This document shows positions 1 through 44,620 of a stretch of DNA of 44,620 nt, in pieces. The notes below the pieces were generated by a model that did not search any database, had not been told where the DNA came from, and worked only from the letters and a program-made list of their open reading frames with translations. How positions within the stretch are numbered: position 1 is the stretch's first letter; each line of letters begins with the position of its first letter. Origin of the DNA: an uncultured delta proteobacterium (GTDB taxonomy: Bacteria; Myxococcota_A; Polyangia; Polyangiales; Ga0077539); assembly GCA_903860995.1 (NCBI GenBank), contig CAIOSS010000784.1, positions 1 to 44,620 on the forward strand. The letters are read 5' to 3'. A program made the position numbers and the translations under genes.

Positions 1-123
1 CCGGTGGACGTGCCCGCGGCGATCGACCTTGGCGCCCCGGTGGACGTGCCCGCGGCGATCGACCTTGGCGCCCCGGTGGACGTGCCCGCGGCGATCGACC
101 TTGGCGCCCCGGTGGACGTGCCC
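1..123 (+). repeat. Perfect 36-bp tandem repeat, about 3.4 copies, in frame (12-aa PVDVPAAIDLGA unit)
   Basis: The unit ccggtggacgtgcccgcggcgatcgaccttggcgcc is read identically at 1-36, 37-72 and 73-108. A partial copy runs from 109 to about 123. The array may continue upstream of the window. Confidence 0.95.
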
Positions 124-1221
124 GTCATCTGCCCGTCGTCGCAGGTGAACTGCAGCGGCATGTGCCGCTCGCTGACCATGGACGTCGACAACTGCGGCGG
201 CTGCGGCGTGCGCTGCGCCGCCGGCCAGGCCTGCACGGCCAGCGCCTGCCAGACGGTGCCGCCCGTGGACTCGGGCACCCTCGTCTGCCCGGGCGGCCAG
301 ATCGACTGCGGCGGCTACTGTGCCGACACCAGCAGGGACCCCTTCAACTGCGGCGGCTGCGGCGTTCGCTGCGCCACCGGTCAGGTCTGCACCGCGCGCG
401 TCTGCACCTCGGGCGGTGGCGGCATGGACGCGGGTCCTGGCGGCGGCGACGGCGGGGTCATCCCGCAGGACTCGGGCCCATGCGCGGCGGGCACCGTCTC
501 GTGCGGCGGCTACTGCGCCAACACCAGCAGCGACCCCTTCAACTGCGGCGGCTGCGGCGTTCGCTGCGCCACCGGTCAGGTCTGCACCGCGCGCGTCTGC
601 ACCTCGGGCGGTGGCGGCATGGACGCAGGTCCTGGCGGCGGCGACGGCGGGGTCATCCCGCAGGACTCGGGCCCATGCGCGGCGGGCACCATCTCGTGCG
701 GCGGCTACTGCGCCAACACCAGCAGCGACCCCTTCAACTGCGGCGGCTGCGGCGTTCGCTGCGCCAACAATCAGGTCTGCACCGCGCGCGTCTGCACGGC
801 GGGCGGCACCGGCGGCGGCGACGGCGGCCCGCCCGGCGAGGGCGGGATGGGCACGCTGGACTCGGGCCCGTGCGCGGCGGGCACCATCTCGTGCGGCGGC
901 TACTGTGCCAGCACCAGCAACGACCCGCTCAACTGCGGCGGTTGCGGCGTGCGCTGCACGAGCCCGCAGCCCTGCAACGGGGGGGTCTGCTCCGCCCCCA
1001 GCACGGATGGCGGCACGGGCGGCATGGGCGACGGCGGCGGCTCCGTGATGTGCGGCAACCCCACCCGGCCCTGCTGCACCACCTCGCCGGCCTGCATCTC
1101 GGGTGGCACGTGCGTGTCCGGCACCTGCGTGGCCGACTGCGGCATGTCCGGTCAGACCTGCTGCGCCGGGGCGCGGCAGTGCCAGCCGGGCCTCACGTGC
1201 ACGAGCGGGGTGTGCCGGTGA
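1..1221 (+). CDS. Cys-rich repeat exported protein (5' end cut by window edge)
   Basis: The frame is open from base 1 (track ORF 4-1221) with stop TGA at 1219-1221. The product starts with PVDVPAAIDLGA x3.4. It then has five modules of the form C..G...C.G.C.....DP(F/L)NCGGCG(V)RC...Q.C....C, followed by an extra Cys-rich C-terminal knot. The same module type occurs in ORF 7376-8248. Third positions are strongly G/C. Confidence 0.8.
   Translation, partial: PVDVPAAIDLGAPVDVPAAIDLGAPVDVPAAIDLGAPVDVPVICPSSQVNCSGMCRSLTMDVDNCGGCGVRCAAGQACTASACQTVPPVDSGTLVCPGGQIDCGGYCADTSRDPFNCGGCGVRCATGQVCTARVCTSGGGGMDAGPGGGDGGVIPQDSGPCAAGTVSCGGYCANTSSDPFNCGGCGVRCATGQVCTARVCTSGGGGMDAGPGGGDGGVIPQDSGPCAAGTISCGGYCANTSSDPFNCGGCGVRCANNQVCTARVCTAGGTGGGDGGPPGEGGMGTLDSGPCAAGTISCGGYCASTSNDPLNCGGCGVRCTSPQPCNGGVCSAPSTDGGTGGMGDGGGSVMCGNPTRPCCTTSPACISGGTCVSGTCVADCGMSGQTCCAGARQCQPGLTCTSGVCR
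286..1002 (+). repeat. 195-bp (65-aa) tandem repeat, about 3.7 copies, inside the Cys-rich protein gene
   Basis: The landmark gacccc/gacccg ttcaactgcggcgg recurs at 337, 532, 727 and 922, giving a 195-nt period. Copies 1 and 2 are almost identical at protein level over the unit C..G...CGGYCA.TS.DPFNCGGCGVRCATGQVCTARVCTSGGGGMDAGPGGGDGGVIPQDSGP; copy 3 shares the N-terminal Cys module but has a diverged Gly-rich tail. Confidence 0.9.
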
Positions 1222-1231
1222 CGGTCGCGGG

Positions 1232-3013
1232 GTGACCACTCGCTCCTCCACGACCGTCCGCGCCGGGGTCCCGCTGCTGTGGATCCTGGGTGCCTGTAAC
1301 GGCGAGGCGGTCGTGGCGAGGGACGCGGGCGCCGCGCTGCGCGACACCTTCGCGGAGGTCATCGCGCCGAGGGACGCGGGCCCGGACGCCCCCCCGGAGG
1401 CGCCCCTCACCGCGCCGGTCGGGTACCGGCCCTGCCGGGACAGGGTGCGCGACCCGGAGGGCGGGTTCTGCGAGTCCACGGACCTTTGGCACATGCGGGC
1501 GGAATTCAGCCCCGAGAAGTCGGGCGCGGTCACCGTCGCCGACTTCGACGTGGACGGCTTCCCGGAGGTCATGGTGACCGTGCAGGACGGCAACCCCCCG
1601 ACGCTGCTCACGGCGCGCGTGGGGTTCTGGGAGAACGTCGCCGCGGCCTGGGGGCTCGCGGCCTACCACTCGCCGTTCGCGGTCGCGGTCGCCGACCTCG
1701 ACGGCGACGGCGACCCCGACATGGTGCTCGGGCTGGAGAACGGCTCCTCGAAGATCCTGCGCAACACGGGGACGCGCTTCGAGGAGGTGATGACGGTCGG
1801 CCAGCCGGGTCAGATCGCCGCGGTGTGGCTCGTCTGGGACATCGACCAGGACGGGCTGCTCGACCTGGTCGCGGGCGTCGAGCGGCAGGACGGTGACTGC
1901 CCCAACCCCTTCGGCATCCCGGGCTGTCCGGGCTTCGTCGCCGCGTGGCGGCAGTCGGCTCCGTGGGACTTCCGGCCGATGCCCGTCACGGCCCCCCGGC
2001 GGCGCGTGCAGGGGATGCGCATGCACGACTGGACCGGCGACGGCCGCGACGAGCTGCTCGTGACCAACGACATCGGCACGTACGACGGCGGCAGCCTGCT
2101 GCTGCGGGTCGAGTCGACGCCCGAGGGCTTCGCGCTGCGCGACGCCACGGCCGGGTCGGGCTTCGACCACGAGCTCTACGGCATGGGGATGGGCCTGCTC
2201 GACATCGACGAGGACGGCCGCAACGAGGTCGTGCTGACGAACATCGGCCACAACGTCGTGCTCACCGGCCGCCAGGGGCTGAGCGCCGACGTGAACCTGC
2301 TCCTCGCGCGCGACTGCTACGGCATGGTGATCCCGGGGGAGATGCCGACGTTCCGCTTCTTCGACGAGGAGAACCCGCGGGAGCGCGCCTGGGGGCGCTT
2401 CCAGGACCTGTACTTCGATCAGCGCTCGGCGCGGTTCCCGACCACGAAGTGGGCCCCGGTGGTCTTCGACTACGACGCCGACGGCCACGAGGACATGTAC
2501 GTCCCCGCCGGGAGCGTCCACACGGGCCCCGTCTTCCCCGAGCCCGACGTGCAGGCGAGCGTGCTCATGCGCGGCACCGGCGTCCGCATGGTCGACGTCA
2601 CCGACGGCCTGGCGCTCCGCGAGCGGATGAACGCCCGCGGCGCCGCGGCCGCCGACTTCGACCTCGACGGCGACCTCGATCTGGCCGTCTTCCACACGGG
2701 CGACGGCACCCAGGCGAGCCGCCTGCGCGTCCTGCGCAACGACGTGGCGGGCGGCCACCTGCTCGCCGTGGTCGCGCGGGGCCGCGGGGCGGCCCGGGAC
2801 GGCGTCGGCGCCCAGGTCGAGGTGCGCATCGGCGCCCGAACCATGCACCGGCGCATCGACGGCAACCTCTCACTCTACGGCACGGTGCCCCACGAGGTGT
2901 ACGTCGGCCTGGGCGCCGCGACGATGGCCGACGAGGTCGTCGTGCGCTTCCCCAGCGGCCGCACCGCCCGCCGCGAGCGGGTGCCCTTCGGCCGCGTCGT
3001 CGTCGAGGAGTGA
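1232..3013 (+). CDS. FG-GAP repeat / ASPIC(UnbV)-type lipoprotein (CRTAC1-like)
   Basis: The track ORF is 1103-3013. An in-frame GTG at 1232, 11 nt after the upstream stop, gives an n-region plus the LLWILGAC lipobox. Ca-binding-like loops are DFDVDGFPE, DLDGDGDPD, DIDQDGLLD, DWTGDGRDE, DIDEDGRNE, DYDADGHED and DFDLDGDLD. The C-terminal segment GVGAQVEVRIG...VYVGLG...VVVRFPSG is ASPIC/UnbV-like. The start is uncertain (1103 versus 1232). Confidence 0.85.
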   Translation: MTTRSSTTVRAGVPLLWILGACNGEAVVARDAGAALRDTFAEVIAPRDAGPDAPPEAPLTAPVGYRPCRDRVRDPEGGFCESTDLWHMRAEFSPEKSGAVTVADFDVDGFPEVMVTVQDGNPPTLLTARVGFWENVAAAWGLAAYHSPFAVAVADLDGDGDPDMVLGLENGSSKILRNTGTRFEEVMTVGQPGQIAAVWLVWDIDQDGLLDLVAGVERQDGDCPNPFGIPGCPGFVAAWRQSAPWDFRPMPVTAPRRRVQGMRMHDWTGDGRDELLVTNDIGTYDGGSLLLRVESTPEGFALRDATAGSGFDHELYGMGMGLLDIDEDGRNEVVLTNIGHNVVLTGRQGLSADVNLLLARDCYGMVIPGEMPTFRFFDEENPRERAWGRFQDLYFDQRSARFPTTKWAPVVFDYDADGHEDMYVPAGSVHTGPVFPEPDVQASVLMRGTGVRMVDVTDGLALRERMNARGAAAADFDLDGDLDLAVFHTGDGTQASRLRVLRNDVAGGHLLAVVARGRGAARDGVGAQVEVRIGARTMHRRIDGNLSLYGTVPHEVYVGLGAATMADEVVVRFPSGRTARRERVPFGRVVVEE

Positions 3014-3028
3014 CCCCGAATCCGGTGG

Positions 3029-3823
3029 TCAGGGAGAGCGCTGGAAGAGCACGGCGTAGGCGCTCCAGCCCCCACCCTTCTGCAGTTCGCGCTGAGCCAT
3101 CACCGTGAACCGATCGCGGGAGAGCGCGATCAACTCCTCGGGGGACAGGATGCGACATTCCCGCTCGCCGGGGCGTTGGACCGCGGCGTACCCGTTGAGC
3201 ACCAACATGCGCCCGCCCGGCCGGAGCGCCTCGGCAGCCTGCTGGAAGTAACCCGGATTCAACTCGGGATGACAGGTGCTGAAGGCCCCGATGTCATTGA
3301 ACATCACCACGTCGACCGATGCGGGGGCGAGGCCGAGATCGCCTAGCGCGACGTGGATCGCGCGGACGTTGTCCACCCCTCGGGACGTCGCCTCGTAGGA
3401 GATCTTCCGGGTCATCCGGCGGTCGACATCGACCGCGTGGACCACACCGGTCTCGCCGATGAGCCGCGCGTAGCGGAAGGAGTAGAAGCCGCCGCCCGCG
3501 CCGATGTCACCGATGGCCATTCCCGGCCGCGGTGCGACGAACTCGTCGACCAGTTGTACGGATGGAGAACGTTCGCGCTCGGAGTTGACCACGGGGAGCC
3601 AGAACTCGCGCCATACCGGGTCCTGGGGCGTCTCCAGGACCGGATCGCGGTACACCGGAGCCTCGAGCCGCGGAGAGTCACGAACGGGTTCGCGGTACGT
3701 CGCGTCGGAGTTGGTGTCGGAGTTGGTGTCGGAGTTGGTGTCCCCAGCTCCACTGCAGCCCGCGACATTCAACCCGATGAATAGCGCCATGACCCCACTG
3801 AACATGTGTTGCATATCGTGCAC
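3029..3823 (-). CDS. Class I SAM-dependent methyltransferase with N-terminal lipoprotein-type signal
   Basis: This is a 264-aa ORF. Its N-terminus, MALFIGLNVAGCSG, is a hydrophobic segment followed by Cys. A (DTNS)x3 linker follows. Motif I DIGAGGGFYS, then VHAVDVD and a later RPGGRMLV, fit the Rossmann methyltransferase fold. The gene is convergent with 1232-3013, with a 15-nt gap. Confidence 0.8.
   Translation of the reverse strand: MHDMQHMFSGVMALFIGLNVAGCSGAGDTNSDTNSDTNSDATYREPVRDSPRLEAPVYRDPVLETPQDPVWREFWLPVVNSERERSPSVQLVDEFVAPRPGMAIGDIGAGGGFYSFRYARLIGETGVVHAVDVDRRMTRKISYEATSRGVDNVRAIHVALGDLGLAPASVDVVMFNDIGAFSTCHPELNPGYFQQAAEALRPGGRMLVLNGYAAVQRPGERECRILSPEELIALSRDRFTVMAQRELQKGGGWSAYAVLFQRSP
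3705..3740 (-). repeat. 12-bp tandem repeat x3 (tcggagttggtg) encoding the DTNS linker
   Basis: Read directly at 3705-3716, 3717-3728 and 3729-3740. It lies in frame in the methyltransferase gene. Confidence 0.9.
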
Positions 3824-3884
3824 ATCACTCCCGCAATGACGGCGCGCCGACGGTCTTCACCGCAGGTCGATCACCTCACTGCTC

Positions 3885-4023
3885 CATGCGGGGATCCTCC
3901 CCCGACATAGACGCACATGGAGCAAAGACTGCGCCATAAGTGCCGCATGCCCGAAAGGCGTACAGCCTGAAGGTGGATTCTATGCCGCACGATACATGCG
4001 GCATAAGTGACACGATTTGTCAC
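3885..4023. promoter_or_regulatory. Low-GC intergenic region with permuted CATAAGTG / CATGCGG motifs and inverted repeats upstream of the recombinase gene
   Basis: CATGCGG occurs at 3885-3891. cataagtgccgcatg lies at 3935-3949 and catgcggcataagtg at 3995-4009, which are the same two half-motifs in swapped or inverted order. A 9-bp inverted repeat pairs tatgccgca (3981-3989) with tgcggcata (3997-4005). gtgacacgatttgtcac lies at 4007-4023. The GC content is clearly below that of the flanking genes. Confidence 0.5.
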
Positions 4024-4049
4024 TCATCGCGGGAGCCGGGTGACCATAA

Positions 4050-5279
4050 ATGTCATGTCCACCCCTGAACCCACGGTGTGTCGGCTCCGTGTGCATGGCT
4101 CACGGAAAGGAATGTTTCCGTGAGCTAGACAGGCGCCCCCGGGCTCGGGTAGTGGCCTGGGGGGTGACGACCGGCCGCGCGCAGCGCCCCCCCGAGGCTC
4201 CCCCGTCCGCGATCACGGTCGTCGACGCTGCGAGCGGGCTGCCACCCGCGCTGGCGCAGCGGCTGGAGGGCGCGCGACGGTTCCTGCGCGAGGGCGCCCA
4301 CGCGACCGGCACCCGGCAAAAGTATGCCGAGGACTTCGCGCAGTTCAGCGGCTGGTGCCAGCGCCACGGGCTCAGCCCCCTGCCCGCCGAGCCGGGCCTC
4401 GTTGCCCTGTACGTCCACGCCTTGGTCGACCCCGACCCCTCGAACCCGCCGCGGGTCCGCCGGTCGCCCCACGGGCCGCGCGGCCCCGAGCCCGGCCGTG
4501 GGCCGATGCACCCCAGCTCCATCACCCGCGTCGTGGCGGCCATCCGCTACGCCCACACCCTCGAGGGGCTCGGCTCCCCTACCGCGCACCCGCTCGTGCG
4601 GGAGGCCTTGCGCGCCGCGCGCCGCACGGTCGGGGTCGCGCCCCGCCGCCGCGTCCAGGCGGCCGTCGCCGAGGTCGTGGGACGGATGCTGCTCGGGCTC
4701 GACGACTCCGCGCGCCACCGCCGCGACCGCGCGCTGCTCACGCTGGGCTTCGCTGGCGCCTTCCGCCGCGCGGCCCTGGTCTCCCTGAACCTCGCCGACG
4801 TGGTGCGGGTGCCCGAGGGCCTGGAGGTCACCCTGCGCCGCGACAAGACCGACCAGGCCGGCGCGGGTCGCACCCTCACCATCGCCCCTGGCGCCAGGGG
4901 CCCCACGTGCCCGGTGCTCGCGGTGCTCGCCTGGGTCGAGGCCCTCGCCGCGCTGGGCTTCACCGAGGGCCCGCTCTTCCGCTTCATCGACCGCCACGGC
5001 AACGTGCGCCCCGCCCACCGCCGCGCGGCCAGCGACCGGCTGAGCCCGCAGTCGGTCGCGCACGTCGTCCAGCGCCGGGCGCGGGCGGCGGGGCTCGACC
5101 CGGCGCAGTTCGCCGGCCACTCGCTGCGGGCGGGCTTCGTCACCAGCGCGACCCGCGCGGGCAAGGCCATCCCGAAGATCATGGAGCAGACCGGCCACCG
5201 GAGCGCCGACACCGTCATGGCCTACGTGCGCGAGGCCGACCGCTGGCGCGACCCGGCCTCCGGCGGCATTGGCCTCTAG
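4050..5279 (+). CDS. Tyrosine recombinase / phage-type integrase
   Basis: This is a 409-aa ORF. The N-terminal SAM-like core-binding segment reads TRQKYAEDFAQFSGWCQRHGL...LVALYVHAL. The catalytic region contains AFRRAALVSL (Arg I), HSLRAGFVTSA (H-x-x-R) and GHRSADTVMAYV (His...Tyr nucleophile). GGGAG lies at 4031-4035 upstream of ATG 4050. ATG 4095 is a possible alternative start. Confidence 0.85.
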   Translation: MSCPPLNPRCVGSVCMAHGKECFRELDRRPRARVVAWGVTTGRAQRPPEAPPSAITVVDAASGLPPALAQRLEGARRFLREGAHATGTRQKYAEDFAQFSGWCQRHGLSPLPAEPGLVALYVHALVDPDPSNPPRVRRSPHGPRGPEPGRGPMHPSSITRVVAAIRYAHTLEGLGSPTAHPLVREALRAARRTVGVAPRRRVQAAVAEVVGRMLLGLDDSARHRRDRALLTLGFAGAFRRAALVSLNLADVVRVPEGLEVTLRRDKTDQAGAGRTLTIAPGARGPTCPVLAVLAWVEALAALGFTEGPLFRFIDRHGNVRPAHRRAASDRLSPQSVAHVVQRRARAAGLDPAQFAGHSLRAGFVTSATRAGKAIPKIMEQTGHRSADTVMAYVREADRWRDPASGGIGL

Positions 5280-5286
5280 GACGCCA

Positions 5287-5356
5287 AGACGTTGAAACGT
5301 CTAGGTGTCCAGATGTCTGGAATACAAGACGTCTGGACGTTCAGACGTCTGGACGT
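5287..5356. promoter_or_regulatory. Iteron cluster 1 (AGACGT-type palindromes and direct repeats)
   Basis: A 16-bp palindrome agacgttgaaacgtct lies at 5287-5302, followed by gtccagatgtctgg at 5308-5320. agacgtctggacgt occurs twice, at 5327-5340 and 5343-5356 (16-bp period), and each copy contains the 8-bp palindrome AGACGTCT. The cluster sits between the recombinase stop and the stop of the FG-GAP gene. Confidence 0.75.
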
Positions 5357-5359
5357 CCG

Positions 5360-7369
5360 TCAGTCCCACCAGAGGCGCGGGCGGACCGCGAGCGCGACGC
5401 CGTCGATGCGCACGGTGACGGCCGCAGTGCCGGGTCCCGGCGGGGCGACCACCCGCGCGGTCCAGCCCTCGGGCCCGCGGACGGCCGGGCCCGCGAGCGT
5501 CCCGGCCCCCGCGAGCGCGACGTCGACCATGGCGTCGGCGCGCAAGGCCCCGGCCAAGTCGCGCGGGGTGATCAGCACCGTCACGGCGCTGCGCCCGTCG
5601 GCCGGCGCGTGGCGCGACGGCGGGGTGATGACCAGCGACGGCGGCTCGGTGATCGTGTGCGCGCGGTCGGCCGCGAGGTCGCGCAGCTCCTGGACGGCGC
5701 CGGAGGGCCAGGCGACCCGCAGTCGCGCGATGCGCGTCGCCCCGCCGAGGCCCACGGTCACGAAGGGCTCGTGCACGACGTACGGGTGCGCCGAGCCGCC
5801 GACGTAGCGCCGCAGCGGGCGCCCCCCCTCGTCGACCCAGACCGTGAGCCACGCGCCCACGCCGAGGTGGTTGCTCGTCGTGCCGCGCAGCCGGAGCACC
5901 ACGCCGTGCGCGCCGTTGTCGATGTCGTTGCGGTAGAGCCGCGGGAGCTCTTGCTGGCCGCCGACGGCCAGGTCGGCGTCGCCGTCGTCGTCCCAGTCCT
6001 CCAGGGTGAGCGTCCGCCACTGGCCGCGCCGCTCGAGGTGGAGGGCGGTCGTGACGTCGGCGAAGCGCAGGCCGCCCATGTTCTGGTAGGCCCCCACGAA
6101 CTGCGGGCCGATGAAGCGCTCGGGCGGGTCGGACCAGGCGGTCTGGTCGTTGCCGTGGGCGATGATCCAGTCGAGGCGGGTGTCGCGGTCGAGGTCGACG
6201 AAGGCCATGCTCCACGGGATCATCGCCCGCCCGTTGTCCGCGGACGTGGTCGGGACGCCGGCGGCGGCGGTCACATCCTCGAAGGGCCACGCGGCGGTCC
6301 CCCGGAAGAGCTGGTGGACGGGGTTGAGCGCGACCGCCAGGTCGAGCCGGCCGTCGTCGTCGAGGTCGTCGGCGCAGGCCGCCATCGGCGAGTTGAACGC
6401 GATGGTCGGGAAGCCCAGCTGCTCGCCGCGGAAGTACGACCGCGGCGGCGTCGGGTCGAAGGCCGCGAAGCGGGGGTAGCCCGCGGCGTCGGGCACGCCC
6501 GACCGGTAGAAGACCGGCGCGCTGTTGGGGTCGACGCAGCTCCAGCCGACCGACATGAGCACCCGCTCGCCGGGGGCGAAGCGGGCCGAGAAGGCCGCGT
6601 AGGGCTTGCTCACCTGCGGGATGGTCAGCAGGTCGGGCCGCTCGTCGAAGGTCCGCGGGCCGGTGCGCAGGAGCGCGTGGAGGTCGGTGCAGGGCGTGCG
6701 GCAGCAGTCGGTGGCCACCAGGAGGTCGAGCCAGCCGTCGTCGTCGAGGTCGTCGAGGAAGTAGCTCAGGATGCGCGACGACATCATCCAGTCGGAGGGG
6801 CGCGCGTCGAGCGGGGCGGGCTGCGAGAAGCCGGCGCCCTCGCCCCAGGCGAGGGCCCGCGAGCGCTCGAGCGCGATCAGGTCGTCGCGCCCGTCGCCGT
6901 CGAGGTCGAGGATGCCCGCGAGCGGGGGCATCTCCGGGAGCCGCGCGCCGGCCACCCGCACGAACTGCCGGGCCGCGCGGTCGTAGCGGTAGACCGCGTA
7001 GGGGGCGGGCATGCCCCGGACGATGGAGTCGTCGGTGGGCCAGTGCGAGACCACGAGTTCGTCGCGCCCGTCGCCGTCGACGTCACCCACGAGCGGCGAC
7101 AGCTCGTCGGTCGAGAACATCTCGCGCGACGCCGCCGGGATGACGAAGGGCGCGTCGCGCTCGAGGGGGAGGGTCAGGTCGGTGAAGCCCGGCCCGAAGG
7201 CGCGGGGCGGCGGGACGTCGAAGGGCACGTCGCGCTTTGGAGGGCCGACGTCGTCGGGGCGCACCGCCGCGTCGGGCGCCGGCCCGGGCGCCGCGTCGCA
7301 CCCCTCGAAGCAGAACACCACGGCGAGCATGAGCGGCGGAAGCAGGGCGGGGCGCACGGTCGGTACCAT
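5360..7369 (-). CDS. FG-GAP repeat / ASPIC(UnbV)-type lipoprotein with C-terminal Ig-like tail
   Basis: This is a 669-aa ORF with the signal/lipobox LMLAVVFCFEGC. Loops are DVDGDGRDE, DLDGDGRDD, DLDDDGWLD, DLDDDGRLD, DLDRDTRLD and DWDDDGDAD. The segment GVGAWLTVWV...VTVGLG...LRVAWPSG is ASPIC-like. The tail ends RPRLWWD. It is a close paralogue of 42379-44400. Confidence 0.9.
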   Translation of the reverse strand: MVPTVRPALLPPLMLAVVFCFEGCDAAPGPAPDAAVRPDDVGPPKRDVPFDVPPPRAFGPGFTDLTLPLERDAPFVIPAASREMFSTDELSPLVGDVDGDGRDELVVSHWPTDDSIVRGMPAPYAVYRYDRAARQFVRVAGARLPEMPPLAGILDLDGDGRDDLIALERSRALAWGEGAGFSQPAPLDARPSDWMMSSRILSYFLDDLDDDGWLDLLVATDCCRTPCTDLHALLRTGPRTFDERPDLLTIPQVSKPYAAFSARFAPGERVLMSVGWSCVDPNSAPVFYRSGVPDAAGYPRFAAFDPTPPRSYFRGEQLGFPTIAFNSPMAACADDLDDDGRLDLAVALNPVHQLFRGTAAWPFEDVTAAAGVPTTSADNGRAMIPWSMAFVDLDRDTRLDWIIAHGNDQTAWSDPPERFIGPQFVGAYQNMGGLRFADVTTALHLERRGQWRTLTLEDWDDDGDADLAVGGQQELPRLYRNDIDNGAHGVVLRLRGTTSNHLGVGAWLTVWVDEGGRPLRRYVGGSAHPYVVHEPFVTVGLGGATRIARLRVAWPSGAVQELRDLAADRAHTITEPPSLVITPPSRHAPADGRSAVTVLITPRDLAGALRADAMVDVALAGAGTLAGPAVRGPEGWTARVVAPPGPGTAAVTVRIDGVALAVRPRLWWD

Positions 7370-7375
7370 GTCGCG

Positions 7376-8248
7376 TCAGCGCGGGGGCGGCGCCCCGGCC
7401 CGGGCGCCCGCGGTCCCCGCGTCGAAGGGCGGACCGACCACCGCGCAGCGTCCCTCCGCGCAGACCTGGTTGGGGGCGCAGCGGGCGCCGCAGCCGCCGC
7501 AGTTGAATGGGTCGTTGGCGGGGTTGGCGCAGTACGCGCCGCACGCCACCTGCGGGGCGGCGCAGCGCGCCGGGTCCGCCGCGAGGCCGCCGTCCCTCCG
7601 GGCGACGGACTCCACGCAGCGGCCCGCCGCGCAGAGCTGGCCGGGAGCGCAGCGGGTGCCGCAGCCGCCGCAGTTGAGCGGGTCGGTGCTCGTGGCCACG
7701 CAGTACGCGCCGCACCGGACGCTGGGCGGGGTGCAGCCCGTCGCGGACGGCGTGCCCAGGCCCAGGCCCGGCCCGGCGGCGACGCATTGGCCCACGGCGC
7801 AGATCTGCCCCGGCGCGCATCGGTTGCCGCAGCGCCCGCAGTGCAGGGGGTCGATCGCAACCGTGGCGCAGTATGGGCCGCAGCGGGTCTGTCCCTCGGC
7901 GCACGCCGCCGGGCCCGCGTCGGACCCGCACACGCCCGCCGCGCACACGGAGCTGCTGGTGCAGGCGCGGCCGCAGCCGCCGCAGTTGGCGACGTCCGTC
8001 TGCGGGTCGACGCAGCGCCCGTCGCAGAGGATGCCCCCGGGGCACGGCGTCGCGGCCGGCGGACGCTCGCCGGGGGCGTCGGTCGGCGGCGTCGCCGCGT
8101 CCGCGGGACCGACGCGCGCGGGTCGGACGACCCCGGCATCGGCACTCCGAGCGGGCCGTTTGTTGTCCCTGCAAGCCAGGCCGACGCAACACAGTCCGAG
8201 CAGAACCCACAGCTTCCGTTCGCCGGATGCCTGACGCATGGGCGGCAT
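7376..8248 (-). CDS. Cys-rich repeat lipoprotein (DPxNCGxCG modules)
   Basis: This is a 290-aa ORF with the signal/lipobox WVLLGLCCVGLAC. Five modules of the form C..G...C.G.C.....D..(N/H)CG.CG..C..GQ.C..G.C follow. Its stop lies 6 nt before the start of 5360-7369, the same gene pair order as 1-1221 followed by 1232-3013. Confidence 0.85.
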   Translation of the reverse strand: MPPMRQASGERKLWVLLGLCCVGLACRDNKRPARSADAGVVRPARVGPADAATPPTDAPGERPPAATPCPGGILCDGRCVDPQTDVANCGGCGRACTSSSVCAAGVCGSDAGPAACAEGQTRCGPYCATVAIDPLHCGRCGNRCAPGQICAVGQCVAAGPGLGLGTPSATGCTPPSVRCGAYCVATSTDPLNCGGCGTRCAPGQLCAAGRCVESVARRDGGLAADPARCAAPQVACGAYCANPANDPFNCGGCGARCAPNQVCAEGRCAVVGPPFDAGTAGARAGAPPPR

Positions 8249-8296
8249 TGTAGACGAGTTTGGCGCCCGCCCTCCAATGCCTCGTGCACGAGACCC

Positions 8297-8971
8297 CTAC
8301 GAAGAGTGGGGTGGCGTGGGGCGGCGCGACCGCCGTCGTGCTTCCCAGAGCGCGCCGACGAGCAGCGCGCCGAGGAGGACCCTGCCCACCGAGAACTGCC
8401 CGCTCCGGTCGCGCACGTACCAGGGACCCGTACCCGCCCCAGGCGCGCGGGGCGTGCCGCCGGTCCCGGGCGCGCGGGGGGTCGCACTCCTCACCAGCCC
8501 GCGGGGGGCCGCCGTGACCCCGACCGACCCGCTCCTCGCCGGCGCCGTCCGGGCCTCGGGCACGGCGGCGGCCTCGATCCATCGGACGGCCGACTCGCGG
8601 GGGCGCACCCGCGCGATCACGGCATCGAAGAGGCCGAGGGGCTTCGCCGCGGGCGTCCGGGCGTAGACCGCGAGGCCGCCCGCGCGCGTCGCCCCGGACG
8701 GTGCGGTCGCGGGATGGTGGAGCTCGAGGGTCACCACCTCGGGCTCGGACGCGCAGCGGTACTGCCCGGTGACCTGGCGCGTGGTCACGTGCGCGCTGGC
8801 GAGGCGGCAGCCGCCCGGCAACAGGTCGGGCCCCCCCAGCATCGCGCTGAAGAGCGGCTCCTGCCCGGGCGGGAGCACGGGCAGGAGCTCGTCGGGCCGC
8901 GCCGACCGGGGGGGCGGCCGGTCGCAGCCGAGCGCGAAGCCGGCGAGCAGGAGCAGGGCGGCGCGGGTCAT
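8297..8971 (-). CDS. Small lipoprotein with C-terminal hydrophobic segment and Arg-rich tail
   Basis: This is the 3' 675 nt of track ORF 8297-10519. ATG 8971 overlaps the stop (8968-8970) of the upstream membrane-protein gene as ATGA. The N-terminus MTRAALLLLAGFALGC is a good lipobox. The C-terminus reads GRVLLGALLVGALWEARRRSRR. Confidence 0.7.
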   Translation of the reverse strand: MTRAALLLLAGFALGCDRPPPRSARPDELLPVLPPGQEPLFSAMLGGPDLLPGGCRLASAHVTTRQVTGQYRCASEPEVVTLELHHPATAPSGATRAGGLAVYARTPAAKPLGLFDAVIARVRPRESAVRWIEAAAVPEARTAPARSGSVGVTAAPRGLVRSATPRAPGTGGTPRAPGAGTGPWYVRDRSGQFSVGRVLLGALLVGALWEARRRSRRPTPPHSS

Positions 8972-10653
8972 GGGACGTCCCACCGCAGGACGGCGAGGCG
9001 CACCACCGCGTCGGCGCTCGGCATCTCGAACTGGGGCGGCCGGGAGCGCGCCAGGGGGCGCGTGGCCACCACCCGCCAGGGCGCCGCGCCCAGCGCGCGC
9101 GCGCACTGGGGCAGCAGCCGCCCGTAGGGCGAGGCGGTCATCGGCTGCGGGGCGGCACCCCCCTCCGACGGCGCCGGGAAGGAAGACCGGTCGATGAAGC
9201 ACGCCCGGTCGAGCATCAGGAAGACCGGGCGGTCGCGCCCGGGCCGTAGCGAAGGGAGGGCGGCAGCGCGGATGATCGACCACGAAGGCCGTTGTACCGC
9301 GATCCACTGCGCCGGGAGGTGAGTGAGGGGGTCGTCGTCGAAGGTCACCGCCGTCGCGTCGCGCGGGGCCGCCGCGAGGACGTCGCGGAAGAAGTGGTAC
9401 TCCGCGGTGAGCGGGAGGTCGGGGCGGTACCCGAGGGGGCGCCGCGCGAGCGAGACCGCCGCGAGCAGCGCGACCGCGGCCGGGGCCGCCGCACCCCAGC
9501 GCGGCCCGAGGCCCCGGGCGGCCAGGCCCACGCACGCCGCGACGGGGAGCAGGAGCAGCGCCATCGAGAGCAGCTGGTGTCGCAGGTGGGTGGGGAACCA
9601 GCCGCTGCGCACGAGCCCGCCCTCCAGCAGCGCGACGGCGGCCGGGAGCAGCACGCCCAGGGCGAGGCGCCCGTCGCGCCGGGCCACGCACCACAGCGCC
9701 AGGAGCACCGGCGAGCCCAGCATGGCCCAGGCCTGCCACCGCGGGATGAAGGGTTCGAACCACCCCATCCAGTGCGCGTTGCGGCCGACGGCGCCGTCGA
9801 ACGCCCACGGCAGCGCCGGCGAGCCGAAGTAGCCGGGCGTCGCGGTCTGCTGGCGCCAGGCGAGCAGCACCTGGACGGCCTGGGGTAGCAGCAGAAGCGT
9901 CATCGCGCCGCAGACGGCGAGCGCGGCGCGCCACGGCGTCCGCCTCGACGGCGTGCGCGCCGAGAGGAGGGCGGGCACCGCGAGGGCCGAGAGCGGGAGC
10001 GTGACCTCCCGGGCGCCCGCCCCCAGGCAGAGGAGCGCGGTGCCCAGCGCGAGCGTGCCGCGCAGCCCGTCGCGGGCCCCCGCGTGCAGGAGCGCCATCC
10101 CGGCCAGGCAGAGCCCTGACCCCGAGACCAGGAACTCGTCGGTGGGCCCGAGCGCGATCGCCAGGGGCTGCAGCCCGAGGAGCGCCGCGGCGGCCCACCC
10201 CGCGGCCCGCGAGCCCGTGACCTGCGCGGCGAAGGCCGCCAGCGCGACGACCGAGGTCGCGGAGAGCAGGGCGTCGAAGAGGAAGGTGCTCTCGTCCGCG
10301 ACGCCCACGACGGCGCCGAAGAGGCGGAGCAGGAGGATGTGCGCCGAGGGGACGCCGTGCGACTCGGCCGACTCGTTCACGGCGCCCAGCGACGACACGT
10401 GGTGGTAGCCGTGGTGGTTCTCGTGGATGAGGGTGTGCGTCGCCAGGCCCCAGCGGAGCGCGAACGCGAGCACGAAGAGCGCTGCGCCGAGGGCCGCGTC
10501 GCGCCGACGGCCGACCCACGGAACCCCCGCGAGCTCGCCGACGGCGCGCGGGAGGGCCGCGAGCGCCGCGACGGCGAGCGCCAGGAAGACGAGCACCGGG
10601 AACGTGCGGAACGTGGGCTGGAGGAGCAGCTGCAGCGAGATGCCGGGGCTCAT
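8968..10653 (-). CDS. Polytopic membrane protein, HENHH family paralogue 1 (GT-C-like topology, function unknown)
   Basis: The track ORF is 8968-10695 (GTG). ATG 10653 (MSPGISLQLLLQ...) matches the N-terminal length of the paralogues. By eye there are about 10-12 hydrophobic segments. The invariant HTLIHENHHGY is encoded at 10405-10437. A C-terminal soluble part of about 150 aa follows. It is paralogous to 26790-28469 and 38690-40378. Confidence 0.85.
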   Translation of the reverse strand: MSPGISLQLLLQPTFRTFPVLVFLALAVAALAALPRAVGELAGVPWVGRRRDAALGAALFVLAFALRWGLATHTLIHENHHGYHHVSSLGAVNESAESHGVPSAHILLLRLFGAVVGVADESTFLFDALLSATSVVALAAFAAQVTGSRAAGWAAAALLGLQPLAIALGPTDEFLVSGSGLCLAGMALLHAGARDGLRGTLALGTALLCLGAGAREVTLPLSALAVPALLSARTPSRRTPWRAALAVCGAMTLLLLPQAVQVLLAWRQQTATPGYFGSPALPWAFDGAVGRNAHWMGWFEPFIPRWQAWAMLGSPVLLALWCVARRDGRLALGVLLPAAVALLEGGLVRSGWFPTHLRHQLLSMALLLLPVAACVGLAARGLGPRWGAAAPAAVALLAAVSLARRPLGYRPDLPLTAEYHFFRDVLAAAPRDATAVTFDDDPLTHLPAQWIAVQRPSWSIIRAAALPSLRPGRDRPVFLMLDRACFIDRSSFPAPSEGGAAPQPMTASPYGRLLPQCARALGAAPWRVVATRPLARSRPPQFEMPSADAVVRLAVLRWDVP

Positions 10654-10710
10654 CGGGGGTGCGCTAGGGGTCTCTATGCCCGAGATCCCACGCACCGCAT
10701 ACCGCGGCGT

Positions 10711-11259
10711 TCACGGTCCGCCGGCGAGCACGAGCGAGCGCCCGTCTCGCCCGCCGCGCAGGGCGCCGCCGACCTCGCGCACCGCGACCTCGAGGCGCAC
10801 CCGCCGGCCGACCAGGAGCGCGGGGTTCGACTGGAGGAAGATGCACAGCTCGGCGTTGCTGGACTGCAGCCCGTCGCCCCACGCCTCGAGGCCGGCCCCG
10901 AGCCGTCGCCGCAGCGGGGGCCCGAGGATCGACAGCACCTCCGCGGAGTCATGGTCGACGACGCGGAACGACACGTAGAGGTCGGGCGAGAGCCCCGCGA
11001 CGCGCAGCCGCGCGAAGAGGTGCACGCCCCCCTGCGGGCCGCGCGTCGGGGCGAGCGCCGCGCCGTCCGCGAGGTCCTCCCACGCCGATCGACCGGTGCC
11101 GAGCGTGACGGCGGCGCTGCCAGGGGGGAGGGCGAAGAGGTCGGCCGGCCGCGGCCCGCCGTCCATGTCGACCGGCGCACCGGGCGTCTCCCCGGCGCAC
11201 GCCAGGAGGCCCAGGAGGACGGTCAGGGGGGCGGAGGGGGGCGGGAAGAGTGGGCGCAT
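10711..11259 (-). CDS. Hypothetical lipoprotein
   Basis: This is a 182-aa ORF starting at ATG 11259 with the signal/lipobox LTVLLGLLACAG. It has good G/C third-position bias. It is the first gene of the minus-strand string 11259->5360. I recognised no domain. Confidence 0.6.
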   Translation of the reverse strand: MRPLFPPPSAPLTVLLGLLACAGETPGAPVDMDGGPRPADLFALPPGSAAVTLGTGRSAWEDLADGAALAPTRGPQGGVHLFARLRVAGLSPDLYVSFRVVDHDSAEVLSILGPPLRRRLGAGLEAWGDGLQSSNAELCIFLQSNPALLVGRRVRLEVAVREVGGALRGGRDGRSLVLAGGP

Positions 11260-11327
11260 GAACCGCCGCGAGCGGCGCTCCTTCGACCAGACTGTAGTGC
11301 GTTCCGGCGCACCGGGCGTCTCCCCGG
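11172..11327. repeat. Perfect 24-bp direct repeat ccggcgcaccgggcgtctccccgg (11172-11195 and 11304-11327)
   Basis: Read directly. One copy lies inside the 5' coding region of 10711-11259, where it encodes GETPGAPV. The other lies in the intergenic region right next to iteron cluster 2. Confidence 0.9.
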
Positions 11328-11333
11328 TCTGAG

Positions 11334-11402
11334 CGTTGAAACGTCTGAACGTCTCAGCGCCTTATCGTCTGGACGACGAAGCGTCCGAGGGTCTAGACGT
11401 CT
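11334..11402. promoter_or_regulatory. Iteron cluster 2, upstream of parA (candidate partition site/operator)
   Basis: cgttgaaacgtct at 11334-11346 is identical to 5290-5302. It is followed by gaacgtct (11347-11354), atcgtctggacga (about 11364-11376) and the AGACGTCT palindrome at 11395-11402. The cluster ends 6 nt before the proposed parA GTG. Confidence 0.65.
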
Positions 11403-11407
11403 CGGCC

Positions 11408-12100
11408 GTGATCGTTGCACTGACCGGACAGAAGGGCGGCGTCGGCAAGAGCACCCTGGCGATCTGCATCGCCGCGGAGCTGCTCGCCCGGCGCCACAAG
11501 GTGCTGCTCGTCGACGCCGATCCGCAGGGGACGATCCGCACCTGGGGCGAGGTCGCGGTCGACGCGGGGCAGCCCCTCCCGAGCATCGTCGCCATGGGCT
11601 CGACGATGCACCGGGCCGACCAGCTCCCGACGGTGCGCCTGGGCTACGACGACGTGATCATCGACTGTCCGCCGCGGCACGGGGAGATCCAGCGCTCGGC
11701 GCTCATGGTGGCCGACATGGCGATCCTGCCGTGCGGCCCCTCGTCGGCGGACGCCTGGGCGCTCGGGGCGAGCATCGACCTGGTCAACGAGGCGCGGACG
11801 CTGCGCTCCGACCTCGAGGTGCGCATCCTGATCACCCGCAAGCAGGGCCGGACGGCGCTGGGGCGGAGCGCCCGCGAGGAGCTCGAGAAGAGCGGCATCG
11901 AGCTGCTCAAGACCGAGGTCGGCTACCGGGTCGCGTTCGCCGAGGCGCTCGGCGCGGGGCAGGGGGTGACCGCGTACGCCCCCAAAGACGCTGCGGCAGA
12001 TGAGACCCGCGCGCTGGTCAGTGAGCTGCTGCTCTGGGAGAAGAATCATGGCACGCAAGAAGCCCCCGCTCAGCCTGCGAAGGCCGGGCGACGTCGTTGA
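11408..12100 (+). CDS. parA: ParA-family partition ATPase (deviant Walker A)
   Basis: Track ORF 11336-12100 starts at a TTG inside the iterons. The in-frame GTG at 11408 gives VIVALTGQKGGVGKST, with the Walker A motif at the usual distance from the N-terminus. Further ParA-like segments are LLVDADPQG and DDVIIDCPP. The start is uncertain. Confidence 0.85.
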   Translation: MIVALTGQKGGVGKSTLAICIAAELLARRHKVLLVDADPQGTIRTWGEVAVDAGQPLPSIVAMGSTMHRADQLPTVRLGYDDVIIDCPPRHGEIQRSALMVADMAILPCGPSSADAWALGASIDLVNEARTLRSDLEVRILITRKQGRTALGRSAREELEKSGIELLKTEVGYRVAFAEALGAGQGVTAYAPKDAAADETRALVSELLLWEKNHGTQEAPAQPAKAGRRR

Positions 12101-12410
12101 CCCGCAGCGGGCCGAGCACTTCGTCCGCGGCCTGACGCCCGCGGCGCCCGTCGAGGCCCCAGCCCCGGCGGTGGTGCCGCCGGACGTCGAGGCGTCCAGA
12201 CGTCCAGACGTCCAGGCGCCCGCCGTGTCGGGGTCGAAGGCACTGGTGTATCGCAAGCGCACCGACGACCACCGCCGCCGGATGACCATCTACCTCCCGG
12301 AAGACCTCTCGCGCCGACTGCGCCTCTACGCCGCCCAGCACGACCAGGACTACAGCGTCGTGCTCGCCGAGGCCCTGGACGCCCTGCTCGCCCGCAAGGG
12401 CGTCCGCTGA
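12048..12410 (+). CDS. Ribbon-helix-helix (CopG/ParG-like) protein, probable centromere-binding partner of ParA
   Basis: ATG 12048 is preceded by GGGAG (12036-12040, 7-nt spacing). The C-terminus RRMTIYLPEDLSRRLRLYAAQHDQDYSVVLAEALDALLARK has the beta-strand plus two-helix RHH pattern. The gene overlaps the parA 3' end by 53 nt. The track ORF begins at 12000. Confidence 0.7.
   Translation: MARKKPPLSLRRPGDVVDPQRAEHFVRGLTPAAPVEAPAPAVVPPDVEASRRPDVQAPAVSGSKALVYRKRTDDHRRRMTIYLPEDLSRRLRLYAAQHDQDYSVVLAEALDALLARKGVR
12193..12216 (+). repeat. 8-bp tandem cgtccaga x3 (iteron-related) inside the RHH gene
   Basis: cgtccaga occurs at 12193-12200 and 12201-12208, and cgtccagg at 12209-12216. ggacgtcgagg precedes it. 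The motif is the complement-type of the GTCTGGACG iteron half-sites. Confidence 0.8.
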
Positions 12411-12435
12411 GCGCACCTGAGGGCGCCCCGCAGCC

Positions 12436-12452
12436 GGCGGGTCACGCCCGCC
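12436..12452 (+). terminator. GC-rich hairpin after the RHH gene (candidate intrinsic terminator)
   Basis: The stem is ggcggg (12436-12441) pairing with cccgcc (12447-12452), with loop tcacg. attccattaat follows. There is no clean U-tract. Confidence 0.3.
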
Positions 12453-12660
12453 ATTCCATTAATGAGATCACTTCCGACTTCATTGCAGAGTTGCAATGAA
12501 ATCGGTGTACCAGGATTGCACACTAGTGAAGTGATTTGCCTCGCAAGGCGCGGACAGGTCTCCCATGTCACACGTGTGGAATAATCCCCGTCTTACGGCG
12601 CCGTAATTACGGTGCTAGTCTGAATTATATCTAATGAACAGGAGCTCAGCAGAGCGCCTT
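12453..12660. promoter_or_regulatory. About 210-bp low-GC intergenic region with nested inverted repeats
   Basis: gatcacttc (12466-12474) pairs with gaagtgat (12528-12535). cattgca (12481-12487) pairs with tgcaatg (12492-12498). cacacgtgtg is a palindrome. Half-sites TTACGG / CCGTAA / TTACGG at 12594-12612 form two overlapping palindromes, ttacggcgccgtaa and ccgtaattacgg. AGGAG lies at 12640-12644, before ATG 12661. Confidence 0.5.
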
Positions 12661-12777
12661 ATGGCGTCCTTCACGCTCACCCTGATGTTCAACGCGTGCA
12701 CCGCGTCGAGCCGGCCGGCCGACGCGTAGGCCGCGCCCGAGGCGGCGGCGCCGACCGCCGTCGCGGGTCAGCCGCTG

Positions 12778-14481
12778 GTGCTCCGCGCGACCACGCCGCT
12801 GGGGATGGCGGAGGCCATCGAGGTGGCCTTCGGCGAGGACGGGCGGCTGGTGATCTGCGGCGCGCGCATCGGCCCGATGGTCGTCGACGCCAGCGACCAG
12901 GCCGCGCCGCGCCCCTACCCCCCGACGGTGACGACCCTCGGCGCCGCAAAGTACCGGCGCTGCTCGCACGTTACGGTAGCGGGCTCGGTGGCCTACGTGA
13001 CGTTCCGGGCCGACTCGACCATGCCCTCGTACCTCGCGGCGGTGGAGCTGTCCGCCGCCCCGGCGGTCGTGGCGGTCTACAACGCGCCGGCCGGGCGGGT
13101 GTTCGAGGCCTCCGTCGCGCGCAACGGCCTGGTGATGGTGGCGATGCACCAGGACGGCCTGGGCGTGTTCGAGCGCGCGGGCGAGGCCTTCACGGAGCGC
13201 GCGACGCTCGGCGGCCTCACCAACGCCTACGGCCTCGCGCTCGACGGCAGCACGCTCTGTGTCGCCGACGGCGAGGGGGGCCTGGCCACGGTGGACGTCA
13301 GCGACCCGGGCGCCCCGCGGGTCGTCGGCCGGGTCGCGACCGGCGGGGTTGCGCAGTCGGTGGTGGTCGACCCCTCCAACCACATGGCGTACGTGAACGT
13401 GGGGGCCGGCGGCGTCGTGATCGTCGACGTGGCGCGCCCCGAGGCGCCGGCGCTCGCCGGTCGGGTCGCGACCGGTGGGACGGTCGGGCAGCTCTCCGTG
13501 GAGAGTGGGCGGCTCTACGTGGCGGCGTGGCGCGACGTGCGGGTGTACGCCCTCGACGACCCCCGACGCCCCGCCCTCGTCGGCGTCGCCCGGCCCGCCC
13601 AGAACGACCAGCTCGTGCGGGTGATGGGCGTCGCCGCGCACGGGGATGCCGTCGCGGTCGCCAACTGGAACTACCTACAGACGTGGCGCTTCCGTCCGGG
13701 GTACGCGGCGCCATACCTCGAGACCTCGCCCGAGCCGGTGGCGCTCGGCCGCACCGCCGTCGGCGCTACTACGGATGCCTTCTTCGTCGTCGAGAACCTC
13801 GGGCGCGCCCCGCTCGCGGGCCTCACCGCGCGGAGCGATGACCCAGCGTTCGAGGTGGATCCCGCGTCCCTGACCCTCGAAGCCGGTGAGAGCCGCGAAC
13901 TGCGTGTGCGCTACCGCGCGGCCGACCTGACGCCGCGCCGCGCGACGCTCGCGCTGCAAGGCGACGGCGACGCAGCGAACGCCGTCGCGGTCGAGCTGCA
14001 CGCGAACTCCGTCCACCTCACTGTAGGCGACCGTGCGCCCGACGAGGTCGTGCAGCGCGCCGACGGCTCGGAGTGGCGCCTCGCCGACCAGCGCGGCCAC
14101 GCGGTGCTGCTCACCTACTTCAGCACGTGGTGCCCGGTCTGCGGCCTCGACCTGCCCGACGTCGAGGTGAACGTCTGGCGTCGCTACCGCGCGCGCGGCC
14201 TCGAGGTGGTCGGCGTCGACCCGCCCCTGGCCACGTTCCGTGCGCCCGACACGCTCGCCGACGTGGCCGCGTTCGTCCGCTACCTGGGCCTCACCTTCCC
14301 ACTGGGGGTGTCGACGACGTCGGTCTACGACACCCTGCGCATGGGGCGCAGCGACGAGTCCGCCCCCTTCCCGCTGACAGTGCTCGTCGACCCGGCCGGG
14401 CGCATCGCCTACCTCGGCAACACCATCAATCCGGTCGCCCTCGACGCCGCCATCGAGCGCACACTGTCGGGAGCCCCGTGA
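12778..14481 (+). CDS. LVIVD-repeat beta-propeller + Ig-like + TlpA/redoxin (WCPVC) protein; N-terminus possibly disrupted
   Basis: This is a 567-aa ORF from GTG 12778. LVIVD-like units include GGLATVDVSDPGAPRVVG, GGVVIVDVARPEAPALAG and VRVYALDDPRRPALVG. A middle beta-sandwich-like segment follows. The C-terminal thioredoxin fold reads VLLTYFSTWCPVCGLDLP. An in-frame ATG 12661 plus a short hydrophobic peptide is cut off by TAG 12727-12729 (see findings). Confidence 0.8.
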   Translation: MLRATTPLGMAEAIEVAFGEDGRLVICGARIGPMVVDASDQAAPRPYPPTVTTLGAAKYRRCSHVTVAGSVAYVTFRADSTMPSYLAAVELSAAPAVVAVYNAPAGRVFEASVARNGLVMVAMHQDGLGVFERAGEAFTERATLGGLTNAYGLALDGSTLCVADGEGGLATVDVSDPGAPRVVGRVATGGVAQSVVVDPSNHMAYVNVGAGGVVIVDVARPEAPALAGRVATGGTVGQLSVESGRLYVAAWRDVRVYALDDPRRPALVGVARPAQNDQLVRVMGVAAHGDAVAVANWNYLQTWRFRPGYAAPYLETSPEPVALGRTAVGATTDAFFVVENLGRAPLAGLTARSDDPAFEVDPASLTLEAGESRELRVRYRAADLTPRRATLALQGDGDAANAVAVELHANSVHLTVGDRAPDEVVQRADGSEWRLADQRGHAVLLTYFSTWCPVCGLDLPDVEVNVWRRYRARGLEVVGVDPPLATFRAPDTLADVAAFVRYLGLTFPLGVSTTSVYDTLRMGRSDESAPFPLTVLVDPAGRIAYLGNTINPVALDAAIERTLSGAP

Positions 14482-15359
14482 GGCGCCCGACAGGCCGCCG
14501 GGCCGCCGGGCTCCTCCTGCTCCTCGCGCTGGGGGCCGGCTGCGCGCCCGAGCCCGGCGCTCTGGCCAGCGCCCCCCCGGCGGCGGGGGACGCGCCAGCG
14601 GCCCGCTGCGCGCCCGGCATGACCTGGGTCGGGATCGTCGAGGGCCGCGTCGTCGACGAGCGCGGCGAGGCGCTCCCCGACGAGCGCGTCGGCTTGTGCG
14701 GGGCGACGTGCTTCGGCTCCAACACCCGCTCCGACGGCCGCTTCTCGGTCCACGCCGACTTCTGCTTCCCCACCTCACGGGAGTTCCCGCAAGGCGCGGT
14801 CTTCGACGTGTACGGGCTCGGCTACCGCCCGGACGTGTCCATCGGCTTCAACCCCCGCGAGCTCGCGTCCCTCGAGCACGTCTCGCTCGGCGACGTGAGG
14901 CTGCCCGGGCTCTTCGGCGCGCCGTCGGTGCCCGTGCCGGGCGCGGCCGACCCGGCGCAGCGCCTCACGCTGCCCGACGGCTTCTCCCTCTCGATCGCGC
15001 CCGACAGCCTCGCGCTGGGGTTCAACAGCATCGCGCGCGTGAGCGCGGTGCGCGTCGAGCGCGCCGACCTGCCCCCCTTCCACGGTCGCGACGACGCGGG
15101 GTTGAGCGCCTTCTACGCGCTCACCCCGTCGGGCGCCCGCTGCAGGCGGCCGGCGCCCGCCACGCTGCCGAACGACGCGAGCCTCGCGGCCGGCGCCGAG
15201 GTCGAGATCGTGATGGTGGGTGAGCCCCTGGCGGGCGACGTCCTCCCGCCCGGGTCGATCGGCGTCGTCGACCGGGGGCGCGTGACGGCCGACGGCCGGT
15301 CGATCGTCACCGACCGCGGCCTGCCCTTTCTCGGGTGGGTGGGCTACCGCGTGCCCTGA
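14478..15359 (+). CDS. Lipoprotein with CarboxypepD_reg-like beta-sandwich segment
   Basis: GTG 14478 overlaps the upstream stop as GTGA. The N-terminus RRAAGLLLLLALGAGC is a lipobox. GRVVDERGEALPDERVGLCG...SDGRFSV resembles the carboxypeptidase regulatory-like domain. Track ORF 14073-15359 is in the same frame. Confidence 0.65.
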   Translation: MRRPTGRRAAGLLLLLALGAGCAPEPGALASAPPAAGDAPAARCAPGMTWVGIVEGRVVDERGEALPDERVGLCGATCFGSNTRSDGRFSVHADFCFPTSREFPQGAVFDVYGLGYRPDVSIGFNPRELASLEHVSLGDVRLPGLFGAPSVPVPGAADPAQRLTLPDGFSLSIAPDSLALGFNSIARVSAVRVERADLPPFHGRDDAGLSAFYALTPSGARCRRPAPATLPNDASLAAGAEVEIVMVGEPLAGDVLPPGSIGVVDRGRVTADGRSIVTDRGLPFLGWVGYRVP

Positions 15360-16960
15360 GCCGGCTCAGGGCGCGCGGGCCCGCGCACCCGGTAGAGCGT
15401 CACCCGCATGACCGGGTGGTTCCGCTCGAAATCGTGGACGTTGACGTCCTTCGAGAGCCCCGAGGTGAAGAACATGAACACCTCCCGCCAGCGCGCGGTC
15501 TGCATCACGGGCTGCAGCTCGAAGCGGCCGAACACGGCGTCGTAGGGGGCGGACGCCGGCCGGCCGAGGGCCCGCTGCGCGTCGCACTCCAGGCCGCAGA
15601 AGAAGTAGACGTCGCGGCGGGCGAGGTCGATCCGGGCGGGGTCATCGATGAACGACGGCCCGCGCGGGGAGGGGGCCTCGCCCCAGTGGAGGTACCTCTC
15701 GTAGTAGGCGCGCACGCGCTCGCCCTGGCGGTTGACCGCGAGGGGGATCTCCAGCACCTGGTCGCCGGGGCGGAGGAGGTGGGCGGCGCGGGCCACCAGC
15801 CGGTACTCGTACTGGTAGTCGAGGTCCTTGCGGATGTAGCTCGCCGACAGCCACGGCATCGACAGCACGAGGGCCATCGCGGGCGCCCACATCCACGGCC
15901 ACCGGATAAGGCGCGCCGCGTGCGCGGACATGATGATCAGGGGGTAGATGAGCTGCAGGAAGTACTTGGAGTTGCCCACGACGGTCTCGGACAGGGCGAC
16001 CGAGGTGATGGCCATCGTGCCGAGGTACCAGAGCGCCACGAGGGCCATGCCCTCAGGCATCGACGCGGCGAACACCACGGTGCCCAGGGCGAGGAGGGCG
16101 AGCCCCGGCCAGGAGACCACCCACGGGTTGAAGAGCACGTTGTGTGCGGAGAAGAAGAGCTGCTTGAAGCTGTGGAGGATCTGTACCGAGTGCCGCGGGC
16201 TCAGCATCTGGGTGCTGGAGTCGAGCACCCGGATGAAGCCGAGGTTGATCGCCAGCAGCGCGGCCAGGAAGGCCCAGAGCGCCGGCTGCGCGCGGACGTC
16301 GCGGCGGTAGAGCACCGCGAAGACGTAGAGCACCGGGAAGGACAGGAAGTTCAGCGGGCGGGTGAGCAGGAACGAGGGCAGGACGAGGAGCATCACGAGC
16401 CCGGTGGGGGCCTGCGCGCGCCAGTCGCTGCGCTTCATCGTGAGGTGGAAGAGCACGAACACCAGCGCGCCTAGGAAGAGCGAGCTGATCACCGGCGCCT
16501 CGGTGGAGGAGAGCTTGATGTGCATCGGGTGGCAGGCGAGCAGCCACGCCGAGAACCAGCTCATGGCCTTCCGCCCGAAGATGAGCTCGGTGTGCAGCGC
16601 GATGAGCAGCGGCGAGAGGACTGCCAGCGCCATGTTGAGCCCGAACGCCCCGCGGTAGGGGCTGAACGCGACCCCCACGAGGTGGTCCGCCGCGACGCTC
16701 AGCAGGACGATCACCCGCGGCAGCCGCTCGATGGCCGTGAAGTGGGTGTGCTCGTAGACGACGGGGTTGTAGAAATACCAGCGGAGCCCGACGGTCACCG
16801 CCAGGAGCGCGGCGAGGTGCAGGAGGTCGCGGGGGTCGCTGACCAGGCTGCGGCGGAACTGGTCGAGGAAGATGAGGAGGGCCAGCAGGAGGGCAGCCAC
16901 CTGCGCGAAGACCCAGGCGTCGCCGTTGAGGGCCTCGACAAACCAGGATGGGTAGTACAT
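15344..16960 (-). CDS. Polytopic membrane protein, divergent relative of the HENHH family (GT-C-like topology)
   Basis: This is a 538-aa ORF with many hydrophobic segments. LRWYFYNPVVYEHTHF sits at the position of LRW....HTLIHENHHGY in the three paralogues. The C-terminal soluble part contains PGDQVLEIPL, compared with PGDRFVTLPG/PGDRFVVLTG in the paralogues. It is the last gene of the 26413->15344 operon. Its GC content is lower than the window average. Confidence 0.8.
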   Translation of the reverse strand: MYYPSWFVEALNGDAWVFAQVAALLLALLIFLDQFRRSLVSDPRDLLHLAALLAVTVGLRWYFYNPVVYEHTHFTAIERLPRVIVLLSVAADHLVGVAFSPYRGAFGLNMALAVLSPLLIALHTELIFGRKAMSWFSAWLLACHPMHIKLSSTEAPVISSLFLGALVFVLFHLTMKRSDWRAQAPTGLVMLLVLPSFLLTRPLNFLSFPVLYVFAVLYRRDVRAQPALWAFLAALLAINLGFIRVLDSSTQMLSPRHSVQILHSFKQLFFSAHNVLFNPWVVSWPGLALLALGTVVFAASMPEGMALVALWYLGTMAITSVALSETVVGNSKYFLQLIYPLIIMSAHAARLIRWPWMWAPAMALVLSMPWLSASYIRKDLDYQYEYRLVARAAHLLRPGDQVLEIPLAVNRQGERVRAYYERYLHWGEAPSPRGPSFIDDPARIDLARRDVYFFCGLECDAQRALGRPASAPYDAVFGRFELQPVMQTARWREVFMFFTSGLSKDVNVHDFERNHPVMRVTLYRVRGPARPEPAQGTR

Positions 16961-16982
16961 CGCTCCCGGCCGAACGTATCAG

Positions 16983-19900
16983 CTAGCCGAGCCCGCTCCA
17001 CTCCAGGTTGCGCTCCATGATGGTGCGCTGCGTGGCGGGGCCCGTGACCGTGTAGCCATCGTTGACGAAGGGCTTGTACCGGGGGAGGTTGAGCGCGGCG
17101 AGTTCGGCCATGCGCTCGGGGGTGGTGGGCGCCAGCCGGGCATCGAGGGCCTGGAGGAAGGGCCCCAGCACGCGGATGAGCTGCGAGACCATCTGCGGGA
17201 GGTTGTCGGCGAGCTGGTTGCGGGTCTGGTGGGTGACCCGGTCGCTGAGGTTCTGGAGCGCGGGGCTGCGCCACGTGAAGGTGTACCGGGGCGAGGTGAC
17301 GAAGCCCTGCTGCCCGGAGGAGACCGGGAGCACGGTGAAGTCGACGGGGACGTTCACCAGGGAGAACTGGTCGGCCTCGTTCACGCGCCCGAGGATGTGC
17401 GGGATGTTCACCTGGAAGCGGTTGCGGGGGATGACCTCCGGGGGCGCCTCCACGTTGGGGCCGTCGAAGGCGTTGGAGCCCGCGGCGGGGCCCTGACCCG
17501 GGAAGATGGTCTTCGCGGTCTGCAGGTAGAGCTCGGAGATCTCCGCCTTGCGGTCGTGCCCGAGGGCCGAATACAAGAACATCAACAGGTAGAGGTCGAT
17601 GTTTCCGGCCACGCAGCGGGACTGGCCCTTGGCGCGGGTGATGGTCTTGTAGAAGCGCTGGGTCGACGCCACGATCTGCTGCTTCTTCTCCTCCCATCGC
17701 AGCCCGTCGCTCTCCCACTTGCCGCCCGGGATCTCGTTGAAGGCCTGGTCTTCCAGGAACTTCGTCGCGTCGGTGAGGCGGTCGATGCCGAACTTCTCGG
17801 GGTTCTTCCCCCAGGGGGAGGTGGCGATCAGGTAGTACGAAGAGACCGAGTAGAAGTCCGTGGTGTGCGCCGTGCGCTCCAGGAACTCCATGATGCGGTC
17901 CTGCTTGGTGCGGGTCTCGTGGGGCATCCCGGCGATGAGCAGCACGTGGTTCCAGATGCCGAGCTCGTGGCTGGCCTTGAGGAGCCGCTCGATGGTCTCG
18001 GTGTTGATCCCCTTGTTGATCATGCGGAGCATGGAGTCCTCCGGGGACTCCACCCCGAAGACCAGCCGCATCGCGCCGGAGCGCCGCATCTTCTCCAGCA
18101 GGTGCTCGTCGAGCGAGCGCATGTTGCAGCAGTCCGACCAGAGGATGTCGAGGCGCTGGTCGACGAGCGCGTCGCAGAACATCTCGGCGTACTTGTAGAC
18201 CGAGTTGATCTGCGTATTGAGGAAGTGGAAGTGCTTGCAGTTGTAGGTCTCGGACAGGAACCGTAGCCCCGCCACGGTCTGCGCGAGGTCTTCGCCTTCG
18301 ATCTTCGTATAGGCGTAGGAGCAGAACCCGCACGGGGCGTTGCAGCCGCGGATGAAGATGTGCGGCAGCACCACGATCTGGTCGTTCTCGAAGCGAGAGA
18401 ACTTCAGCATCGTCTCCTTGTCGAAGTGGAACCGCTTCATGATCTGGCGGCCGGAGTACCGGAAGCGGTCGACCAGCTTCGGGTCGAACACCGGCACCGC
18501 CGCCGGGATCGTGTCGTACGCGTGCGCCCCGGCCTCCGCCGCGCTCAGGTCGGTGCGCTCGAAATCCAGGGCCTTCGAGCCGGTCGGCGCGGGCACGTGC
18601 TGCACGCCGTCGATCACGGTGCGCTGGCGCATGAGCTGCCGCGCGGCGATGACCACCGGGGCCTCCGCCTCGGCGAGCCCGCCGGCCGCGGCCATCGCGT
18701 TGGCGCCGATGTTGGTGTGCTCGGGCACGCCCTTGCGCAGCCCCGACAGCGTCAGGAGGTCGCGGTCCATGGCCGTGTCCGGGGCCGCGCGCCCGAAACA
18801 GATGGAGCCGTCCCCGGAGCGGTAGATCACCCGCGGGCCGAGCGTGCGGTTGCGCGCGTGCTCGCCGCTCCAGCTGTTGCGGAACAGCTGGACGGTGATC
18901 GCCTCGGCCTGCCCGACGAAGGCGTAGTCGATGGCCGGACACTCCTCCATGATCCGCTGGTAGATCGCGGGCTGGGTGCTGTCCGGCGAGGCCTGGAGCC
19001 CGCCGATGATGATGGTGCACTTCGGGTATCGCTCGCGGAGCGCCTTGGCGAGGCACTGCCCCACGGCGGCCAGGGCCATGACGTTCACGATGCGGTCGAG
19101 CACGGCGGAGAGGGAGATGCCGAACACGGCCTTCTCGGTGACGCCGAGCACCACGAGCAGCTTCTCGGTCTGCGGGCGCAGCGTGTCGTCGGTGCCCGCG
19201 AGGAAGCCCGCGACCAGCGCATGGTCGAAGTACTGCCGGAGGTCGAAGGCGTTCGCGTCTTCGGAGCACGCCTCGCAGACCTGCGCGTCGAAGTCCCAGT
19301 GCTCGAGGTCGCGGTGCCCGAGGCGGAAGAGGTGCCCCATCAGCGTGGGCACCCCGAGCTTCACCATCTCGTAGTCGTGCTCCCAGTTCATCTCGAGCAC
19401 ACGAAACGTCGGACTGATGAAGCCGATATTCATGGAGTCACTCCCGGACGTGAGCAGCGAAGGGCGTCGATCGACCGCAGGCAGGTTCGCCCCGAGGAGC
19501 CGGCGGACGTGGCCGTCCATGGGCTCGCCGGGGTGCCGCGCCATGCCTCGGTGGAAGAAATCACGCAGGGCCGCGCCGCCGACGACGGGGCGCAGCTCCG
19601 ACTCGCCGTGCACGGCGACGTAGCGCCGGTCGAGCTTGGTGCACACCGACGACAGCGCGCAGCCCTCGCACACCGAGGCCGACCCGCGGCGGTGGTCGGA
19701 GGCGCGGCCGTCGATGAGCACCTCGCCGTCGCGGTTGATGGAGAGGATGTTCTCGTCCGTGAGGTCGGTCGCGAAGACGGCCTCCTCGCCCAGCAGGCAG
19801 AGCGGGAAGTGCGTCAGCGTCACCATCGCCCCGCGCGCCCGCGCAACGCGCACGGCCTCGCGCACGTACCCCATGAGCTCGGTGTAGCGGGCCACCAGGG

Positions 19901-20543
19901 CGGCGTCGGACCCCTCGGCGCCTTCGAAGCAGTGCTTGAAGCGCAGCGTGGGGATGCCCTCGTCGACGAGCATCGCGGCGATGGCCGGAAGCCGCGGGGC
20001 GTTGCGCGCGGTCACCACGGTGGTCGCGCCCAGCACGGGCCGGTACTTCGCGGAGAGCTCGCGCAGGTGGCCCATCCCCCGGCGAAACGCCGCGAAGGCC
20101 CCGGGCCGGGCCATCATGGCGTCGTGCATCTCGGCGCCGTCGCCGTGGATGGAGAAGTCGATGTGGGAGAGGCCTGCGGCGAGGGCCGCCTCGGTCCACG
20201 CGCGGCTCTTGAACACGATGCCGTTGGTGTTGATGGTGATGGACTCGTACCCGAGCTCGCGGCCGCGTCGGCAGAACTCCGCGAAGCGCGGGTGCACCGT
20301 GGGCTCGCCGCCGGTGAACCCGAGGATCGTGCAGCCCTCCGCCCGGGATTCGACCATGCGCTCGAGGATCTTCTCGTCGGTCGGGTTGAGCTCGGGGCGA
20401 TTGAGGATGTCGAGCACGCAGCAGAAGGGGCACGCCGCGTTGCAGAAGGTAGTCAGGCTGATCAGCGCCACGCGCGAAGGCCGCGGCGGGGGCGCTGCGC
20501 CGAGCACCTTCAGGTGGGTTGTCCGTGAAGAGTCTGCCGACAT
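16983..20543 (-). CDS. Double radical-SAM fusion protein: SPASM/twitch-type radical SAM + B12-binding-like (class B) radical SAM + unknown 250-aa tail
   Basis: This is a 1186-aa ORF. Core 1 is C34-x3-C38-x2-C41 (FCNAACPFC) with GFTGGEPT and a downstream C292-x2-C295-x5-C301. From M371 (MNIGFISP...) a Rossmann-like segment runs (...TIIIGGLQASP). Core 2 is C734-x3-C738-x2-C741 (IRGCNAPCGFC) with FGVESPEDSMLRMINKG. I do not recognise aa 930-1186. Confidence 0.85.
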   Translation of the reverse strand: MSADSSRTTHLKVLGAAPPPRPSRVALISLTTFCNAACPFCCVLDILNRPELNPTDEKILERMVESRAEGCTILGFTGGEPTVHPRFAEFCRRGRELGYESITINTNGIVFKSRAWTEAALAAGLSHIDFSIHGDGAEMHDAMMARPGAFAAFRRGMGHLRELSAKYRPVLGATTVVTARNAPRLPAIAAMLVDEGIPTLRFKHCFEGAEGSDAALVARYTELMGYVREAVRVARARGAMVTLTHFPLCLLGEEAVFATDLTDENILSINRDGEVLIDGRASDHRRGSASVCEGCALSSVCTKLDRRYVAVHGESELRPVVGGAALRDFFHRGMARHPGEPMDGHVRRLLGANLPAVDRRPSLLTSGSDSMNIGFISPTFRVLEMNWEHDYEMVKLGVPTLMGHLFRLGHRDLEHWDFDAQVCEACSEDANAFDLRQYFDHALVAGFLAGTDDTLRPQTEKLLVVLGVTEKAVFGISLSAVLDRIVNVMALAAVGQCLAKALRERYPKCTIIIGGLQASPDSTQPAIYQRIMEECPAIDYAFVGQAEAITVQLFRNSWSGEHARNRTLGPRVIYRSGDGSICFGRAAPDTAMDRDLLTLSGLRKGVPEHTNIGANAMAAAGGLAEAEAPVVIAARQLMRQRTVIDGVQHVPAPTGSKALDFERTDLSAAEAGAHAYDTIPAAVPVFDPKLVDRFRYSGRQIMKRFHFDKETMLKFSRFENDQIVVLPHIFIRGCNAPCGFCSYAYTKIEGEDLAQTVAGLRFLSETYNCKHFHFLNTQINSVYKYAEMFCDALVDQRLDILWSDCCNMRSLDEHLLEKMRRSGAMRLVFGVESPEDSMLRMINKGINTETIERLLKASHELGIWNHVLLIAGMPHETRTKQDRIMEFLERTAHTTDFYSVSSYYLIATSPWGKNPEKFGIDRLTDATKFLEDQAFNEIPGGKWESDGLRWEEKKQQIVASTQRFYKTITRAKGQSRCVAGNIDLYLLMFLYSALGHDRKAEISELYLQTAKTIFPGQGPAAGSNAFDGPNVEAPPEVIPRNRFQVNIPHILGRVNEADQFSLVNVPVDFTVLPVSSGQQGFVTSPRYTFTWRSPALQNLSDRVTHQTRNQLADNLPQMVSQLIRVLGPFLQALDARLAPTTPERMAELAALNLPRYKPFVNDGYTVTGPATQRTIMERNLEWSGLG

Positions 20544-20701
20544 GGTGGAGGGAGCCGCGAACGTAGCACGGCGCGCGTGCGAATCAGGGAGCGCCCTGGT
20601 TCGGCGCAGAGGCCCAGGGGATGCCCGCTCGCTACGGCGCTGCTGCCTGCTGGTCCCCTTCGGCGCCCGGAATGCCCGCGCGGGCCTTCTTCAGGGCCCC
20701 C

Positions 20702-21775
20702 TTAGGCCAGCTCCACCACGCAGTCGTCGCCCACCATCAGGCTGAGGGCGCCGGCGCGGGTGCTGCCCGGCCGCACCCGCACCCGACGGCCGAGGAGCGA
20801 GTCCTCCAGGCGCGCGGTGTCCTCGACCACGCAGCCCTCCATCAGCACCGAGTGGTCGACGCCCGAGCGCAGCACCGTCACCCCGTCGCCGATGCTGGTG
20901 TAGGGGCCGATGCGCGCGTCGGTCAGCCGCGCCCCCGCGCCGATGATCACCGGGCCGCGGATGGTCGAGCGCTCCACCACGGCGCCGGCCTCGATGCGCA
21001 CCCGGCCGCTCACCCGGCTCGCGGCGTCGACGAGCCCGAGGCGCGCGGGCACCAGCCACGAGTCGAGCACGGTGGAGTTGGCCAGGAGGAGGTCGTCCTT
21101 CTTGCCGGTGTCCAGCCACCAGGAGCCGAGCACGTCGTGGTGGATGTGCTCGCCCCGCGCCAGGATGCGCGAGAGCGTGTCGGTGATCTCCAGCTCGCCG
21201 CGCGCCGACGGGGCGATCTCCGCGATGGCCGCGAACACCGACGGGCGGAACAGGTACACCCCCACCAGCGCGAGGTCGCTCGGCGGGTCGGCGGGCTTCT
21301 CGACCAGCCGGGTGATGGCCCCGTCGGCGTCGAGCACGGCCACCCCGAAGGCCCGCGGGTCGTCGACGGCCTTGAGCATCACCGAGGCGCTCCAGGCGGG
21401 CTCGGCCCGGAAGGCGTCCACCGCCGGGCGGATGGAGTCGCCGATGAGGTTGTCGCCCAGGTACATGCAGAAGTCGTCGTCGCCCAGGAAGGGCCGCGCC
21501 GTGAGCGCCGCGTGCGCCAGCCCGGCGGGGCGCTCCTGGACGATGTACGTGAGCCGGGCGCCCCAGCGGGCGCCGTCGCCCAGGGCCGCGCGCACCTCCG
21601 CGCCCGTCTCCGGCGAGATGATCACGCCGATGTCGGTGATGCCCGCGTCGACCAGCTTGTCGACGACGAAGAACAGGATCGGCCGGTTGGCCACGGGCAC
21701 CAGCTGCTTGGCGCCGGTGTACGTGATCGGCCGCAGCCGCGAGCCCGCGCCGCCCGCCAGGACGAGGCCCTTCAC
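20702..21775 (-). CDS. rmlA: Glucose-1-phosphate thymidylyltransferase, long form with C-terminal left-handed beta-helix
   Basis: GTG 21775 overlaps the rmlB stop as GTGA. The N-terminus is VKGLVLAGGAGSRLRPITYTGAKQLVPVANRPIL. Hexapeptide-like repeats occupy the last 90 aa or so. Track ORF 20702-21826 is in the same frame. Confidence 0.85.
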   Translation of the reverse strand: MKGLVLAGGAGSRLRPITYTGAKQLVPVANRPILFFVVDKLVDAGITDIGVIISPETGAEVRAALGDGARWGARLTYIVQERPAGLAHAALTARPFLGDDDFCMYLGDNLIGDSIRPAVDAFRAEPAWSASVMLKAVDDPRAFGVAVLDADGAITRLVEKPADPPSDLALVGVYLFRPSVFAAIAEIAPSARGELEITDTLSRILARGEHIHHDVLGSWWLDTGKKDDLLLANSTVLDSWLVPARLGLVDAASRVSGRVRIEAGAVVERSTIRGPVIIGAGARLTDARIGPYTSIGDGVTVLRSGVDHSVLMEGCVVEDTARLEDSLLGRRVRVRPGSTRAGALSLMVGDDCVVELA

Positions 21776-22833
21776 GCGCCGCCCCCGAGGCCGAGGCGCG
21801 CGCGGTCGTGGGCGCGGGCGTCGCACCAGCCGCGGTGCGCGAGGTACCAGCCCACGGTGGCGCGGAGGCCCGCGTCGAGCGAGTGCGCGGGCGACCAGCC
21901 GAGGGCGTCGCGGGCGCGCGCGGCGTCCACGGCGTAGCGGCGGTCGTGGCCGGGGCGGTCGCCGACGAAGCGGATGAGGGCGCGGTAGCCGCCGGGCGGG
22001 GCGCGGAGGCCCGCCGCGGGCGCGAGCTCGTCGAGCAGCGCGCAGAGCGACTCGACCAGGGCGAGGTTGGTGCGCTCGGCGCCGCCGCCCAGGGTGTAGG
22101 TGACCCCGGGGGCGCCGCGCAGGGCTGCGGCCAGGAGGGCGTCGCAGTGGTCGTCGACGTAGAGCCAGTCGCGCACGTGCTGCCCGTCGCCGTACACGGG
22201 CAGCGCGCGGTGCTCGACGGCGTTGAGGATCATCAGCGGGATGAGCTTCTCGGGGAACTGGTACGGCCCGTAGTTGTTCGAGCAGTGGGTGGTCACCACC
22301 GGGAGGCCGTAGGTGTTGGCCCAGGCCCGCGCGAGGTGGTCGCCGCCGGCCTTGGAGGCCGCGTAGGGCGAGTTGGGCGCGTGGGCCGAGCCCTCGTGGA
22401 AGCGCCCGCCGGCGCCGAGGGAGCCGAAGACCTCGTCGGTGGACACCTGCACGAAGCGGAACCCGGGCGGGGCGGCGCCGGACCCGACGTAGCGCCGGGC
22501 GGCCTCGAGCATCGCGTGCGTGCCGAGCACGTTGGTGCGAAGGAAGTCCGTCGCGTCGTCGATGGAGCGGTCGACGTGGGACTCCGCCGCGAGGTGGAGC
22601 ACGGCGTCGGGGCGGTGCTCTCGCAGCAGGGCCTCGACCAGGGCGCGGTCGCAGACGTCGCCGCGCACGAAGCGGTGCCGCGGGTGCCCGGCCACGTCGC
22701 GGAGGTTGTCGAGGCTGCCGGCGTAGGTGAGCAGGTCGAGGGTGACCACGGAGCAGGCGTCGTCGCGCAGGGCGCGGCGCACGAGGTTGGCGCCGATGAA
22801 GCCCGCGCCGCCGGTGACGAGCAGGGCGGTCAC
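21772..22833 (-). CDS. rmlB: dTDP-glucose 4,6-dehydratase
   Basis: This is the 3' 1062 nt of track ORF 21772-23373. GTG 22833 overlaps the upstream stop as GTGA. Motifs are LVTGGAGFIGANLV, HLAAESHVDRS, STDEVFG, YAASKAGGDHL and HCSNNYGPYQFPEKLIP. Confidence 0.9.
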   Translation of the reverse strand: MTALLVTGGAGFIGANLVRRALRDDACSVVTLDLLTYAGSLDNLRDVAGHPRHRFVRGDVCDRALVEALLREHRPDAVLHLAAESHVDRSIDDATDFLRTNVLGTHAMLEAARRYVGSGAAPPGFRFVQVSTDEVFGSLGAGGRFHEGSAHAPNSPYAASKAGGDHLARAWANTYGLPVVTTHCSNNYGPYQFPEKLIPLMILNAVEHRALPVYGDGQHVRDWLYVDDHCDALLAAALRGAPGVTYTLGGGAERTNLALVESLCALLDELAPAAGLRAPPGGYRALIRFVGDRPGHDRRYAVDAARARDALGWSPAHSLDAGLRATVGWYLAHRGWCDARAHDRARLGLGGGA

Positions 22834-25430
22834 GCGGGCACCACCCCGAAGGCCGCGAGCGCGCCGAGGCCCGGCGCCCGCCGCGCGAGCCGCGCCACCC
22901 GCTCGGGGCCGCGCAGCACCTCGAGGGCGCCGTCGGTCAGGCGCAGCCCGTCGCCGAGGGAGAGCACCGCCCCGAGGGCCCGCTCGAAGCCGTCGCGCAC
23001 GGCGCGGTCGTCCGTGGGCGACACGCCACCGACGACGCCGCCGTAGCGCAGCACGTCGGCGTCCTGGCGCGCCTCGGTGAGCACCACGAGGCGGGCGTGG
23101 TCGAAGAACAGCACCGGCCGCGCGAGGGCCTCCCGCAGCGCCGCCGCCGCGGCGGGCTGGGCGCGCGCCAGCAGGTCGAGCACGGCCTCGGCCTGGGCCA
23201 CCGCCCGCGGGCACCCGTACGAGCACGGGAACGACGGCAGCACGTACGCGAAGAGGTTGTTGAGCACCGGCGCGAAGGGCAGGCCCAGCCGCCGGGTGCG
23301 CGCGAGCGCGGCGTAGCGGATGGCCGTGTTGTTGGAGCGGTCGGGGAGGGCGGCGAAGGCCTCCACGCAGCACGGCGGGTACCCGAGCATGGCGCCCATC
23401 TCGGCGAGGTGCTCGCTCGGGCCGCGCGGGTCTTCGTAGATGGCGCGGGCGCGAGCCACGAGGGCGGGGTCACGGGAGAGGAAGAGGTCGACGTGGGTGC
23501 CCTCGCCGGGCGCCGCGGGGGCGCGGCCGCGCACGTCGGTGACGGCGTCATACGTGAACAGGTAATCGACCCGCGCGGCGTGGTGGTCGGCGAAGCGCGC
23601 GGCGAAGGCCTCGGCCTCGGCGCGGGGGAGGGTGAGGTAGAGCGCGGGCTTCAGGCCGTGCTCGTAGGCGAGCACCTCGAGGCGCGGGACGTCCACCCGC
23701 AGCGGGTCGGCGGGGAGCGGGGGAGGGTCCGCGGGGAGCCCGTCGGGGGCCTCGAGGCCGAGGGCGCGGAGGGCCTCGGCGGGGGTGCGGGCGTCGCGGG
23801 CCGCGGCGCTGACGCGCTGCCAGCCGGCGCGGTCGTCGGCCGGGGGCGGGCCGATGACGACGGCGGGCGAGGGGCGGGCGGGAGGGCGCGCGGGCGAGGG
23901 GGAGGGCGCGCCGTCGGCCCCGGGGGAGGTGTGGCGGATCTGCTGGAAGCGCGAGCCGAGCGAGCGGACGACGTCGCGGGCGAGGTCGGGGACGGGGTCG
24001 CCCCAGCGGTCGGGGCGGCGCTCGAGGAAGCGCACGATCTCGCGCAGCATGCGCACCTCGTCGTGGCGGCCCACCACGCGGAACATCGCGTCGTGGACGC
24101 CGTACGCCCGGTCGGTGGCGAGGTGCTGGAAGCGCCACGGGACCTCGGCCTCGTAGCCGTAGCGCCGGGCCGAGTCCATGGCCTCGTAGGGGAAGCGCTC
24201 GGCCAGCAGGCCCTCGTGCTTGGCTTTGTAGAAGAGCGCGGTGTCGGGGTAGAGCCGGAGCTTGGCGCGGGTGACCTGGCCGCGGAACTCCTGGAGCCCG
24301 ACGCGCTCGGCGGCGTCGAGGTTGAGGACGATGTCCGAGAGCTCGGTCCAGGGGTTGTAGAGGATGAACCCGAAGGCCGCGGGGGTGTCCGAGTAGCTCT
24401 TGGGGTAGCGCCGGCGGAGGCGCCGGCACTCGAGCACGGTGCGCTCGTTCTGCTCGACGGTGACGCCCTTGTTGTAGAGGTCGAGGTCCTTCTGCGAGAG
24501 GCTCTCCAGGCCCACCAGGAAGAGCAGCACCCGGTGGCCGTGGCGCTCGGCGCCCTGCCGCGCGCGCTCCATCACCGGCATCGAGCCGAGGAACCAGTCC
24601 GCCCGCGTCTCGATCAGCACCTCCATCGGGTGCGCGGCGCGCTCGCCGAGCCGGTCGATGAACTGCACCAGGTAGGGGAAGGGGTTCTGGTCGTTGAGCT
24701 GGATGCGCGCGGTCTCGGGCGCGTGATCGAGCAGGTGGTCGAGCTGCGCGAGCACCGACGCGAGCACCTCGCCGGACGGGCGCCGCGGGATGCCGCCGGA
24801 CGCGCAGAAGCTGCAGCCGCGGAGCACGACCTTCTCGTCGGGAAAGGGGACGTCGCGGAAGTGGGGGTTGTCCCGCACGCTCTGCCCGTAGGCGCACCCG
24901 GCGCTGCCGTGCACCACCGCGGGCCGGTCGGGCCGCTGGTCGCGGCCGACGCCGATGCGCACCAGGTTGTCCCGGGCGTGCGCCCGGGTGAGCTCCATCT
25001 GCGGCAGCCGGAACATCGCCTCGGTGACGGGCTCGCCGGCGGCGACGGCGCGGGCGATGGCCGCGAAGGTGTCGACCTGGTTCAGCGGGAAGGCGTGGGT
25101 GGTGCCCGGGAAGGCCACGCGCGGGTCGCCGAGGTAGATCCAGGTGACGTCCGGGAGCTGCGTCCGGAGGCGCTGGAAGACGGCCTCGCTCCACAGGCGC
25201 ACGTACGCGCAGACCCGGTAGCGACCCTGGAGCTGCGCGACGAGGGCGTCGATGGCGGAGAGGTCGTCGGCGTCGGGAGCGTCCGAGGCGGGGAGCGTCG
25301 CCTCGAAGAGCTCGTTGTGGACGCCCTGCGAGGTCAGCGCCGCGGAGAGCGAGGGGATGAGGTCGTCGTGGATGAAGTTCCGGCTCTGCGCAACCTGGAA
25401 CAGCAGGATCGCCGCGGCGGGTTCGACCAT
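22830..25430 (-). CDS. B12-binding-like / radical-SAM-like N-terminal half (non-canonical Cys spacing) fused via Pro-rich linker to a PPCC...PCx3C domain
   Basis: This is an 866-aa ORF. The N-terminal half has C179-x26-C206-x2-C209 (GCAY...LRGCSFCAS) and a TIM-barrel-like VGLESLSQKDLDLYNKG. The linker spans aa 500-580 and is rich in P and A. The C-terminal half has MLGYPPCCVEAF (C687, C688) and SFPCSYGC (C736, C740). It is homologous to ORF 31610-32338. Confidence 0.8.
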   Translation of the reverse strand: MVEPAAAILLFQVAQSRNFIHDDLIPSLSAALTSQGVHNELFEATLPASDAPDADDLSAIDALVAQLQGRYRVCAYVRLWSEAVFQRLRTQLPDVTWIYLGDPRVAFPGTTHAFPLNQVDTFAAIARAVAAGEPVTEAMFRLPQMELTRAHARDNLVRIGVGRDQRPDRPAVVHGSAGCAYGQSVRDNPHFRDVPFPDEKVVLRGCSFCASGGIPRRPSGEVLASVLAQLDHLLDHAPETARIQLNDQNPFPYLVQFIDRLGERAAHPMEVLIETRADWFLGSMPVMERARQGAERHGHRVLLFLVGLESLSQKDLDLYNKGVTVEQNERTVLECRRLRRRYPKSYSDTPAAFGFILYNPWTELSDIVLNLDAAERVGLQEFRGQVTRAKLRLYPDTALFYKAKHEGLLAERFPYEAMDSARRYGYEAEVPWRFQHLATDRAYGVHDAMFRVVGRHDEVRMLREIVRFLERRPDRWGDPVPDLARDVVRSLGSRFQQIRHTSPGADGAPSPSPARPPARPSPAVVIGPPPADDRAGWQRVSAAARDARTPAEALRALGLEAPDGLPADPPPLPADPLRVDVPRLEVLAYEHGLKPALYLTLPRAEAEAFAARFADHHAARVDYLFTYDAVTDVRGRAPAAPGEGTHVDLFLSRDPALVARARAIYEDPRGPSEHLAEMGAMLGYPPCCVEAFAALPDRSNNTAIRYAALARTRRLGLPFAPVLNNLFAYVLPSFPCSYGCPRAVAQAEAVLDLLARAQPAAAAALREALARPVLFFDHARLVVLTEARQDADVLRYGGVVGGVSPTDDRAVRDGFERALGAVLSLGDGLRLTDGALEVLRGPERVARLARRAPGLGALAAFGVVPA

Positions 25431-25435
25431 CGCGG

Positions 25436-26413
25436 TCAGCGAAACTCCGCGCGGAACGACAGCCCGGCGGAGGCGTTGACCTGCACCAGCGTGTCGCCCA
25501 CGAGCACCCGCGACTGCCGCTGGCTCACCACCGTCAGGCTGCCGGAGCTGTTGTTCTCGGGCGCCGAGAGGAAGCGCCCGAGCACCGACGGGGGAATCTC
25601 CCCGACGCCGCGGGTGCCATCAAAAGAGCACGACGCCGTGATCTCCTCCAGCCAGGTGGGCGTGGTGCCGTTGGCGGGCCGCTGACCCAGGGAGGCGACC
25701 ACCCGCTCCGACGTGGGCTCCCAGCGGAGCGCGAGCGGCGAGCGGCGCTCGATGTAGACGATCTGGTTGATCGCGTCGGGCACCATCGGCCCGATGTACC
25801 GCAGCGGCAAGGGGAACAACACCGGCGCCTGGAACGGCTCCCGCAACCCGCCTCCCACCGCGCCCACACAGATCTCGTCGTCGGCCCTCCAGCGCGCCCC
25901 GGCGGTGCCGTCCGGGCGCGCGTAGGTGCCGTTCGCCTGGGGCATGAGCGCCGCCACCTCGGCCGTCGGGTCGATGCGGTCGCGCACCGTGACGCGCCCG
26001 AGGCTCCAGCCCGTGAGGGGGGCGCCCATGTCGCCGATGTGGTCCGGCGGCGGACGGCAGTCGCGCACCACGCAGGGCCCATCGGTGACCGGCGCGCACC
26101 GTTCGGCCTCGTGGGCCACCACGTTGAACACCGACGCGCCGTGGCCGAGCTGCGGGCCGCGGGACACCTGGCTCACGCTGACGAGCACCGATCGGGCGCC
26201 GACCGCCGCGCTCACCGCGGTGCCCCCGAGCACCGGGCAGGTGGAGGCCCCACCGCCCCCGCACTCCACCCAGGAGCGGCCCTCCCCGCACCCCGAACAG
26301 TTGGTGCCCACGCACCCCGCGTCGGGCTCGACCGAGGTGCTGCCGCAGCGGCCGAGCAGCAGTCCGCCGGTCAGCGTCAGCGCCACTTGCAGGTTCGTCC
26401 GCGCGGTCGTCAT
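25436..26413 (-). CDS. Exported Cys-containing hypothetical protein (first gene of the operon)
   Basis: This is a 325-aa ORF from ATG 26413. The N-terminal hydrophobic segment is LQVALTLTGGLLLGRCGS, followed by the Cys-rich stretch CVGTNCSGCGEGRSWVECGGGGASTC. Its stop lies 5 nt before the start of 22830-25430. I recognised no domain. Confidence 0.65.
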   Translation of the reverse strand: MTTARTNLQVALTLTGGLLLGRCGSTSVEPDAGCVGTNCSGCGEGRSWVECGGGGASTCPVLGGTAVSAAVGARSVLVSVSQVSRGPQLGHGASVFNVVAHEAERCAPVTDGPCVVRDCRPPPDHIGDMGAPLTGWSLGRVTVRDRIDPTAEVAALMPQANGTYARPDGTAGARWRADDEICVGAVGGGLREPFQAPVLFPLPLRYIGPMVPDAINQIVYIERRSPLALRWEPTSERVVASLGQRPANGTTPTWLEEITASCSFDGTRGVGEIPPSVLGRFLSAPENNSSGSLTVVSQRQSRVLVGDTLVQVNASAGLSFRAEFR

Positions 26414-26459
26414 GGGCCGCCATCATCGCCCCGTCCGCACCGCGCCGCCAGAGGGAGGT

Positions 26460-26760
26460 TCAGCGGGTGTGATTCCCATTTCGTTCACGCGGCTCGTCCG
26501 AGCGCCGGGACCACCCGGGATTGGTGGTGGTGCAGTACTGCGAGGTCATCGGAGTCGAGCCGTGCACGAGCGAAGTGCTCGACGGCGCGGGAGGCATTCG
26601 ACAGCGTCGGGTTGCGCAGCGCAACGTCGTTCGCGACCGAGCCGTCAGGATGGTGCGGCCGACGCGCATCTCATCGAAAAGATGGCGGCGATTGGTGATG
26701 ATGGCTGGCGTGAGCTCGTTGTCGTGGCGGCGCCCTCGGACGAGAGGAGGGGACCGGCGG
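26460..26760 (-). pseudogene. Possible frameshifted gene remnant in a lower-GC spacer
   Basis: My manual minus-strand translation gives ...ELTPAIITNRRHLFDEMRVGRTIL in one frame. The G/C-third-position signal then continues in another frame as DGSVANDVALRNPTLSNASRAVEHFARARLDSDDLAVLHHHQSRVVPALGRAA*. There is no intact ORF and no family I recognise. Confidence 0.2.
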
Positions 26761-26789
26761 CCATAAGGAGACCGGAACGACGACAGCGC

Positions 26790-28469
26790 TCAGTCCGGCG
26801 ACCAGCGGTACACCTCGATGGGGGCGCACCGGCCCCGCGGGGGGATGTCGAACGGCTGGCTGTACCGACCGGCCTGCGACGCCGCGCAGAGCACCGACCT
26901 CCGTACGAGCCGCCATGGGTGCGCGCGCAGGGCCGTAGCGCAGTCCTCGGCGAGGAGTTCCCGGGGCGGGGGCCGTCGGGGTGCACCCGGCTGGCACGAC
27001 GACGGCTCGCGGAAGCACCCGGGGTCGAGGGAGCACACCCGGTCGATCACGAGCCAGTGGGCTCCGCGGTCGGAGTCGCGGAGCTGGCCGACGTCCACGG
27101 TCCACACGTCCGGGCGGAGCGAGCGGACCCAGGTCGCCGGGAAGCGCCGAAGCTCCCGCCCAGGCAGGGTCACGAAGCGATCGCCGGGCGCCATGCGGGC
27201 GACGGTCTCTCGCAGCAGGCGGTACTCCGCCGCGATGGGGAGCGGCGGCGCGTGCTCGAAGCGCGCGACGCCCGCGGCGACCACGCACAGCGCCGGCGTC
27301 GCGAGCCAGGCGGCGGCGAGGGCGCGGGGTCGTGAGGGAACCAGGACCGCCAGCGCGTCGGCGAGCCCGGCGACGGGCAGGAGGGCCAGCACCATGGAGA
27401 ACTGCCCGTGCCGCAGCCCCCCCGGAAACCACCCGTGCGACAGGCTCCCCTGCAGCACGCCCACGAGCGGCGCGAGCACGACGAGGAGGGTCGCCTGGAG
27501 GTCGCGGCGGAGGGCGCACCGCAGCGCCAGGAAGATCCATGCGGCGCACATCGCGGCACCCATCCAGGTCGGGATGTAGGGGGTGGCCCAACCCAGCCAG
27601 AGGTCGTCGCGGCCGACGTACCAAGCGTGCAGCGATGGACTGCGCACGATGAACGGCAGGTGCGGCATCGAGAGGAGCCCGGACGACTCCCGGTGCGACC
27701 GCATCGCGCCGAGGATGGAGACGAGCTGCGGCAGGAGCGCGGCCCCGAGGGCGGCGCAGGCCACGGCGAGGGTCCACCAGGGCAGCCGCGGAGAGCGCCG
27801 CGCACCCAGCATCGCCAGCGGCGCCAGCGCGGCCAGCGGGAGGGTCACGTCGCGGGCGAGCGCGGCGGCGGCGACGAGGGCGCACCCCGCGGCAAGCGAC
27901 CTGCGCGACCCCTCGGACGCGCCTACATGAAGCAGCGCCATGCCCGCGCACGCCGTCGCGACGGTGAGATTGAGCGGCTCCTCGGTGGGCGCCAGGAAGA
28001 GCGCGAGCGGCTGGAACATCAGCAGCGAGGCCGCGGCGAGGCCCGCGCGCCGGCTGCCGAACGCCCGCGTCGCGAGCCAGAACAGCCCCGGGACGCCCAG
28101 CGCGGAGAGGGTCACGCCCAGCGTGAAGGTCGGGTCGCCGTCGGGCCCGAACGCCCTGTTCAGCAGTGCCACGAGCAGCCGGTGCGCGGAGGGGACGTCG
28201 TGGTAGAGGGCTGCCTCGGAGAGCGGCATCCCCGCCGTCGCGACGTAGTCGTAGCCGTGGTGGTTCTCGTGGATCAGCGTGTGCGGCGCGGCGACCCAGC
28301 GCACCGCGAAGGCGAGTGCGAAGAGGGCGGCGGAGACCCCGAGGGCCTCCCGGCGGGCCGCCGGGGGCATGCGCCGCAGCCGGTCGTACACCGCGGCGCA
28401 CGTCGTGAGCGCGGCCGTGAGCAGGACGATCTGCAGGCTGAGCAGGGCGTACGCCGGCGGTTGGTACAT
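26790..28469 (-). CDS. Polytopic membrane protein, HENHH family paralogue 2
   Basis: This is a 559-aa ORF from ATG 28469. HTLIHENHHGYDYVATAG is encoded at about 28251-28283, and 24 nt there are identical to paralogue 1. The C-terminal soluble part has conserved Cys residues (DRVCSLDPGCF...EDCATALRAHPWRLV...RCAPIEVYRWSPD). Confidence 0.85.
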   Translation of the reverse strand: MYQPPAYALLSLQIVLLTAALTTCAAVYDRLRRMPPAARREALGVSAALFALAFAVRWVAAPHTLIHENHHGYDYVATAGMPLSEAALYHDVPSAHRLLVALLNRAFGPDGDPTFTLGVTLSALGVPGLFWLATRAFGSRRAGLAAASLLMFQPLALFLAPTEEPLNLTVATACAGMALLHVGASEGSRRSLAAGCALVAAAALARDVTLPLAALAPLAMLGARRSPRLPWWTLAVACAALGAALLPQLVSILGAMRSHRESSGLLSMPHLPFIVRSPSLHAWYVGRDDLWLGWATPYIPTWMGAAMCAAWIFLALRCALRRDLQATLLVVLAPLVGVLQGSLSHGWFPGGLRHGQFSMVLALLPVAGLADALAVLVPSRPRALAAAWLATPALCVVAAGVARFEHAPPLPIAAEYRLLRETVARMAPGDRFVTLPGRELRRFPATWVRSLRPDVWTVDVGQLRDSDRGAHWLVIDRVCSLDPGCFREPSSCQPGAPRRPPPRELLAEDCATALRAHPWRLVRRSVLCAASQAGRYSQPFDIPPRGRCAPIEVYRWSPD

Positions 28470-28559
28470 GTGGTCCCGGCGCCGACGCTACGCCACGCAG
28501 CGCGCGGCGGAAACAGGGCGGCTCGACCAGCACGCCGCTGCCACGGTACGAATGGTCCG

Positions 28560-29573
28560 ATGTCACTCTGCGTGGTCACAGGCGCCCCCGGCTGGTTGGG
28601 GACGACCCTCGTCCAGGCCCTCCACGCGGGGGCGGCGTTCGGCGCGTTTCGCACCGAGGCGCGGCGGGTGCGCTGCGTGGTGCAGCCGGGCGTCGACGCG
28701 GGCCGGCTCGAGCGCCTCGGGCCGGGCGTGGAGGTCGTGCGAGCCGACCTGCGCCACCGCGAGATGCTGCGCGGCGTCTGCGACGGCGCGACGAGCGTCT
28801 TCCACGCGGCGGGCATCGTCCACCCGCGCCGCGTGTCCGACCTCTACGACGTCAACGTGACCGGCACGCGCAACCTCATCGACGAGGCCATCGCCGCGGG
28901 CGCGAAGCGGTTCGTCCTGGTGAGTTCGAACTCCCCCGCGGGGTTGAACGACTCACCCATGCACCTGATGACCGAAGACGATCCGCCGCGGCCGTACCTG
29001 GGCTACGGGCTCTCGAAGCTCCAGGCGGAGTGGGCCCTGAACGACGCGCACCGCGGTGGGCGCATCGAGGGGGTGATCCTCCGGCCCTGCTGGTTCTACG
29101 GGCCCGACCAGCCCGAGCGGCAGTCGCGGTTCTTCCGGATGATCCAGGGCGGGCACCCCATCATCTTCGGGCGCGGCGACAACCTCCGGAGCATGAGCTA
29201 CATCGACAACACCGTGCAGGGCCTCCTGCGCGCCGAGCGCGTCGCGGCCGCCGCCGGGAAGACCTACTGGATCACCGACCGCCGCCCGTACTCCTTCATC
29301 GAGATCATCGAGACGGTCGCCAAGGTGCTGGGCGTCCGCGTGCAACCGCGCTACCTGCCCCGCGCCAGCTCCGACGTCGCGCGCCTCTGCGACTCGCTCC
29401 TGCAGATGGTGGGCCTCTACAACCAGGAGATCCACGTCGCGGGCGAGCTCGCCGCGTCCATCGCCGTGAGCATCGAGGCCGCGCGCCGCGACCTCGGCTA
29501 CGACCCGGAGATCGAGCTCGAGGAAGGCATGCGGCGCTCCGTCGAGTGGTGCCGCAAGAACGGCCAGCTCTAG
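28560..29573 (+). CDS. NAD-dependent epimerase/dehydratase (extended SDR)
   Basis: ATG 28560 lies within track ORF 27408-29573. Motifs are VVTGAPGWLGTTLV (GxxGxxG) and YGLSKLQAE (YxxxK). The gene is divergent from paralogue 2 across a 90-nt gap. Confidence 0.85.
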   Translation: MSLCVVTGAPGWLGTTLVQALHAGAAFGAFRTEARRVRCVVQPGVDAGRLERLGPGVEVVRADLRHREMLRGVCDGATSVFHAAGIVHPRRVSDLYDVNVTGTRNLIDEAIAAGAKRFVLVSSNSPAGLNDSPMHLMTEDDPPRPYLGYGLSKLQAEWALNDAHRGGRIEGVILRPCWFYGPDQPERQSRFFRMIQGGHPIIFGRGDNLRSMSYIDNTVQGLLRAERVAAAAGKTYWITDRRPYSFIEIIETVAKVLGVRVQPRYLPRASSDVARLCDSLLQMVGLYNQEIHVAGELAASIAVSIEAARRDLGYDPEIELEEGMRRSVEWCRKNGQL

Positions 29574-30610
29574 TGGTGCCGCGGCTCGCGCTGGTGACCG
29601 GGGGCTCCGGGTACCTCGGGAGCGTGCTGGTGCGCCGGCTGCTCGGGCGCGGGTACCGGGTGCGGGTGCTCGACCTGCGCGACGCCGACGACCGGCCCGC
29701 GGGGGTGGAGTTCGTCCGCGGGGATATCCGCGCCGGGGCGGAGGTCGCCCGGGCCTGCGAGGGCGCCGACGTCGTCCACCACGGCGTCGCGCAGGTGCCG
29801 CTGGCGAAGGACTCCAGGCTCTTCCGGAGCGTCAACGTCGATGGAACCCGGACGCTCCTGGCGTGCGCTCGCCGCGCGGGGGTGCGCAAGACCGTGCTGG
29901 TATCCTCCAGCGCCGTCTACGGGGCCCCAGAGCGCAACCCGGTCACCGAGGCGACGCCCGCCCGGCCGGGGGAGGCCTACGGCGCCGCGAAGCTGGAGGG
30001 CGAGCGCGTCGCCGCCGACTTCGTACAAAGGGGCATGGACGTGACGATCGTCCGGCCCCGTACGATCCTCGGGCACGGCAGGCTGGGGCTCTTCCAGGTG
30101 CTGTTCGAGTGGACGCGGCGGGGCAGACCGCTGTGGGTGCTGGGTCGCGGCGACAACCGCTACCAGTTCGTGCACGCCGACGACCTCGCCGACGCGTGCA
30201 TCCTCGCTGGCGAGCGGGCGGGTCCGGCCTCCTATAACATCGGCGCCGAGCGCTTCGGGACCATGCGCGAGGCGCTCGAGACGCTCGCCCGCCACGCGGG
30301 CACCGGGAGCAGGGTGCGCTCGCTCCCCGTCGGCATCGCGGTGCGGCTGATGGCGCTCTCCGGCCGACTGGGGCTCTCCCCCCTGGGCCCATATCACGCC
30401 CTCATGTACGGTCGCGAGATGTACTTCGACGTCACCGCCGCCCGCGAAGACCTGGGCTGGCGCTCGACCGCGAGCAACGAGGAGATGCTCTGCGAGTCGT
30501 ACGACTGGTACCTGGCGCACCACGAGGAGGTCCTCGCCCGACGGGACGCCTCGCCGCACCGATCGGCGGTGCGCCACGGGGTCCTCGATCTGCTCGGTTA
30601 TCTCCCCTGA
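29573..30610 (+). CDS. NAD-dependent epimerase/dehydratase (extended SDR) with C-terminal extension
   Basis: GTG 29573 (or 29576) lies at the upstream TAG. Motifs are LVTGGSGYLGSVLV and YGAAKLEGE. The tail contains YDWYLAHHEEV. It is a paralogue of 37631-38674. Confidence 0.85.
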   Translation: MVPRLALVTGGSGYLGSVLVRRLLGRGYRVRVLDLRDADDRPAGVEFVRGDIRAGAEVARACEGADVVHHGVAQVPLAKDSRLFRSVNVDGTRTLLACARRAGVRKTVLVSSSAVYGAPERNPVTEATPARPGEAYGAAKLEGERVAADFVQRGMDVTIVRPRTILGHGRLGLFQVLFEWTRRGRPLWVLGRGDNRYQFVHADDLADACILAGERAGPASYNIGAERFGTMREALETLARHAGTGSRVRSLPVGIAVRLMALSGRLGLSPLGPYHALMYGREMYFDVTAAREDLGWRSTASNEEMLCESYDWYLAHHEEVLARRDASPHRSAVRHGVLDLLGYLP

Positions 30611-30657
30611 TCGGGATGTAAGGGCAACGGGTCTACACTCCTCTGGGAGGGCGTTCG

Positions 30658-31263
30658 ATGGCAGCGGGCGACGACGACACGAAGGTCCCCGGCCGACCCG
30701 AAGGCCCCCCGAGGATGCTCGCGACGGGCGTCGCGATCCTCGCGCTTGGCGCGGCGCTGGTGGTGACCCGGGGCCGTCGGCACCCCACCCGCCCACCGCG
30801 CACGCCGCACGCAGCGAGCGGCGCCCAGCCCATCGGAGCGCCCGACCCTCCTGCGGGCGGCGCTCCCTCCGCGCCCCCTATCCCCCCCGTGGGTGGCGCG
30901 CCGACGCGGGCGCCGCCCGCTCCCCCGGCGGGCGCCGCCGAGCTCGCGCTGGTGGCCCCGCTCGTGGCCGGCGCCGCCCTGGGCGACGGGGAGATCACAG
31001 CGATCACCGGGGTGCAGCGGGGCTTCATGCACGTCCTCGTACGCAGGGGCGCGCAGACCTTCGACCTCGGCATCGGCCTCGCTCGCGATGGAATCGCAGG
31101 CCTGCGCGCGGGCCGCTACGCCGTGTACATCCTGGGCTCGACCCGGCCCGACCCGGCCGCGTTTCCCATCGCCGACGCACTCGCGCGGCGCATGGTCGTC
31201 AACGCGGGCGTGGCCCCTCCGCCGGGGATGTCCGCGGGCGACTTCCCCGCGTCGACGCGGTAG
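30658..31263 (+). CDS. Membrane-anchored protein with Pro-rich linker and small C-terminal domain
   Basis: GGGAGG at 30645-30650 lies 7 nt before ATG 30658. The TM segment is MLATGVAILALGAALVV. A Pro/Ala-rich stretch follows, then about 100 aa of ordered-looking sequence. I recognised no family. Confidence 0.55.
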   Translation: MAAGDDDTKVPGRPEGPPRMLATGVAILALGAALVVTRGRRHPTRPPRTPHAASGAQPIGAPDPPAGGAPSAPPIPPVGGAPTRAPPAPPAGAAELALVAPLVAGAALGDGEITAITGVQRGFMHVLVRRGAQTFDLGIGLARDGIAGLRAGRYAVYILGSTRPDPAAFPIADALARRMVVNAGVAPPPGMSAGDFPASTR

Positions 31264-31609
31264 GGCTCACGGACTCGACGGCGAAGTCCCCGCCCGGGCG
31301 CACGGCGTCCTCCAGGACCTCGACAGCCCGCGCGGCGCCGCCACCCACGACGATGCGACGGGGCTGATCTCGAAGAAGCGCAGACGGCTGAGCCCGCGAC
31401 GTCTCCATGACAAGTTGCGCGTCGATGTGCTCGACCCTCGTCCGCAGGTCGAGTCCTCAAAATCACTTGAATCTTGGCCGCAGTAGGGACGGTCCTTCGT
31501 CGCTGACGTCTCGGGCCGCCTCTGGCACAGATCCCAGCAGGCGCGGCGAGCGCACTGGGCTCCTGCCTCGGGTACGGACGTCAAACCGCTGGTCGGGCCA
31601 TGGGGCGGC

Positions 31610-32338
31610 TCAGCCCCCGAAATCCACGCACCAGGGTGGCGCCGCGGCGTCCGCCCCGCCCGCGGTGATCGCCCCAGCCGCGTCGACCCGGAGCCCCGCG
31701 AGGCGGGCCGCCAGGGCCGCGTCCCGGGGGTCACTCGCGCCATCGCGTCGCCGCGGGGCAGCCGCCCGCGCGATGAGTGCGCGGTCGTCATCGAGGGACA
31801 GCAGCGCCAGCAGGGACTGCGCGGTCGTCGGCTGGCGGGCCGCCAGCGCCGCGCGGAGCGCCTCGGCGACGCCCACCGCGACGGGGCAGTCGTACCGGCA
31901 CGGGTAGAACGAGATGAGCTGGGCGCGCGCGGCCATCAACAGCGGGTTGATGCGCGCGTCGGCCCGCGGCGCCCATGCGCCCCGGTCGAGGCGATCGACG
32001 CCGCGATCGAGGCGCTCGAGGAAGGCCTCCACGCAGCACGGCGGAAAGCCCAGGAGACTCCCGATGGCCCGGTGGCGCGCCGCGGCATCACCCGCGCTCG
32101 CGCGCCCCGGCAGCACGGCCTCCTCGGCGTCCCGCAGGGCGCCCGCGTGCCCGGCCGATCGCGCGGCGTAGAGCACCACCTGCTCGCGCCCGCCCAGCAC
32201 CGCGGTCTGCGCCGCGCGCAGCACCACGGCCCCGCCGGACCGGAGCTGCGCCTCCACCCGCGCGGCGTCCGCCGGGTCGACGGTTCGGCGAATCGCCGGC
32301 TTCTGTCCCAGCTCGAAGGCGAGCCACTCGGCGTCCAT
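31610..32338 (-). CDS. Stand-alone PPCC...PCx3C domain protein
   Basis: This is a 242-aa ORF. LLGFPPCCVEAFLERL and SFYPCRYDCPVAVGVAEAL align with MLGYPPCCVEAFAAL and SFPCSYGCPRAVAQAEAVL of 22830-25430. It is divergent from the radical SAM gene at 32470. Confidence 0.75.
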   Translation of the reverse strand: MDAEWLAFELGQKPAIRRTVDPADAARVEAQLRSGGAVVLRAAQTAVLGGREQVVLYAARSAGHAGALRDAEEAVLPGRASAGDAAARHRAIGSLLGFPPCCVEAFLERLDRGVDRLDRGAWAPRADARINPLLMAARAQLISFYPCRYDCPVAVGVAEALRAALAARQPTTAQSLLALLSLDDDRALIARAAAPRRRDGASDPRDAALAARLAGLRVDAAGAITAGGADAAAPPWCVDFGG

Positions 32339-32469
32339 CGGGGCTCAGGGCCGTTCGGGTTCGTGGTGGCGGCGCAGCACGTCGTGTCCGATGGTCCACC
32401 ACCCCGTGCCGCGCCGCCACCGTGATTGACCTGCCTGGGGCCCTCTGCCACCGTCCGACCATCTCCCCC

Positions 32470-34629
32470 ATGGACCCCGATCGCGCCCGCGGTCTCCCGG
32501 TGCGCCCCTTCTGCGTCACGGCCGCGTGTGATCTCCGCTGCGCATGGTGCGAGTGCTGCGGTGGCCCGACCGGCGTGGACTTCTCCCCGGGCAGCCCCGA
32601 GCAGCCCTCCTTCCCGACCGACCCCACGCACTTCCGTCTCGTGGGCGGCGATCCCTTCTCCCACGGCGACCTGCGCGCGTGGGTCGACTGGGCCCGACAC
32701 AACCCCGCGGCCTACGTCTCCGTCGAGGGCCACGCGCACCGCCTCCTGGAAGCGGGCGCCATCGACCGCCTGCTCGCCGCGCGCCCGGACGCCGTGCGCG
32801 TGCTGCTGCCGACGCTCGACGACGACCTGCTCGCCCGCTGGACGGCGAAGCCCCTCGTGGCCGCGCGCTCCCTCGCGGCGATGGAGGCGCTCCTGGCCGC
32901 CGGGCTCCCGGTCGTCGCCGTCGTCGCCCTCAACGCCGCCACCGCGCCGCACCTCCAGGACACCGTGTCGGGCCTCGCGCGGCGCTTCCAGGGGCGCGTC
33001 CCGGTGGTGCTGCTCCGAGCGCCCGTGCTGCCGCCACGCCCGGGGCGCCTGCACGACCTCGCGGTCGACGATCCCGCCGAGACGCTCACCATCGGCGAGG
33101 CCCTGGAGGCGCTGCCCGCGGCGCTCCCATTCGACGCCTCGCTCACCTTCGACGCGCTGAAGAACGACCCCCCGTGCCTGCTCCCCGCGAGCGCCCGTCG
33201 GCCGGGCCTGGTGACCGCCGCGAGGTCCGAGCGGGCGCTGGCGAGCACCCCCGCCCCGGAGGTGTGCGGCGGGTGCGCCTGGAGGCCCCGGTGCACCTGG
33301 CGACCGGCCGCGCGGGCGGTGCCGGTGCACGCCATGGTGCCGCTCTCGCAGGCCGAGGCCATGGCGATGCAGTCCGCCCTGGAGGCCGGCGCGGCGACCC
33401 CCGCCCGCGTCGACGAGCGCGCCCGGCGGCGCGAGGCGCAGGGGCTGCCCGACCTGCTCTGCTTTGCGCCGTTCACCTCCCTCTCGGTGCACGAGCTGCG
33501 CAAGCGGCCGGTGCCCTGCGCGCAGTCGTGGGTGGACACCACCTCGACGCCGGAAATGGAGGCCGAGGCGCTGGGGGTGCCCGTGGCGGAGGTCGTCGCC
33601 ATGAACGCCCGCGCCCAGGAACTCTGGGGCGTGCCCTGGCACGACGTCATGAACGAGGACTGGCCCCTGCGCGAGGTCTGGAACGCCCCGCTGCTGCGCC
33701 ACATGCGTCGGCAGATGGTGCGCGGCGGGCCGAGCGACCGGTGCCGCTCGAGCTGCCGCGTGGTGCTCGGGGTCGAGGAGCGGGGGACGCCCTTCCTGAC
33801 GCGCCCGGACGCCGAGCTCTCCGCGGCGGTGGTGGCCAACCGACGGCTCCTGCTCGACGAGCTGCGCGCGGGGAAGGCGGTGCTCACGGCGCTGCCGATC
33901 GACCTGTGCGTAGGCGTCTCGTCGCACTGCAACATCAGCTGCGGCTTCTGCACCGGCCCGATGGGAAACTTCGGAGAGCTGAGTGACCGGCGCTTCGCGG
34001 AGGTCGTGGAGCTCCTGCCGACGCTGATGCACTTCTCCGCCGTGGGCCCCGGAGAGCCGCTGATGAGCGCGGCCTTCAACCGCCTGCTCGACCACATCGC
34101 CGCCGGCGACTACCCCTCGCTCACGGTGAGCGTCACCACCAACGGGACCCTGCTGCGCCAGAGCTGGATCGACCGCTATCAACACCTGCGCTGGGGAATG
34201 ATCCGCGTCTCGCTCAACGCCGGGAGCGCCGCCACCTACGAGCGGATGACCGGGAAGACCGGCTACTTCGAGCGGGTCCTTGCAGGCCTGGAGATGCTCG
34301 CCGCGATGCGCGACCGCCAGCGCGACCCCTTCGAGCTGGTCGTGAGCTGCGTGCTCGGCGCCAACGTGCAGGGCGACCTCGCGCCCTTCGCCGCGTTGGT
34401 CGACCGCCTGGGCGCGCGCATCGTGCTCGAACCCATGACCGGCGACCTGGACGGCACCAGCCCCTACAAAGACCCGGGGCGCACCCGCGCGCTCGCGGCC
34501 GAGTGCCATACGGTCGCAGACGCCTATGCGATCCAGAACCCCCCGGTGGCGCGCGCGTTCAACGCCATGGCAACGTTCGCCGAGGAGCGGCTGCGCAAGC
34601 GGCTCCAGGTGATCCTGCCGCGCCGGTGA
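32470..34629 (+). CDS. Double radical-SAM protein: radical SAM (CX3CX2C) + CX2CX5C/SPASM-like Cys cluster + second radical SAM core
   Basis: ATG 32470 lies within track ORF 31975-34629 and gives 719 aa. Core 1 is C20-x3-C24-x2-C27 (TAACDLRCAWC) with LVGGDPF. Next come C266-x2-C269-x5-C275 and a SPASM-like LCFAPFTSLSV...PVPC...EVWNAPLLRHMRR...CRSSC. Core 2 is C487-x3-C491-x2-C494 (SSHCNISCGFC) with GPGEPLM and TTNGTLL. Confidence 0.85.
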   Translation: MDPDRARGLPVRPFCVTAACDLRCAWCECCGGPTGVDFSPGSPEQPSFPTDPTHFRLVGGDPFSHGDLRAWVDWARHNPAAYVSVEGHAHRLLEAGAIDRLLAARPDAVRVLLPTLDDDLLARWTAKPLVAARSLAAMEALLAAGLPVVAVVALNAATAPHLQDTVSGLARRFQGRVPVVLLRAPVLPPRPGRLHDLAVDDPAETLTIGEALEALPAALPFDASLTFDALKNDPPCLLPASARRPGLVTAARSERALASTPAPEVCGGCAWRPRCTWRPAARAVPVHAMVPLSQAEAMAMQSALEAGAATPARVDERARRREAQGLPDLLCFAPFTSLSVHELRKRPVPCAQSWVDTTSTPEMEAEALGVPVAEVVAMNARAQELWGVPWHDVMNEDWPLREVWNAPLLRHMRRQMVRGGPSDRCRSSCRVVLGVEERGTPFLTRPDAELSAAVVANRRLLLDELRAGKAVLTALPIDLCVGVSSHCNISCGFCTGPMGNFGELSDRRFAEVVELLPTLMHFSAVGPGEPLMSAAFNRLLDHIAAGDYPSLTVSVTTNGTLLRQSWIDRYQHLRWGMIRVSLNAGSAATYERMTGKTGYFERVLAGLEMLAAMRDRQRDPFELVVSCVLGANVQGDLAPFAALVDRLGARIVLEPMTGDLDGTSPYKDPGRTRALAAECHTVADAYAIQNPPVARAFNAMATFAEERLRKRLQVILPRR

Positions 34630-34635
34630 GGGCGC

Positions 34636-34666
34636 GTACCCGAGTGCGAAGCTCGAACTCGGGTAC
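34636..34666 (+). terminator. 9-bp-stem hairpin after the radical SAM gene
   Basis: gtacccgag (34636-34644) pairs with ctcgggtac (34658-34666) as a perfect inverted repeat with a 13-nt loop. There is no U-tract, so it could be a terminator, an attenuator or an RNA-stability element. Confidence 0.3.
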
Positions 34667-34690
34667 GATCGACCGGAGGAGACTCCCCCA

Positions 34691-36304
34691 TTGGGCCGGA
34701 TCAAAATCCTTGCGCTGGTGATGCTGGGCGCGGCCTGCGCGACGCCCGGGGCCGCGCGCGACGCCGGGACCGACCCGGAGCAGCCCGTCGATGACCAGCC
34801 GCGCCTGGTGGTGCGGCGACGGCTCACGCGCGACGAGCTCTCGGCCACGCTGCGCGCGCTCCTGCGCAGGGGCGGCGAGTTTCCGCAGCTCCCCCTCGAC
34901 GCGCGGATCCGGGGCTTCGACACCAGTCCGGAGGTGCTCCCGGTCTCCTCGGCGCACGCGGCCGCCTTCGCGCTCATCGCCAACGAGGCCGCCGTGCAGA
35001 TCGAGCTCTCGGGGGGCCCCGCGGTGCTCCTGGGCGCCCCGTGCAACCTCGCCGGCGACGCCGACCGCTGCGTCGACGCCTTCATCCGTCGCCTGGGTCG
35101 GCGCGTGTACCGGCGCGCGCTCAGCGACGAGGAGGTCGCGTCCTACCACGCGCTCGCGGCCGCGGCGGGAGGTGACCACGGCCAGGCGCTCCGCTCAGTG
35201 ATGTCCGCGCTGCTCCAGTCGCCGTGGTTCCTCTACGCGGTGGAGTCGGCGCGGCGCGACCCCGCGCGCCCGGGGCGGTGGCGCCTGGATGGGTGGTCGA
35301 CCGCGACCCGGCTGGCGCTGCTCCTGTGGGGTGAGGGGCCGGACGACGCGCTGCTCGACCGCGCTGCCCGCGGCGAGCTCGACACCGACGAGGGCGCCCG
35401 GCGCGTGGCGGCGGACATGCTCGCCGACGGGAGGGCGCGCGCCGGCGTCGGGCGCTTTCTGCGCGAATGGCTGCGGCTCTACGCGGTCGACTGGCTCCAG
35501 CGCGACCCGACGCGCTACCCGAGATGGCAGGGCAACCTCGGAGGTGACCTGCGCGAGGAGACCGTGCGCTTCGCCGACGAGGTGGTCTGGGGCGAAGGCG
35601 GCGACCTGCGCGACCTGCTCACCGGCCCTTGGACCTGGATGAACCCCGCCATCGCCGGTCTCTACGGCGTCGCGCCGCCGCCGTCGGGGGCCTGGACGCG
35701 CGTGGCGTTCCCGGACGGGGAGGGGCGCGCGGGCATCCTCACGCAGCCCAGCGTGCTGGCCATCACCGCGCTGAGCCGCCGGGAGTCCGCGACGCTGCGC
35801 GGGGAGTACGTGCGCTCGGTGCTGCTCTGCGACCCCGTGGGCTCGCCGCCCCCGGAGGCCGCGGACGTCCCGCCGGGGCCCGCCGACGAGACCGAGCGCC
35901 AACGGCTGGCGCGGCACGCGAGCGCCCCGGCGTGCGCCTCCTGCCACGCGCGCCTCGACCCCGTGGGCCTCGGGTTCGAACGCTATGACGGCGTCGGCGG
36001 GATGATCGCAGGGCGTGACGACCTCACCGGCCGCGGCTCCGTCGCCGGCCTCACCCCGGCGGACTTCACCGGGCCGGTCGAGCTCGGCCGCCTGCTCCGC
36101 GCGAGCGGGCGCTTCGAGCGCTGCGCCGCCACGCAGCTCCTCCGCTTCGCGCTCGGCCGCGCGGAGGCGCCCCGCGACGAGGCGACGATCGACCTCATGA
36201 CGCGCGCCCTGGCCGCGTCGTCGTACCGATTTCCGGCGATGGCGGCCGCGCTGGTGACGAGCGAGGCGTTCCTCACGCTGAGTGACGCGGAGGTGATGCG
36301 ATGA
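34691..36304 (+). CDS. DUF1592/DUF1588/DUF1585-like exported protein (usual partner of DUF1552)
   Basis: GGAGGA (34675-34680) precedes TTG 34691. The signal is GRIKILALVMLGAAC. Family-typical segments are GILTQPSVLAITA, RGEYVRSVLLCDPVGSPPPE and CASCHARLDPVGLGFERYDGVGG. Confidence 0.8.
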   Translation: MGRIKILALVMLGAACATPGAARDAGTDPEQPVDDQPRLVVRRRLTRDELSATLRALLRRGGEFPQLPLDARIRGFDTSPEVLPVSSAHAAAFALIANEAAVQIELSGGPAVLLGAPCNLAGDADRCVDAFIRRLGRRVYRRALSDEEVASYHALAAAAGGDHGQALRSVMSALLQSPWFLYAVESARRDPARPGRWRLDGWSTATRLALLLWGEGPDDALLDRAARGELDTDEGARRVAADMLADGRARAGVGRFLREWLRLYAVDWLQRDPTRYPRWQGNLGGDLREETVRFADEVVWGEGGDLRDLLTGPWTWMNPAIAGLYGVAPPPSGAWTRVAFPDGEGRAGILTQPSVLAITALSRRESATLRGEYVRSVLLCDPVGSPPPEAADVPPGPADETERQRLARHASAPACASCHARLDPVGLGFERYDGVGGMIAGRDDLTGRGSVAGLTPADFTGPVELGRLLRASGRFERCAATQLLRFALGRAEAPRDEATIDLMTRALAASSYRFPAMAAALVTSEAFLTLSDAEVMR

Positions 36305-37575
36305 GACCGTTCCGACTGTCGCGCAGGGCCGTACTGAGGGGCCTCGGGGCAACGATCGCGCTGCCCGTCCTCGACGCGATGCTCGACGACCGTGGGCGCC
36401 TGCACGGCGTCGCGCACGCGCAGGGCATGGAGGCCCCGGTGTGCCTCGTGACGTGGTTCTTCGCGCACGGCACCAAGATGGACGCCTGGACCCCGCCCGA
36501 CGACGGCGCCCGGTGGACGCCCACCCCGTGCCTCGCGCCGCTCGACGCGCACCGCGGCGACCTCCTCGTGCTCACCGGGCTGGCCAACCCCGCGCCGGAG
36601 CTTCTGTCCTCCGTAGGCGGCCCGCACTCCCGCGGCGCCGCGAGCTGGGCCAGCGGGATGCCCACCTCCGCGACGGGCGCGGGCGGCCCGACCTTCGAGC
36701 GCCTCGCCGCGGCGGAGCTCGGCGGCGCCACCCGCTTCCGCGCGCTGAGCGTGGTGAACGCCCCGGAGGCGCCCGGCGTCGAGTCCGGCTCCTCGGCGAT
36801 GCTCACCAACCTCTCGTGGTCCGGGCCGAGCCGGCCGGCGCCCGCGACGCGGGACCCCGCGCAGCTCTTCGCGCAGCTCTTCGGCAGCGTGCGCTCCGAC
36901 GGCTCGGGCGGCAGCGTGCTCGACCACGTGCGCGGCGAGCTGCTGGCGCTGCAGTCCCGCGTCGGCCGCGACGACCGCGCGCGGCTCGAGGAGCACCTGG
37001 GCGCGGTGCGCGACATGGAGCGCGCGGCGACCCCTGGCGCGGCGTGCTCCCCCGGCGTCGCGCCCCCGGACGCGACGCTCCCTCCGCCGGAGAGCGCGCG
37101 GCTCCTCCTGCGGCTCATCACGGCCGCGCTGCGGTGCGACCTCACGCGCTTCGCCAGCTTCGCGCTCAGCAACGCGCTCAACAACAGCCCGCTCCCCTGG
37201 CTCGGCCTGAACGACGGCCACCACGACCTGTCACATCAGGACGACCACGACACCATCGTGCGCATCACGCGCGACGCCATGGAGCACGCCGCGTTCTTCC
37301 TCGGCGAGCTGGCGGCGGCGCGCGACGCCCGCGGCCGTCTCCTCGACCGCTGTCTGGTGTTCATCTCGAGCGAGGTGTCCGACGGCGCGCGCCACGACTA
37401 CCGCGACCTCCCGGTGATCGTGGCGGGCCGCGGCGGGGGCGTGGCGCCGGGCGCCCACCTGCGCGTCGCCCCGCACACGTCCATCTGTCGGCTGTACCTC
37501 TCGCTGCTCCAGCGCGCGGGGGCGCGGGTCGACCGCTTCGGCCTCGACGGCGAGTCCCCCCTCGCGCTCCCGTAG
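36301..37575 (+). CDS. DUF1552-like protein with twin-arginine-type signal
   Basis: The start overlaps the upstream stop as ATGA. The N-terminus is MRPFRLSRRAVLRGLGATIALPVLDAML. It is 424 aa long and shows the typical pairing with the preceding gene. Confidence 0.8.
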   Translation: MRPFRLSRRAVLRGLGATIALPVLDAMLDDRGRLHGVAHAQGMEAPVCLVTWFFAHGTKMDAWTPPDDGARWTPTPCLAPLDAHRGDLLVLTGLANPAPELLSSVGGPHSRGAASWASGMPTSATGAGGPTFERLAAAELGGATRFRALSVVNAPEAPGVESGSSAMLTNLSWSGPSRPAPATRDPAQLFAQLFGSVRSDGSGGSVLDHVRGELLALQSRVGRDDRARLEEHLGAVRDMERAATPGAACSPGVAPPDATLPPPESARLLLRLITAALRCDLTRFASFALSNALNNSPLPWLGLNDGHHDLSHQDDHDTIVRITRDAMEHAAFFLGELAAARDARGRLLDRCLVFISSEVSDGARHDYRDLPVIVAGRGGGVAPGAHLRVAPHTSICRLYLSLLQRAGARVDRFGLDGESPLALP

Positions 37576-37630
37576 GCGGCGGCGGGGGATCCCGACTAGG
37601 ATCGCGGGCGATGCACCCCGACGGCGCCCG

Positions 37631-38674
37631 ATGACGACGCGCTACCTGATCACGGGCGGGGCTGGGTTCCTCGGCGTCAACCTCGCGCGCTTCCTGCTCA
37701 CGCGCGGCCACGCGGTGACCTCGCTCGACATCGCGGACTTCGACTACCCCGACCTCGTCGGCCGCGTGCGCGCAGTCCGGGGCGACGTCCGCGTACGCGC
37801 CGACGTCGACCGCGCGATGGAGGGCGCCGAGGTCGTCGTCCACGCCGCGGCGGCGCTGCCGCTCTACCCCCGCGACGTCATCTTCTCGACCGACGTCGGC
37901 GGTACGCGCCTCGTGCTCGACGCCGCCCTGCGCCGCGGCGTCGACCGCGTGGTGCACATCTCCTCCACCGCGGTGTACGGCGTCCCCGACCGCGGCCCGC
38001 TGCTGGAGGACGACCCGCTGGCGGGCGTCGGGCCCTACGGCGAGGCCAAGGTCGTCGCCGAGCGCCTCTGCCGCGAGCACCGCGAGCGCGGCCTGTGTGT
38101 GACGATCCTGCGGCCGAAGTCCTTCGTCGGCCCCGAGCGCCTGGGGATCTTCTCGCTGCTCTACGACTGGGCCGCGAGCGGGAAGGGCTTCCCGCTGCCT
38201 GGGCGTGGCGACAACCGGTACCAGCTCCTCGACGTCGAGGACCTCTGTGAGGCGATCGTGCTCGCCGCGACGGCCGACCGGTCCGCGGCGAACGACACCT
38301 TCAATGTCGGGGCGCGCGAGTTCGCCACCCTGCGGGAGGACTTCCAGGCGGTGCTCGACCGCGCGGGCTTCGGCAAGAGGATCGTCCCGCTGCCCGCGGC
38401 GCCGATGCTCGCCGCGCTCCGGGTGCTGGAGGCGCTCCGGCTCTCGCCGCTCTACCACTGGACCTACGGCACCGTGACGAAGGACTCCGCCGTCTCGGTC
38501 GAGAAGGCCGCGCGGGTGCTCGGCTTCGCGCCGCGCTACTCCAACCGCGACGCGCTGCTGCGCAACTACGAGTGGTACCTCGCCCACCGGTCGCGCTTCG
38601 CCGACACCGTGGGCGTGTCCCACCGCACGCCGTGGAAGCAGGGCGCCCTGCGGCTGGCCAAGCGGCTGTTCTGA
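37631..38674 (+). CDS. NAD-dependent epimerase/dehydratase (extended SDR) with C-terminal extension
   Basis: This is a 347-aa ORF. Motifs are ITGGAGFLGVNLA and YGEAKVVAE. The tail reads YEWYLAHRSRFADTVGVSHRTPWKQGALRLAKRLF. It is convergent with paralogue 3, with a 15-nt gap. Confidence 0.85.
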   Translation: MTTRYLITGGAGFLGVNLARFLLTRGHAVTSLDIADFDYPDLVGRVRAVRGDVRVRADVDRAMEGAEVVVHAAAALPLYPRDVIFSTDVGGTRLVLDAALRRGVDRVVHISSTAVYGVPDRGPLLEDDPLAGVGPYGEAKVVAERLCREHRERGLCVTILRPKSFVGPERLGIFSLLYDWAASGKGFPLPGRGDNRYQLLDVEDLCEAIVLAATADRSAANDTFNVGAREFATLREDFQAVLDRAGFGKRIVPLPAAPMLAALRVLEALRLSPLYHWTYGTVTKDSAVSVEKAARVLGFAPRYSNRDALLRNYEWYLAHRSRFADTVGVSHRTPWKQGALRLAKRLF

Positions 38675-38689
38675 ACGCGCGAGACGGCC

Positions 38690-40378
38690 TCAGTCCGCGC
38701 TCCAGCGATAGAGCCCCAGCGTCGCGCAGCGCCGCCGCGGAGGCAGGTCGTAGGGCTGGGGGTAGTGCCCCGGCGACGGCGCGCAGGTGCGCGCGGACCG
38801 CACGAGCCTCCACGGTCGCGCCCGCAGCGCCGCGGCGCACTCCTCGTTGACGACCTCCCCCAGGGGTCGCGGGGCCTCGTACCCCGACGACCCGCATAGC
38901 GACGGGTTGCGGAAGCACTCGCGGTCGAGCGCGCACACCCGGTCGGTCACGAGCCAGATGGGCCCGCCGCTGCCCGCGCCCGCCCCGGCGGCGAGCGCTT
39001 CGGCGGGGATCGGCCGCACGTCCGGGCGCACCGTGGTCACCCACCGCGCGGGGATGTGATGGATGTCGGGTCCGGTCAGCACCACGAAGCGATCCCCCGG
39101 GCGCATCGACGCCAGGGCCGCGCGCACGAAGCGGTACTCCATGGCCATCGGGAGGGGCGCGGCGTCGGCGAAGCCGCCCCGGTCGGCGGCGATCAGAGCG
39201 GCCGCGGGCGCGAGCAGCCACGCGGCGGGTAGCAGGCGTGGGGGCAGGCGACGCGCCGCGGCGGCGTAGAGCCACGCGACGGGCAGCAGGCACAGGGCCA
39301 TCGCGAAGAGCTCGTGCCGCAGCCCGGAGGGGAACCACCCGTTCGCGGTCAGGCCGCCCTGCGCGACGGCCACGACGGGCGCGAGCAGGCCGACGCACGC
39401 GAGGTGCAGGTCACGCCGGACCAGGCAGCGCAGCGACAGCACGGCCCACGACGCGCACATCGCGGCGCCCATCCAGAAGGGGATGTACGGCTCCACCCAG
39501 CCGACCCAGTACCGGTTGAGGACGCGGTCGCGGAGGATCGGCGATCCGACGTCGCCGGGGAAGGGCAGGTGCGGCATCGAGACGAGGGCCGAGGACTCGG
39601 CGTGCGCGCTGCGGGCCGCCAGGATGGCGAAGAGCTGGGGCGCGAGCGCGACACCGAGGGCGGCGCACGCCGCGAGGGGCGCCCACCAGGGCAGCCGCGG
39701 CGGGCGGCGGGCGGAGAGCAGCGCCAGGGGGGCGAGGGCGGCCAGCGGGAGGGTGATCTCCCGCGCCGTGGCCGCGACGGCGACGAGGGCACAGCCCGCG
39801 ACCAGGGAGGGCCGCGAGGCCTCCGCGACGCCCGTCTGGAGCAGCGCCATGCCTGCGATCGCCGCGGCCACCACGAGGTTGAGCGACTCCTCGGTGGGCG
39901 CCAGGAAGAGCGCGTGGGGCTGGAACATGAGCAGCGAGGCCGCGGCGACGCCCGCGAGGCGGCCGCCGAAGGAGCGCGCGGCGAGCCAGAAGATCGCCGG
40001 CACGCCGAGCGCGGACAGCGTCACGTCGAGGGCGAAGACCGGGTCGTGCGCGCCGGACAGGGCGCGGTGCGTGAGCGCCGCGAGGAGCCGGTGGGTCGAG
40101 GGGACGCCATGGAGCAGGGCGGCCTCGGCGAGTGGCAGCCCCGCGGTGGCGACGTAGTCGTAGGCGTGGTGGTTCTCGTGCACCAGCGTGTGTGGCGCGG
40201 TGCTCCAGCGCGCGAGGAACGCCACGGCGAAGAGGGCGACCGAGGTGACCAGCGCCTCCCGCCGGGCGATGGGGTCCAGGGCGCGCAGCCGCTCGACCAG
40301 CGCGGCGGCGGTCGCGAGCGCGGCAGTGAGGGCGATGAGCCCGACGGCGATCAGGGCGAGCGGGTTCGAGGGTTCCAT
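38690..40378 (-). CDS. Polytopic membrane protein, HENHH family paralogue 3
   Basis: Track ORF 38690-40558 has an Arg/Pro-rich leader. ATG 40378 (MEPSNPLALIAVGLIAL...) matches the paralogue N-termini. HTLVHENHHAYDYVATAG is encoded at about 40160-40192. The C-terminus reads DRVCALDRECF...EECAAALRARPWRLV...RCATLGLYRWSAD. Confidence 0.85.
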   Translation of the reverse strand: MEPSNPLALIAVGLIALTAALATAAALVERLRALDPIARREALVTSVALFAVAFLARWSTAPHTLVHENHHAYDYVATAGLPLAEAALLHGVPSTHRLLAALTHRALSGAHDPVFALDVTLSALGVPAIFWLAARSFGGRLAGVAAASLLMFQPHALFLAPTEESLNLVVAAAIAGMALLQTGVAEASRPSLVAGCALVAVAATAREITLPLAALAPLALLSARRPPRLPWWAPLAACAALGVALAPQLFAILAARSAHAESSALVSMPHLPFPGDVGSPILRDRVLNRYWVGWVEPYIPFWMGAAMCASWAVLSLRCLVRRDLHLACVGLLAPVVAVAQGGLTANGWFPSGLRHELFAMALCLLPVAWLYAAAARRLPPRLLPAAWLLAPAAALIAADRGGFADAAPLPMAMEYRFVRAALASMRPGDRFVVLTGPDIHHIPARWVTTVRPDVRPIPAEALAAGAGAGSGGPIWLVTDRVCALDRECFRNPSLCGSSGYEAPRPLGEVVNEECAAALRARPWRLVRSARTCAPSPGHYPQPYDLPPRRRCATLGLYRWSAD

Positions 40379-40406
40379 GGTCCTTGCGCGGCGCTTTTGG
40401 GGGGGA

Positions 40407-42347
40407 TTACTCCCACCACACCCGCGGGCGCACGCCGGACGCGACGCCGTCGACGCGGAACTCGAACCGCGTCGACCCGGGAGTGGCGGGCGCGCGCACG
40501 GACGCGACCCAGGCGTCGCCCTCGCGCCGGGGCGGGGCCACGACCTCGCCGCCGCCATGGGTGATCGCGAGGGTGACGGCGCCCGCCGCGAGGGGCGTGA
40601 ACCGGAACGTCACCAGGCTCTGGCCGTCGGCCGGCGCCCGCCGCGTCTCCGGGGTGACGCGCAGCAGCGGCGGCTCGCGGAGCGTGTGGACCCGCCCCGC
40701 GGCGAGGTTCTCCACCACCTGCACGGCCCCGGAGGGCCAGCGCACCTCGACCCGTGCGGCCTGCGTCTCGGCCCCGAGCCCCGCGAAGATCAGGGGCTCC
40801 GAGACGCTGTGCGGCGACGAGATCCCGCCCATGAAGAACCGCATCGGGGCGTCCGCACGGCGCGCCTGCACGAGCACGACGGCGTTGAGCCCGTAGGCGT
40901 TGCTGGTCGTCCCGCGGAGCGCGAGGGCGAGGCCGTGGTGACCGTTGTCGATGTCGTTGCGCAGCACGCGCGGCGCGAAGCGGTGGCCGCCCACGAGCAG
41001 GTCGGCGTCGGCGTCGCCGTCCAGGTCGCCCACCCACAGCGAGCGCCAGTGGCCGAGCTGGCGCTGGAGCCCGGTGAGGGCCGTGATGTCGACGAAGCGC
41101 AGTCCTCCGGCGTTCCAGTGGAGTGTTGGGTGCTGCACCCCGATGAAGCGCTGGGTGTCCTCGTCGGGGATGAAATCGTCGCCGTGGACGTTCACCGTGT
41201 CGAGGCGGCCATCCTGGTCGAAGTCGATGAAGGCCACGCCCCACGGGATCATGCCCCTGGCGGTCTCGACGGCGCGCGTCTCGCTGAACGACGCCTGCGG
41301 CGCGAGGTCGCGCAGCGGCCACGCGGACCCCCCGAGGAAGACATCGTGGCGAGGGTTGAGGGAGACCGCGAGGTCGAGCCGGTCGTCGCCGTCGAGGAAG
41401 CCCACCCACGCGCCCATCGGGGCCCGGCACGAGAGGTTCGGGCACATGTCCGGCCGCGGCTGGCGATAGTCCGCGTCGGGGCGCGTGAGGTCGAAGCCCT
41501 CGAAGCGCGGCAGCCCCGCTGCGTCGAGCGACGCCTGCCGGTGGAACATCTGCTCGCTGTTGGCGCACGTCGCGAACGTCGCGAGCACCATCGGGTCGGG
41601 GCCGAGCGGCGAGGCCAGGAGCGCGTACGCCCCGCCGAAGGGGTTGTCGGCGATGAGGTCGGTGCGCTCCGCGAAGGTCCGGGGTCCGGTGCGTAGCAGG
41701 AGGCGGTAGGCGCGGCAGTCGGGGCAGCAGTCCCGCTGGCCGGTGAGCAGGTCGAGCCAGCCGTCGCCGTCGATGTCCTGCACGTGGAGGCCCATGATCT
41801 GGAAGGGGCGCGTGTCTTCCGGCTGACGATCCAGGAGCATGACCGGCGGCTCGAACCGGCCGCCCGCCATGCCCCACGCGACGGACGGTCGGTTCTCGAT
41901 GAGGTCGAGGTACCCGTCGCCGTCGAGGTCGAGCAGCGCCATGGGCATCGCGCCGCCGCGCACGTCCGGAAGGTCTATCGGGGTCAGCGCGCCGCGGTCG
42001 CGGCGGTAGGTCCACGCGAGCGCCATGGGCGGGCGACCGAACGAGGACACCGACCCCATCAGCACCTCCGGGTCGCCGTCGCCGTCGAGGTCCCCCGCGA
42101 CGATCCCGGTGAGCCCGATGGGGTCCCCCGACATGAGCCCATCGGGCGGAAACGCTACCCCCGGGGTGATGTCATACGGCACCGCTGTGAAGCCCGCCCC
42201 GAGGGTCGTCGGAGACGGCGCGTCCGGGGCGCCGGCGTCGCTGGTCCGCGGGGCTTCGCTCTCACGACAGCCCGCTCCGGCAAGGGCGACGAGCAGGGCG
42301 ACGCGAGCCGGTGGATGCGACCAACAAGCCACGACCATCAGGATCAC
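40407..42347 (-). CDS. FG-GAP repeat / ASPIC(UnbV)-type lipoprotein with Ig-like tail
   Basis: This is a 646-aa ORF from GTG 42347, with ATG 42338 as an alternative start. The lipobox is LLVALAGAGC. Loops are DLDGDGDPE, DLDGDGYLD, DIDGDGWLD, DGDDRLD, DFDQDGRLD and DLDGDADAD. It has an ASPIC-like segment and its tail ends RPRVWWE. The stop lies 28 nt before paralogue 3. Confidence 0.9.
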   Translation of the reverse strand: MILMVVACWSHPPARVALLVALAGAGCRESEAPRTSDAGAPDAPSPTTLGAGFTAVPYDITPGVAFPPDGLMSGDPIGLTGIVAGDLDGDGDPEVLMGSVSSFGRPPMALAWTYRRDRGALTPIDLPDVRGGAMPMALLDLDGDGYLDLIENRPSVAWGMAGGRFEPPVMLLDRQPEDTRPFQIMGLHVQDIDGDGWLDLLTGQRDCCPDCRAYRLLLRTGPRTFAERTDLIADNPFGGAYALLASPLGPDPMVLATFATCANSEQMFHRQASLDAAGLPRFEGFDLTRPDADYRQPRPDMCPNLSCRAPMGAWVGFLDGDDRLDLAVSLNPRHDVFLGGSAWPLRDLAPQASFSETRAVETARGMIPWGVAFIDFDQDGRLDTVNVHGDDFIPDEDTQRFIGVQHPTLHWNAGGLRFVDITALTGLQRQLGHWRSLWVGDLDGDADADLLVGGHRFAPRVLRNDIDNGHHGLALALRGTTSNAYGLNAVVLVQARRADAPMRFFMGGISSPHSVSEPLIFAGLGAETQAARVEVRWPSGAVQVVENLAAGRVHTLREPPLLRVTPETRRAPADGQSLVTFRFTPLAAGAVTLAITHGGGEVVAPPRREGDAWVASVRAPATPGSTRFEFRVDGVASGVRPRVWWE

Positions 42348-42378
42348 ACACCGTCATGGCGGCGAACAGACACGCGCT

Positions 42379-44400
42379 TCAGTCCCACCAGATTCGCGGT
42401 CGGACCGTCAGGGACCGCCCCCCGATGCGCACGGTGACCACCGTGGAGGCGCCCGGGGTCGACGGGGCGGTGACCCGGGCGCTCCACCCGGCGGCGTCGC
42501 GCGTGGGGGGGCTGAGCGTGCCGGGGCCGGAGAGGGAGAGTTCCACCGCGGCGTCCGTTCGCAGGGTGCCGTCGAGGTTGCGCGGGGTGACGCGCAGGGT
42601 CGCGACGCTGCGGCCGTCGGCCGGCAGGTGGCGCCCCGATGGCTCGACCACCACGGTGGCAGGCTCCGTGACCTCGTGGGTGCTGCCGGCCCGGAGGTCG
42701 CGGAGTTCCTGCACGGTCCCCGAGGGCCAGGCCACCTGCAGGCGCGCGACCCGGTCGGCCCGGCCCAGCCCGAGAAACACCAGCGGATCGGAGACGATGT
42801 ACGGGTTCGAGACGCCGCCCACGTAGCGGCGCAGGGGGCCCTGGGCCTCATCGATCCAGACGGTGAGCCAGGCGCCGACGCCCAGGTGGTTGCTGGTCGT
42901 CCCATGGAGCCGCAGGGCCAGCCCGCGGTTGCCGTTCTCGATGTCGTTGCGATACAGCCGGGGGAGTTCGAGCTGGCCGCCGATGGCGAGGTCGGGGTCG
43001 GCGTCGCCGTCGAAGTCCCGCAGCAACACCGTGCGATACTGCCCGCGCCGCCCGAGGTGGAGCGCGTCGGTGACGGGGGTGAAGCGGAGCCCGCCGGCGT
43101 TCCAGTAGGCGCCCACGAACTGCGGCCCGATGAAGCGCTCTGGAACGTCGAACCACGCGCCGCCGTCGTTGCCGTGGGCGATGATCCAGTCGAGCCGGGT
43201 GTCGCGGTCGAGGTCGACGAAGACCGTGCCCCAGGGGATCATCGCCCGACCGCTGTCCGCGAGCGTGGTCGGGACGCCGGCGGCGGCGGTGACGTCCTCG
43301 AAGGGCCACGTCGCGGTGCCGCGGAAGAGCTGGTGGTAGGGGTTGAGCGAGAAGGCCAGGTCGAGCCGACCGTCGTTGTCGAGGTCGTCGGCGCAGACCG
43401 CCATCGGGGAGTTGAACGCGATCGATGGAGAGCCCACCTGATCGCCGCGAAAGAACGCGCGGCTGGGCACCGGATCGAAGGGGCGGAACCGCGGCATCCC
43501 CGCCGAATCGCCGCCGTCCTGGTGGTAGAATACCGGGGCGTCGGTGGGGTCCACGCAGCTCCAGCCGACCGAGAGCAGCACCTTATCGCCGGACGCGAAG
43601 GTGCCGGAGAACACCGCGTAGGGCTTGCTGCTCCTCTCGATGTCGACGAGGTCCTGCCGCTCGTCGAAGGTGCGCGGGCCGGTGCGGAAGTACGCGTGCA
43701 GGTCGCGACACGGCAGCTGGCAGCACTCCGCGCCGACCAGCAGGTCGAGCCAGCCGTCGCCGTCGATGTCGTCGAGGGCGTAGGCGTTGATGCGCGAGGC
43801 CGCCCCCCAGTCCTGCGGCGTGGCGTCGAGCGGGGCGGGCGCCGCGTAGGCCCCGCGGCCCTGCCCCCACGCAACGGCCTGCGCGCGGTCGAGGGCGAGC
43901 AGGTCGGTCACGCCGTCGCCGTCGAGGTCGAGGGTGCCCGCGAGCGGGGGCATGTCCGGCAGCCGGATCGACGGGACCCGGTTGAACCGCCGCGCCGATG
44001 GGTCGTAGCGGTACACCGCCGTCGGCGCGGGGGGCGGGTTGAAGAACGGGCGCCCGCCCTGCCAGTGTACCAGGACGAGCTCGTCGCCTGCCTCGTGGTC
44101 GACGTCGCCGAGGAGCGCGAAGACGTCGTCGTTGGCGTCCATGCCCGGTCGCGCCGCGGGGATCGAGAACGGGCGCTCCTGCTCGATGTTCGAGGTGATG
44201 TCGGTGAAGCCGGCGCCGAAGAGCCCCTCGGCCGGGACCTCCGGGAGGCCGCGGTCCACGGGGGCCGCCGGGACGTCCCGGGGCGGCGAGGCGGCGTCGG
44301 TCGATGGGCAGGGCCCCGCGCACGGCGCCTCGTCACAGCCGGCGAGCGCCAGCACGCCCGCCAGCGCCACGCGGGTCCCCCGGGATTGAATCATCGCCAT
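42379..44400 (-). CDS. FG-GAP repeat / ASPIC(UnbV)-type lipoprotein with Ig-like tail
   Basis: The track ORF is 42379-44430. ATG 44400 (MAMIQSRGTRVALAGVLALAGC) gives a clean lipoprotein signal. The protein is very similar to 5360-7369 over long stretches, for example NSPMA.CADDLD.DGRLDLA...FEDVTAAAGVPTT. The tail ends RPRIWWD. Confidence 0.9.
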   Translation of the reverse strand: MAMIQSRGTRVALAGVLALAGCDEAPCAGPCPSTDAASPPRDVPAAPVDRGLPEVPAEGLFGAGFTDITSNIEQERPFSIPAARPGMDANDDVFALLGDVDHEAGDELVLVHWQGGRPFFNPPPAPTAVYRYDPSARRFNRVPSIRLPDMPPLAGTLDLDGDGVTDLLALDRAQAVAWGQGRGAYAAPAPLDATPQDWGAASRINAYALDDIDGDGWLDLLVGAECCQLPCRDLHAYFRTGPRTFDERQDLVDIERSSKPYAVFSGTFASGDKVLLSVGWSCVDPTDAPVFYHQDGGDSAGMPRFRPFDPVPSRAFFRGDQVGSPSIAFNSPMAVCADDLDNDGRLDLAFSLNPYHQLFRGTATWPFEDVTAAAGVPTTLADSGRAMIPWGTVFVDLDRDTRLDWIIAHGNDGGAWFDVPERFIGPQFVGAYWNAGGLRFTPVTDALHLGRRGQYRTVLLRDFDGDADPDLAIGGQLELPRLYRNDIENGNRGLALRLHGTTSNHLGVGAWLTVWIDEAQGPLRRYVGGVSNPYIVSDPLVFLGLGRADRVARLQVAWPSGTVQELRDLRAGSTHEVTEPATVVVEPSGRHLPADGRSVATLRVTPRNLDGTLRTDAAVELSLSGPGTLSPPTRDAAGWSARVTAPSTPGASTVVTVRIGGRSLTVRPRIWWD

Positions 44401-44620
44401 CGAATAGGGACCAGGAGATCGTCGACCCACCCGCTACGATAGGGTCACGAGCGAAGGCCGGTCAACGTGAGCCGCCGGCCCTGGGATTCGGAGTAGGCGT
44501 CTCCGGGCCGGATCGGGAGGACCGACGGGGGACGAGGCGTGACCGGACGCCGCCTGGCCGCCGGGACATCGGCGCCGCCGCGCTCTGCGCGTCGGGTGGG
44601 TTGAGTTTTCGGGAGCCCGC

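Follow-up and report, generated by a model that had tools for sequence, protein, structure and literature searches.

A probable, highly divergent GT-C-fold membrane glycosyltransferase whose gene overlaps that of a partner lipoprotein

Glycosyltransferases of the GT-C class are membrane enzymes that draw on lipid-linked sugars on the extracytoplasmic side. They have in common an EL1 aspartate (followed in some by a second Asp or a Glu), a site for a metal, a Lys/Glu in EL3 and an arginine before TM10, and the EL1 aspartate is stated for all characterised members (PMC7801869). Within the class, TMTC/ArnT-type enzymes carry an EL3 K-E-T/Q-x-x-T motif, and the arginine before TM10 is conserved in the GT22 and STT3 families (PMC7801869). 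Three-component systems for extracytoplasmic glycosylation combine a polyprenyl-phosphate-sugar synthase, a flippase and a GT-C enzyme (PMC11127046). Here, we describe a family of polytopic membrane proteins encoded three times in a stretch of DNA of 44,620 nucleotides (the window). Combining GT-C fold and homology, topology, gene order, gene overlap, motif conservation and sugar-pathway context, we consider its member mem1 to be probably a highly divergent GT-C-fold membrane glycosyltransferase of the PMT_2/ArnT-like lineage, partnered with a lipoprotein, lipoB.

The mem1 gene lies in a string of five minus-strand open reading frames that a preliminary description of this DNA had reported, and an ORF check recovered all of them in place (unless stated otherwise, features below are on this strand). 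The string runs from lipoA (10711-11259), a 182-aa lipoprotein (lipobox LLAC, Cys21) upstream of mem1, through mem1 itself (8968-10653), a 561-aa polytopic membrane protein called from its ORF and GC3 frame, to the 224-aa lipoprotein lipoB (8297-8971), a Cys-rich STIG1-like (MXAN_6577-like) lipoprotein that satisfies the lipobox rule (7376-8248; Stig1 5.5e-24, NF041328 2e-37) and an FG-GAP/ASPIC secreted protein with a C-terminal Ig-like domain (5360-7369; FG-GAP_3 5.9e-21, UnbV_ASPIC 5e-11), whose gene starts 6 nt past the end of the Cys-rich gene. The 561-aa form of mem1 starts at ATG 10653, a start supported by orthologue N-termini, and an identical protein is found in the database (P0001). 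The translational coupling to lipoproteins proposed earlier holds for lipoB, which is joined to mem1 by a stop/start overlap, but not for lipoA, where a gap of 57 nt precedes the membrane gene. Similarly, the last protein of the string had been called an FG-GAP/ASPIC lipoprotein; its domains are as described, but the lipobox rule is unmet at the called start (VVFCFEGC), and both of its paralogues meet that rule. lipoA has no Pfam or NCBIfam match and no homologue in any related locus examined, and by this comparison it is outside the conserved module. A scan for terminator-like sites, which is not informative at 75% GC, returned none within 5200-11500.

In line with the earlier remark that it resisted assignment to any characterised family, mem1 has no direct sequence match in Pfam, NCBIfam or the PDB: no glycosyltransferase model of Pfam or NCBIfam was matched, PMT_2 did not appear at E <= 1 in the Pfam search, and every name that sources give to family members is 'hypothetical protein'. 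A family profile of 15 members, searched against 1.84 billion representatives, collected 169 proteins at E <= 1e-3. Among 58 distant relatives, 21 match Pfam PMT_2 and three match Pfam PMT, and several exceed the PMT_2 gathering score (41.5 bits for P0076 and 38 bits for P0084, cut-off 26.1). The mem1 family (A3) and the PMT_2-positive subgroup (A7) align over 474 columns in hhalign (99.87%, E = 9.6e-32), and a profile of the distant relatives matches STT3A (E = 1.2e-6), aligning to its TM core, and a fungal OST chain (E = 1e-3). At the sequence level, the link from mem1 to glycosyltransferases is a transitive one, running via these relatives. Their weak NCBIfam matches include Agl23, archaeal STT3 and WsfD, which are GT-C or GT-C-like; unrelated TPR-domain families also occur among these weak matches.

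The AlphaFold (AF2) model of mem1 (pLDDT 74, pTM 0.78) is weakest in three segments (75-98, 163-174 and 270-301) where pLDDT falls below 50; these are exactly the motif-bearing loops. The preliminary description had weighed an ArnT/PMT-type GT-C enzyme against a zincin-like membrane metalloenzyme and had named a structural search as the check. In a Foldseek search of this model against the PDB, the best 24 structures are all GT-C enzymes, and M48, M50 and M56 structures are absent from the matches listed. The GT-C matches comprise ALG9 (2e-6), ALG12, Pmt4, ArnT (5f15, 3e-4), PglB, STT3, DPY19, AftA/AftD, Emb and AglB, with modest TM-scores of 0.34-0.49. Taken with the hhalign and STT3A profile results, the topology and the placement of the motif, this bears out the GT-C reading.

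Twelve TM helices are predicted for mem1, followed by a C-terminal periplasmic alpha/beta domain (residues ~404-561, 8971-9444, delimited by AF2 secondary structure). Its Cys pair is conserved across the 129 family members (C485 in 120, C517 in 122), as is E418 (117). Arg-rich loops (RRRD 48-51, SARTPSRRTP 231-240 and RD 326-327) alternate with loops that hold all invariant polar residues. By positive-inside count, the His-rich loop (8 His among 50 residues) is on the non-cytoplasmic side, and the Cys-pair domain is on the same side of the membrane as this HENHH-bearing loop.

The motif HTLIHENHHGY (residues 73-83, 10405-10437) opens the first periplasmic loop, directly behind the second hydrophobic helix, as had been noted before. 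It is just behind the helix that we equate with GT-C TM1, and appears to occupy the place of the canonical EL1 Asp-Glu. It is also kept outside this genome: all 19 close sequences have it unchanged, and family-wide H77 is found in 115, E78 in 85, N79 in 105, H81 in 115 and G82 in 94 of the 129 members, which puts H77, N79 and H81 at 81-89%. The remaining 44 members replace E78 by A/G/T/N/C/V. Since the EL1 aspartate is apparently a histidine and E78 varies, classical GT-C catalysis should not be assumed for mem1. With the formal HExxH spacing conserved, a metal-binding role within a GT-C active site is plausible.

The same spacing was the ground on which the zincin reading had been held equally open. 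As a protease, mem1 would be a membrane-embedded zinc enzyme centred on H77-E78-x-x-H81 that processes the co-encoded lipoproteins. Each of the three paralogues has the spacing, a second subfamily keeps LHEY[FY]H[IV], residues 71-81 are predicted to be helical, as in zincins, and the motif region of one relative weakly matches the His-rich metal-binding CbtB family (8.6e-5), hinting at metal binding. However, the glutamate that zincins need is the residue replaced in about one-third of the family while H77, N79 and H81 stay, neither mem1 nor the 58 relatives match a peptidase family in Pfam or NCBIfam, the best structural matches are GT-C enzymes and the hhalign homology is to PMT_2 proteins (99.9%). 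We regard a protease as highly improbable.

Further residues are conserved on the periplasmic side. In the second periplasmic loop, which contains P-T-D-E (residues 170-173, 10135-10146), P163, [TS]171 and [ED]172 are kept in 125, 124 and 123 of the 129 members, and P-T-D-E falls <=2 residues from the STT3 D-N-E metal motif in HMM alignments. The EL3 Lys/Glu and the arginine before TM10 described for GT-Cs (PMC7801869) both have positional counterparts in mem1. R-E-V-T-L-P-L (residues 215-221, 9991-10011), in a periplasmic turn, would by position resemble the EL3 K-E-T/Q-x-x-T motif of TMTC/ArnT-type enzymes (PMC7801869); R215 is kept in 103 of 129 members, with 13 His and 2 Lys in the same column, and is a candidate phosphate-binding residue. 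R358-H359 (9577-9582) stands just ahead of TM11, which is the canonical TM10 when the extra N-terminal helix is discounted, so that R358 (115 of 129) would match the arginine before TM10 of GT22 and STT3 (PMC7801869).

At the junction of mem1 and lipoB (...GTC CCA TGA / ATG ACC...), stop and start share ATGA at 8968-8971. A lipoB homologue follows every mem1-type gene examined, and an [AG]TGA overlap with it is present in all seven mem1-type loci, at enzyme identities of 49-75%; such a conserved stop/start overlap suggests that mem1 and lipoB form a two-subunit unit. lipoB itself, which has no Pfam or NCBIfam match, carries a PROSITE-type lipobox (LLLLAGFALGC, Cys16) and a conserved domain of ~100 aa with two Cys. 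A variable linker then leads to a TM helix at the C-terminus and an Arg-rich tail; the C-terminal hydrophobic segment (residues 193-211) and RRRSRR tail seen earlier are confirmed. STIG1-like genes lie within ~5 kb of mem1-lipoB in five loci (L003, L011, L012, L001 and L006), and FG-GAP genes are absent from the more distant mem1-lipoB loci.

The family does occur three times, as first described: tblastn finds mem2 (26790-28469, 559 aa, HTLIHENHHGY, 7e-62) and mem3 (38690-40378, 562 aa, HTLVHENHHAY, 7e-78), two paralogues (~39% identity) that have HTL[IV]HENHH[GA]Y in common with mem1. By these scores, the similarity of the three is far past chance. Genes of the mem2/mem3 type lack the lipoB partner and keep the motifs. 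Two FG-GAP/ASPIC lipoprotein genes, identified by Pfam and lipoboxes, lie upstream of mem3 (40407-42347 and 42379-44430), which starts 28 nt downstream of the nearer one; an FG-GAP gene stands directly ahead of the mem3-type gene in four of four loci, with a gap of 22-43 nt, and the order FG-GAP then GT-C recurs in L009, L010 and L013.

Sugar genes surround these paralogues. The window encodes RmlA (20702-21826; dTDP-glucose synthesis; NCBIfam TIGR01208, 419 bits, cut-off 320), RmlB (about 21772-22824; 4,6-dehydration; TIGR01181, 434 bits, cut-off 365) and three SDR epimerase/dehydratase-like, sugar-modifying enzymes on the plus strand, two of them divergent from mem2 (28560-30610; Pfam Epimerase 7e-26 and 4e-43) and one convergent with mem3 (37631-38674; 2.5e-40). 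An SDR gene is likewise convergent with the mem3-type gene in L009 and L010, and in L013 with a radical-SAM gene between. In L009 and L010, an operon adjacent to the FG-GAP and GT-C genes encodes a radical-SAM enzyme, a GT2, two TM peptides of ~50 aa, a polysaccharide deacetylase and an SDR, and the best matches of this GT2 are polyprenyl-phosphate sugar synthases (PpgS at 2e-22, AglJ, dolichyl-P-hexose transferase and ArnC). No polyprenyl-phosphate GT2 or flippase gene is found within the window, and synteny would put both where the contig ends (44620).

This context, together with the residue pattern, bears on whether mem1 transfers sugars at all. It could instead be a GT-C-fold lipid-binding or scaffold subunit, like PIG-U of GPI transamidase or the flippase-associated Agl23, in a complex with lipoB that handles either a lipid-linked intermediate or lipoB's own hydrophobic C-terminal tail. 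That would suit the seeming replacement of the canonical EL1 aspartate (by comparison with PMC7801869), the presence of PIG-U among the weaker Foldseek matches (7w72_U and 9ub7_B) and of Agl23 among the weak matches of the relatives, and the likeness of the lipoB hydrophobic segment and basic tail to a sorting signal, with strict overlap of the two genes. However, the strongly kept, periplasm-facing H77, N79, H81, [ED]172, R215, R358 and E418 form a pattern of the active-site type, the mem2/mem3 type has the same motifs and no lipoB, and the genes are located among sugar-activating enzymes. A non-transferase role is therefore unlikely.

For an active GT-C enzyme, we infer the following scheme. 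mem1 would be an inner-membrane protein whose active site faces the periplasm, and would move a sugar from a donor, presumably linked to polyprenyl phosphate, to an extracytoplasmic acceptor. Where canonical GT-Cs have the essential EL1 Asp-Glu, the H-x3-H-E-N-H-H-G-Y of the family would act: H77 and H81 (i/i+4), probably with E78 and the EL2 residues D172/E173, most likely bind a divalent metal or the donor phosphate, and R215 and R358 are likely phosphate clamps. Made in a fixed ratio with mem1, lipoB would be a doubly anchored periplasmic lipoprotein and most likely a subunit, as acceptor adaptor or stabiliser, rather than a mere neighbour. Our preferred guess is that the acceptors are the co-encoded secreted proteins: enzymes of the mem1 type would modify STIG1-like Cys-rich repeat proteins, with the one at 7376-8248 as the candidate here, and those of the mem2/mem3 type FG-GAP/ASPIC proteins. 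A glycolipid or glycan of the envelope would be nearly as likely.

In the latter case, mem1 would be an active GT-C enzyme that modifies not a protein but an envelope component (lipid A/LPS core, exopolysaccharide or a hopanoid-type lipid), in parallel with ArnT, Bordetella LgmB, Francisella FlmK or the three-component Gtr/GT136 systems, and the neighbouring lipoproteins would be unrelated cargo or accessory factors. Arn/Lgm pathways build an amino sugar on undecaprenyl phosphate, and the syntenic set of GT2, deacetylase and SDR resembles their logic; the nearest sequence family, PMT_2, includes ArnT-type lipid A transferases; the best, sub-threshold matches of the adjacent SDR and radical-SAM enzymes are the hopanoid-associated HpnA and HpnJ; and the lack of FG-GAP genes in more distant mem1-lipoB loci points the same way. 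By contrast, the close and regular placement of FG-GAP genes ahead of the mem3 type and of STIG1-like genes near the mem1 type argues for protein acceptors, three paralogues in a 44-kb cluster suit acceptor-specific enzymes, and no LPS or EPS assembly genes are seen in the window. We hold a lipid or polysaccharide acceptor to be a real but tentative possibility.

Set against known systems, the mem1 family would be an unannotated new branch of the known GT-C class rather than a protease or a new kind of machine. ArnT (GT83; PDB 5ezm/5f15; Foldseek probability 1.0), whose Pfam family PMT_2 (PF13231) has distant members of the mem1 family above threshold, is of similar size and likewise has ~12-13 TM helices, a C-terminal periplasmic domain and periplasmic active-site loops; judged by position, basic residues of mem1 fall where ArnT binds undecaprenyl phosphate. 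However, ArnT EL1 has D55/E56 where mem1 has H-E-N-H-H, mem1 has the extra N-terminal TM helix and an obligate overlapping lipoprotein gene, and the window lacks an arnBCADEF-type operon. PMT/Pmt4 and TMTC/TMEM260-type enzymes (GT39 and relatives) are also GT-C (Pmt4, Foldseek E = 3e-4), and, beyond the Pfam PMT matches, one relative of mem1 has TMTC-like C-terminal TPR repeats; their dedicated modification of extracytoplasmic protein domains would fit our preferred acceptors, whereas their essential acidic pair is D-E/D-D (PMC7801869) against H-E in mem1, which has no MIR domain. ALG9/ALG12 (GT22), which give the strongest matches by structure (E = 2e-6 to 2e-4, TM 0.44-0.50), are of similar length and also lack a large soluble domain, but they are only 10-12% identical, sequence profiles favour PMT_2 and STT3 over GT22, and they are eukaryotic ER lumenal mannosyltransferases with Dol-PP-oligosaccharide acceptors. 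In STT3/PglB/AglB (GT66), residues of EL1 and EL2 form a metal-dependent active site, as we propose for mem1, whose family places P...[TS]-[ED] close to their metal motif; their WWDYG-type acceptor motif is not seen in the alignments, mem1 has a much smaller C-terminal domain, and its proposed EL1 ligand is His instead of Asp. Finally, the logic of three-component systems (Gtr, GT136, Arn/Lgm-type) is matched by the syntenic loci, which combine a PpgS/AglJ/ArnC-like GT2 with GT-C paralogues, sugar-modifying enzymes and small TM peptides. Unlike those systems, the window contains neither the GT2 gene nor the small-peptide genes, and neither a GtrA nor a MATE flippase was recognised; the cluster also has radical-SAM enzymes, a GT-C enzyme in three paralogous copies, and secreted proteins and lipoproteins as dedicated partners.

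The minus-strand gene mem1 (8968–10653) encodes a 561-aa membrane protein without a family in Pfam or NCBIfam, PMT_2 being absent even at E ≤ 1, and PDB sequence searches with mem1, with a profile of its close family (A3) and with one distant relative (P0076) returned noise only. A word-indexed protein search with mem1 found 13 clusters at 49–100% identity, none with a precomputed Pfam domain; repeating it with an alignment (A1) gave the same 13 proteins and nothing more, and a second search using the paralogue mem2 gained six further clusters. The named sources of close homologues are Myxococcota MAGs (Myxococcaceae, Polyangiales and ‘uncultured Myxococcales’), and the source names seen for the proteins are all ‘hypothetical protein’. 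A full HMM search with the family profile, covering 1.84 billion representatives, reached 169 proteins at E ≤ 1 × 10−3, a clade of roughly 170 representative clusters. Among 58 distant relatives, 21 match Pfam PMT_2 and 3 match PMT, several of them exceeding the PMT_2 gathering score, which mem1 and its close homologues do not. When compared by hhalign, A3 and the PMT_2-positive subgroup (A7) align with 99.87% probability (E = 9.6 × 10−32, 474 columns). The 58-sequence profile of these relatives matched the transmembrane (TM) core of STT3A in the PDB (E = 1.2 × 10−6) and also a fungal OST chain (1 × 10−3), an STT3 signal that was lost with the larger 129-sequence profile (A5).

Modelled with AlphaFold2 on an alignment of 19 sequences (mean pLDDT 74, pTM 0.78), mem1 shows 12 TM helices and, at the C terminus, an alpha/beta domain (residues ~404–561). 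The model’s top 24 Foldseek matches in the PDB are GT-C proteins only (probability 0.93–1.0, E values from 2 × 10−6 to 5 × 10−2), including ALG9 (2 × 10−6), ALG12, Pmt4, ArnT (5f15, 3 × 10−4), PglB, human OST, DPY19, AftA, AftD, EmbB/C and AglB. The predicted fold is thus that of the GT-C superfamily (Pfam clan CL0111), to which sequence homology leads indirectly yet strongly, and mem1’s own score lies below the gathering threshold of PMT_2 (PF13231; CAZy GT39–GT83 type). Together, fold matches and profile homology place mem1 as a predicted GT-C-fold protein of PMT_2-like lineage, too divergent for curated models. Foldseek, hhalign and the STT3A match all support the GT-C lead of the preliminary description, which was also right that mem1 has no direct family in Pfam or NCBIfam.

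The window is about 75% G+C, so ORF lists are crowded with spurious frames, and GC3 framing backs most of the five-gene minus-strand string around mem1, with the Cys-rich gene and lipoB unresolved as separate ORFs by the GC3 filter. The genes and coordinates first described hold: lipoA (10711–11259, a 182-aa lipoprotein), mem1, lipoB (8297–8971, a 224-aa lipoprotein), a STIG1-like Cys-rich lipoprotein (7376–8248; Stig1 5.5 × 10−24 in Pfam, and NF041328, the MXAN_6577-like family, 2 × 10−37 in NCBIfam) and an FG-GAP/ASPIC protein (5360–7369) that matches FG-GAP_3 and UnbV_ASPIC. Translational coupling of mem1 to both neighbouring lipoproteins had been proposed; it stands for lipoB, where an ATGA overlap at 8968–8971 is read directly from the sequence, and not for lipoA, which sits 57 nt upstream of mem1 without overlap. 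Checked with a regular expression of the PROSITE PS51257 type, which asks for a lipobox and its invariant Cys at the end of the signal peptide, lipoB (Cys16), lipoA (Cys21), the Cys-rich protein (Cys26) and two FG-GAP paralogues conform. The 5360–7369 product does not, so that the rule lends no support to its designation as a lipoprotein, although its paralogues match. The lipobox Cys, C-terminal hydrophobic helix and RRRSRR tail ascribed to lipoB are all present. A promoter and terminator scan of 5200–11500 found none, such a scan being uninformative at 75% GC.

The motif HTLIHENHHGY occupies mem1 residues 73–83, immediately past the second hydrophobic helix. mem1 has one N-terminal helix more than canonical GT-Cs; the helix ending ‘AFALRW’ corresponds to GT-C TM1, and the HENHH motif follows directly, opening a loop with 8 His within residues 70–119. 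Arg-rich loops (RRRD 48–51, SARTPSRRTP 231–240, RD 326–327) alternate with loops bearing conserved polar residues. From this alternation, as a positive-inside count on the AlphaFold2 helices, the His-rich first external loop (EL1), the PTDE loop (170–173), the flexible loop 269–304 and the C-terminal domain are all predicted to be periplasmic, an extracytoplasmic orientation of the putative catalytic loops as in GT-Cs. Across 129 family members, conservation within and around the motif is high for R67 (122), H77 (115), N79 (105), H81 (115) and G82 (94), and E78, invariant in the close family, is kept in 85. H80 is variable, so the family signature is H-[E]-N-x-H-G rather than HENHH; a side branch reads LHEY[FY]H[IV] and retains H-E-x-x-H too. 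Elsewhere, P163 is kept in 125 of the 129, [TS]171 in 124, [ED]172 in 123, R215 in 103, R358 in 115 and E418 in 117, and the C-terminal domain holds two nearly invariant cysteines, C485 (120) and C517 (122).

In every GT-C compared in one summary of solved structures (PMC7801869), an Asp comes first in the EL1 D-D/D-E motif (D55/E56 in ArnT, D77/E78 in Pmt1, D281/D282 in EmbB), and its substitution abolishes activity. According to the same paper, a divalent metal lies between the two substrate sites, and contacts to the donor phosphate come from a Lys/Glu in EL3 and from the Arg that precedes TM10. The first loop of mem1 instead starts H73-x3-H77-E78-N79-H80-H81, with the acid E78 but no Asp conserved among the 129 members, and by positional correspondence H77-E78 would occupy the place of the Asp-Asp/Glu pair of ArnT, Pmt1 and EmbB. 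The family’s EL2 [TS]-[ED] aligns within 2 residues of the STT3 D-N-E, and R215 (in R-E-V-T) and R358 fall, positionally and after discounting the extra helix, at the EL3 and pre-TM10 sites. From these positions, phosphate-binding features appear to be retained and the central carboxylate appears to be replaced by a His pair with i/i+4 spacing; the model is weakest (pLDDT < 50) in exactly the motif-bearing loops being compared. We infer that H77 and H81, together with E78 and D172/E173, serve as ligands of either a divalent metal or the donor phosphate. Our literature search found no paper joining GT-C with HExxH.

The HExxH spacing of mem1 had suggested, as an equally open reading, a zincin protease of the M48, M50 or M56 type. 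E78 is replaced in 44 of the 129 members, at odds with the strict Glu of zincins; Pfam and NCBIfam give no peptidase match, and no metalloprotease is among the Foldseek matches listed. As the predicted fold is GT-C, a peptidase signal is lacking and the Glu is lost in a third of the family, we reject this reading as highly improbable; metal binding by the histidines is still plausible. Given the apparent lack of the EL1 Asp, a second alternative is that mem1 is a non-catalytic GT-C-fold scaffold or processing factor of the PIG-U/Agl23 type, which we consider unlikely: the active-site-like residues are strongly conserved, and paralogues without lipoB keep the same ones. We favour, with fair confidence, mem1 as a lipid-phosphate-sugar-dependent GT-C glycosyltransferase with a rebuilt, His-based EL1 centre, complexed with lipoB, whose active site would face the periplasm and draw sugar from a lipid-phosphate donor.

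A lipoB homologue directly follows every mem1-type gene examined, with an [AG]TGA stop/start overlap in 7 of 7 loci whose enzymes are 49–75% identical. The orthologues share the lipobox with its conserved Cys, a domain of ~100 aa in which two Cys are conserved, a linker that varies and, at the C terminus, a TM helix plus Arg-rich tail. Such a sequence pattern typically belongs to a stoichiometric subunit, and mem1 would act as a complex with lipoB. Neither lipoA nor lipoB matched in Pfam or NCBIfam scans; the single-sequence model of lipoB is poor (pLDDT 58, pTM 0.38), and Foldseek with it gave no significant match (best E = 0.24). MYXO-CTERM and PEP-CTERM sorting signals carry a Cys or PEP motif ahead of the TM segment; with neither conserved in lipoB, its tail was dropped as such a signal. 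lipoA is left out of the system because none of the related loci has a homologue. There is a slim chance that the GT-C scaffold has exchanged its universal carboxylate centre for a zincin-like His-Glu-x-x-His metal centre and works with lipoB as an obligate, doubly anchored subunit, a chemistry new to GT-Cs; it could then possibly equip Cys-rich repeat proteins, by metal-dependent transfer, with an unusual sugar or cyclitol modified by radical-SAM chemistry or, by analogy with the PIG-U-containing GPI transamidase, possibly cleave and lipid-remodel the C-terminal anchor of lipoB.

Searched with mem1 by tblastn, the window yields two paralogues, mem2 (26790–28469 (−), E = 7 × 10−62, HTLIHENHHGY) and mem3 (38690–40378 (−), E = 7 × 10−78, HTLVHENHHAY), ~59% identical to each other and each ~39% to mem1. 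Genes of the mem2/mem3 type come without lipoB. One MAG (GCA_044228995.1) has at least three family members, two of the mem1 type, both accompanied by a separate lipoB, and one of the mem3 type (L014 8001–10246, L003/L009), so paralogue expansion is not peculiar to the window. STIG1-like Cys-rich genes recur beside the mem1–lipoB pair in five loci elsewhere (L001, L003, L006, L011, L012), and a mem3-type gene lies 22–43 nt downstream of an FG-GAP/ASPIC gene in the window and in L009, L010 and L013. As acceptors of mem1 we slightly favour the co-encoded secreted proteins; an envelope lipid or glycan comes close behind them, possible without being probable. Literature on FG-GAP or STIG1 in myxobacteria yielded only unrelated or TraA kin-recognition papers.

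Other genes of the window also encode Cys-rich and redox proteins. The contig starts with a perfect 36-nt tandem repeat in 3 copies (1–124); a second Cys-rich protein (4–1221, Stig1 4 × 10−23), in which four 195-nt tandem repeats (286–1065 (+), 63–93% identity to the first copy) encode STIG1-like modules, is followed by an FG-GAP/ASPIC gene (1103–3013). Adjoining the cluster of Cys-rich proteins, the 567-aa product of 12778–14481 (+) has the unusual architecture of a secreted thiol-oxidoreductase, in which LVIVD repeats and an Ig-like domain are joined to an AhpC/TSA-redoxin domain at the C terminus, and in another mem1 locus a DsbA-family gene lies directly upstream of the GT-C gene. Downstream of mem2 lies a 325-aa secreted protein with a Cys-rich N terminus (25436–26413 (−)); its pairing with a ~860-aa protein recurs in L010 without an adjacent GT-C gene. 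The 866-aa (22830–25430 (−)) and 242-aa (31610–32338 (−)) proteins match DUF483 weakly.

The mem1 operon is bracketed by a tyrosine recombinase (4050–5279 (+), Phage_integrase 3 × 10−10) and a ParA/ribbon-helix-helix (RHH) pair (11336–12410 (+)), which in L003, too, adjoins the mem1-type gene. Iterons of the form (G/A)ACGTCTG, repeated with an 8-bp period, make up arrays at 5290–5357, 11335–11400 and 12183–12220 that flank the operon and fall at the parA start (11336–12100) and inside the RHH gene (12000–12410); others lie in L003 (9062–9075), again adjoining ParA/RHH, and L010 (885–898). The motif GACGTCTGGACGTC has 10 matches with at most 2 mismatches against 1.2 expected. These iterons look like repeats of a centromere or a ParG-type operator, as a type Ib partition system would have, and the cluster may lie on a plasmid-like or integrative element. 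A scan of the window found no tRNA, leaving no att-tRNA explanation for the integrase.

GT-Cs build or decorate much of the cell surface in bacteria and eukaryotes, from N- and O-glycoproteins to lipid A modifications and mycobacterial arabinan, and an EL1 Asp is considered pivotal to how they work. The GT-C fold and a general glycosylation system are already known; new are an unannotated clade invisible to Pfam and NCBIfam, an H-E-N-x-H-G signature where the supposedly universal Asp-Glu belongs, the strictly overlap-coupled lipoprotein partner of the mem1 type, and paralogues paired with specific secreted protein families. If active, the clade would show how much remodelling the active site of a GT-C can bear, possibly with a His-bound metal at its core; were mem1 merely an ArnT-like lipid modifier, the result would be a useful annotation and no surprise. 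The conserved overlap makes mem1–lipoB a testable two-subunit system, and the recurrent STIG1-like and FG-GAP/ASPIC partners nominate candidates for the acceptor, which could give access to myxobacterial protein or envelope glycosylation.

Sugar genes are at hand in the window: RmlA and RmlB both exceed their NCBIfam cut-offs, and three sugar-modifying enzymes of the SDR type are encoded on the flanks of mem2 and mem3. Several radical-SAM proteins are encoded as well. One of 1186 aa (16983–20543 (−)) has two radical-SAM domains, HxsC-like at the N terminus and B12-rSAM-like at the C terminus, and is followed by a 538-aa protein without a family (15344–16960 (−)), a pair conserved in L003 (3678–8861) next to ParA and the mem1-type gene. 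Another, of 884 aa, is followed by a PSD/DUF1592-family and an HXXSHH/DUF1552 protein (31975–37575 (+)), a trio syntenic in L009, L010 and L013 beside the mem3-type GT-C. In L009 (2884–7130) and L010 (899–5161), both syntenic, the FG-GAP and GT-C unit adjoins an operon for a B12/radical-SAM enzyme (HpnJ/AprD4-like), a GT2, two single-TM peptides of ~50 aa, a polysaccharide deacetylase and an SDR; the window’s contig ends, at 44620, where synteny predicts such an operon. The GT2 finds its best matches among polyprenyl-phosphate sugar synthases (PpgS, AglJ, dolichyl-P-hexose transferase and ArnC), and the operon, the likely source of a lipid-linked donor, is similar on one side to the Arn/Lgm pathways that place amino sugars on lipid and on the other to the hopanoid HpnI/K/J logic. 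Three-component extracytoplasmic glycosylation systems consist of a lipid-sugar synthase, a flippase and a GT-C, and the gene context of mem1, L009 and L010 follows their logic (PMC11127046).

Follow-up and report, generated by a model that had tools for sequence, protein, structure and literature searches.

Why a dTDP-sugar activation pair should lie among genes for uncharacterised radical-SAM enzymes is the question raised by the gene run at 15344-26413 of the window (the whole 44,620-nt stretch of DNA that was analysed). The host lineage is an uncultured soil myxobacterium (Polyangiales). The run consists of six open reading frames, all on the minus strand; they are listed here with one intergenic spacer and, last, the gene G0 that lies upstream of them:

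25436-26413, minus strand: G1, 325 aa (open reading frame and frame analysis)
22830-25430, minus strand: G2, 866 aa, with an alpha/beta N-terminal domain, a radical-SAM-like core and a DUF483-like C-terminal domain
21772-22833, minus strand: rmlB, dTDP-glucose 4,6-dehydratase, 353 aa (TIGR01181, 434.4 bits, cut-off 365.1)
20702-21775, minus strand: rmlA, long form, glucose-1-phosphate thymidylyltransferase, 357 aa (TIGR01208, 419.5 bits, cut-off 320.25)
20544-20701, minus strand: intergenic spacer between rmlA and G5, 158 nt (read from the sequence)
16983-20543, minus strand: G5, 1186 aa, two fused radical-SAM enzymes (PF04055 on two stretches, 120 bits)
15344-16960, minus strand: G6, 538 aa, polytopic membrane protein (transmembrane scan: at least 8 helices, soluble tail of ~160 aa)
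26790-28469, minus strand: G0, 559 aa, weakly PMT_2-like (GT-C; PF13231, 22.5 bits, cut-off 26.1)

The operon-like packing of the run is real, and each junction reads as previously described: G1 and G2 are separated by 5 nt (CCGCG), GTGA forms the 4-nt overlaps of G2 with rmlB (22830-22833) and of rmlB with rmlA (21772-21775), rmlA and G5 are 158 nt apart, and the 22-nt gap between G5 and G6 (16961-16982) contains a Shine-Dalgarno-like GGGAG motif. The overlap of the GTG start of rmlB with the stop codon of G2 implies that the two genes are translationally coupled; the GC content at third codon positions (0.93-0.97) supports the called frames, and a lipoprotein gene on the plus strand, convergent with the run and ending at 15359, closes it. 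Co-transcription is presumed. The 158-nt spacer, unique to this arrangement, contained no sigma-70-like promoter, T-tract terminator or Rfam match; it could harbour an internal promoter or separate two transcription units. The sequence-only reading had counted seven genes, whereas its own list names six and six are present; a candidate seventh, G0, lies outside the run beyond a gap of 376 nt. As the arrangement G2-rmlB-rmlA-G5-G6 was seen again in two independent metagenome assemblies at ~96% DNA identity, it is not an assembly artefact.

The exported Cys-containing protein listed as the first gene of the operon is not a conserved member of it. G1 possesses a signal-peptide-like N-terminus and ~11 cysteines, had no match in Pfam or NCBIfam and no homologue in any fetched locus; even in a 96% identical contig (L015) synteny reaches exactly to the start codon of G2, and upstream of it G1 is replaced by a Uma2 gene and a DUF483 gene. 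By this comparison, G1 appears to be part of the gene run in this strain only.

The comparison with related loci involves further genes of the window:

31610-32338, minus strand: stand-alone DUF483-like protein, 242 aa (PF04467, 21.1 bits)
30658-31263, plus strand: small membrane-anchored protein, 201 aa, accompanying the DUF483 gene in relatives
32470-34629, plus strand: second double radical-SAM protein, ~719 aa (PF04055; motifs CDLRCAWC and CNISCGFC)
28470-30610, plus strand: two extended SDR genes, ~28500-29573 and 29570-30610 (Epimerase and 3Beta_HSD Pfam matches)

The block G2-rmlB-rmlA-G5-G6 was found only in the window and in the two ~96% identical contigs (L015, L016). In relatives of 80-88% identity, G5, G2, the stand-alone DUF483 gene and the small membrane protein gene were clustered and rmlBA was absent (co-localisation in L001, L005, L007 and L008); the DUF483 gene was located directly upstream of G2 (syntenic in these four loci and in L015), and homologues of the 201-aa protein adjoined it in L001, L005 and L007 (E 1e-10 to 1e-16). 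The second double radical-SAM gene, divergent from the DUF483 gene, has a homologue in L007; in L011, which belongs with L003, L009 and L018 to the more distant multi-radical-SAM loci, the homologue is joined to a G2-like protein. DNA synteny with the 80-88% relatives breaks at the edges of the rmlBA cassette, namely at 20519-20529 (just inside G5) and at 22842. As proposed, RmlB and the long-form RmlA (NTP_transferase and hexapeptide-repeat domains) both exceeded the curated equivalog cut-offs; the 80 closest RmlA loci all lacked the radical-SAM genes, and the nearest RmlA (83% identical) has a methyltransferase gene, a Wzx-type flippase gene and a GT4-like gene as its neighbours, a combination that is typically seen in polysaccharide loci. 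Taken together, the synteny breaks, the rmlBA-less relatives and the RmlA loci indicate that what is conserved is a set of several radical-SAM and DUF483 genes restricted to Polyangiales, into which rmlBA has recently been inserted. Of the expected co-localisation in other genomes, the part concerning the radical-SAM/DUF483 set stood, whereas the link to rmlBA did not extend beyond the ~96% strains and, for this reason, gives a helpful though weak hint as to the role of the uncharacterised radical-SAM enzymes. No description of the gene set was found in the literature and no characterised pathway with this combination, in line with the earlier impression that it is not a described one.

The same data bear on the explanation that rmlBA is a passenger in a recombination-prone island, without functional tie to G2 and G5: its dTDP-sugar would be supplied to a general envelope polysaccharide or to PMT_2-like transferases, and the tight spacing would reflect mere compact packing of a high-GC operon. 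Gene order differed in every relative examined, the synteny breaks coincide with the cassette edges, a Uma2 gene was inserted upstream of G2 in L015, rmlBA elsewhere adjoins methyltransferase, flippase and glycosyltransferase genes, and the window contains a tyrosine recombinase and a partition-type ParA with 86-87% identical homologues in L011. Nevertheless, we regard a mere passenger as fairly unlikely, given the translational coupling implied by the overlap of the G2 stop with the rmlB start, the retention of the arrangement in three sampled strains (window, L015, L016) despite renewed upstream rearrangement, and the recurrence of sugar-type genes around the radical-SAM/DUF483 set in other lineages.

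Two features of G2 define its radical-SAM-like and DUF483-like parts:

24804-24896, minus strand: codons of the invariant cysteines C179, C206 and C209 of G2 (alignment)
22833-23693, minus strand: DUF483-like domain of G2, aa 580-866 (PF04467, 21.7 bits, cut-off 25)

The radical-SAM-like assignment of G2 was supported only by its cluster motif and by distant members of its 55 homologue clusters, in which PF04055 was found; the motif is Cx26CxxC, a non-canonical variant of CX3CX2C, whose cysteines were invariant in an alignment of 17 sequences (lowest identity 24%) and probably bind a [4Fe-4S] cluster. The best solved-structure match by sequence profile was weak (E 0.05): the B12-dependent radical-SAM enzyme OxsB. 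What had been termed a PPCC domain is the DUF483-like domain, with the motifs GYPPCC and PCSYGC (a 4-Cys pattern, GYPxCC…PCxxxC); its profile retrieved 1493 representative proteins at E<=1e-3, PF04467 was matched by 44 of 60 sampled ones, and G, P, CC and C-x3-C were invariant across the homologues. The stand-alone DUF483-like protein is a paralogue of the G2 C-terminus (31-33% identity to G2 aa 585-750), for whose AlphaFold model (pLDDT 88) no characterised structural relative was found. Fusions of DUF483, G2-like or radical-SAM proteins to sugar dehydrogenases of the GFO/IDH/MocA family (inositol-2-dehydrogenase or UDP-GlcNAc-3-dehydrogenase type) occur elsewhere; where DUF483 is joined to a radical-SAM domain, the latter fits HxsC/HxsC4 models best.

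G5 is composed of two radical-SAM parts:

19524-20477, minus strand: N-terminal radical-SAM domain of G5, ~aa 23-340 (CNAACPFC cluster motif; C-terminal CX2CX5C, twitch-like)
17754-19436, minus strand: B12-class radical-SAM part of G5, ~aa 370-930 (C734-x3-C738-x2-C741, then a conserved tail of 260 aa)

The proposed double fusion was thus recovered as an HxsC/BlsE-like domain joined to a B12-class domain; all 53 clusters of G5 homologues came from Myxococcota MAGs or metagenomes, and in some homologues the two halves are separate genes. For the N-terminal domain, the best NCBIfam model was HxsC4 (96.5 bits versus a cut-off of 500), BlsE scored 53.7 bits (cut-off 400), and the closest solved structures were BlsE (E 1e-12), then GDGT-MAS, SkfB and PqqE. 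The B12-class part, whose C734-x3-C738-x2-C741 motif is nearly invariant, best matched PhpK, RiPP C-methyltransferase, ApyD, HpnJ and BchE, all of them B12-binding radical-SAM families and all below cut-off; its stand-alone homologue P0045 is named "B12-binding domain-containing radical SAM protein" by NCBI, and the nearest solved relative of the C-terminal domain was AprD4. A cobalamin-binding domain was not detected by Pfam. The second double radical-SAM protein gave MoaA- or twitch-like NCBIfam matches, likewise below cut-off. In all, the set contributes five radical-SAM-type domains to the window (two in G5, a non-canonical one in G2, two in the 32470-34629 protein) besides two DUF483 4-Cys domains. 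Since the subfamily matches all lie far below the curated cut-offs, the chemistry cannot be assigned from them.

Such matches may be read differently: the radical-SAM/DUF483 proteins could be cytoplasmic maturases of the neighbouring Cys-rich or FG-GAP exported proteins (introducing e.g. thioether or C-C cross-links, or methyl groups), with rmlBA and the GT-C-like proteins separately glycosylating the same surface proteins. Four FG-GAP/ASPIC proteins are encoded in the window, as is a Cys-rich protein of the MXAN_6577 kind. In L001 and L013 the gene directly before G5 encodes a giant repeat protein rich in Cys and Gly (>5500 aa), and in L008 the 10 kb before G5 appear Cys/Gly-rich by composition; in L010, four paralogues of 655-681 aa (one FG-GAP by Pfam) come ahead of G5, and another FG-GAP protein is encoded downstream. 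The preference of the G5 N-terminal and DUF483-fused domains for HxsC/HxsC4, and their further matches to PqqE, SkfB and sactipeptide maturases, point in the same direction. However, the HxsC4 score is far from its cut-off, His-Xaa-Ser repeats are missing from the window, a conserved small precursor ORF was not found, and G5 has no PqqD-like/RRE leader-binding domain because its cluster motif begins at residue 34. Moreover, G1 is not conserved, the exported neighbours vary by locus and are of a kind that myxobacteria possess in abundance, and the GFO/IDH/MocA fusions indicate small-molecule substrates. Maturation of exported proteins is therefore regarded as a rather unlikely role.

A further conceivable role of the gene set is the tailoring of a membrane lipid (hopanoid, sterol, ether-lipid or olefin type), the sugar genes adding a polar head group. 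The SDR pair at 28470-30610 is divergent from G0 and a third SDR is encoded at 37631-38674; the three match HpnA, OleD and SdmB best (RmlD just 26-33 bits, cut-off 224), HpnJ, HpnR and the ladderane-lipid radical-SAM family are among the matches of the B12-class domains, tetraether synthase Tes/GDGT-MAS is among those of the G5 N-terminal domain, and G6 is, like its paralogues, an integral membrane protein. All these matches, however, are far below the curated cut-offs and reflect generic superfamily-level similarity; with neither squalene-hopene cyclase nor polyprenyl synthase, ole or glycerol-ether genes in the window or the related loci, a lipid substrate is improbable.

G6 had been termed GT-C-like: the polytopic membrane protein is evident, the likeness to GT-C transferases weak. 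G0 (~10 transmembrane helices) is one of three PMT_2-like paralogues, with 38690-40558 and 8968-10710 (mutual identity 39-59%), to which G6 was aligned by hhalign over 356 colinear columns (E 0.0015). G6 itself had no match in Pfam or in a sequence search of solved structures, and its model was poor (pLDDT 50.7); with this low-confidence model the top five Foldseek hits were oligosaccharyltransferase complexes, none significant. Its homologues form only 8 clusters with many invariant residues, among them EHTH, HTE and CHPMH. G6 is paired with G5 in some relatives only (adjacency retained in L012 and L013); in L014 a G6 homologue is divergent from genes for a B12-class radical-SAM enzyme, a PpgS/AglJ/ArnC-like polyprenyl-phosphate-sugar synthase, two small transmembrane proteins and a deacetylase. 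G6 is possibly a GT-C-like transferase. The window contains no aminotransferase, RmlC, RmlD, polyprenyl-phosphate GT2 or flippase; the earlier caveat about the GT2 holds for the window, such an enzyme adjoining the G6 homologue of L014.

Our tentative preference, somewhat short of an even chance, is that the radical-SAM set tailors a sugar that is subsequently transferred at the membrane, the run being a recently assembled operon. This guess was made because sugar genes recur at the related loci (repeatedly SDRs, polyprenyl-phosphate-sugar-synthase-like GT2s and polysaccharide deacetylases) and because of the fusions to sugar dehydrogenases, which make a sugar-related role plausible. The nearest solved relatives of G5 act on sugars, BlsE on a nucleoside sugar and AprD4 on an aminoglycoside; sugar genes, on the other hand, are common in myxobacterial genomes. 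In this lineage, a standard rmlB-rmlA cassette inserted among the radical-SAM/DUF483 genes would form dTDP-4-keto-6-deoxy-D-glucose and keep the supply of this 6-deoxyhexose precursor matched to the tailoring enzymes; the latter would methylate, rearrange, dehydrate or decarboxylate the sugar while it is carried by a nucleotide or polyprenyl phosphate, and G6, distantly related to the PMT_2-like GT-C paralogues, would pass the product to an envelope acceptor. The gene structure, the identities of the domains, the Cys motifs, the pattern of co-localisation across genomes and the cassette-like character of rmlBA come from the data themselves, whereas substrate class, chemistry, the transferase role of G6 and transcription as one unit are what we infer here; a C-branched or C-methylated product would be purely conjectural.

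Among known systems, membership of G5 in the His-Xaa-Ser (Hxs) pair system, whose HxsC/HxsC4 models fit its N-terminal and the DUF483-fused domains best, was rejected on the score and the missing repeat peptide. The pathways of DesII (desosamine) resemble the proposed one in that RmlA/RmlB-type enzymes form dTDP-4-keto-6-deoxyglucose, which is then reworked by a radical-SAM enzyme encoded in the same operon; in contrast, DesII is a single-domain enzyme requiring a prior aminotransferase, its model TIGR04426 matched the second double radical-SAM protein only (22.9 bits versus 450), and the link to rmlBA is not conserved at this locus. Nearest to the G5 C-terminal part and G2 are the class B enzymes GenK/GenD1, Fom3, PhpK and OxsB, which alkylate or rearrange unactivated carbons of sugars or phosphonates, and the B12-independent diol dehydratase AprD4; G2 and G5 score far below the family cut-offs and differ by Cx26CxxC in place of CX3CX2C and the DUF483 domain (G2) or by fusion to a second, twitch-type enzyme (G5). 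BlsE (cytosylglucuronate decarboxylase, blasticidin S), the best solved-structure relative of the G5 N-terminal domain, is a twitch-type enzyme whose substrate is a nucleoside-linked sugar, whereas gene context and fusion partner of the G5 N-terminal domain differ. The Arn pathway (ArnC/ArnD/ArnE-F/ArnT) and mycobacterial PpgS with its GT-C partner, in which no radical-SAM enzyme is known to be involved, are similar to L014 with its PpgS/ArnC-like GT2 beside the G6 homologue and to the GT-C layout (multi-transmembrane domain, then soluble tail) of G6 and the three PMT_2-like paralogues; the window differs in lacking GT2, deacetylase and flippase, and G6 in lacking a GT-C Pfam match. Finally, the Thermus phages Cumys and phiMa and prophages possess small modules of a radical-SAM enzyme, a DUF483 protein and an unknown protein that were tentatively linked to DNA modification, and DUF483 fusions to radical-SAM and methyltransferase domains were noted as well (bioRxiv 10.1101/2024.08.14.607894). 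The genetic pairing of DUF483 with a radical-SAM enzyme is common to both, whereas here it occurs at a cellular locus that comprises DUF483 twice, five radical-SAM-type domains and sugar genes.

The interval 15344-26413 was found to hold six minus-strand genes, whose coding frames are fixed, at a window GC content of approximately 74%, by a very strong third-codon-position GC:

25436-26413, minus strand: G1, exported cysteine-containing protein (325 aa)
22830-25430, minus strand: G2, 866-aa radical-SAM-like protein with DUF483-like C-terminus
21772-22833, minus strand: rmlB
20702-21775, minus strand: rmlA
16983-20543, minus strand: G5, 1186-aa double radical-SAM fusion
15344-16960, minus strand: G6, 538-aa polytopic membrane protein

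A sequence-only reading had counted seven genes here; a seventh, G0 (26790-28469, coding for a weakly PMT_2-like membrane protein), lies 376 nt upstream of G1 and outside the proposed operon range. Apart from the gene count, its observation proved essentially correct, and the junctions were recovered as it had described them: G1 and G2 are 5 nt apart, the stop and start codons of G2/rmlB and of rmlB/rmlA overlap in a GTGA, 158 nt separate rmlA from G5, and G6 is preceded by a 22-nt gap with a GGGAG motif. No sigma-70-like promoter was found by a promoter scan and no convincing terminator by a terminator scan (four terminator-like sites, all intragenic and in a number near chance expectation); neither a riboswitch or other Rfam RNA element nor a tRNA or tRNA integration site was found. 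In the G5 and G6 region (window 16001-20000) the overall GC content is 0.67-0.69 versus 0.72-0.78 elsewhere in the window; the drop affects codon positions 1 (0.64-0.66) and 2 (0.43-0.47), with position 3 staying at 0.95-0.97, and is in consequence attributed to amino-acid composition rather than to foreign codon usage. The run is closed by a lipoprotein gene that lies on the plus strand, is convergent with it and ends at 15359. This gene (14463-15359 (+)) and that of an exported LVIVD-repeat/Ig-like/AhpC-TSA (thiol peroxidase-like) protein (12778-14481 (+)) converge on G6; since the pair also follows G6 in the related locus L012, it is regarded as part of the conserved neighbourhood.

The rmlA product is the long form of RmlA: it scores above the curated equivalog cut-off (TIGR01208, 419.5 bits versus 320.25, whole model length covered) and has an NTP_transferase domain (PF00483) with hexapeptide-repeat domains, in keeping with the C-terminal left-handed beta-helix of this family. 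The rmlB product is RmlB, dTDP-glucose 4,6-dehydratase (TIGR01181, 434.4 bits versus an equivalog cut-off of 365.1). A Pfam scan of the window's 26 main ORFs gave no match of the RmlC (dTDP-sugar isomerase) type, and the three SDRs of the window scored 26-33 bits on the rmlD model versus a cut-off of 224; as judged from these profiles, the complete dTDP-L-rhamnose pathway (RmlABCD) is absent. Assignment to a known deoxysugar, O-antigen or antibiotic pathway was likewise rejected, as beyond RmlA and RmlB no family match reached its cut-off and nothing comparable was found in the literature. The earlier statement that the gene combination is not a described pathway thus held: the combination is unusual and no characterised pathway was found to fit.

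The block G2-rmlB-rmlA-G5-G6 is present in two further independent assemblies at approximately 96% DNA identity (L015, L016), by which an assembly artefact was dismissed. In L015 the colinearity with the window ends exactly at the G2 start codon, and upstream lie Uma2 and DUF483 genes instead of G1. The inserted Uma2-family endonuclease gene (L015 554-1129) separates the DUF483 gene from G2 in this 96% identical strain, further evidence that the upstream edge of the operon has been rearranged very recently.

Co-localisation in other genomes had been named by the sequence-only reading as the test of its proposal that dTDP-sugar activation is coupled to the radical-SAM genes; for rmlBA it was found only among the approximately 96% identical strains. 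In the relatives at 80-88% DNA identity (L001, L005, L007, L012, L013), G5 and G2 lie a few kb apart, usually in the order G5, radical-SAM gene with small membrane protein (opposite strand), DUF483 and G2, and there were no rml genes within 10 kb; the synteny of the window with these loci breaks at 20519-20529 and 22842-22845, the edges of the rmlBA segment. G6 follows G5 in L012, L013, L015 and L016, not in L001, and more distant loci (L003, L008, L009, L010, L011, L018) carry G5-like and G2-like genes with extra radical-SAM genes. In the reverse test, which covered the 80 metagenome-contig loci with the closest RmlA-long proteins (83-51% identity), rmlB adjoined rmlA in 50, and G5, G2, G6, DUF483 or G0-type genes were found within 8 kb in none; at the nearest locus (83%) rmlA is followed by genes for a methyltransferase, a Wzx-type flippase and a GT4-like glycosyltransferase. 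According to these gene orders, the conserved unit is the radical-SAM/DUF483 set, with rmlBA as a recent cassette insertion and G1 as incidental. The interpretation given by the sequence-only reading is supported in part: the combination is unusual, but the link between dTDP-sugar activation and the radical-SAM genes arose at the level of strains and is not a conserved design.

Directly upstream of G5 in L001 (1-9864) and L013 (1-6241), the position taken by G2-rmlBA in the window encodes a giant repeat protein rich in Cys and Gly (5521 to at least 6308 aa, 21% Gly, 7.6% Cys, repeats of the type CRxSAGxCDxxExCxGxxxxCPxD); the DNA region upstream of G5 in L008 resembles it in composition.

The run 15344-26413 is a cut through a larger gene set, which extends as follows:

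~28500-30610: two SDR genes, divergent from G0
30658-31263: small membrane protein, between the SDR pair and the stand-alone DUF483 gene
31610-32338: stand-alone DUF483 gene
32470-34629, plus strand: second double radical-SAM protein with two radical-SAM motifs, divergent from the stand-alone DUF483 gene
37631-38674: third SDR gene

A DUF1592/DUF1588/DUF1585 (PSD/PSCyt) and DUF1552 (HXXSHH) pair (34691-37575 (+)) follows immediately after the second double radical-SAM gene. Also encoded in the window, at 4050-5279 (+) and 11333-12100 (+), are a tyrosine recombinase and a ParA of the partition type (NF041546, above cut-off); their homologues in L011 (7123-9767) show 86-87% protein identity, whereas the G5-like gene of L011 reaches 56%, and a ParA homologue is also close to G5-G6 in L012 and L013 (adjoining G6 in the latter). 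The recombinase and ParA may be signs of an island that is mobile or undergoes rearrangement; alternatively, ParA may act in localisation.

G5 belongs to the radical SAM superfamily, with PF04055 matching in two stretches (120.2 bits) and a CX3CX2C-type motif in both halves. Its N-terminal domain contains the cluster motif CNAACPFC and, near residue 300, CEGCALSSVC (CX2CX5C); the closest NCBI families are HxsC4 and BlsE, and among solved structures BlsE is best (E 1e-12), with GDGT-MAS, SkfB and PqqE also matched. The C-terminal part, with a nearly invariant C734-x3-C738-x2-C741, most resembles radical-SAM families that bind B12 (PhpK, RiPP C-methyltransferases, HpnJ, BchE), with a weak similarity to AprD4. 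As all subfamily matches are far under the curated cut-offs, the class can be assigned but not the reaction. No B12-binding Pfam match was obtained at E≤0.01; the best (sub-cut-off) NCBIfam matches of G5 are all B12-binding radical-SAM families; the G5 homologue P0045 is named 'B12-binding domain-containing' by NCBI. Neither G5 nor G2 matches PF13186 (SPASM/twitch), and a homologous fusion in L011 gives a weak SPASM match. The relatives of G5 form 53 clusters, all from Myxococcota or Polyangiales MAGs or metagenomes. The C-terminal half is unusually conserved along its length; close kinship with the radical-SAM protein of L014, another related locus, was rejected on account of a merely class-level similarity (~20% identity). 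A His-Xaa-Ser system was also rejected, the N-terminal domain scoring 96.5 on HxsC4 (cut-off 500) and 58.2 on HxsC (cut-off 267.9), and His-Xaa-Ser repeats being absent from the window.

The HxsC-, PqqE- and SkfB-type similarities would fit a protein substrate of the radical-SAM/DUF483 enzymes, as would the recurrence of Cys-rich or FG-GAP exported proteins as neighbours; however, these neighbours differ between loci, a precursor gene conserved across loci, as expected of a RiPP maturation cluster, was not found, G5 has no leader-binding N-terminal extension ahead of its cluster motif, and the six frames of the window contain no (H-x-S)n repeat peptide. For a lipid substrate speak only similarities to HpnA, OleD, SdmB, HpnJ and Tes, all of them sub-threshold.

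G2 itself has neither a PF04055 match (Pfam) nor a CX3CX2C motif; its C179, C206 and C209 (Cx26CxxC) are invariant across homologues down to 24% identity. The homologues fall into 55 clusters, the distant members carry PF04055, and the family profile weakly matches the B12-dependent enzyme OxsB. The C-terminal 290 residues constitute a DUF483-like domain that is paralogous (31-33% identical) to the stand-alone DUF483 protein (242 aa). Both match PF04467 (DUF483) over the same model region with 21.7 bits (G2) and 21.1 bits (stand-alone protein), below the gathering cut-off of 25. A profile of the two paralogues retrieved 1493 representatives at E≤1e-3 from 1.84 billion proteins, and PF04467 was matched by 44 of 60 sampled (best 6e-9); by profile homology and the shared GYPxCC…PCxxxC signature, both proteins can be classed as members of an extended DUF483 (PF04467) family. 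The invariant positions (G, P, CC and C-x3-C) look like a putative four-cysteine metal or Fe-S site. Among the same 60 relatives, five are fused to GFO/IDH/MocA oxidoreductases resembling inositol 2-dehydrogenase or UDP-GlcNAc 3-dehydrogenase, and four to radical-SAM domains that are HxsC/HxsC4-like, the subtype of the G5 N-terminus. AlphaFold2 modelled the stand-alone protein with good confidence (pLDDT 88); Foldseek revealed no characterised relative (the best solved structure, at E 6e-3, is 2guk, whose function is unknown), the matches among viral predicted structures were all uncharacterised proteins, and no function could therefore be carried over. A sequence search of solved structures gave nothing useful for this protein. 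The sole paper found to mention DUF483 describes a conserved radical-SAM and DUF483 module of unknown function in Thermus phages (bioRxiv 10.1101/2024.08.14.607894).

The layout of G6, at least eight predicted transmembrane helices with a soluble tail, fits GT-C; no match was obtained in Pfam or in a sequence search of solved structures, and only eight homologous clusters were found among 5.8 billion. The family shares many invariant residues, including several His-containing motifs and E70-H71-x-H73 in the first loop. An hhalign comparison with the PMT_2-like G0 paralogues yielded 356 colinear columns (E 0.0015, probability only 16%) and the motif pairs RW..YEHTH versus RW..HENHH and EYRL…PGDQ versus EYRL…PGDR. 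The AlphaFold2 model of G6 is poor (pLDDT 50.7, built on only nine sequences); its top five Foldseek matches are oligosaccharyltransferase complexes, non-significant (E 0.2-0.45), and are taken only as a hint. The G0 group comprises three multi-TM proteins that are 39-59% identical and share a conserved IHENHHGY loop motif:

26790-28469, minus strand: G0
38690-40558, minus strand: G0 paralogue
8968-10710, minus strand: G0 paralogue

PF13231 (PMT_2) gave 22.5 bits for G0, below its cut-off of 26.1, and lower scores or no match for the paralogues; a profile search of solved-structure sequences with this group found nothing. Each of the three belongs to a run of minus-strand genes that also encodes exported FG-GAP/ASPIC or Cys-rich proteins, which suggests a surface-protein glycosyltransferase family with dedicated substrates. 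An MXAN_6577-like Cys-rich exported protein (7376-8248 (-); NF041328, 128 bits, above cut-off; repeated CGGCG…C motifs) is encoded with a PMT_2-like paralogue on one side and an FG-GAP/ASPIC protein on the other.

In the best-supported mechanism, a sugar linked to a nucleotide or lipid would be tailored by radical chemistry and then transferred in a GT-C-like step, a reading to which we give somewhat less than an even chance. Several features point to sugars: the rmlBA insertion with its stop/start overlap to G2; the SDRs adjoining DUF483 in L008, and an SDR and a deacetylase near G5-G6 in L013; the fusion of G2-like and DUF483 proteins to GFO/IDH/MocA; BlsE and AprD4 as nearest solved relatives of the G5 domains; polyprenyl-phosphate-sugar synthase GT2s (PpgS/AglJ/ArnC-like) in L011 and L014; above all the whole gene layout of L014, given below; and, weakly, the oligosaccharyltransferase matches of the G6 model. 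The durable and more novel result is the Polyangiales-restricted multi-radical-SAM/DUF483 set with its two unusual enzyme layouts, for which the rmlBA insertion provides a first testable substrate hypothesis, dTDP-4-keto-6-deoxyglucose. If the set acts on sugars, this would be the first functional context for DUF483, a family of at least 1493 representative clusters whose members frequently adjoin radical-SAM enzymes or are fused to them, and which is present in phages as well; the range of radical reactions known for nucleotide- or lipid-linked sugars would be widened, and the fusion of twitch-type and B12-class radical-SAM domains and the Cx26CxxC radical-SAM-like core with 4-Cys domain would become candidates for biochemistry. 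If rmlBA is a mere passenger, what is left is a lineage-restricted cluster of uncharacterised genes, which is of moderate interest.

A more far-reaching proposal, improbable in its entirety, is that the DUF483 4-Cys domain is a module dedicated to partnering HxsC-like and B12-class radical-SAM enzymes, that the Polyangiales set (G5, G2, stand-alone DUF483 and second double radical-SAM protein) forms an unrecognised multi-radical-SAM pathway for a carbon-skeleton-modified (branched or ring-rearranged) sugar, and that G6 represents a new GT-C-like family attaching this sugar to proteins or polymers of the envelope. In that case the rmlBA insertion, specific to the strain, would be the first direct pointer to the substrate class.

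In L014 (6464-11623), a homologue with 43% identity to G6 is oriented divergently to a B12-class radical-SAM gene of AprD4/HpnJ-like type; the latter is accompanied by genes for a PpgS/ArnC-like GT2, two 50-aa single-TM proteins and a polysaccharide deacetylase. This layout is reminiscent of the Arn and PpgS systems: it looks like an Arn-like set for lipid-linked sugar modification to which a radical-SAM step has been added.

Follow-up and report, generated by a model that had tools for sequence, protein, structure and literature searches.

An open reading frame joining two radical-SAM cores in uncultured soil myxobacteria (Polyangiales)

The window (i.e., the whole 44,620-nt stretch of contig CAIOSS010000784.1 that was analysed) carries a long reading frame on its reverse strand, for which a reading of the sequence alone had claimed two radical-SAM cores within one polypeptide, with CX3CX2C motifs at C34/C38/C41 and C734/C738/C741. 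Both motifs were found at these positions (Table 1). The rmlA-type and rmlB genes precede the fusion gene directly and share its strand, with rmlB overlapping both rmlA and the gene of an 866-aa protein by 4 nt, and no promoter-like or terminator-like signals were seen that clarify the operon structure. This adjacency to RmlA/RmlB is seen in the window alone, the loci of the homologues with 82–86% identity (L004, L010, and L012) having other neighbours. The 538-aa membrane protein directly downstream yielded no Pfam or NCBIfam match and showed no homology to the membrane proteins next to the fusion in other loci, i.e., it is not conserved with the fusion elsewhere. The window further contains SDR epimerases and three PMT_2-like membrane proteins, with HpnA-like SDRs near the fusion gene.

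Table 1. Coordinates of the fusion gene, its parts and its neighbours within the window
Feature	Position (nt)	Strand	Remarks
Whole fusion ORF with its stop codon (A module, linker, B module)	16983..20543	-	1186 aa
A module radical-SAM core, residues 25-250	19794..20471	-	PF04055 69.0 bits alone; HxsC4-like NCBIfam match
First CX3CX2C, CNAACPFC, residues 34-41 (C34, C38, C41)	20421..20444	-	In 34/34 homologues; predicted to ligate the first SAM-cleaving [4Fe-4S] cluster
GGEP of the A core (G78-P81), 'GGE' motif for SAM binding	20301..20312	-	Invariant across the 21-sequence alignment and in A-type relatives
Putative auxiliary-cluster region, C249 + C292-x2-C295-x5-C301	19641..19799	-	Conserved Cys
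Inter-module linker, about residues 340-370	19434..19526	-	Variable length and sequence; no consensus in the 21-sequence alignment
Met371 codon, putative relic start of a once-separate B gene	19431..19433	-	Stand-alone homologues begin here
Rossmann-type domain of B module, about residues 371-600	18744..19433	-	AF2 alternating strands/helices; Foldseek class-B matches; BLASTP
Low-confidence insert between Rossmann domain and second core, probably disordered, residues 624-677	18513..18674	-	pLDDT below 50
B module radical-SAM core, about residues 725-930	17754..18371	-	PF04055 56.7 bits alone; invariant motifs
Second CX3CX2C, CNAPCGFC, residues 734-741 (C734, C738, C741)	18321..18344	-	Present in every homologue, fused or split
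Helical extension past the second core, about residues 950-1013	17505..17696	-	Common to more distant B-type relatives
C-terminal domain, residues 1036-1186	16986..17438	-	Three long strands, then long helices (AF2); close family only
538-aa polytopic membrane protein	15344..16960	-	22 nt downstream of fusion; 8 TM-like segments
rmlA-type glucose-1-phosphate thymidylyltransferase	20702..21775	-	Immediately upstream of fusion; TIGR01208 419.5 bits vs. cutoff 320
rmlB dTDP-glucose 4,6-dehydratase	21772..22833	-	TIGR01181 434.4 bits vs. cutoff 365
866-aa soluble partner	22830..25430	-	Rossmann-like N-terminus; divergent radical-SAM-like core (C179...C206-x2-C209); DUF483-like Cys-rich C-terminal module
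242-aa DUF483-like conserved partner (PPCC ... PCxYxC)	31610..32338	-	PF04467 match
Third radical-SAM protein, two CX3CX2C motifs	32470..34629	+	ORF from 31975; likely start 32470

When scored separately against the Pfam Radical_SAM model (PF04055; cutoff 29.5 bits), residues 1–370 reached 69.0 bits and residues 701–1035 reached 56.7 bits, in agreement with two complete cores. Full-length homologues were collected from JGI, ENA, Logan, and NCBI as 34 independent protein clusters (53–99% identity), all of which contain both CX3CX2C motifs, and both motifs are invariant in a 21-sequence alignment. Since the two halves score separately and the motifs are retained in 34/34 homologues, the two cores go beyond a chance resemblance. 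Genome matches were exclusively to Polyangiales/Myxococcota MAGs, seven independent ones of which carry the fusion; uncultured soil myxobacteria (Polyangiales) are the only organisms in which it was seen.

Judged from its matches, the N-terminal A module (residues 1 to about 345) belongs to the SPASM/twitch supergroup, with a BlsE- and Tes-like core. Its best NCBIfam matches were the His-Xaa-Ser maturases HxsC4 and HxsC (E 1.7e-27 and 5.9e-16, residues 26–254, the HxsC4-like match covering residues 28–250), at scores far below the family cutoffs (96.5 vs. 500 and 58.2 vs. 268, respectively). HxsC is likewise a member of a radical-SAM pair, but HxsB, HxsD, and the HxsA repeat protein were seen in none of the fusion loci. 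Compared to PDB, the profile of the A family matched Tes and BlsE (E about 1e-24). The top match, the tetraether synthase Tes/GDGT-MAS (PDB 7TOL; E 5.9e-25), is limited to roughly the first 110 core residues and scores 45 vs. a cutoff of 450 (NF045702), and no archaeal lipid context surrounds the fusion. The best full-core match among solved structures was the cytosylglucuronate decarboxylase BlsE (PDB 7VOB/7VOC), which acts on a sugar nucleoside and aligns to residues about 12–197 (E 1.9e-13 with the single sequence, 8.8e-25 with the profile); however, TIGR04466 scores 53.7 vs. a cutoff of 400, the alignment stops short of the auxiliary Cys region, and the fusion lacks a blasticidin-type context.

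This Cys region includes the CX2CX5C (CEGCALSSVC, residues 292–301) that the sequence-only reading had taken for the end of a SPASM/twitch module. C249, C292, and C301 are invariant in A-type relatives down to 23% identity, with C295 missing in one lineage only, and together these four residues most likely bind a single auxiliary [4Fe-4S] cluster. Since only four Cys are conserved and the Pfam SPASM model yielded no match in the A module, the motif itself stands but a full SPASM module does not, and the region would at most form a single-cluster, twitch-like site.

The B module (residues 371–1186) is predicted to have a class-B layout, in which the radical-SAM core comes after a Rossmann domain. 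Its AF2 model (pLDDT 78.8) found TsrM, OxsB, AprD4, MgmA, and TokK as the best Foldseek matches, with E 5e-14 to 3e-12 and 650–740 aligned columns that cover both domains, which agrees with the Rossmann-like segment previously noted ahead of the second core. A Pfam search of this segment returned no match, the B12-binding model PF02310 included; nevertheless, residues 474–578 matched a region overlapping PF02310 in L021:2538-4130 (BLASTP E 8e-9), suggesting homology to B12-binding domains below Pfam detection. The class-B NCBIfam families (PhpK, rSAM_ocin_1, ApyD, HpnJ, BchE) were the best matches for residues 709–927 (E 1e-14 to 2e-19), all below cutoff and with scores 5–10 times lower. Class-B enzymes (TsrM, OxsB, TokK, MgmA/QCMT; PhpK, rSAM_ocin_1, HpnJ, BchE) share with the B module the domain order and the core motifs RGC...C..C, gvES, NKG, and G.PhET, and the residues invariant in the 21-sequence alignment lie in FHFLNTQ, FGVESPED, NKG, and IAGMPHET. 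In contrast, the B module is N-terminally fused to another radical-SAM enzyme, and adds an insert of about 55 aa (residues 254–307 of the C-half model, poorly conserved in the alignment) as well as a C-terminal extension all its own (about 250 aa). This extension had been described as unrecognisable throughout, which holds for residues 1036–1186 but not for roughly residues 930–1015, where the helices (580–643 of the C-half model) are common to wider relatives that align up to about residue 1010. The terminal part (AF2 pLDDT 86.3) had no Pfam match and no match among PDB folds (best E 0.16, TM at most 0.2), and is a confidently modelled, lineage-specific domain.

The two modules also occur apart or in other arrangements. 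In L001, a 681-aa A-type gene shares its last 4 nt with the downstream B gene (809 aa), of which Met1 aligns to Met371 of the fusion (SDSMNIGFISP, residues 368–378), which bears out the earlier suggestion of a fossil start at this residue. Both types are separate genes on opposite strands in L018, form a B-x-A array in the sister family of L021 (37–38% identity), and are fused in B-A order, together with a Peptidase_M24 domain, in L020; relative P0206 carries a Peptidase_M24 domain. Met371 is retained in 22 of the 35 fused proteins and replaced by N, G, Q, H, or T in the others. The fusion is best explained as having originated from two adjacent, translationally coupled genes, with Met371 as the former start. 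Tandem radical-SAM cores are rare in characterised enzymes, and to that extent they can be called uncommon; among relatives of the fusion protein, however, concatenated cores are frequent (up to five), and the two-core architecture is unusual rather than unique.

Further conserved genes accompany the fusion. The 866-aa partner, which has invariant Cys, occurs beside the enzyme in 11 loci (the window, L004, L010, L012, L013, L014, L016, L002, L008, L024, and the P0019 contig), and aligns with the B family in hhalign (E 1.7e-5) such that its CSFC faces CGFC. The 242-aa DUF483-like gene directly adjoins a gene of the 866-aa family in L004, L010, L012, and L013, and is separated from it by one small ORF in L014; all six members of this family match PF04467 (best E 5.3e-6). 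A homologue of the third radical-SAM protein (46% identity) adjoins the B-x-A array in L021, while the protein also occurs in L012 and, in fused form, in L002. Among the other neighbours, an rSAM+GFO_IDH_MocA protein recurs in L013, L014, L024, and the P0019 contig. L013 additionally encodes a CE4 deacetylase along with two epimerase/dehydratases, GT2 and GDSL genes occur in L002 and L021, and L024 has a PhyH dioxygenase. Giant secreted Cys-rich repeat proteins are encoded directly upstream in five loci and are missing at the window's own locus.

Altogether, the 1186-aa reading frame is almost certainly a genuine fusion of two different radical-SAM enzymes with both cores intact. A false join of neighbouring genes through an error in sequencing or assembly, i.e., the missed stop or frameshift near nt 19430–19500 that the sequence-only reading had flagged, or through a chimeric contig, might be suspected from the ATG at the junction, with GGGAG ahead of it, and from the 4-nt stop/start overlap of split relatives, in which a one-base error could yield a false fusion. 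This artefact is effectively refuted, however, since GC3 stays at 0.82–1.00 in a single frame for each 150-nt block along the ORF, junction included, and the fusion recurs, at identities as low as 53%, in the 34 clusters, which stem from independent samples and pipelines, and in the seven MAGs; moreover, the 13/35 fused proteins with another residue at the junction Met have no internal start there. The seemingly split P0036 (67% identity) was rejected as a split homologue, since the contig ends within what is in fact a fused gene. It is also improbable that one core alone is catalytic and the other a degenerate, structural, or regulatory "pseudo-radical-SAM" domain supporting a single radical step. 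Degenerate duplicates are known in the family (e.g., a second, weakly similar A-type copy in P0052, with 24% identity), a pseudo-SAM/SPASM family is among the weak N-half NCBIfam matches, and the 866-aa partner has non-canonical Cys spacing, but both CX3CX2C motifs are universal among the homologues, GGEP in the A core and FGVE, NKG, and GMPHET in the B core are invariant, each half lies well over the Pfam cutoff, and split lineages keep both halves as separate, full-length genes. For the B module, use of cobalamin is about an even bet, with a cobalamin-independent, AprD4-type enzyme (e.g., a dehydratase or rearrangement enzyme, the Rossmann domain of which binds substrate or another ligand) being only somewhat less probable. 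AprD4 (PDB 6FD2), a radical-SAM 1,2-diol dehydratase of apramycin biosynthesis with a carbohydrate substrate, likewise has a Rossmann-related N-terminal domain ahead of its core, yet binds no cobalamin (PMC12931638). It is the sole significant C-half match among solved structures (E 1e-4 single sequence, 1.5e-9 profile) and has the highest target-normalised TM score (0.63–0.64); in addition, PF02310 is undetected, the canonical GGxHPT and GEGE are altered to GGLQASP and GQAE, and no cobalamin riboswitch was found within the window. AprD4 shares about 13–14% identity and comprises 457 aa, with no counterpart of the insert, helical extension, or C-terminal domain, and no AprD3-type partner was identified near the fusion. 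In favour of cobalamin, the cobalamin-bound TsrM and OxsB hold the top Foldseek E-values, and the very strongly conserved Rossmann region retains the GG motif and shows homology to a genuine PF02310-type domain. A conserved His is not required for cobalamin binding in class-B enzymes, so that no single motif in the sequence settles the matter (PMC13331322).

With regard to the substrate, no NCBIfam or Pfam family model assigns a function, all named families being far below cutoffs. A carbohydrate, i.e., an intermediate derived from a dTDP-6-deoxyhexose or of another sugar- or cyclitol-like kind, is the leading guess, though a tentative one that falls short of even odds. It is suggested by rmlA and rmlB, both above their equivalog cutoffs, by the epimerase, PMT_2-like, deacetylase, GFO_IDH_MocA, and GT2/GDSL genes across the window and the loci named above, and by the fact that the best matches of the two halves among solved structures, BlsE and AprD4, both act on sugars. 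Against it, RmlA/RmlB are found beside the fusion in this window only; myxobacterial genomes are rich in sugar genes, and some chance co-occurrence is expected. RiPP-like maturation, in which A would cross-link or epimerise and B act as a B12-dependent C-methyltransferase on a peptide, is unlikely. The N-half does match HxsC4/HxsC, PqqE, SkfB, and StsB-type maturases, the C-half matches the RiPP C-methyltransferase families TIGR03975 and ApyD, the protein glutamine methylase MgmA is among the fold matches, and the Peptidase_M24 domain of P0206 and the upstream giants in five loci would fit. However, a comparison across loci found no conserved small precursor ORF beside the enzyme, there is no RRE/PqqD-like domain (Pfam returned neither RRE nor SPASM, and the C-terminal domain matched no PDB fold), the His-Xaa-Ser partners are absent, named RiPP families all score far below cutoffs, and the giants are typical secreted myxobacterial proteins, missing at the window's locus. 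Still less probable is a lipid or isoprenoid pathway with Tes-, HpnJ-, or ladderane-type chemistry: Tes heads the PDB matches of the A family, HpnJ and a ladderane-cluster B12 radical-SAM family are among the C-half NCBIfam matches, HpnA-like SDRs lie near the fusion gene, and L024 has a PhyH dioxygenase, but these matches span the generic core only, far below family cutoffs, squalene/hopene cyclase, fatty-acid, and ether-lipid genes were seen in none of the loci, and the fusion protein is soluble, without a convincing membrane anchor.

That two radical-SAM domains can serve a single product has a precedent in the F0 synthase FbiC (CofG+CofH), in which each domain makes its own 5′-deoxyadenosyl radical, and which, like the fusion, combines two complete domains in one chain that are separate genes in other lineages (PMC11917521). 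The sequence relationship is at superfamily level only, and FbiC joins two similar non-class-B cores, whereas the fusion appears to combine a twitch-like core, a class-B enzyme, and a novel C-terminal domain.

Finally, the A and B modules are very likely functionally coupled, and their repeated fusion or adjacency, in both orders, suggests two sequential steps on one substrate. The best explanation (with a probability of roughly 0.6) is a fused enzyme in which each core would reductively cleave its own SAM to a 5′-deoxyadenosyl radical, with both modules, held close together at a 1:1 ratio, performing consecutive steps of one pathway. The fusion would work with the 866-aa divergent radical-SAM-like protein, the DUF483-like protein, and additional radical-SAM proteins, as part of a pathway restricted to the Polyangiales.

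All the motifs pointed out in the sequence-only reading, i.e., two CX3CX2C motifs, GGEP, CX2CX5C and SDSMNIGFISP, were recovered where it had placed them, within a single 1186-codon ORF on the minus strand (see the table). The Radical_SAM model (Pfam PF04055) matched the full-length protein twice, and both parts exceeded the gathering cutoff of 29.5 bits when scored separately (69.0 bits for residues 1–370 and 56.7 bits for residues 701–1035). Moreover, an AlphaFold2 model of the C-half resembled solved radical-SAM structures with their partial TIM barrel. The chain thus indeed carries two complete radical-SAM cores, hereafter module A (the N-half, residues 1 to ~345) and module B (the C-half, residues 371–1186).

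A frameshift or misassembly was ruled out as the origin of this architecture. Around nt 19430–19500, where a missed stop or frameshift would have betrayed two genes, as elsewhere in the ORF, GC3 stayed at 0.82–1.00 in one frame throughout (blocks of 150 nt, the junction region included). Among 5.8 billion proteins searched, 34 full-length clusters of 1147–1205 aa (53–99% identity) emerged, from JGI, ENA, Logan and NCBI assemblies, and both CX3CX2C motifs were kept in 34/34. In addition, the junction Met371 is retained in only 22 of the 35 fused proteins, the other 13 having N, G, Q, H or T instead, and P0036, a homologue considered as a split gene inside the fused clade, turned out to be a fused gene cut by the contig end, with its upstream frame open to the contig edge. 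The fusion is therefore real. The homologue P0037, considered likewise as a split gene, lies on a similarly short contig and is presumed to be truncated in the same way. Overall GC (~74% for the window) falls to 67–70% at 16000..20000, across the fusion and the adjoining membrane gene, while GC3 stays at ~0.95; this dip stems from amino-acid composition, GC being lowered at the first two codon positions, and not from foreign codon usage.

A scan of species-representative genomes returned nine loci, all in Polyangiales/Myxococcota MAGs, and the protein search also returned ~800-aa proteins spanning residues 371–1186 only. In one compared locus (L001; GCA_900150995), a 681-aa radical-SAM gene shares a 4-nt overlap with the start of an 809-aa gene. 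Residues 18–345 of the 681-aa product are 66% identical to the N-half, and the 809-aa product is 59% identical to the C-half through the C-terminus. Since Met1 of the latter aligns exactly to Met371 (MKVGFISPSF vs. MNIGFISPTF), the earlier proposal that Met371 is the fossil start of a once-separate gene was correct. The ~30 residues before Met371 vary in length and sequence among fused proteins, as expected for a fusion linker. A GGGAG is situated 7 nt 5′ of the internal ATG, within the SGSDS codons, and internal initiation at Met371 may give a separate B protein in this clade. In a neighbour-joining tree of the B region, built without support values, the window protein fell in one large all-fused clade, and three fused proteins (P0032–34) were placed amid split lineages. 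This placement speaks against a single fusion event, and fusion or fission has probably occurred more than once.

Modules A and B also keep company outside the fused proteins. Next to the 34 clusters fused in A-B order, the two are adjacent with overlapping stop and start in L001, and near but separate, on opposite strands, in L018. A sister family with 37–38% identity shows a B-x-A array (L021), and a 1502-aa protein in L020 has them fused in reverse order (Ros-B preceding A) and carries a Peptidase_M24 domain as well. Because independent fusions in both orders, and adjacency, are kept over such distance, these sequence comparisons provide strong evidence that A and B would act in one pathway.

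The architecture is rare among characterised enzymes, and our literature searches on multi-core radical-SAM proteins retrieved FbiC alone, the CofG+CofH fusion that likewise joins two radical-SAM domains in one chain and is split in other lineages (PMC11917521). The notion that tandem cores are uncommon thus holds for characterised enzymes, but not among the protein's own relatives: at least two cores were present in 48/158 representatives, ordered A-A, A-A-A, B-B, B-B-B, B-B-B-B, B-A, A-B-B and, in one case, A-B-B-B-B (2331 aa). Three to five cores per chain occur in the metagenomic relatives P0073, P0087, P0094, P0102, P0126 and others. We found no description in the literature of this concatenating tendency or of these poly-core proteins.

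Among NCBIfam families, module A matched HxsC4 best (E 1.7e-27), followed by HxsC, BlsE (cytosylglucuronate decarboxylase; TIGR04466), W-cofactor maturase, MoaA, NirJ and PqqE. Every match remained far under its family cutoff (96.5 vs. 500 for HxsC4, 58.2 vs. 267.9 for HxsC and 53.7 vs. 400 for BlsE), and neither the window nor the compared loci showed any HxsA/B/D partners. Against solved structures, the single N-half sequence matched BlsE (E 1.9e-13), and a 17-member A profile matched Tes and BlsE (both ~1e-24), then SkfB, PqqE, MoaA, viperins, anSME and DesII. Judged from these matches, module A is a core of the SPASM/twitch supergroup. The profile alignments end at about residue 200–227; P247, C249, G252, C292, C301 and Y308 are invariant in A-type relatives down to 23% identity, and C295 is missing from one lineage only.

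SPASM domains are marked by a seven-cysteine signature (CX9-15GX4C ... CX2CX5CX3C ... C) for two auxiliary clusters, and twitch is a shortened, SPASM-like extension of the C-terminus that ligates a single auxiliary [4Fe-4S] cluster. The CX2CX5C motif, which had been taken for the end of a SPASM/twitch module, is present, but a full SPASM domain (PF13186/TIGR04085) is not: PF13186 gave no match at E up to 1, no CX3C continuation follows the motif, and C249 and C292/C295/C301 are the only conserved cysteines. Since these four, conserved to 23% identity and compatible with a twitch-type single cluster, are enough for one auxiliary [4Fe-4S] cluster, and the SPASM signature is absent, we label module A twitch-like, with one putative auxiliary cluster.

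The best NCBIfam matches of module B (residues 709–927) were class-B families, i.e., PhpK-type P-methyltransferase, RiPP C-methyltransferase, ApyD, HpnJ and BchE, with scores 5–10x under the family cutoffs (69.4 vs. 600 for TIGR04479, PhpK; 66.8 vs. 281.85 for TIGR03975, RiPP C-methyltransferase; 60.2 vs. 577.6 for TIGR03471, HpnJ; 54 vs. 481.35 for TIGR02026, BchE). The AlphaFold2 model, computed from a 25-sequence alignment (mean pLDDT 78.8, pTM 0.74), comprised an N-terminal domain of alternating strands and helices, a disordered stretch (residues 624–677 of the full-length protein), the radical-SAM core, a helical extension and a final domain. Foldseek searches of the PDB returned TsrM first (5.5e-14), with OxsB, AprD4 (a radical-SAM 1,2-diol dehydratase), MgmA/QCMT and TokK among the top matches, over 650–740 aligned columns covering both the Rossmann domain and the core. 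The matches to TsrM, OxsB, TokK and MgmA, together with the modelled secondary structure, bear out a Rossmann-like segment of class-B type ahead of the second core.

Within this Rossmann region, no Pfam match to PF02310 (B12-binding) was obtained. Residues 474–578 do align (E 8e-9) to residues 79–183 of a protein from the sister-family locus (L021:2538-4130), where PF02310 covers residues 31–161, with IIIGGLQASP opposite IVAGGEHPTA and AIDYAFVGQAEA opposite AIDACVVGEGEE. By this alignment, the domain is homologous to B12-binding domains, with the usual motif residues lost. According to a recent review (PMC12931638), cobalamin is not bound by AprD4 despite its Rossmann-related domain, so that the fold alone is not decisive. 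Class-B enzymes can moreover bind cobalamin with no conserved His as its ligand (PMC13331322), and we put the odds of cobalamin use by module B at even. No cobalamin riboswitch or other RNA element was found in the window.

The last ~250 aa had been described as matching nothing. This stands for residues 1036–1186, which are present in the close family only, but not for residues ~930–1015: in an exhaustive HMMER search, distant B-type relatives matched as far as about residue 1010, indicating a helical extension common to the wider family. A profile search to enlarge the B family added six further, more distant relatives only. Modelled alone (pLDDT 86.3), residues 1036–1186 form three long strands followed by long helices; they gave no Pfam match and nothing significant in the PDB (Foldseek best E 0.16, TM at most 0.2). 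The strand-strand-strand-helix order had raised the idea of an RRE/PqqD-like peptide binder, which was rejected given this absence of an RRE/PqqD match in Pfam and of a fold match in the PDB, and with no conserved small ORF adjoining.

The fusion gene belongs to an array of minus-strand genes that all run the same way, separated by short gaps or overlapping by 4 nt. It runs from a PMT_2-like 10-TM protein over a 325-aa secreted protein, an 866-aa protein, rmlB (434 bits vs. a cutoff of 365) and rmlA (419.5 vs. 320) to the fusion, after a 158-nt gap, and then, after 22 nt, to a 538-aa 8-TM protein. A promoter and terminator scan for operon limits was uninformative. Clustering of the neighbours over 15 loci identified the 866-aa family as the most constant companion (11 loci). 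The N-terminus of this soluble protein is Rossmann-like, its G-C179 ... C206-x-F-C209 motif (CX26CX2C) is invariant, and hhalign aligned its family to the second core of the fusion (E 1.7e-5, 79% probability), with CSFC on CGFC and extending through NKG. From its sequence, it looks like a divergent radical-SAM-like protein with CX26CX2C spacing, and it could be a non-canonical radical-SAM enzyme. Its Cys-rich C-terminal module (PPCC ... PCxYxC) is common to a ~280-aa protein that usually adjoins it and matches DUF483; the literature returned unrelated DUF numbers only.

A further radical-SAM protein in the window carries CDLRCAWC and CNISCGFC 467 residues apart, Pfam seeing the second core only, and the B-x-A array in L021 is adjoined by a homologue (46% identity) that has both motifs. 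Still further radical-SAM genes are present at other loci. Altogether, five radical-SAM-type cores lie within ~18 kb of the window, and a 23.5-kb locus (L024) has about eight radical-SAM genes around the fusion orthologue. The latter locus also holds a PhyH dioxygenase, a Rieske oxygenase and a radical-SAM + GFO_IDH_MocA fusion.

Selected features of the window (protein features by residue number of the fusion)
Feature	Position	Strand	Remark
Fusion ORF	16983..20543	-	1186 aa
CNAACPFC (C34/C38/C41)	residues 34-41, nt 20421-20444	-	first CX3CX2C
GGEP	residues 78-81	-	invariant in alignment
CX2CX5C	residues 292-301	-	
SDSMNIGFISP	residues 368-378	-	contains Met371
GGGAG, just upstream of Met371	19434..19445	-	
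CNAPCGFC (C734/C738/C741)	residues 734-741, nt 18321-18344	-	second CX3CX2C
538-aa membrane protein	15344..16960	-	8 TM
866-aa protein	22830..25430	-	CX26CX2C
~280-aa family member	31610..32338		DUF483 matched by 6/6 family members
Further radical-SAM protein	31975..34629, likely start 32470	+	two own CX3CX2C
Membrane protein paralogues	8968..10653; 26790..28469; 38690..40378	-	8-10 TM, ~560 aa
Tyrosine integrase	4050..5279	+	86% identical to L002 gene
ParA-like ATPase	11336..12100	+	89% identical to L002 gene
FG-GAP/ASPIC (UnbV) repeat protein	1103..3013	+	
FG-GAP/ASPIC (UnbV) repeat proteins	5360..7369; 40407..42347; 42379..44430	-	
LVIVD-repeat protein	12778..14481	+	567 aa

The window is unusually rich in big polytopic membrane proteins, i.e., the 538-aa protein and three paralogues with 40–60% mutual identity, one of which has a weak PMT_2 (GT-C glycosyltransferase) match. 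A conserved GT-C-like membrane partner was considered and rejected, since comparison of the 538-aa protein, the ~530-aa 8-9-TM proteins of L004, L010 and L012 and the PMT_2-like paralogues gave no detectable homology among these groups (hhalign probability at most 2%). In L002, the homologues of the integrase and ParA-like ATPase have as neighbours a B-type gene standing alone and two large radical-SAM genes with several domains, which hints at a common mobile or island-like element. A tRNA search gave no match in the window, beside the integrase or elsewhere. Homologues of the four paralogous FG-GAP/ASPIC (UnbV) proteins flank the enzyme also in L001 and L006, and the LVIVD-repeat protein unusually adds to these repeats an Ig-like domain and, at its C-terminus, an AhpC/TSA (redoxin) domain. 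In five loci, giant secreted proteins of RCC1-like and myxobacterial Cys-rich repeats (1736 to at least 6308 aa) are encoded on the strand of the fusion, directly upstream (L004:1-9864, L013:4603-9813, L012:2941-4746, L010:1948-2517 and L011:248-1009). They were rejected as substrates, being typical secreted myxobacterial proteins that are absent from the window locus, and their position probably reflects lineage synteny.

A carbohydrate substrate is a tentative assignment, at somewhat less than even odds. It is suggested by rmlA and rmlB directly upstream and by SDR epimerases and GT-C-like proteins in the window, by two epimerase/dehydratases and a CE4 deacetylase in L013, by the radical-SAM + GFO_IDH_MocA fusion in L013, L014, L024 and the P0019 contig, and by GT2 and GDSL genes in L002 and L021. 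Moreover, the best solved-structure sequence matches of the two halves, BlsE and AprD4, are enzymes that act on sugars. On the other hand, the rml adjacency is seen in the window only, close relatives having different neighbours, and sugar genes are abundant in myxobacteria anyway.

HxsC-, PqqE-, SkfB-like and RiPP-methyltransferase-like matches, as well as the Peptidase_M24 fusion in the L020 relative, would rather fit a peptide or protein; no conserved precursor ORF lies beside the enzyme gene across the loci, however, and the C-terminal domain, lacking a PDB fold match, offers no recognition domain, making such a substrate unlikely. A lipid is more improbable still, generic core similarity to Tes and HpnJ being all that speaks for it, and other substrates take up what remains.

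The most far-reaching reading, at a probability of roughly 0.4, is that the fusion would be part of an undescribed, radical-SAM-dense pathway of uncultured Polyangiales that makes a new, heavily radical-tailored, probably carbohydrate-derived product, using the conserved non-canonical radical-SAM-like partner (CX26CX2C + DUF483) and a new-fold C-terminal domain, and that A/B proteins would form an unrecognised poly-radical-SAM class (up to five cores, 2331 aa) whose cores work in series like an assembly line. In the proposed mechanism of the fusion, each core would use its own [4Fe-4S] cluster and SAM to generate a 5′-deoxyadenosyl radical. Module A, with its auxiliary cluster, might then perform an oxidation-, decarboxylation-, epimerisation- or coupling-type step, and module B a methylation or rearrangement if it depends on cobalamin, or else a cobalamin-free transformation like that of AprD4, at a substrate site that would be shaped by the Rossmann and unique C-terminal domains. 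Fusion would set the stoichiometry and may favour hand-over of the intermediate. The sequence-only interpretation is essentially right, and the fusion family is new within the known radical-SAM world rather than a new kind of system.

Work on radical-SAM enzymes usually deals with a single core at a time. A stable fusion serves as a natural "Rosetta stone" that ties two chemistries to one pathway, a signal that is strong here because related lineages have the same modules fused in A-B or B-A order, side by side, or separated. The present fusion, of a twitch-like with a class-B core, also makes two radical steps, three predicted Fe-S clusters and possibly cobalamin accessible to study within one expressible protein. 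Finally, the fusion draws attention to gene clusters rich in radical-SAM enzymes in uncultured members of the myxobacteria, which are known for their natural products, and points to a wider, apparently undescribed concatenation of both module types, with up to five cores.

Follow-up and report, generated by a model that had tools for sequence, protein, structure and literature searches.

What does a protein do that joins an apparently incomplete radical SAM cysteine motif to a second domain with four cysteines of its own, and is such a protein genuine? The locus that raises this question lies in a stretch of DNA of 44,620 nucleotides from an uncultured delta proteobacterium (GCA_903860995.1, CAIOSS010000784.1), the whole of which is referred to here as the window.

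The reading frame and its two modules

The gene and its parts are as follows.

22830-25430, minus strand: whole open reading frame, non-canonical radical SAM module plus DUF483-like module, 866 aa
24981-25430, minus strand: Rossmann/flavodoxin-like N-terminal domain, aa 1-150, positioned like a cobalamin-binding domain (AlphaFold, Foldseek)
23931-24959, minus strand: radical SAM core (partial TIM barrel) and C-terminal helical extension, aa 158-500 (AlphaFold, Foldseek)
24804-24899, minus strand: split cluster motif G-C179-x26-G-C206-S-F-C209, aa 178-209, invariant in alignment A1
24465-24515, minus strand: class-B/MTTase-type GxES...L...KG radical SAM signature VGLESLSQKDLDLYNKG, aa 306-322
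23862-23927, minus strand: disordered Pro/Ala/Ser-rich linker, aa 502-523, the only segment with pLDDT below 50
23679-23861, minus strand: short helical lead-in to the C-terminal domain, aa 524-584 (pLDDT 71-98)
22833-23678, minus strand: DUF483-superfamily four-Cys domain, aa 585-866 (Pfam DUF483, AlphaFold, hhalign)
23355-23384, minus strand: GYPPCCVEAF with C687 and C688, aa 683-692, at a helix N-terminus
23211-23228, minus strand: PCSYGC with C736 and C740, aa 735-740, just ahead of a helix

A first-pass annotation had described a split cysteine motif and a four-cysteine domain in one 866-aa frame, and every cysteine position was verified. The cysteines lie at 74, 179, 206, 209, 335, 687, 688, 736 and 740, in the contexts GSAGC179-x26-RGC206SFC209, GYPPC687C688 and PC736SYGC740. 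The stop codon overlaps the GTG at which the following gene begins (GTGA, 22830-22833), and the upstream gene stops 5 nt short of the ATG. It could be argued that an error of assembly or gene calling has joined two separate genes, as a split version with overlapping genes exists in another genome (L001). However, the same architecture recurs in 32 independent full-length homologues (59-93% identity), the complete Minicystis rosea genome (L070) carries the same fusion, and the frame is unbroken with a uniform GC3 of 0.95, usual for coding sequence in the window. We consider an artefact very improbable; the frame encodes a genuine two-module protein that belongs to a multi-radical-SAM gene cassette. 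How the two domains pack is uncertain because the full-length AlphaFold model has a pTM of only 0.66.

The connection between the modules had been described as a Pro/Ala-rich linker of about 80 aa. Its composition stands (Pro and Ala make up 44% of aa 500-584), but disorder is confined to aa 502-523, and aa 524-584 are confidently predicted as short helices (534-546 and 550-555 in the model) that enter the C-terminal domain. The lead-in is kept in the split-gene version P0060. At the DNA level, the disordered linker contains low-complexity tandem repeats of GGCG type.

The split cysteine motif and the radical SAM module

Module 1 is predicted to be built like class B enzymes and methylthiotransferases, with a partial TIM barrel after a Rossmann-like domain. 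Foldseek searches with the N-terminal half of the AlphaFold model (pLDDT 92.5) returned OxsB at the top (3e-12), followed by MiaB (3e-8) and MgmA (2e-7), with alignments that run across the entire half; LipA was also among the matches, which ranged overall from 3e-12 to 9e-4. The Rossmann-like start proposed from sequence is visible in the model as four successive beta-alpha units at aa 5-100, and the class-B-like assignment of this half agrees with the structural matches. Of the features that define the radical SAM superfamily, a partial or full TIM barrel with SAM-binding motifs is present (Foldseek; GxES, KG and PW-TE invariant). In Pfam, the window protein has no match to PF04055 or PF02310. 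Homologues of module 1 reach or nearly reach PF04055 (28.2 bits against a threshold of 29.5 in P0088, a "faint" match in P0037), and P0111 matches PF02310 weakly (21.8 bits, cut-off 32.1). Weak HMM matches to ArsL and HpnJ cover aa 298-411.

The cysteines of this module are arranged in an unusual way. As the first-pass annotation noted, only C206-x2-C209 remains of the usual triad and the nearest upstream cysteine is C179. The pattern G-C-x(24-31)-G-C-x-[FYWH]-C is found in 148 of 153 homologues, and a cysteine at the canonical first position (-4) is absent from all 153; the canonical CX3CX2C arrangement occurs neither in the target nor in its 32 full-length homologues. C179, C206, F208 and C209 are invariant in 24 aligned sequences, down to 22% identity, and the split triad accounts for all invariant cysteines of the module. 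The predicted TIM-barrel signature VGLESLSQKDLDLYNKG is located at aa 306-322, has G307, E309, L316, K321 and G322 invariant, and aligns to FIGVESGSNQQLKRYGKG of OxsB; the OxsB profile alignment takes in both GCSFC and VGLES...NKG. RGC..FC, DQNPF, GLES...NKG and GFILYNPWTE are all invariant in the module 1 alignment. The split-motif family is almost confined to Myxococcota, and the literature searched holds no mention of CX24-27CX2C in a radical SAM context.

We hypothesize that C179, C206 and C209 form the [4Fe-4S]-binding triad, in which a conserved stretch of 24-27 inserted residues would separate the first ligand and the CxxC pair. We infer that module 1 has kept both its cluster and reductive SAM cleavage, and it may use cobalamin too. 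Alternatively, the module could be a catalytically dead scaffold whose three cysteines are structural. The missing CX3CX2C, the lack of PF04055 detection in the window protein and the presence of DQNPF in place of a GGE-type motif would fit such a pseudo-enzyme. However, strict conservation down to 22% identity extends to the three cysteines, the aromatic residue before the last of them, and the ribose and beta-5 motifs, and long insertions in the motif are tolerated by active radical SAM enzymes. The QueE of Burkholderia, with its expanded CX14CX2C motif, is one such active enzyme. Loss of catalysis thus seems improbable to us.

The four-cysteine domain and its genomic company

The first-pass annotation could not name a family for the C-terminal domain. 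Profile comparison now identifies it as a remote, sub-threshold member of the DUF483 superfamily. The Pfam DUF483 profile (PF04467) matches aa 676-746 of the target with 21.7 bits and the stand-alone copy at 31610-32338 with 21.1 bits. Neither window copy reaches the gathering cut-off of 25 bits, which is passed by the homologues P0090, P0094, P0097, P0130, P0143 and P0153 (25.8-30.0 bits). Comparison of alignment A3 with the phage DUF483-methyltransferase family by hhalign gave 99.0% probability (E 3e-18, 190 columns), and the core that defines the superfamily, GYPxCC plus PCxxxC, is present with its cysteines invariant in both families. DUF483 is a widespread, uncharacterised family without a solved structure (about 3,550 family clusters in a profile search); the domain has thus not turned out to belong to a well-characterised family with an unrelated role.

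In the AlphaFold model (pLDDT 93.9, pTM 0.90) the domain comprises an alpha/beta subdomain, a helical core that bears the cysteines and a C-terminal beta subdomain, and this fold has no match in the PDB or BFVD. G683, P685, C687, C688, C736 and C740 show 100% conservation across 205 family members, which bears out the emphasis placed earlier on the four cysteines; Arg, Asn, Glu and Lys residues are also conserved, and only the Gly, the Pro and the four Cys are universally invariant. Of 112 phage relatives, 110 keep the four cysteines, and in the other two the third is replaced by His; Thermus phage Cumys and one further member carry His where the target has C736. Because the four cysteines are invariant and the rare replacement in phage members is by His, we take a metal centre, Zn or Fe-S, to be the most likely occupant of the CC...PCxxxC cysteines. 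A SPASM/twitch domain, recognised by a CX9-15GX4C...CX2CX5CX3C-type motif after the radical SAM core, was not detected (no PF13186 match in Pfam), and the spacing CC-x47-C-x3-C differs.

The neighbourhood of the gene contains a second copy of this domain and further radical SAM proteins.

16983-20543, minus strand: double radical SAM protein, 1186 aa, on the same strand as the target
20702-22833, minus strand: RmlA-like nucleotidyltransferase and dTDP-glucose 4,6-dehydratase-like genes, translationally coupled to the target
31610-32338, minus strand: stand-alone DUF483-like paralogue, 242 aa (BLASTP, Pfam)
32470-34629, plus strand: double radical SAM protein, 719 aa (CDLRCAWC, CNISCGFC), divergent from the stand-alone paralogue

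The claim that the domain occurs alone at 31610-32338 holds, as BLASTP identifies a true homologue (31% identity, E 3e-11), and both copies do sit beside radical SAM modules. The paralogue and the two double-radical-SAM genes are conserved alongside the fusion: the orthologue of the paralogue adjoins the fusion gene in L003, L010-L014 and L001, the 719-aa protein travels with it in L003 and L010-L012, and orthologues of the 1186-aa protein, which combines an HxsC4-like N-terminal radical SAM domain with a B12-type C-terminal domain, are present at 67-85% identity in L003 and L010-L013. This multi-radical-SAM cassette is almost restricted to Myxococcota. The nucleotidyltransferase and dehydratase-like genes are missing from L003 and L010-L012, and SDR genes are present in L013 and L014; the RmlA-like and dehydratase-like genes are not part of the conserved cassette.

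Co-occurrence with radical SAM genes, which the first pass had suggested analysing, recurs as fusions in both orders, as split adjacent genes and as operons. The split-motif module is found in 25 of 167 representatives of the domain family and a canonical-type CxxxCxxC motif in 7, 3 of which are also among the 25. Domain order is reversed in P0047, P0052 and P0216, and L094 has the domain in an operon with two radical SAM genes. The C-terminal domain lies within 10 kb in 44 of 80 genomic loci and is fused in 11. In phages, a radical SAM gene is immediately upstream of the domain in 33 of 61 loci, and in 32 the domain comes after a radical SAM gene together with the gene for a His-rich repeat protein. 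Radical SAM, GFO/IDH/MocA and methyltransferase domains are found fused to the domain or next to it, the fused methyltransferases being of class I. Several stand-alone DUF483-like genes (L005, L007, L090, L096) have no radical SAM neighbour, so the domain is not an obligate companion of radical SAM enzymes. The C-terminal domain is also absent from most of the more distant split-motif homologues, in which the module is fused to a canonical radical SAM domain, and these two observations together indicate that the partnership is specific to subfamilies.

Possible roles and known systems

With confidence that is about evenly balanced, we propose that the protein is a split-triad, class-B-like radical SAM enzyme with a DUF483 partner domain that holds a Cys4 metal site, and that it acts within the multi-radical-SAM cassette. 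Module 2 would most likely dock module 1 or present its substrate, in concert with the paralogue at 31610-32338 and both double-radical-SAM proteins of the cassette. We found no gene for a substrate in the window. An NDP-sugar or an envelope glycan is suggested by the local operon, and His-rich repeat peptides or proteins by analogy with distant relatives and phage systems.

Two other readings of the second module deserve weight. The DUF483-like domain may have an enzymatic or ligand-binding function of its own (towards a nucleotide, an NDP-sugar or a His-rich peptide, for example), with fusions that reflect consecutive pathway steps and a Cys4 site that is structural zinc. It is fused to three unrelated kinds of catalytic domain, and the GFO/IDH/MocA and class I methyltransferase fusions fit an enzymatic or ligand-binding role as well as they fit an adaptor. 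Many stand-alone members lack a radical SAM neighbour, Arg, Asn, Glu and Lys are conserved besides Cys, and the window gene is translationally coupled to a dTDP-glucose dehydratase-like gene. However, the domain resembles no known enzyme fold in the PDB or BFVD, its universally invariant residues are limited to Gly, Pro and the four Cys, and both the two paralogous copies per cassette and the tight coupling to phage radical SAM genes suggest a partner protein. We hold such an independent enzymatic or ligand-binding role to be unlikely, though a serious contender.

The Cys4 site might instead be an auxiliary Fe-S cluster that replaces one of SPASM/twitch or MiaB type and supplies electrons, sulfur or substrate ligation. 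The position of the four invariant cysteines at helix N-termini, the Cys-to-His swap typical of metal ligands, a ferredoxin gene in the L091 cassette and a MiaB/OxsB-like N module without cysteines in its own N-terminal domain all point this way. Yet vicinal CC ligands are unusual in cubane clusters, Pfam gives no SPASM or Fer4 signal, the domain is also fused to enzymes independent of Fe-S (methyltransferases, GFO/IDH/MocA), and Zn fits equally well, which leaves this reading doubtful. If the site does hold an Fe-S cluster, auxiliary-cluster domains would gain a new class, one that is provided in cis or in trans.

Returning to the partner-domain proposal, a broader and more speculative form of it is that DUF483 is a new Cys4 metallo-domain, of a fold unseen in the PDB, that serves radical SAM maturases as a dedicated partner. 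Its phage members would work alongside a SPASM enzyme on His-x-Asp repeat proteins whose genes lie beside those for tail fibres; in some Myxococcota it would act inside expanded type-4 His-Xaa-Ser cassettes; and in the window it would be joined to a class-B-like radical SAM family, with the motif CX24-27CX2C, that had not been described before.

The His-Xaa-Ser (HXS) system HxsABCD is antiphage (PMC13128918), and its type-4 variants HxsA4 and HxsC4 are defined in NCBIfam. The companion radical SAM domains of the cassette score best against HxsC4 or HxsC, although at 96-158 bits (96.5 for the 1186-aa protein) against an HxsC4 cut-off of 500. The target matches none of the NCBIfam models HxsB, HxsC, HxsC4 and HxsD; it is neither HxsB nor HxsC, and its DUF483-like domain is not HxsD (no TIGR03976 match). 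HxsD, as a small non-catalytic partner of HxsC, nevertheless parallels the role proposed here for the DUF483-like domain. A true HxsA4 gene (121.9 bits, cut-off 55) is present within 10 kb of five distant relatives of the target, and one of these loci also has true HxsB and HxsC4. No HxsA-type peptide was found in the window (regular expression and HMM, all ORFs of at least 30 aa) or in its close relatives, and none of 17 longer HxsA4 metagenome loci contains the split-motif module within the contig stretch around the match. Among PADLOC-DB 2.0 defence profiles, neither the target nor the paralogue has a match, and for the neighbouring radical SAM proteins similarity is confined to a generic one to pVip.

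Among radical SAM enzymes, the target shares with the cobalamin-dependent, class B OxsB (PDB 5UL2) and MgmA (PDB 9CCB) the succession of a Rossmann-like N-terminal domain and a radical SAM partial barrel, as well as motifs of the types RGC..FC, DxNF, GxES...L...KG and GfIxG-P-xE. It differs from them in that its first cluster cysteine is displaced upstream by 24-27 residues with none at the canonical position, in the missing PF02310 and PF04055 matches, and in its additional DUF483-like domain. MiaB/RimO (PDB 7MJY) has the same two-domain fold (E 3e-8, TM to target 0.47), but methylthiotransferases are recognised by three conserved N-terminal cysteines, which bind an auxiliary cluster, and a C-terminal TRAM domain. 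The target has no conserved cysteine in aa 1-150 (alignment A1) and thus no MiaB-type auxiliary cluster, and Pfam finds no TRAM domain. QueE resembles the target in the long insertion between the first Cys and the CxxC pair, but its radical SAM subfamily is unrelated, its insertion is shorter and it lacks a Rossmann domain; its CX14CX2C spacing is mentioned in PMC4389238.

Fusions of DUF483 to methyltransferase and radical SAM domains have already been noted (bioRxiv 10.1101/2024.08.14.607894). Unlike phage DUF483, the window copies have another C-terminal beta subdomain, no methyltransferase and no His-rich repeat protein nearby, and the target pairs the domain with a class-B-like enzyme of the split-motif kind, not with a SPASM maturase. 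What the phage "rSAM module" (Thermus phages Cumys and phiMa) has in common with the window copies, which match positions 36-100 of the Pfam DUF483 profile, is the GYPxCC...PCxxxC core, and in the phage module as in the target the DUF483 gene adjoins or is fused to radical SAM genes.

A two-module protein with a split radical SAM triad

The minus-strand ORF 22830-25430 has a product of 866 aa that joins two modules: a radical SAM module of class-B/MTTase-like fold with a conserved split cysteine triad (aa 1-500), and a Cys4 domain of the DUF483 superfamily (aa 585-866). The window holds a second copy of the DUF483-type Cys4 domain. Third-position GC of the ORF is 0.95, usual for genes in this window of ~74% GC, and its nine cysteines (74, 179, 206, 209, 335, 687, 688, 736 and 740) fall exactly where the first-pass annotation had placed those it discussed. 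The gene lies inside a tight minus-strand operon, with 5 nt between the stop of the upstream gene and its ATG; at its other end, its TGA stop and the GTG start of a dTDP-glucose 4,6-dehydratase-like gene overlap (GTGA). Among the 55 relatives found by database search, 32 are full-length homologues at 59-93% identity, which indicates that the fusion is real and under selection. Seven others consist of the N-terminal half alone; the rest are more distant (22-35% identity), and several of these join the N-terminal half to a canonical CxxxCxxC radical SAM domain. Neither PHROGs nor PADLOC contained a match for the target, and in NCBIfam it matches the radical SAM proteins ArsL and HpnJ only below threshold (aa 298-411).

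Pfam detected no PF04055 domain in the target. Structure supports the earlier view that the N-terminal half looks like a class B radical SAM enzyme rather than some other fold. The AlphaFold2 model of the full-length protein, built from 76 sequences (mean pLDDT 92.5), starts with a beta-alpha Rossmann-like domain (aa 5-100) and continues into an alpha/beta barrel-like core. In a Foldseek search of the PDB the top match is OxsB, a cobalamin-dependent radical SAM enzyme (E 3e-12), ahead of the methylthiotransferase MiaB (3e-8), the class-B methylase MgmA (2e-7) and lipoyl synthase (9e-4). PDB searches by sequence, with protein and profile queries, gave no significant match, the best being OxsB at E 0.2; in the profile search GCSFC of the target is aligned to RCTFC of OxsB, and LVGLENFSQKELDLFNKGVTVEEN to FIGVESGSNQQLKRYGKGTTSEQN. 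A match of the alpha/beta lead-in to P5CS (E 0.0015) was judged spurious.

The residues that are invariant in a 24-sequence alignment reaching down to 22% identity include G178, C179, G205, C206, F208 and C209, so that the cysteine pointed out upstream of the C206-x2-C209 pair is indeed conserved; D247, R276, D278, G307, E309, K321, G322, P360, W361, R392, L393 and Y394 are invariant as well. We surveyed 153 homologues covering this region, from databases and 80 genomic loci. The pattern G-C-x(24-31)-G-C-x-aromatic-C is present in 148 of them, with spacings of 24-27 dominant, and none has a cysteine at the canonical -4 position. Since the N-terminal half contains no other conserved cysteine, the CX24-27CX2C triad is the family-defining feature. 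From this pattern of conservation we infer that C179, C206 and C209 ligate a [4Fe-4S] cluster. Radical SAM enzymes with an expanded motif exist, such as QueE with CX14CX2C. That spacing is mentioned in PMC4389238, and our literature search found no mention of a spacing of 24-27 in a radical SAM context. Annotation of radical SAM enzymes leans strongly on CX3CX2C and PF04055, both of which miss this family, yet it retains every other radical SAM hallmark. The family would thus stretch the known tolerance of the cluster-binding loop to an insertion of ~26 residues on a class-B-like scaffold.

A scan of 185,579 species-representative genomes found a relative of the target family in 91, nearly all Myxococcota (Polyangiales, Sandaracinaceae, Polyangium fumosum DSM 14668, P. 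jinanense and Minicystis rosea DSM 24000 among them) plus some Binatia MAGs, and the split-motif family also occurs in hundreds of metagenomic clusters. Five MAG contigs with split-motif homologues (L060, L067, L068, L072 and L079) are labelled Klebsiella pneumoniae or Enterobacteriaceae at a GC of 59-72%; these bins are probably mislabelled or contaminated.

The DUF483-like domain and its partners

A linker of about 80 residues rich in Pro and Ala had been proposed, and the composition stands (44% Pro+Ala over aa 500-584), but predicted disorder is limited to 502-523. In the AlphaFold model residues 524-584 form confident short helices that are part of the C-terminal module, and they are also kept in P0060, a version of the protein encoded by split genes. 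The claim that the same domain occurs alone at 31610-32338 (minus strand) is borne out by 31% identity to aa 585-866 (E 3e-11). The two window copies score 21.7 and 21.1 bits against the Cys-bearing core of Pfam DUF483, under the cut-off of 25, and several homologues exceed it (25.8-30.0 bits). A profile search of 1.84 billion cluster representatives returned 3,550 relatives of the domain at E<=1e-3, counted as clusters at 50% identity, and 1,928 at E<=1e-10. This is a large and essentially unannotated family. Across 205 aligned members G683, P685 and all four cysteines noted at the outset (C687, C688, C736, C740) are 100% conserved, and Y684 is 99% conserved.

Modelled separately (pLDDT 93.9, pTM 0.90), the domain has an N-terminal alpha/beta subdomain, a helical core and a C-terminal beta-rich subdomain. 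Within the modelled core, the CC pair starts one helix and PCxxxC just precedes another. Foldseek found no significant match in the PDB (best 2GUK, of unknown function, E 0.03; NleE, E 1.5), thus the fold is not represented among solved structures, and there was no match in BFVD. Two candidate identities, SPASM and HxsD, were rejected because neither profile matched; there was no RRE/PqqD-like match, and a MiaB-type auxiliary cluster was rejected because the N-terminal domain of the protein lacks conserved cysteines. Literature searches for PF04467, IPR007556 and CX24-27CX2C returned nothing relevant, matches to the name DUF483 being mostly DUF4838 and similar.

DUF483-type domains are repeatedly fused to, or neighbours of, radical SAM enzymes. 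Domain architectures were counted in 167 family representatives. The split-motif module is in the same polypeptide in 25, and a canonical-type CxxxCxxC motif occurs in seven, three of them shared with the 25; a further 58 proteins (450-660 aa) have a different region at the N-terminus, and 80 are short stand-alone proteins. Three of the Pfam-scanned members of the ~540-650 aa class (P0097, P0138, P0174) carry a GFO/IDH/MocA-like Rossmann domain, and the domain order is reversed in P0047, P0052 and P0216. In locus L001 the modules are encoded separately, by P0060 and then P0037, whose genes overlap; next to them are another DUF483-like paralogue and four further radical SAM genes. In L091 (10001-14533) a single 1510-aa protein, P0040, contains the split-motif module, a GFO/IDH/MocA domain and a pair of canonical radical SAM domains; its neighbours are a ferredoxin, a 540-aa protein with a DUF483 domain and a DUF483-like paralogue.

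The first-pass annotation took the position of both window copies beside radical SAM modules as a reason to see the domain as an adaptor or substrate-handling partner. The co-occurrence extends to 44 of 80 split-motif loci with a DUF483-like gene within 10 kb (fused in 11), and in L094 an operon with two radical SAM genes closes with a GFO/IDH/MocA-DUF483 gene, but the partnership is not universal: no radical SAM gene is annotated next to the stand-alone members of L005, L007, L090 and L096, and distant split-motif homologues fused to a canonical radical SAM domain mostly have no DUF483-like domain nearby.

The cassette and its surroundings

The cassette around the target contains five radical SAM-type domains. 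The closest relatives of the window (L003 and L010-L013) have in common a four-gene core made up of the fusion, the stand-alone paralogue and two double radical SAM proteins of 1186 and ~720 aa, the latter not seen in L013.

Features within and around the cassette
307-957: 195-bp tandem repeat, 3.3 copies, 91% match, Cys/Gly-rich unit (CGGYCANTSSDPFNCGGCGVRCATGQVCTARVC...)
1049-3013, 5360-7375, 40407-42353, 42379-44433: four FG-GAP/ASPIC (UnbV) repeat proteins flanking the cassette
4050-5279, plus: phage-integrase-family gene, upstream of the cassette
11333-12100, plus: ParA/MinD-like ATPase, upstream of the cassette
16983-20543, minus: 1186-aa double radical SAM protein, 67-85% conserved in the closest loci
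32470-34629, plus: 719-aa protein with two CxxxCxxC motifs (CDLRCAWC near the N-terminus; MoaA/twitch-like domain at aa 475-660)
34691-37575, plus: DUF1592/DUF1588/DUF1585/DUF1595/DUF1587 protein, then DUF1552 (HXXSHH) protein, a planctomycete-type gene pair of unknown function

The N-terminal radical SAM domain of the 1186-aa protein is HxsC4-like (96.5 bits, far under the cut-off), and its C-terminal one is of the B12 type, PhpK-like or RiPP C-methyltransferase-like. The 719-aa gene is divergent from the stand-alone DUF483-like gene across a gap of ~130 bp; the mechanical ORF list stretches it to 31975, into that gene.

Other genes of the target operon encode RmlA-like and RmlB-like proteins and a membrane protein of GT-C/PMT_2-like type; just past the operon start, a pair of SDR epimerase-like genes runs divergently. 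These genes point to an envelope glycan but do not belong to the conserved cassette, and the sugar-nucleotide genes, once considered for it, were rejected because L003 and L010-L012 lack them. The product of the cassette is probably a modified glycan, lipid or peptide. Two paralogous membrane proteins, 26790-28469 and 8968-10710 (both minus), have a TLIHENHHGY motif in common; one of them, upstream of the target in the same operon, has a weak match to PMT_2 (GT-C glycosyltransferase). A His-rich segment of ORF 8968-10710 was set aside, being just the HENHHGYHH motif of this second GT-C-like protein. A 201-aa Pro-rich protein (30658-31263) was rejected as a conserved substrate, since it is confined to the closest relatives.

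With the integrase-family gene and the ParA/MinD-like ATPase upstream, the cassette is possibly in a mobile or island context; the window contains no tRNA genes. The tandem repeat sits just upstream of the first FG-GAP gene, and an FG-GAP/ASPIC-like protein also adjoins the cassette in L003 and L010.

Phage triads, His-Xaa-Ser peptides and the role of the domain

DUF483-type domains are independently associated with radical SAM enzymes in phages. A preprint on Thermus phages describes a module that groups a radical SAM gene with a DUF483 gene and a third one of unknown function, reports that InterPro has DUF483 fused with methyltransferase or radical SAM domains, and proposes DNA modification as the module's role (bioRxiv 10.1101/2024.08.14.607894). 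Viral contigs carry the same core; in L093 (3498-6978) a SPASM-type radical SAM gene is followed by a fusion of DUF483 to a class I methyltransferase. Compared profile to profile, this phage family and the myxobacterial family match over 190 columns (99.0% probability, E 3e-18), a span that includes the alpha/beta subdomain and both Cys motifs. Our survey of 61 viral loci (L098-L158) found the radical SAM gene ending where the DUF483 gene starts in 33, a His-rich repeat protein (HxD, HxS or HxN periodicity) no more than 4 kb upstream of DUF483 in 42, and both upstream in 32. In Thermus phage Cumys (L097, PQ109079.1, 1703-4933) a tail collar fibre gene is followed, in this order, by genes for a hypothetical protein, the His-x-Asp repeat protein, the radical SAM enzyme and DUF483. 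This conserved triad of His-rich repeat protein, SPASM-type radical SAM enzyme and DUF483 adjoins tail-fibre genes, and in many cases DUF483 is joined to a class I methyltransferase. Among known enzymes, the phage radical SAM proteins resemble the peptide maturases AmcB, DynA and anSME. The triad thus hints that a phage structural protein is matured by the radical SAM enzyme, in place of the DNA modification proposed in the preprint. In the Cumys protein the third motif cysteine is replaced by His (P-H-xxx-C); among 112 phage-family sequences, 110 have CC...CxxxC and two CC...HxxxC. Such a swap restricted to Cys and His is as expected for a metal ligand, and apart from invariance it is the only indirect evidence that the Cys4 site binds a metal.

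A link to His-Xaa-Ser systems is a lead only. In the classical HXS system, an antiphage defence, HxsA is matured by HxsB and HxsC, and the small protein HxsD binds HxsC (PMC13128918). For the canonical radical SAM domains found alongside the target family, the best NCBIfam scores are to HxsC4 and HxsC, far under the cut-off. Five of the 80 loci with a split-motif module, all with distant relatives of the target, have within 10 kb an (SHG)n-SW peptide that scores 121.9 bits for NCBIfam HxsA4 (cut-off 55) and so counts as a full member, its gene lying inside or beside a multi-radical-SAM cluster.

(SHG)n-SW peptide genes
L026, 936-1328
L035, 1230-1793
L038, 1118-1501
L045, 4714-5019
L070 (Minicystis rosea), 588-1151

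L026 also has a true HxsC4 (555.8 bits against 500) and HxsB (532 against 370), and in L038 and L045 the DUF483-like and split-motif genes are on either side of the peptide gene. At the cluster edge in L026, an Archangiaceae MAG, there is a squalene-hopene cyclase-like gene (18132-21023). Neither the window nor its close relatives contain an HxsA-like peptide or His-rich protein. An HxsA4 gene (in L172) and the 85%-identical homologue P0002 share a 151-kb contig. Within the contig stretch around the match, the split-motif module occurs in none of the 80 metagenomic HxsA4 loci listed (17 of them at least 6 kb) and the DUF483-like domain in one; given its absence from the 17 longer loci, we do not accept a general link between HxsA4 and the target family. 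A scan for the (HGS)n-W C-terminal repeat pattern gave at least 120 stretches, and among the matches listed 73 of 80 HxsA4 candidate loci have a peptide HMM match. This type-4 system appears uncharacterised and is abundant in high-GC metagenomes.

We hypothesize that C179, C206 and C209 bind the cluster of a catalytically active N-terminal module, that the Cys4 site binds Zn or an Fe-S cluster, in line with the metal or Fe-S site first proposed, and that the DUF483-like domain docks on the radical SAM module or presents substrate to it. In the main rival reading, the domain would act on its own in those pathways, as an enzyme or as a ligand-binding step. The docking hypothesis draws on the repeated fusions and neighbourhoods with radical SAM enzymes; the independent step would account for the fusions to GFO/IDH/MocA oxidoreductases and methyltransferases, and for the stand-alone members without radical SAM.

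Neither half is categorically new. The N-terminal half is a new motif variant and a lineage-specific family within the radical SAM superfamily, and the C-terminal half is a divergent branch of an existing DUF; our literature search found no report of the combination of split triad, Cys4 family and a radical SAM partnership that reaches the phage triad. Independent bacterial fusions and a conserved phage triad tie DUF483, large and structurally unsolved, to radical SAM chemistry. This provides a concrete hypothesis for DUF483 function, testable in cultured Minicystis rosea DSM 24000, Polyangium fumosum DSM 14668 and Thermus phage Cumys. In its proposed role the DUF483-like domain would be akin to HxsD and the RiPP recognition elements, but it does not share their ancestry.
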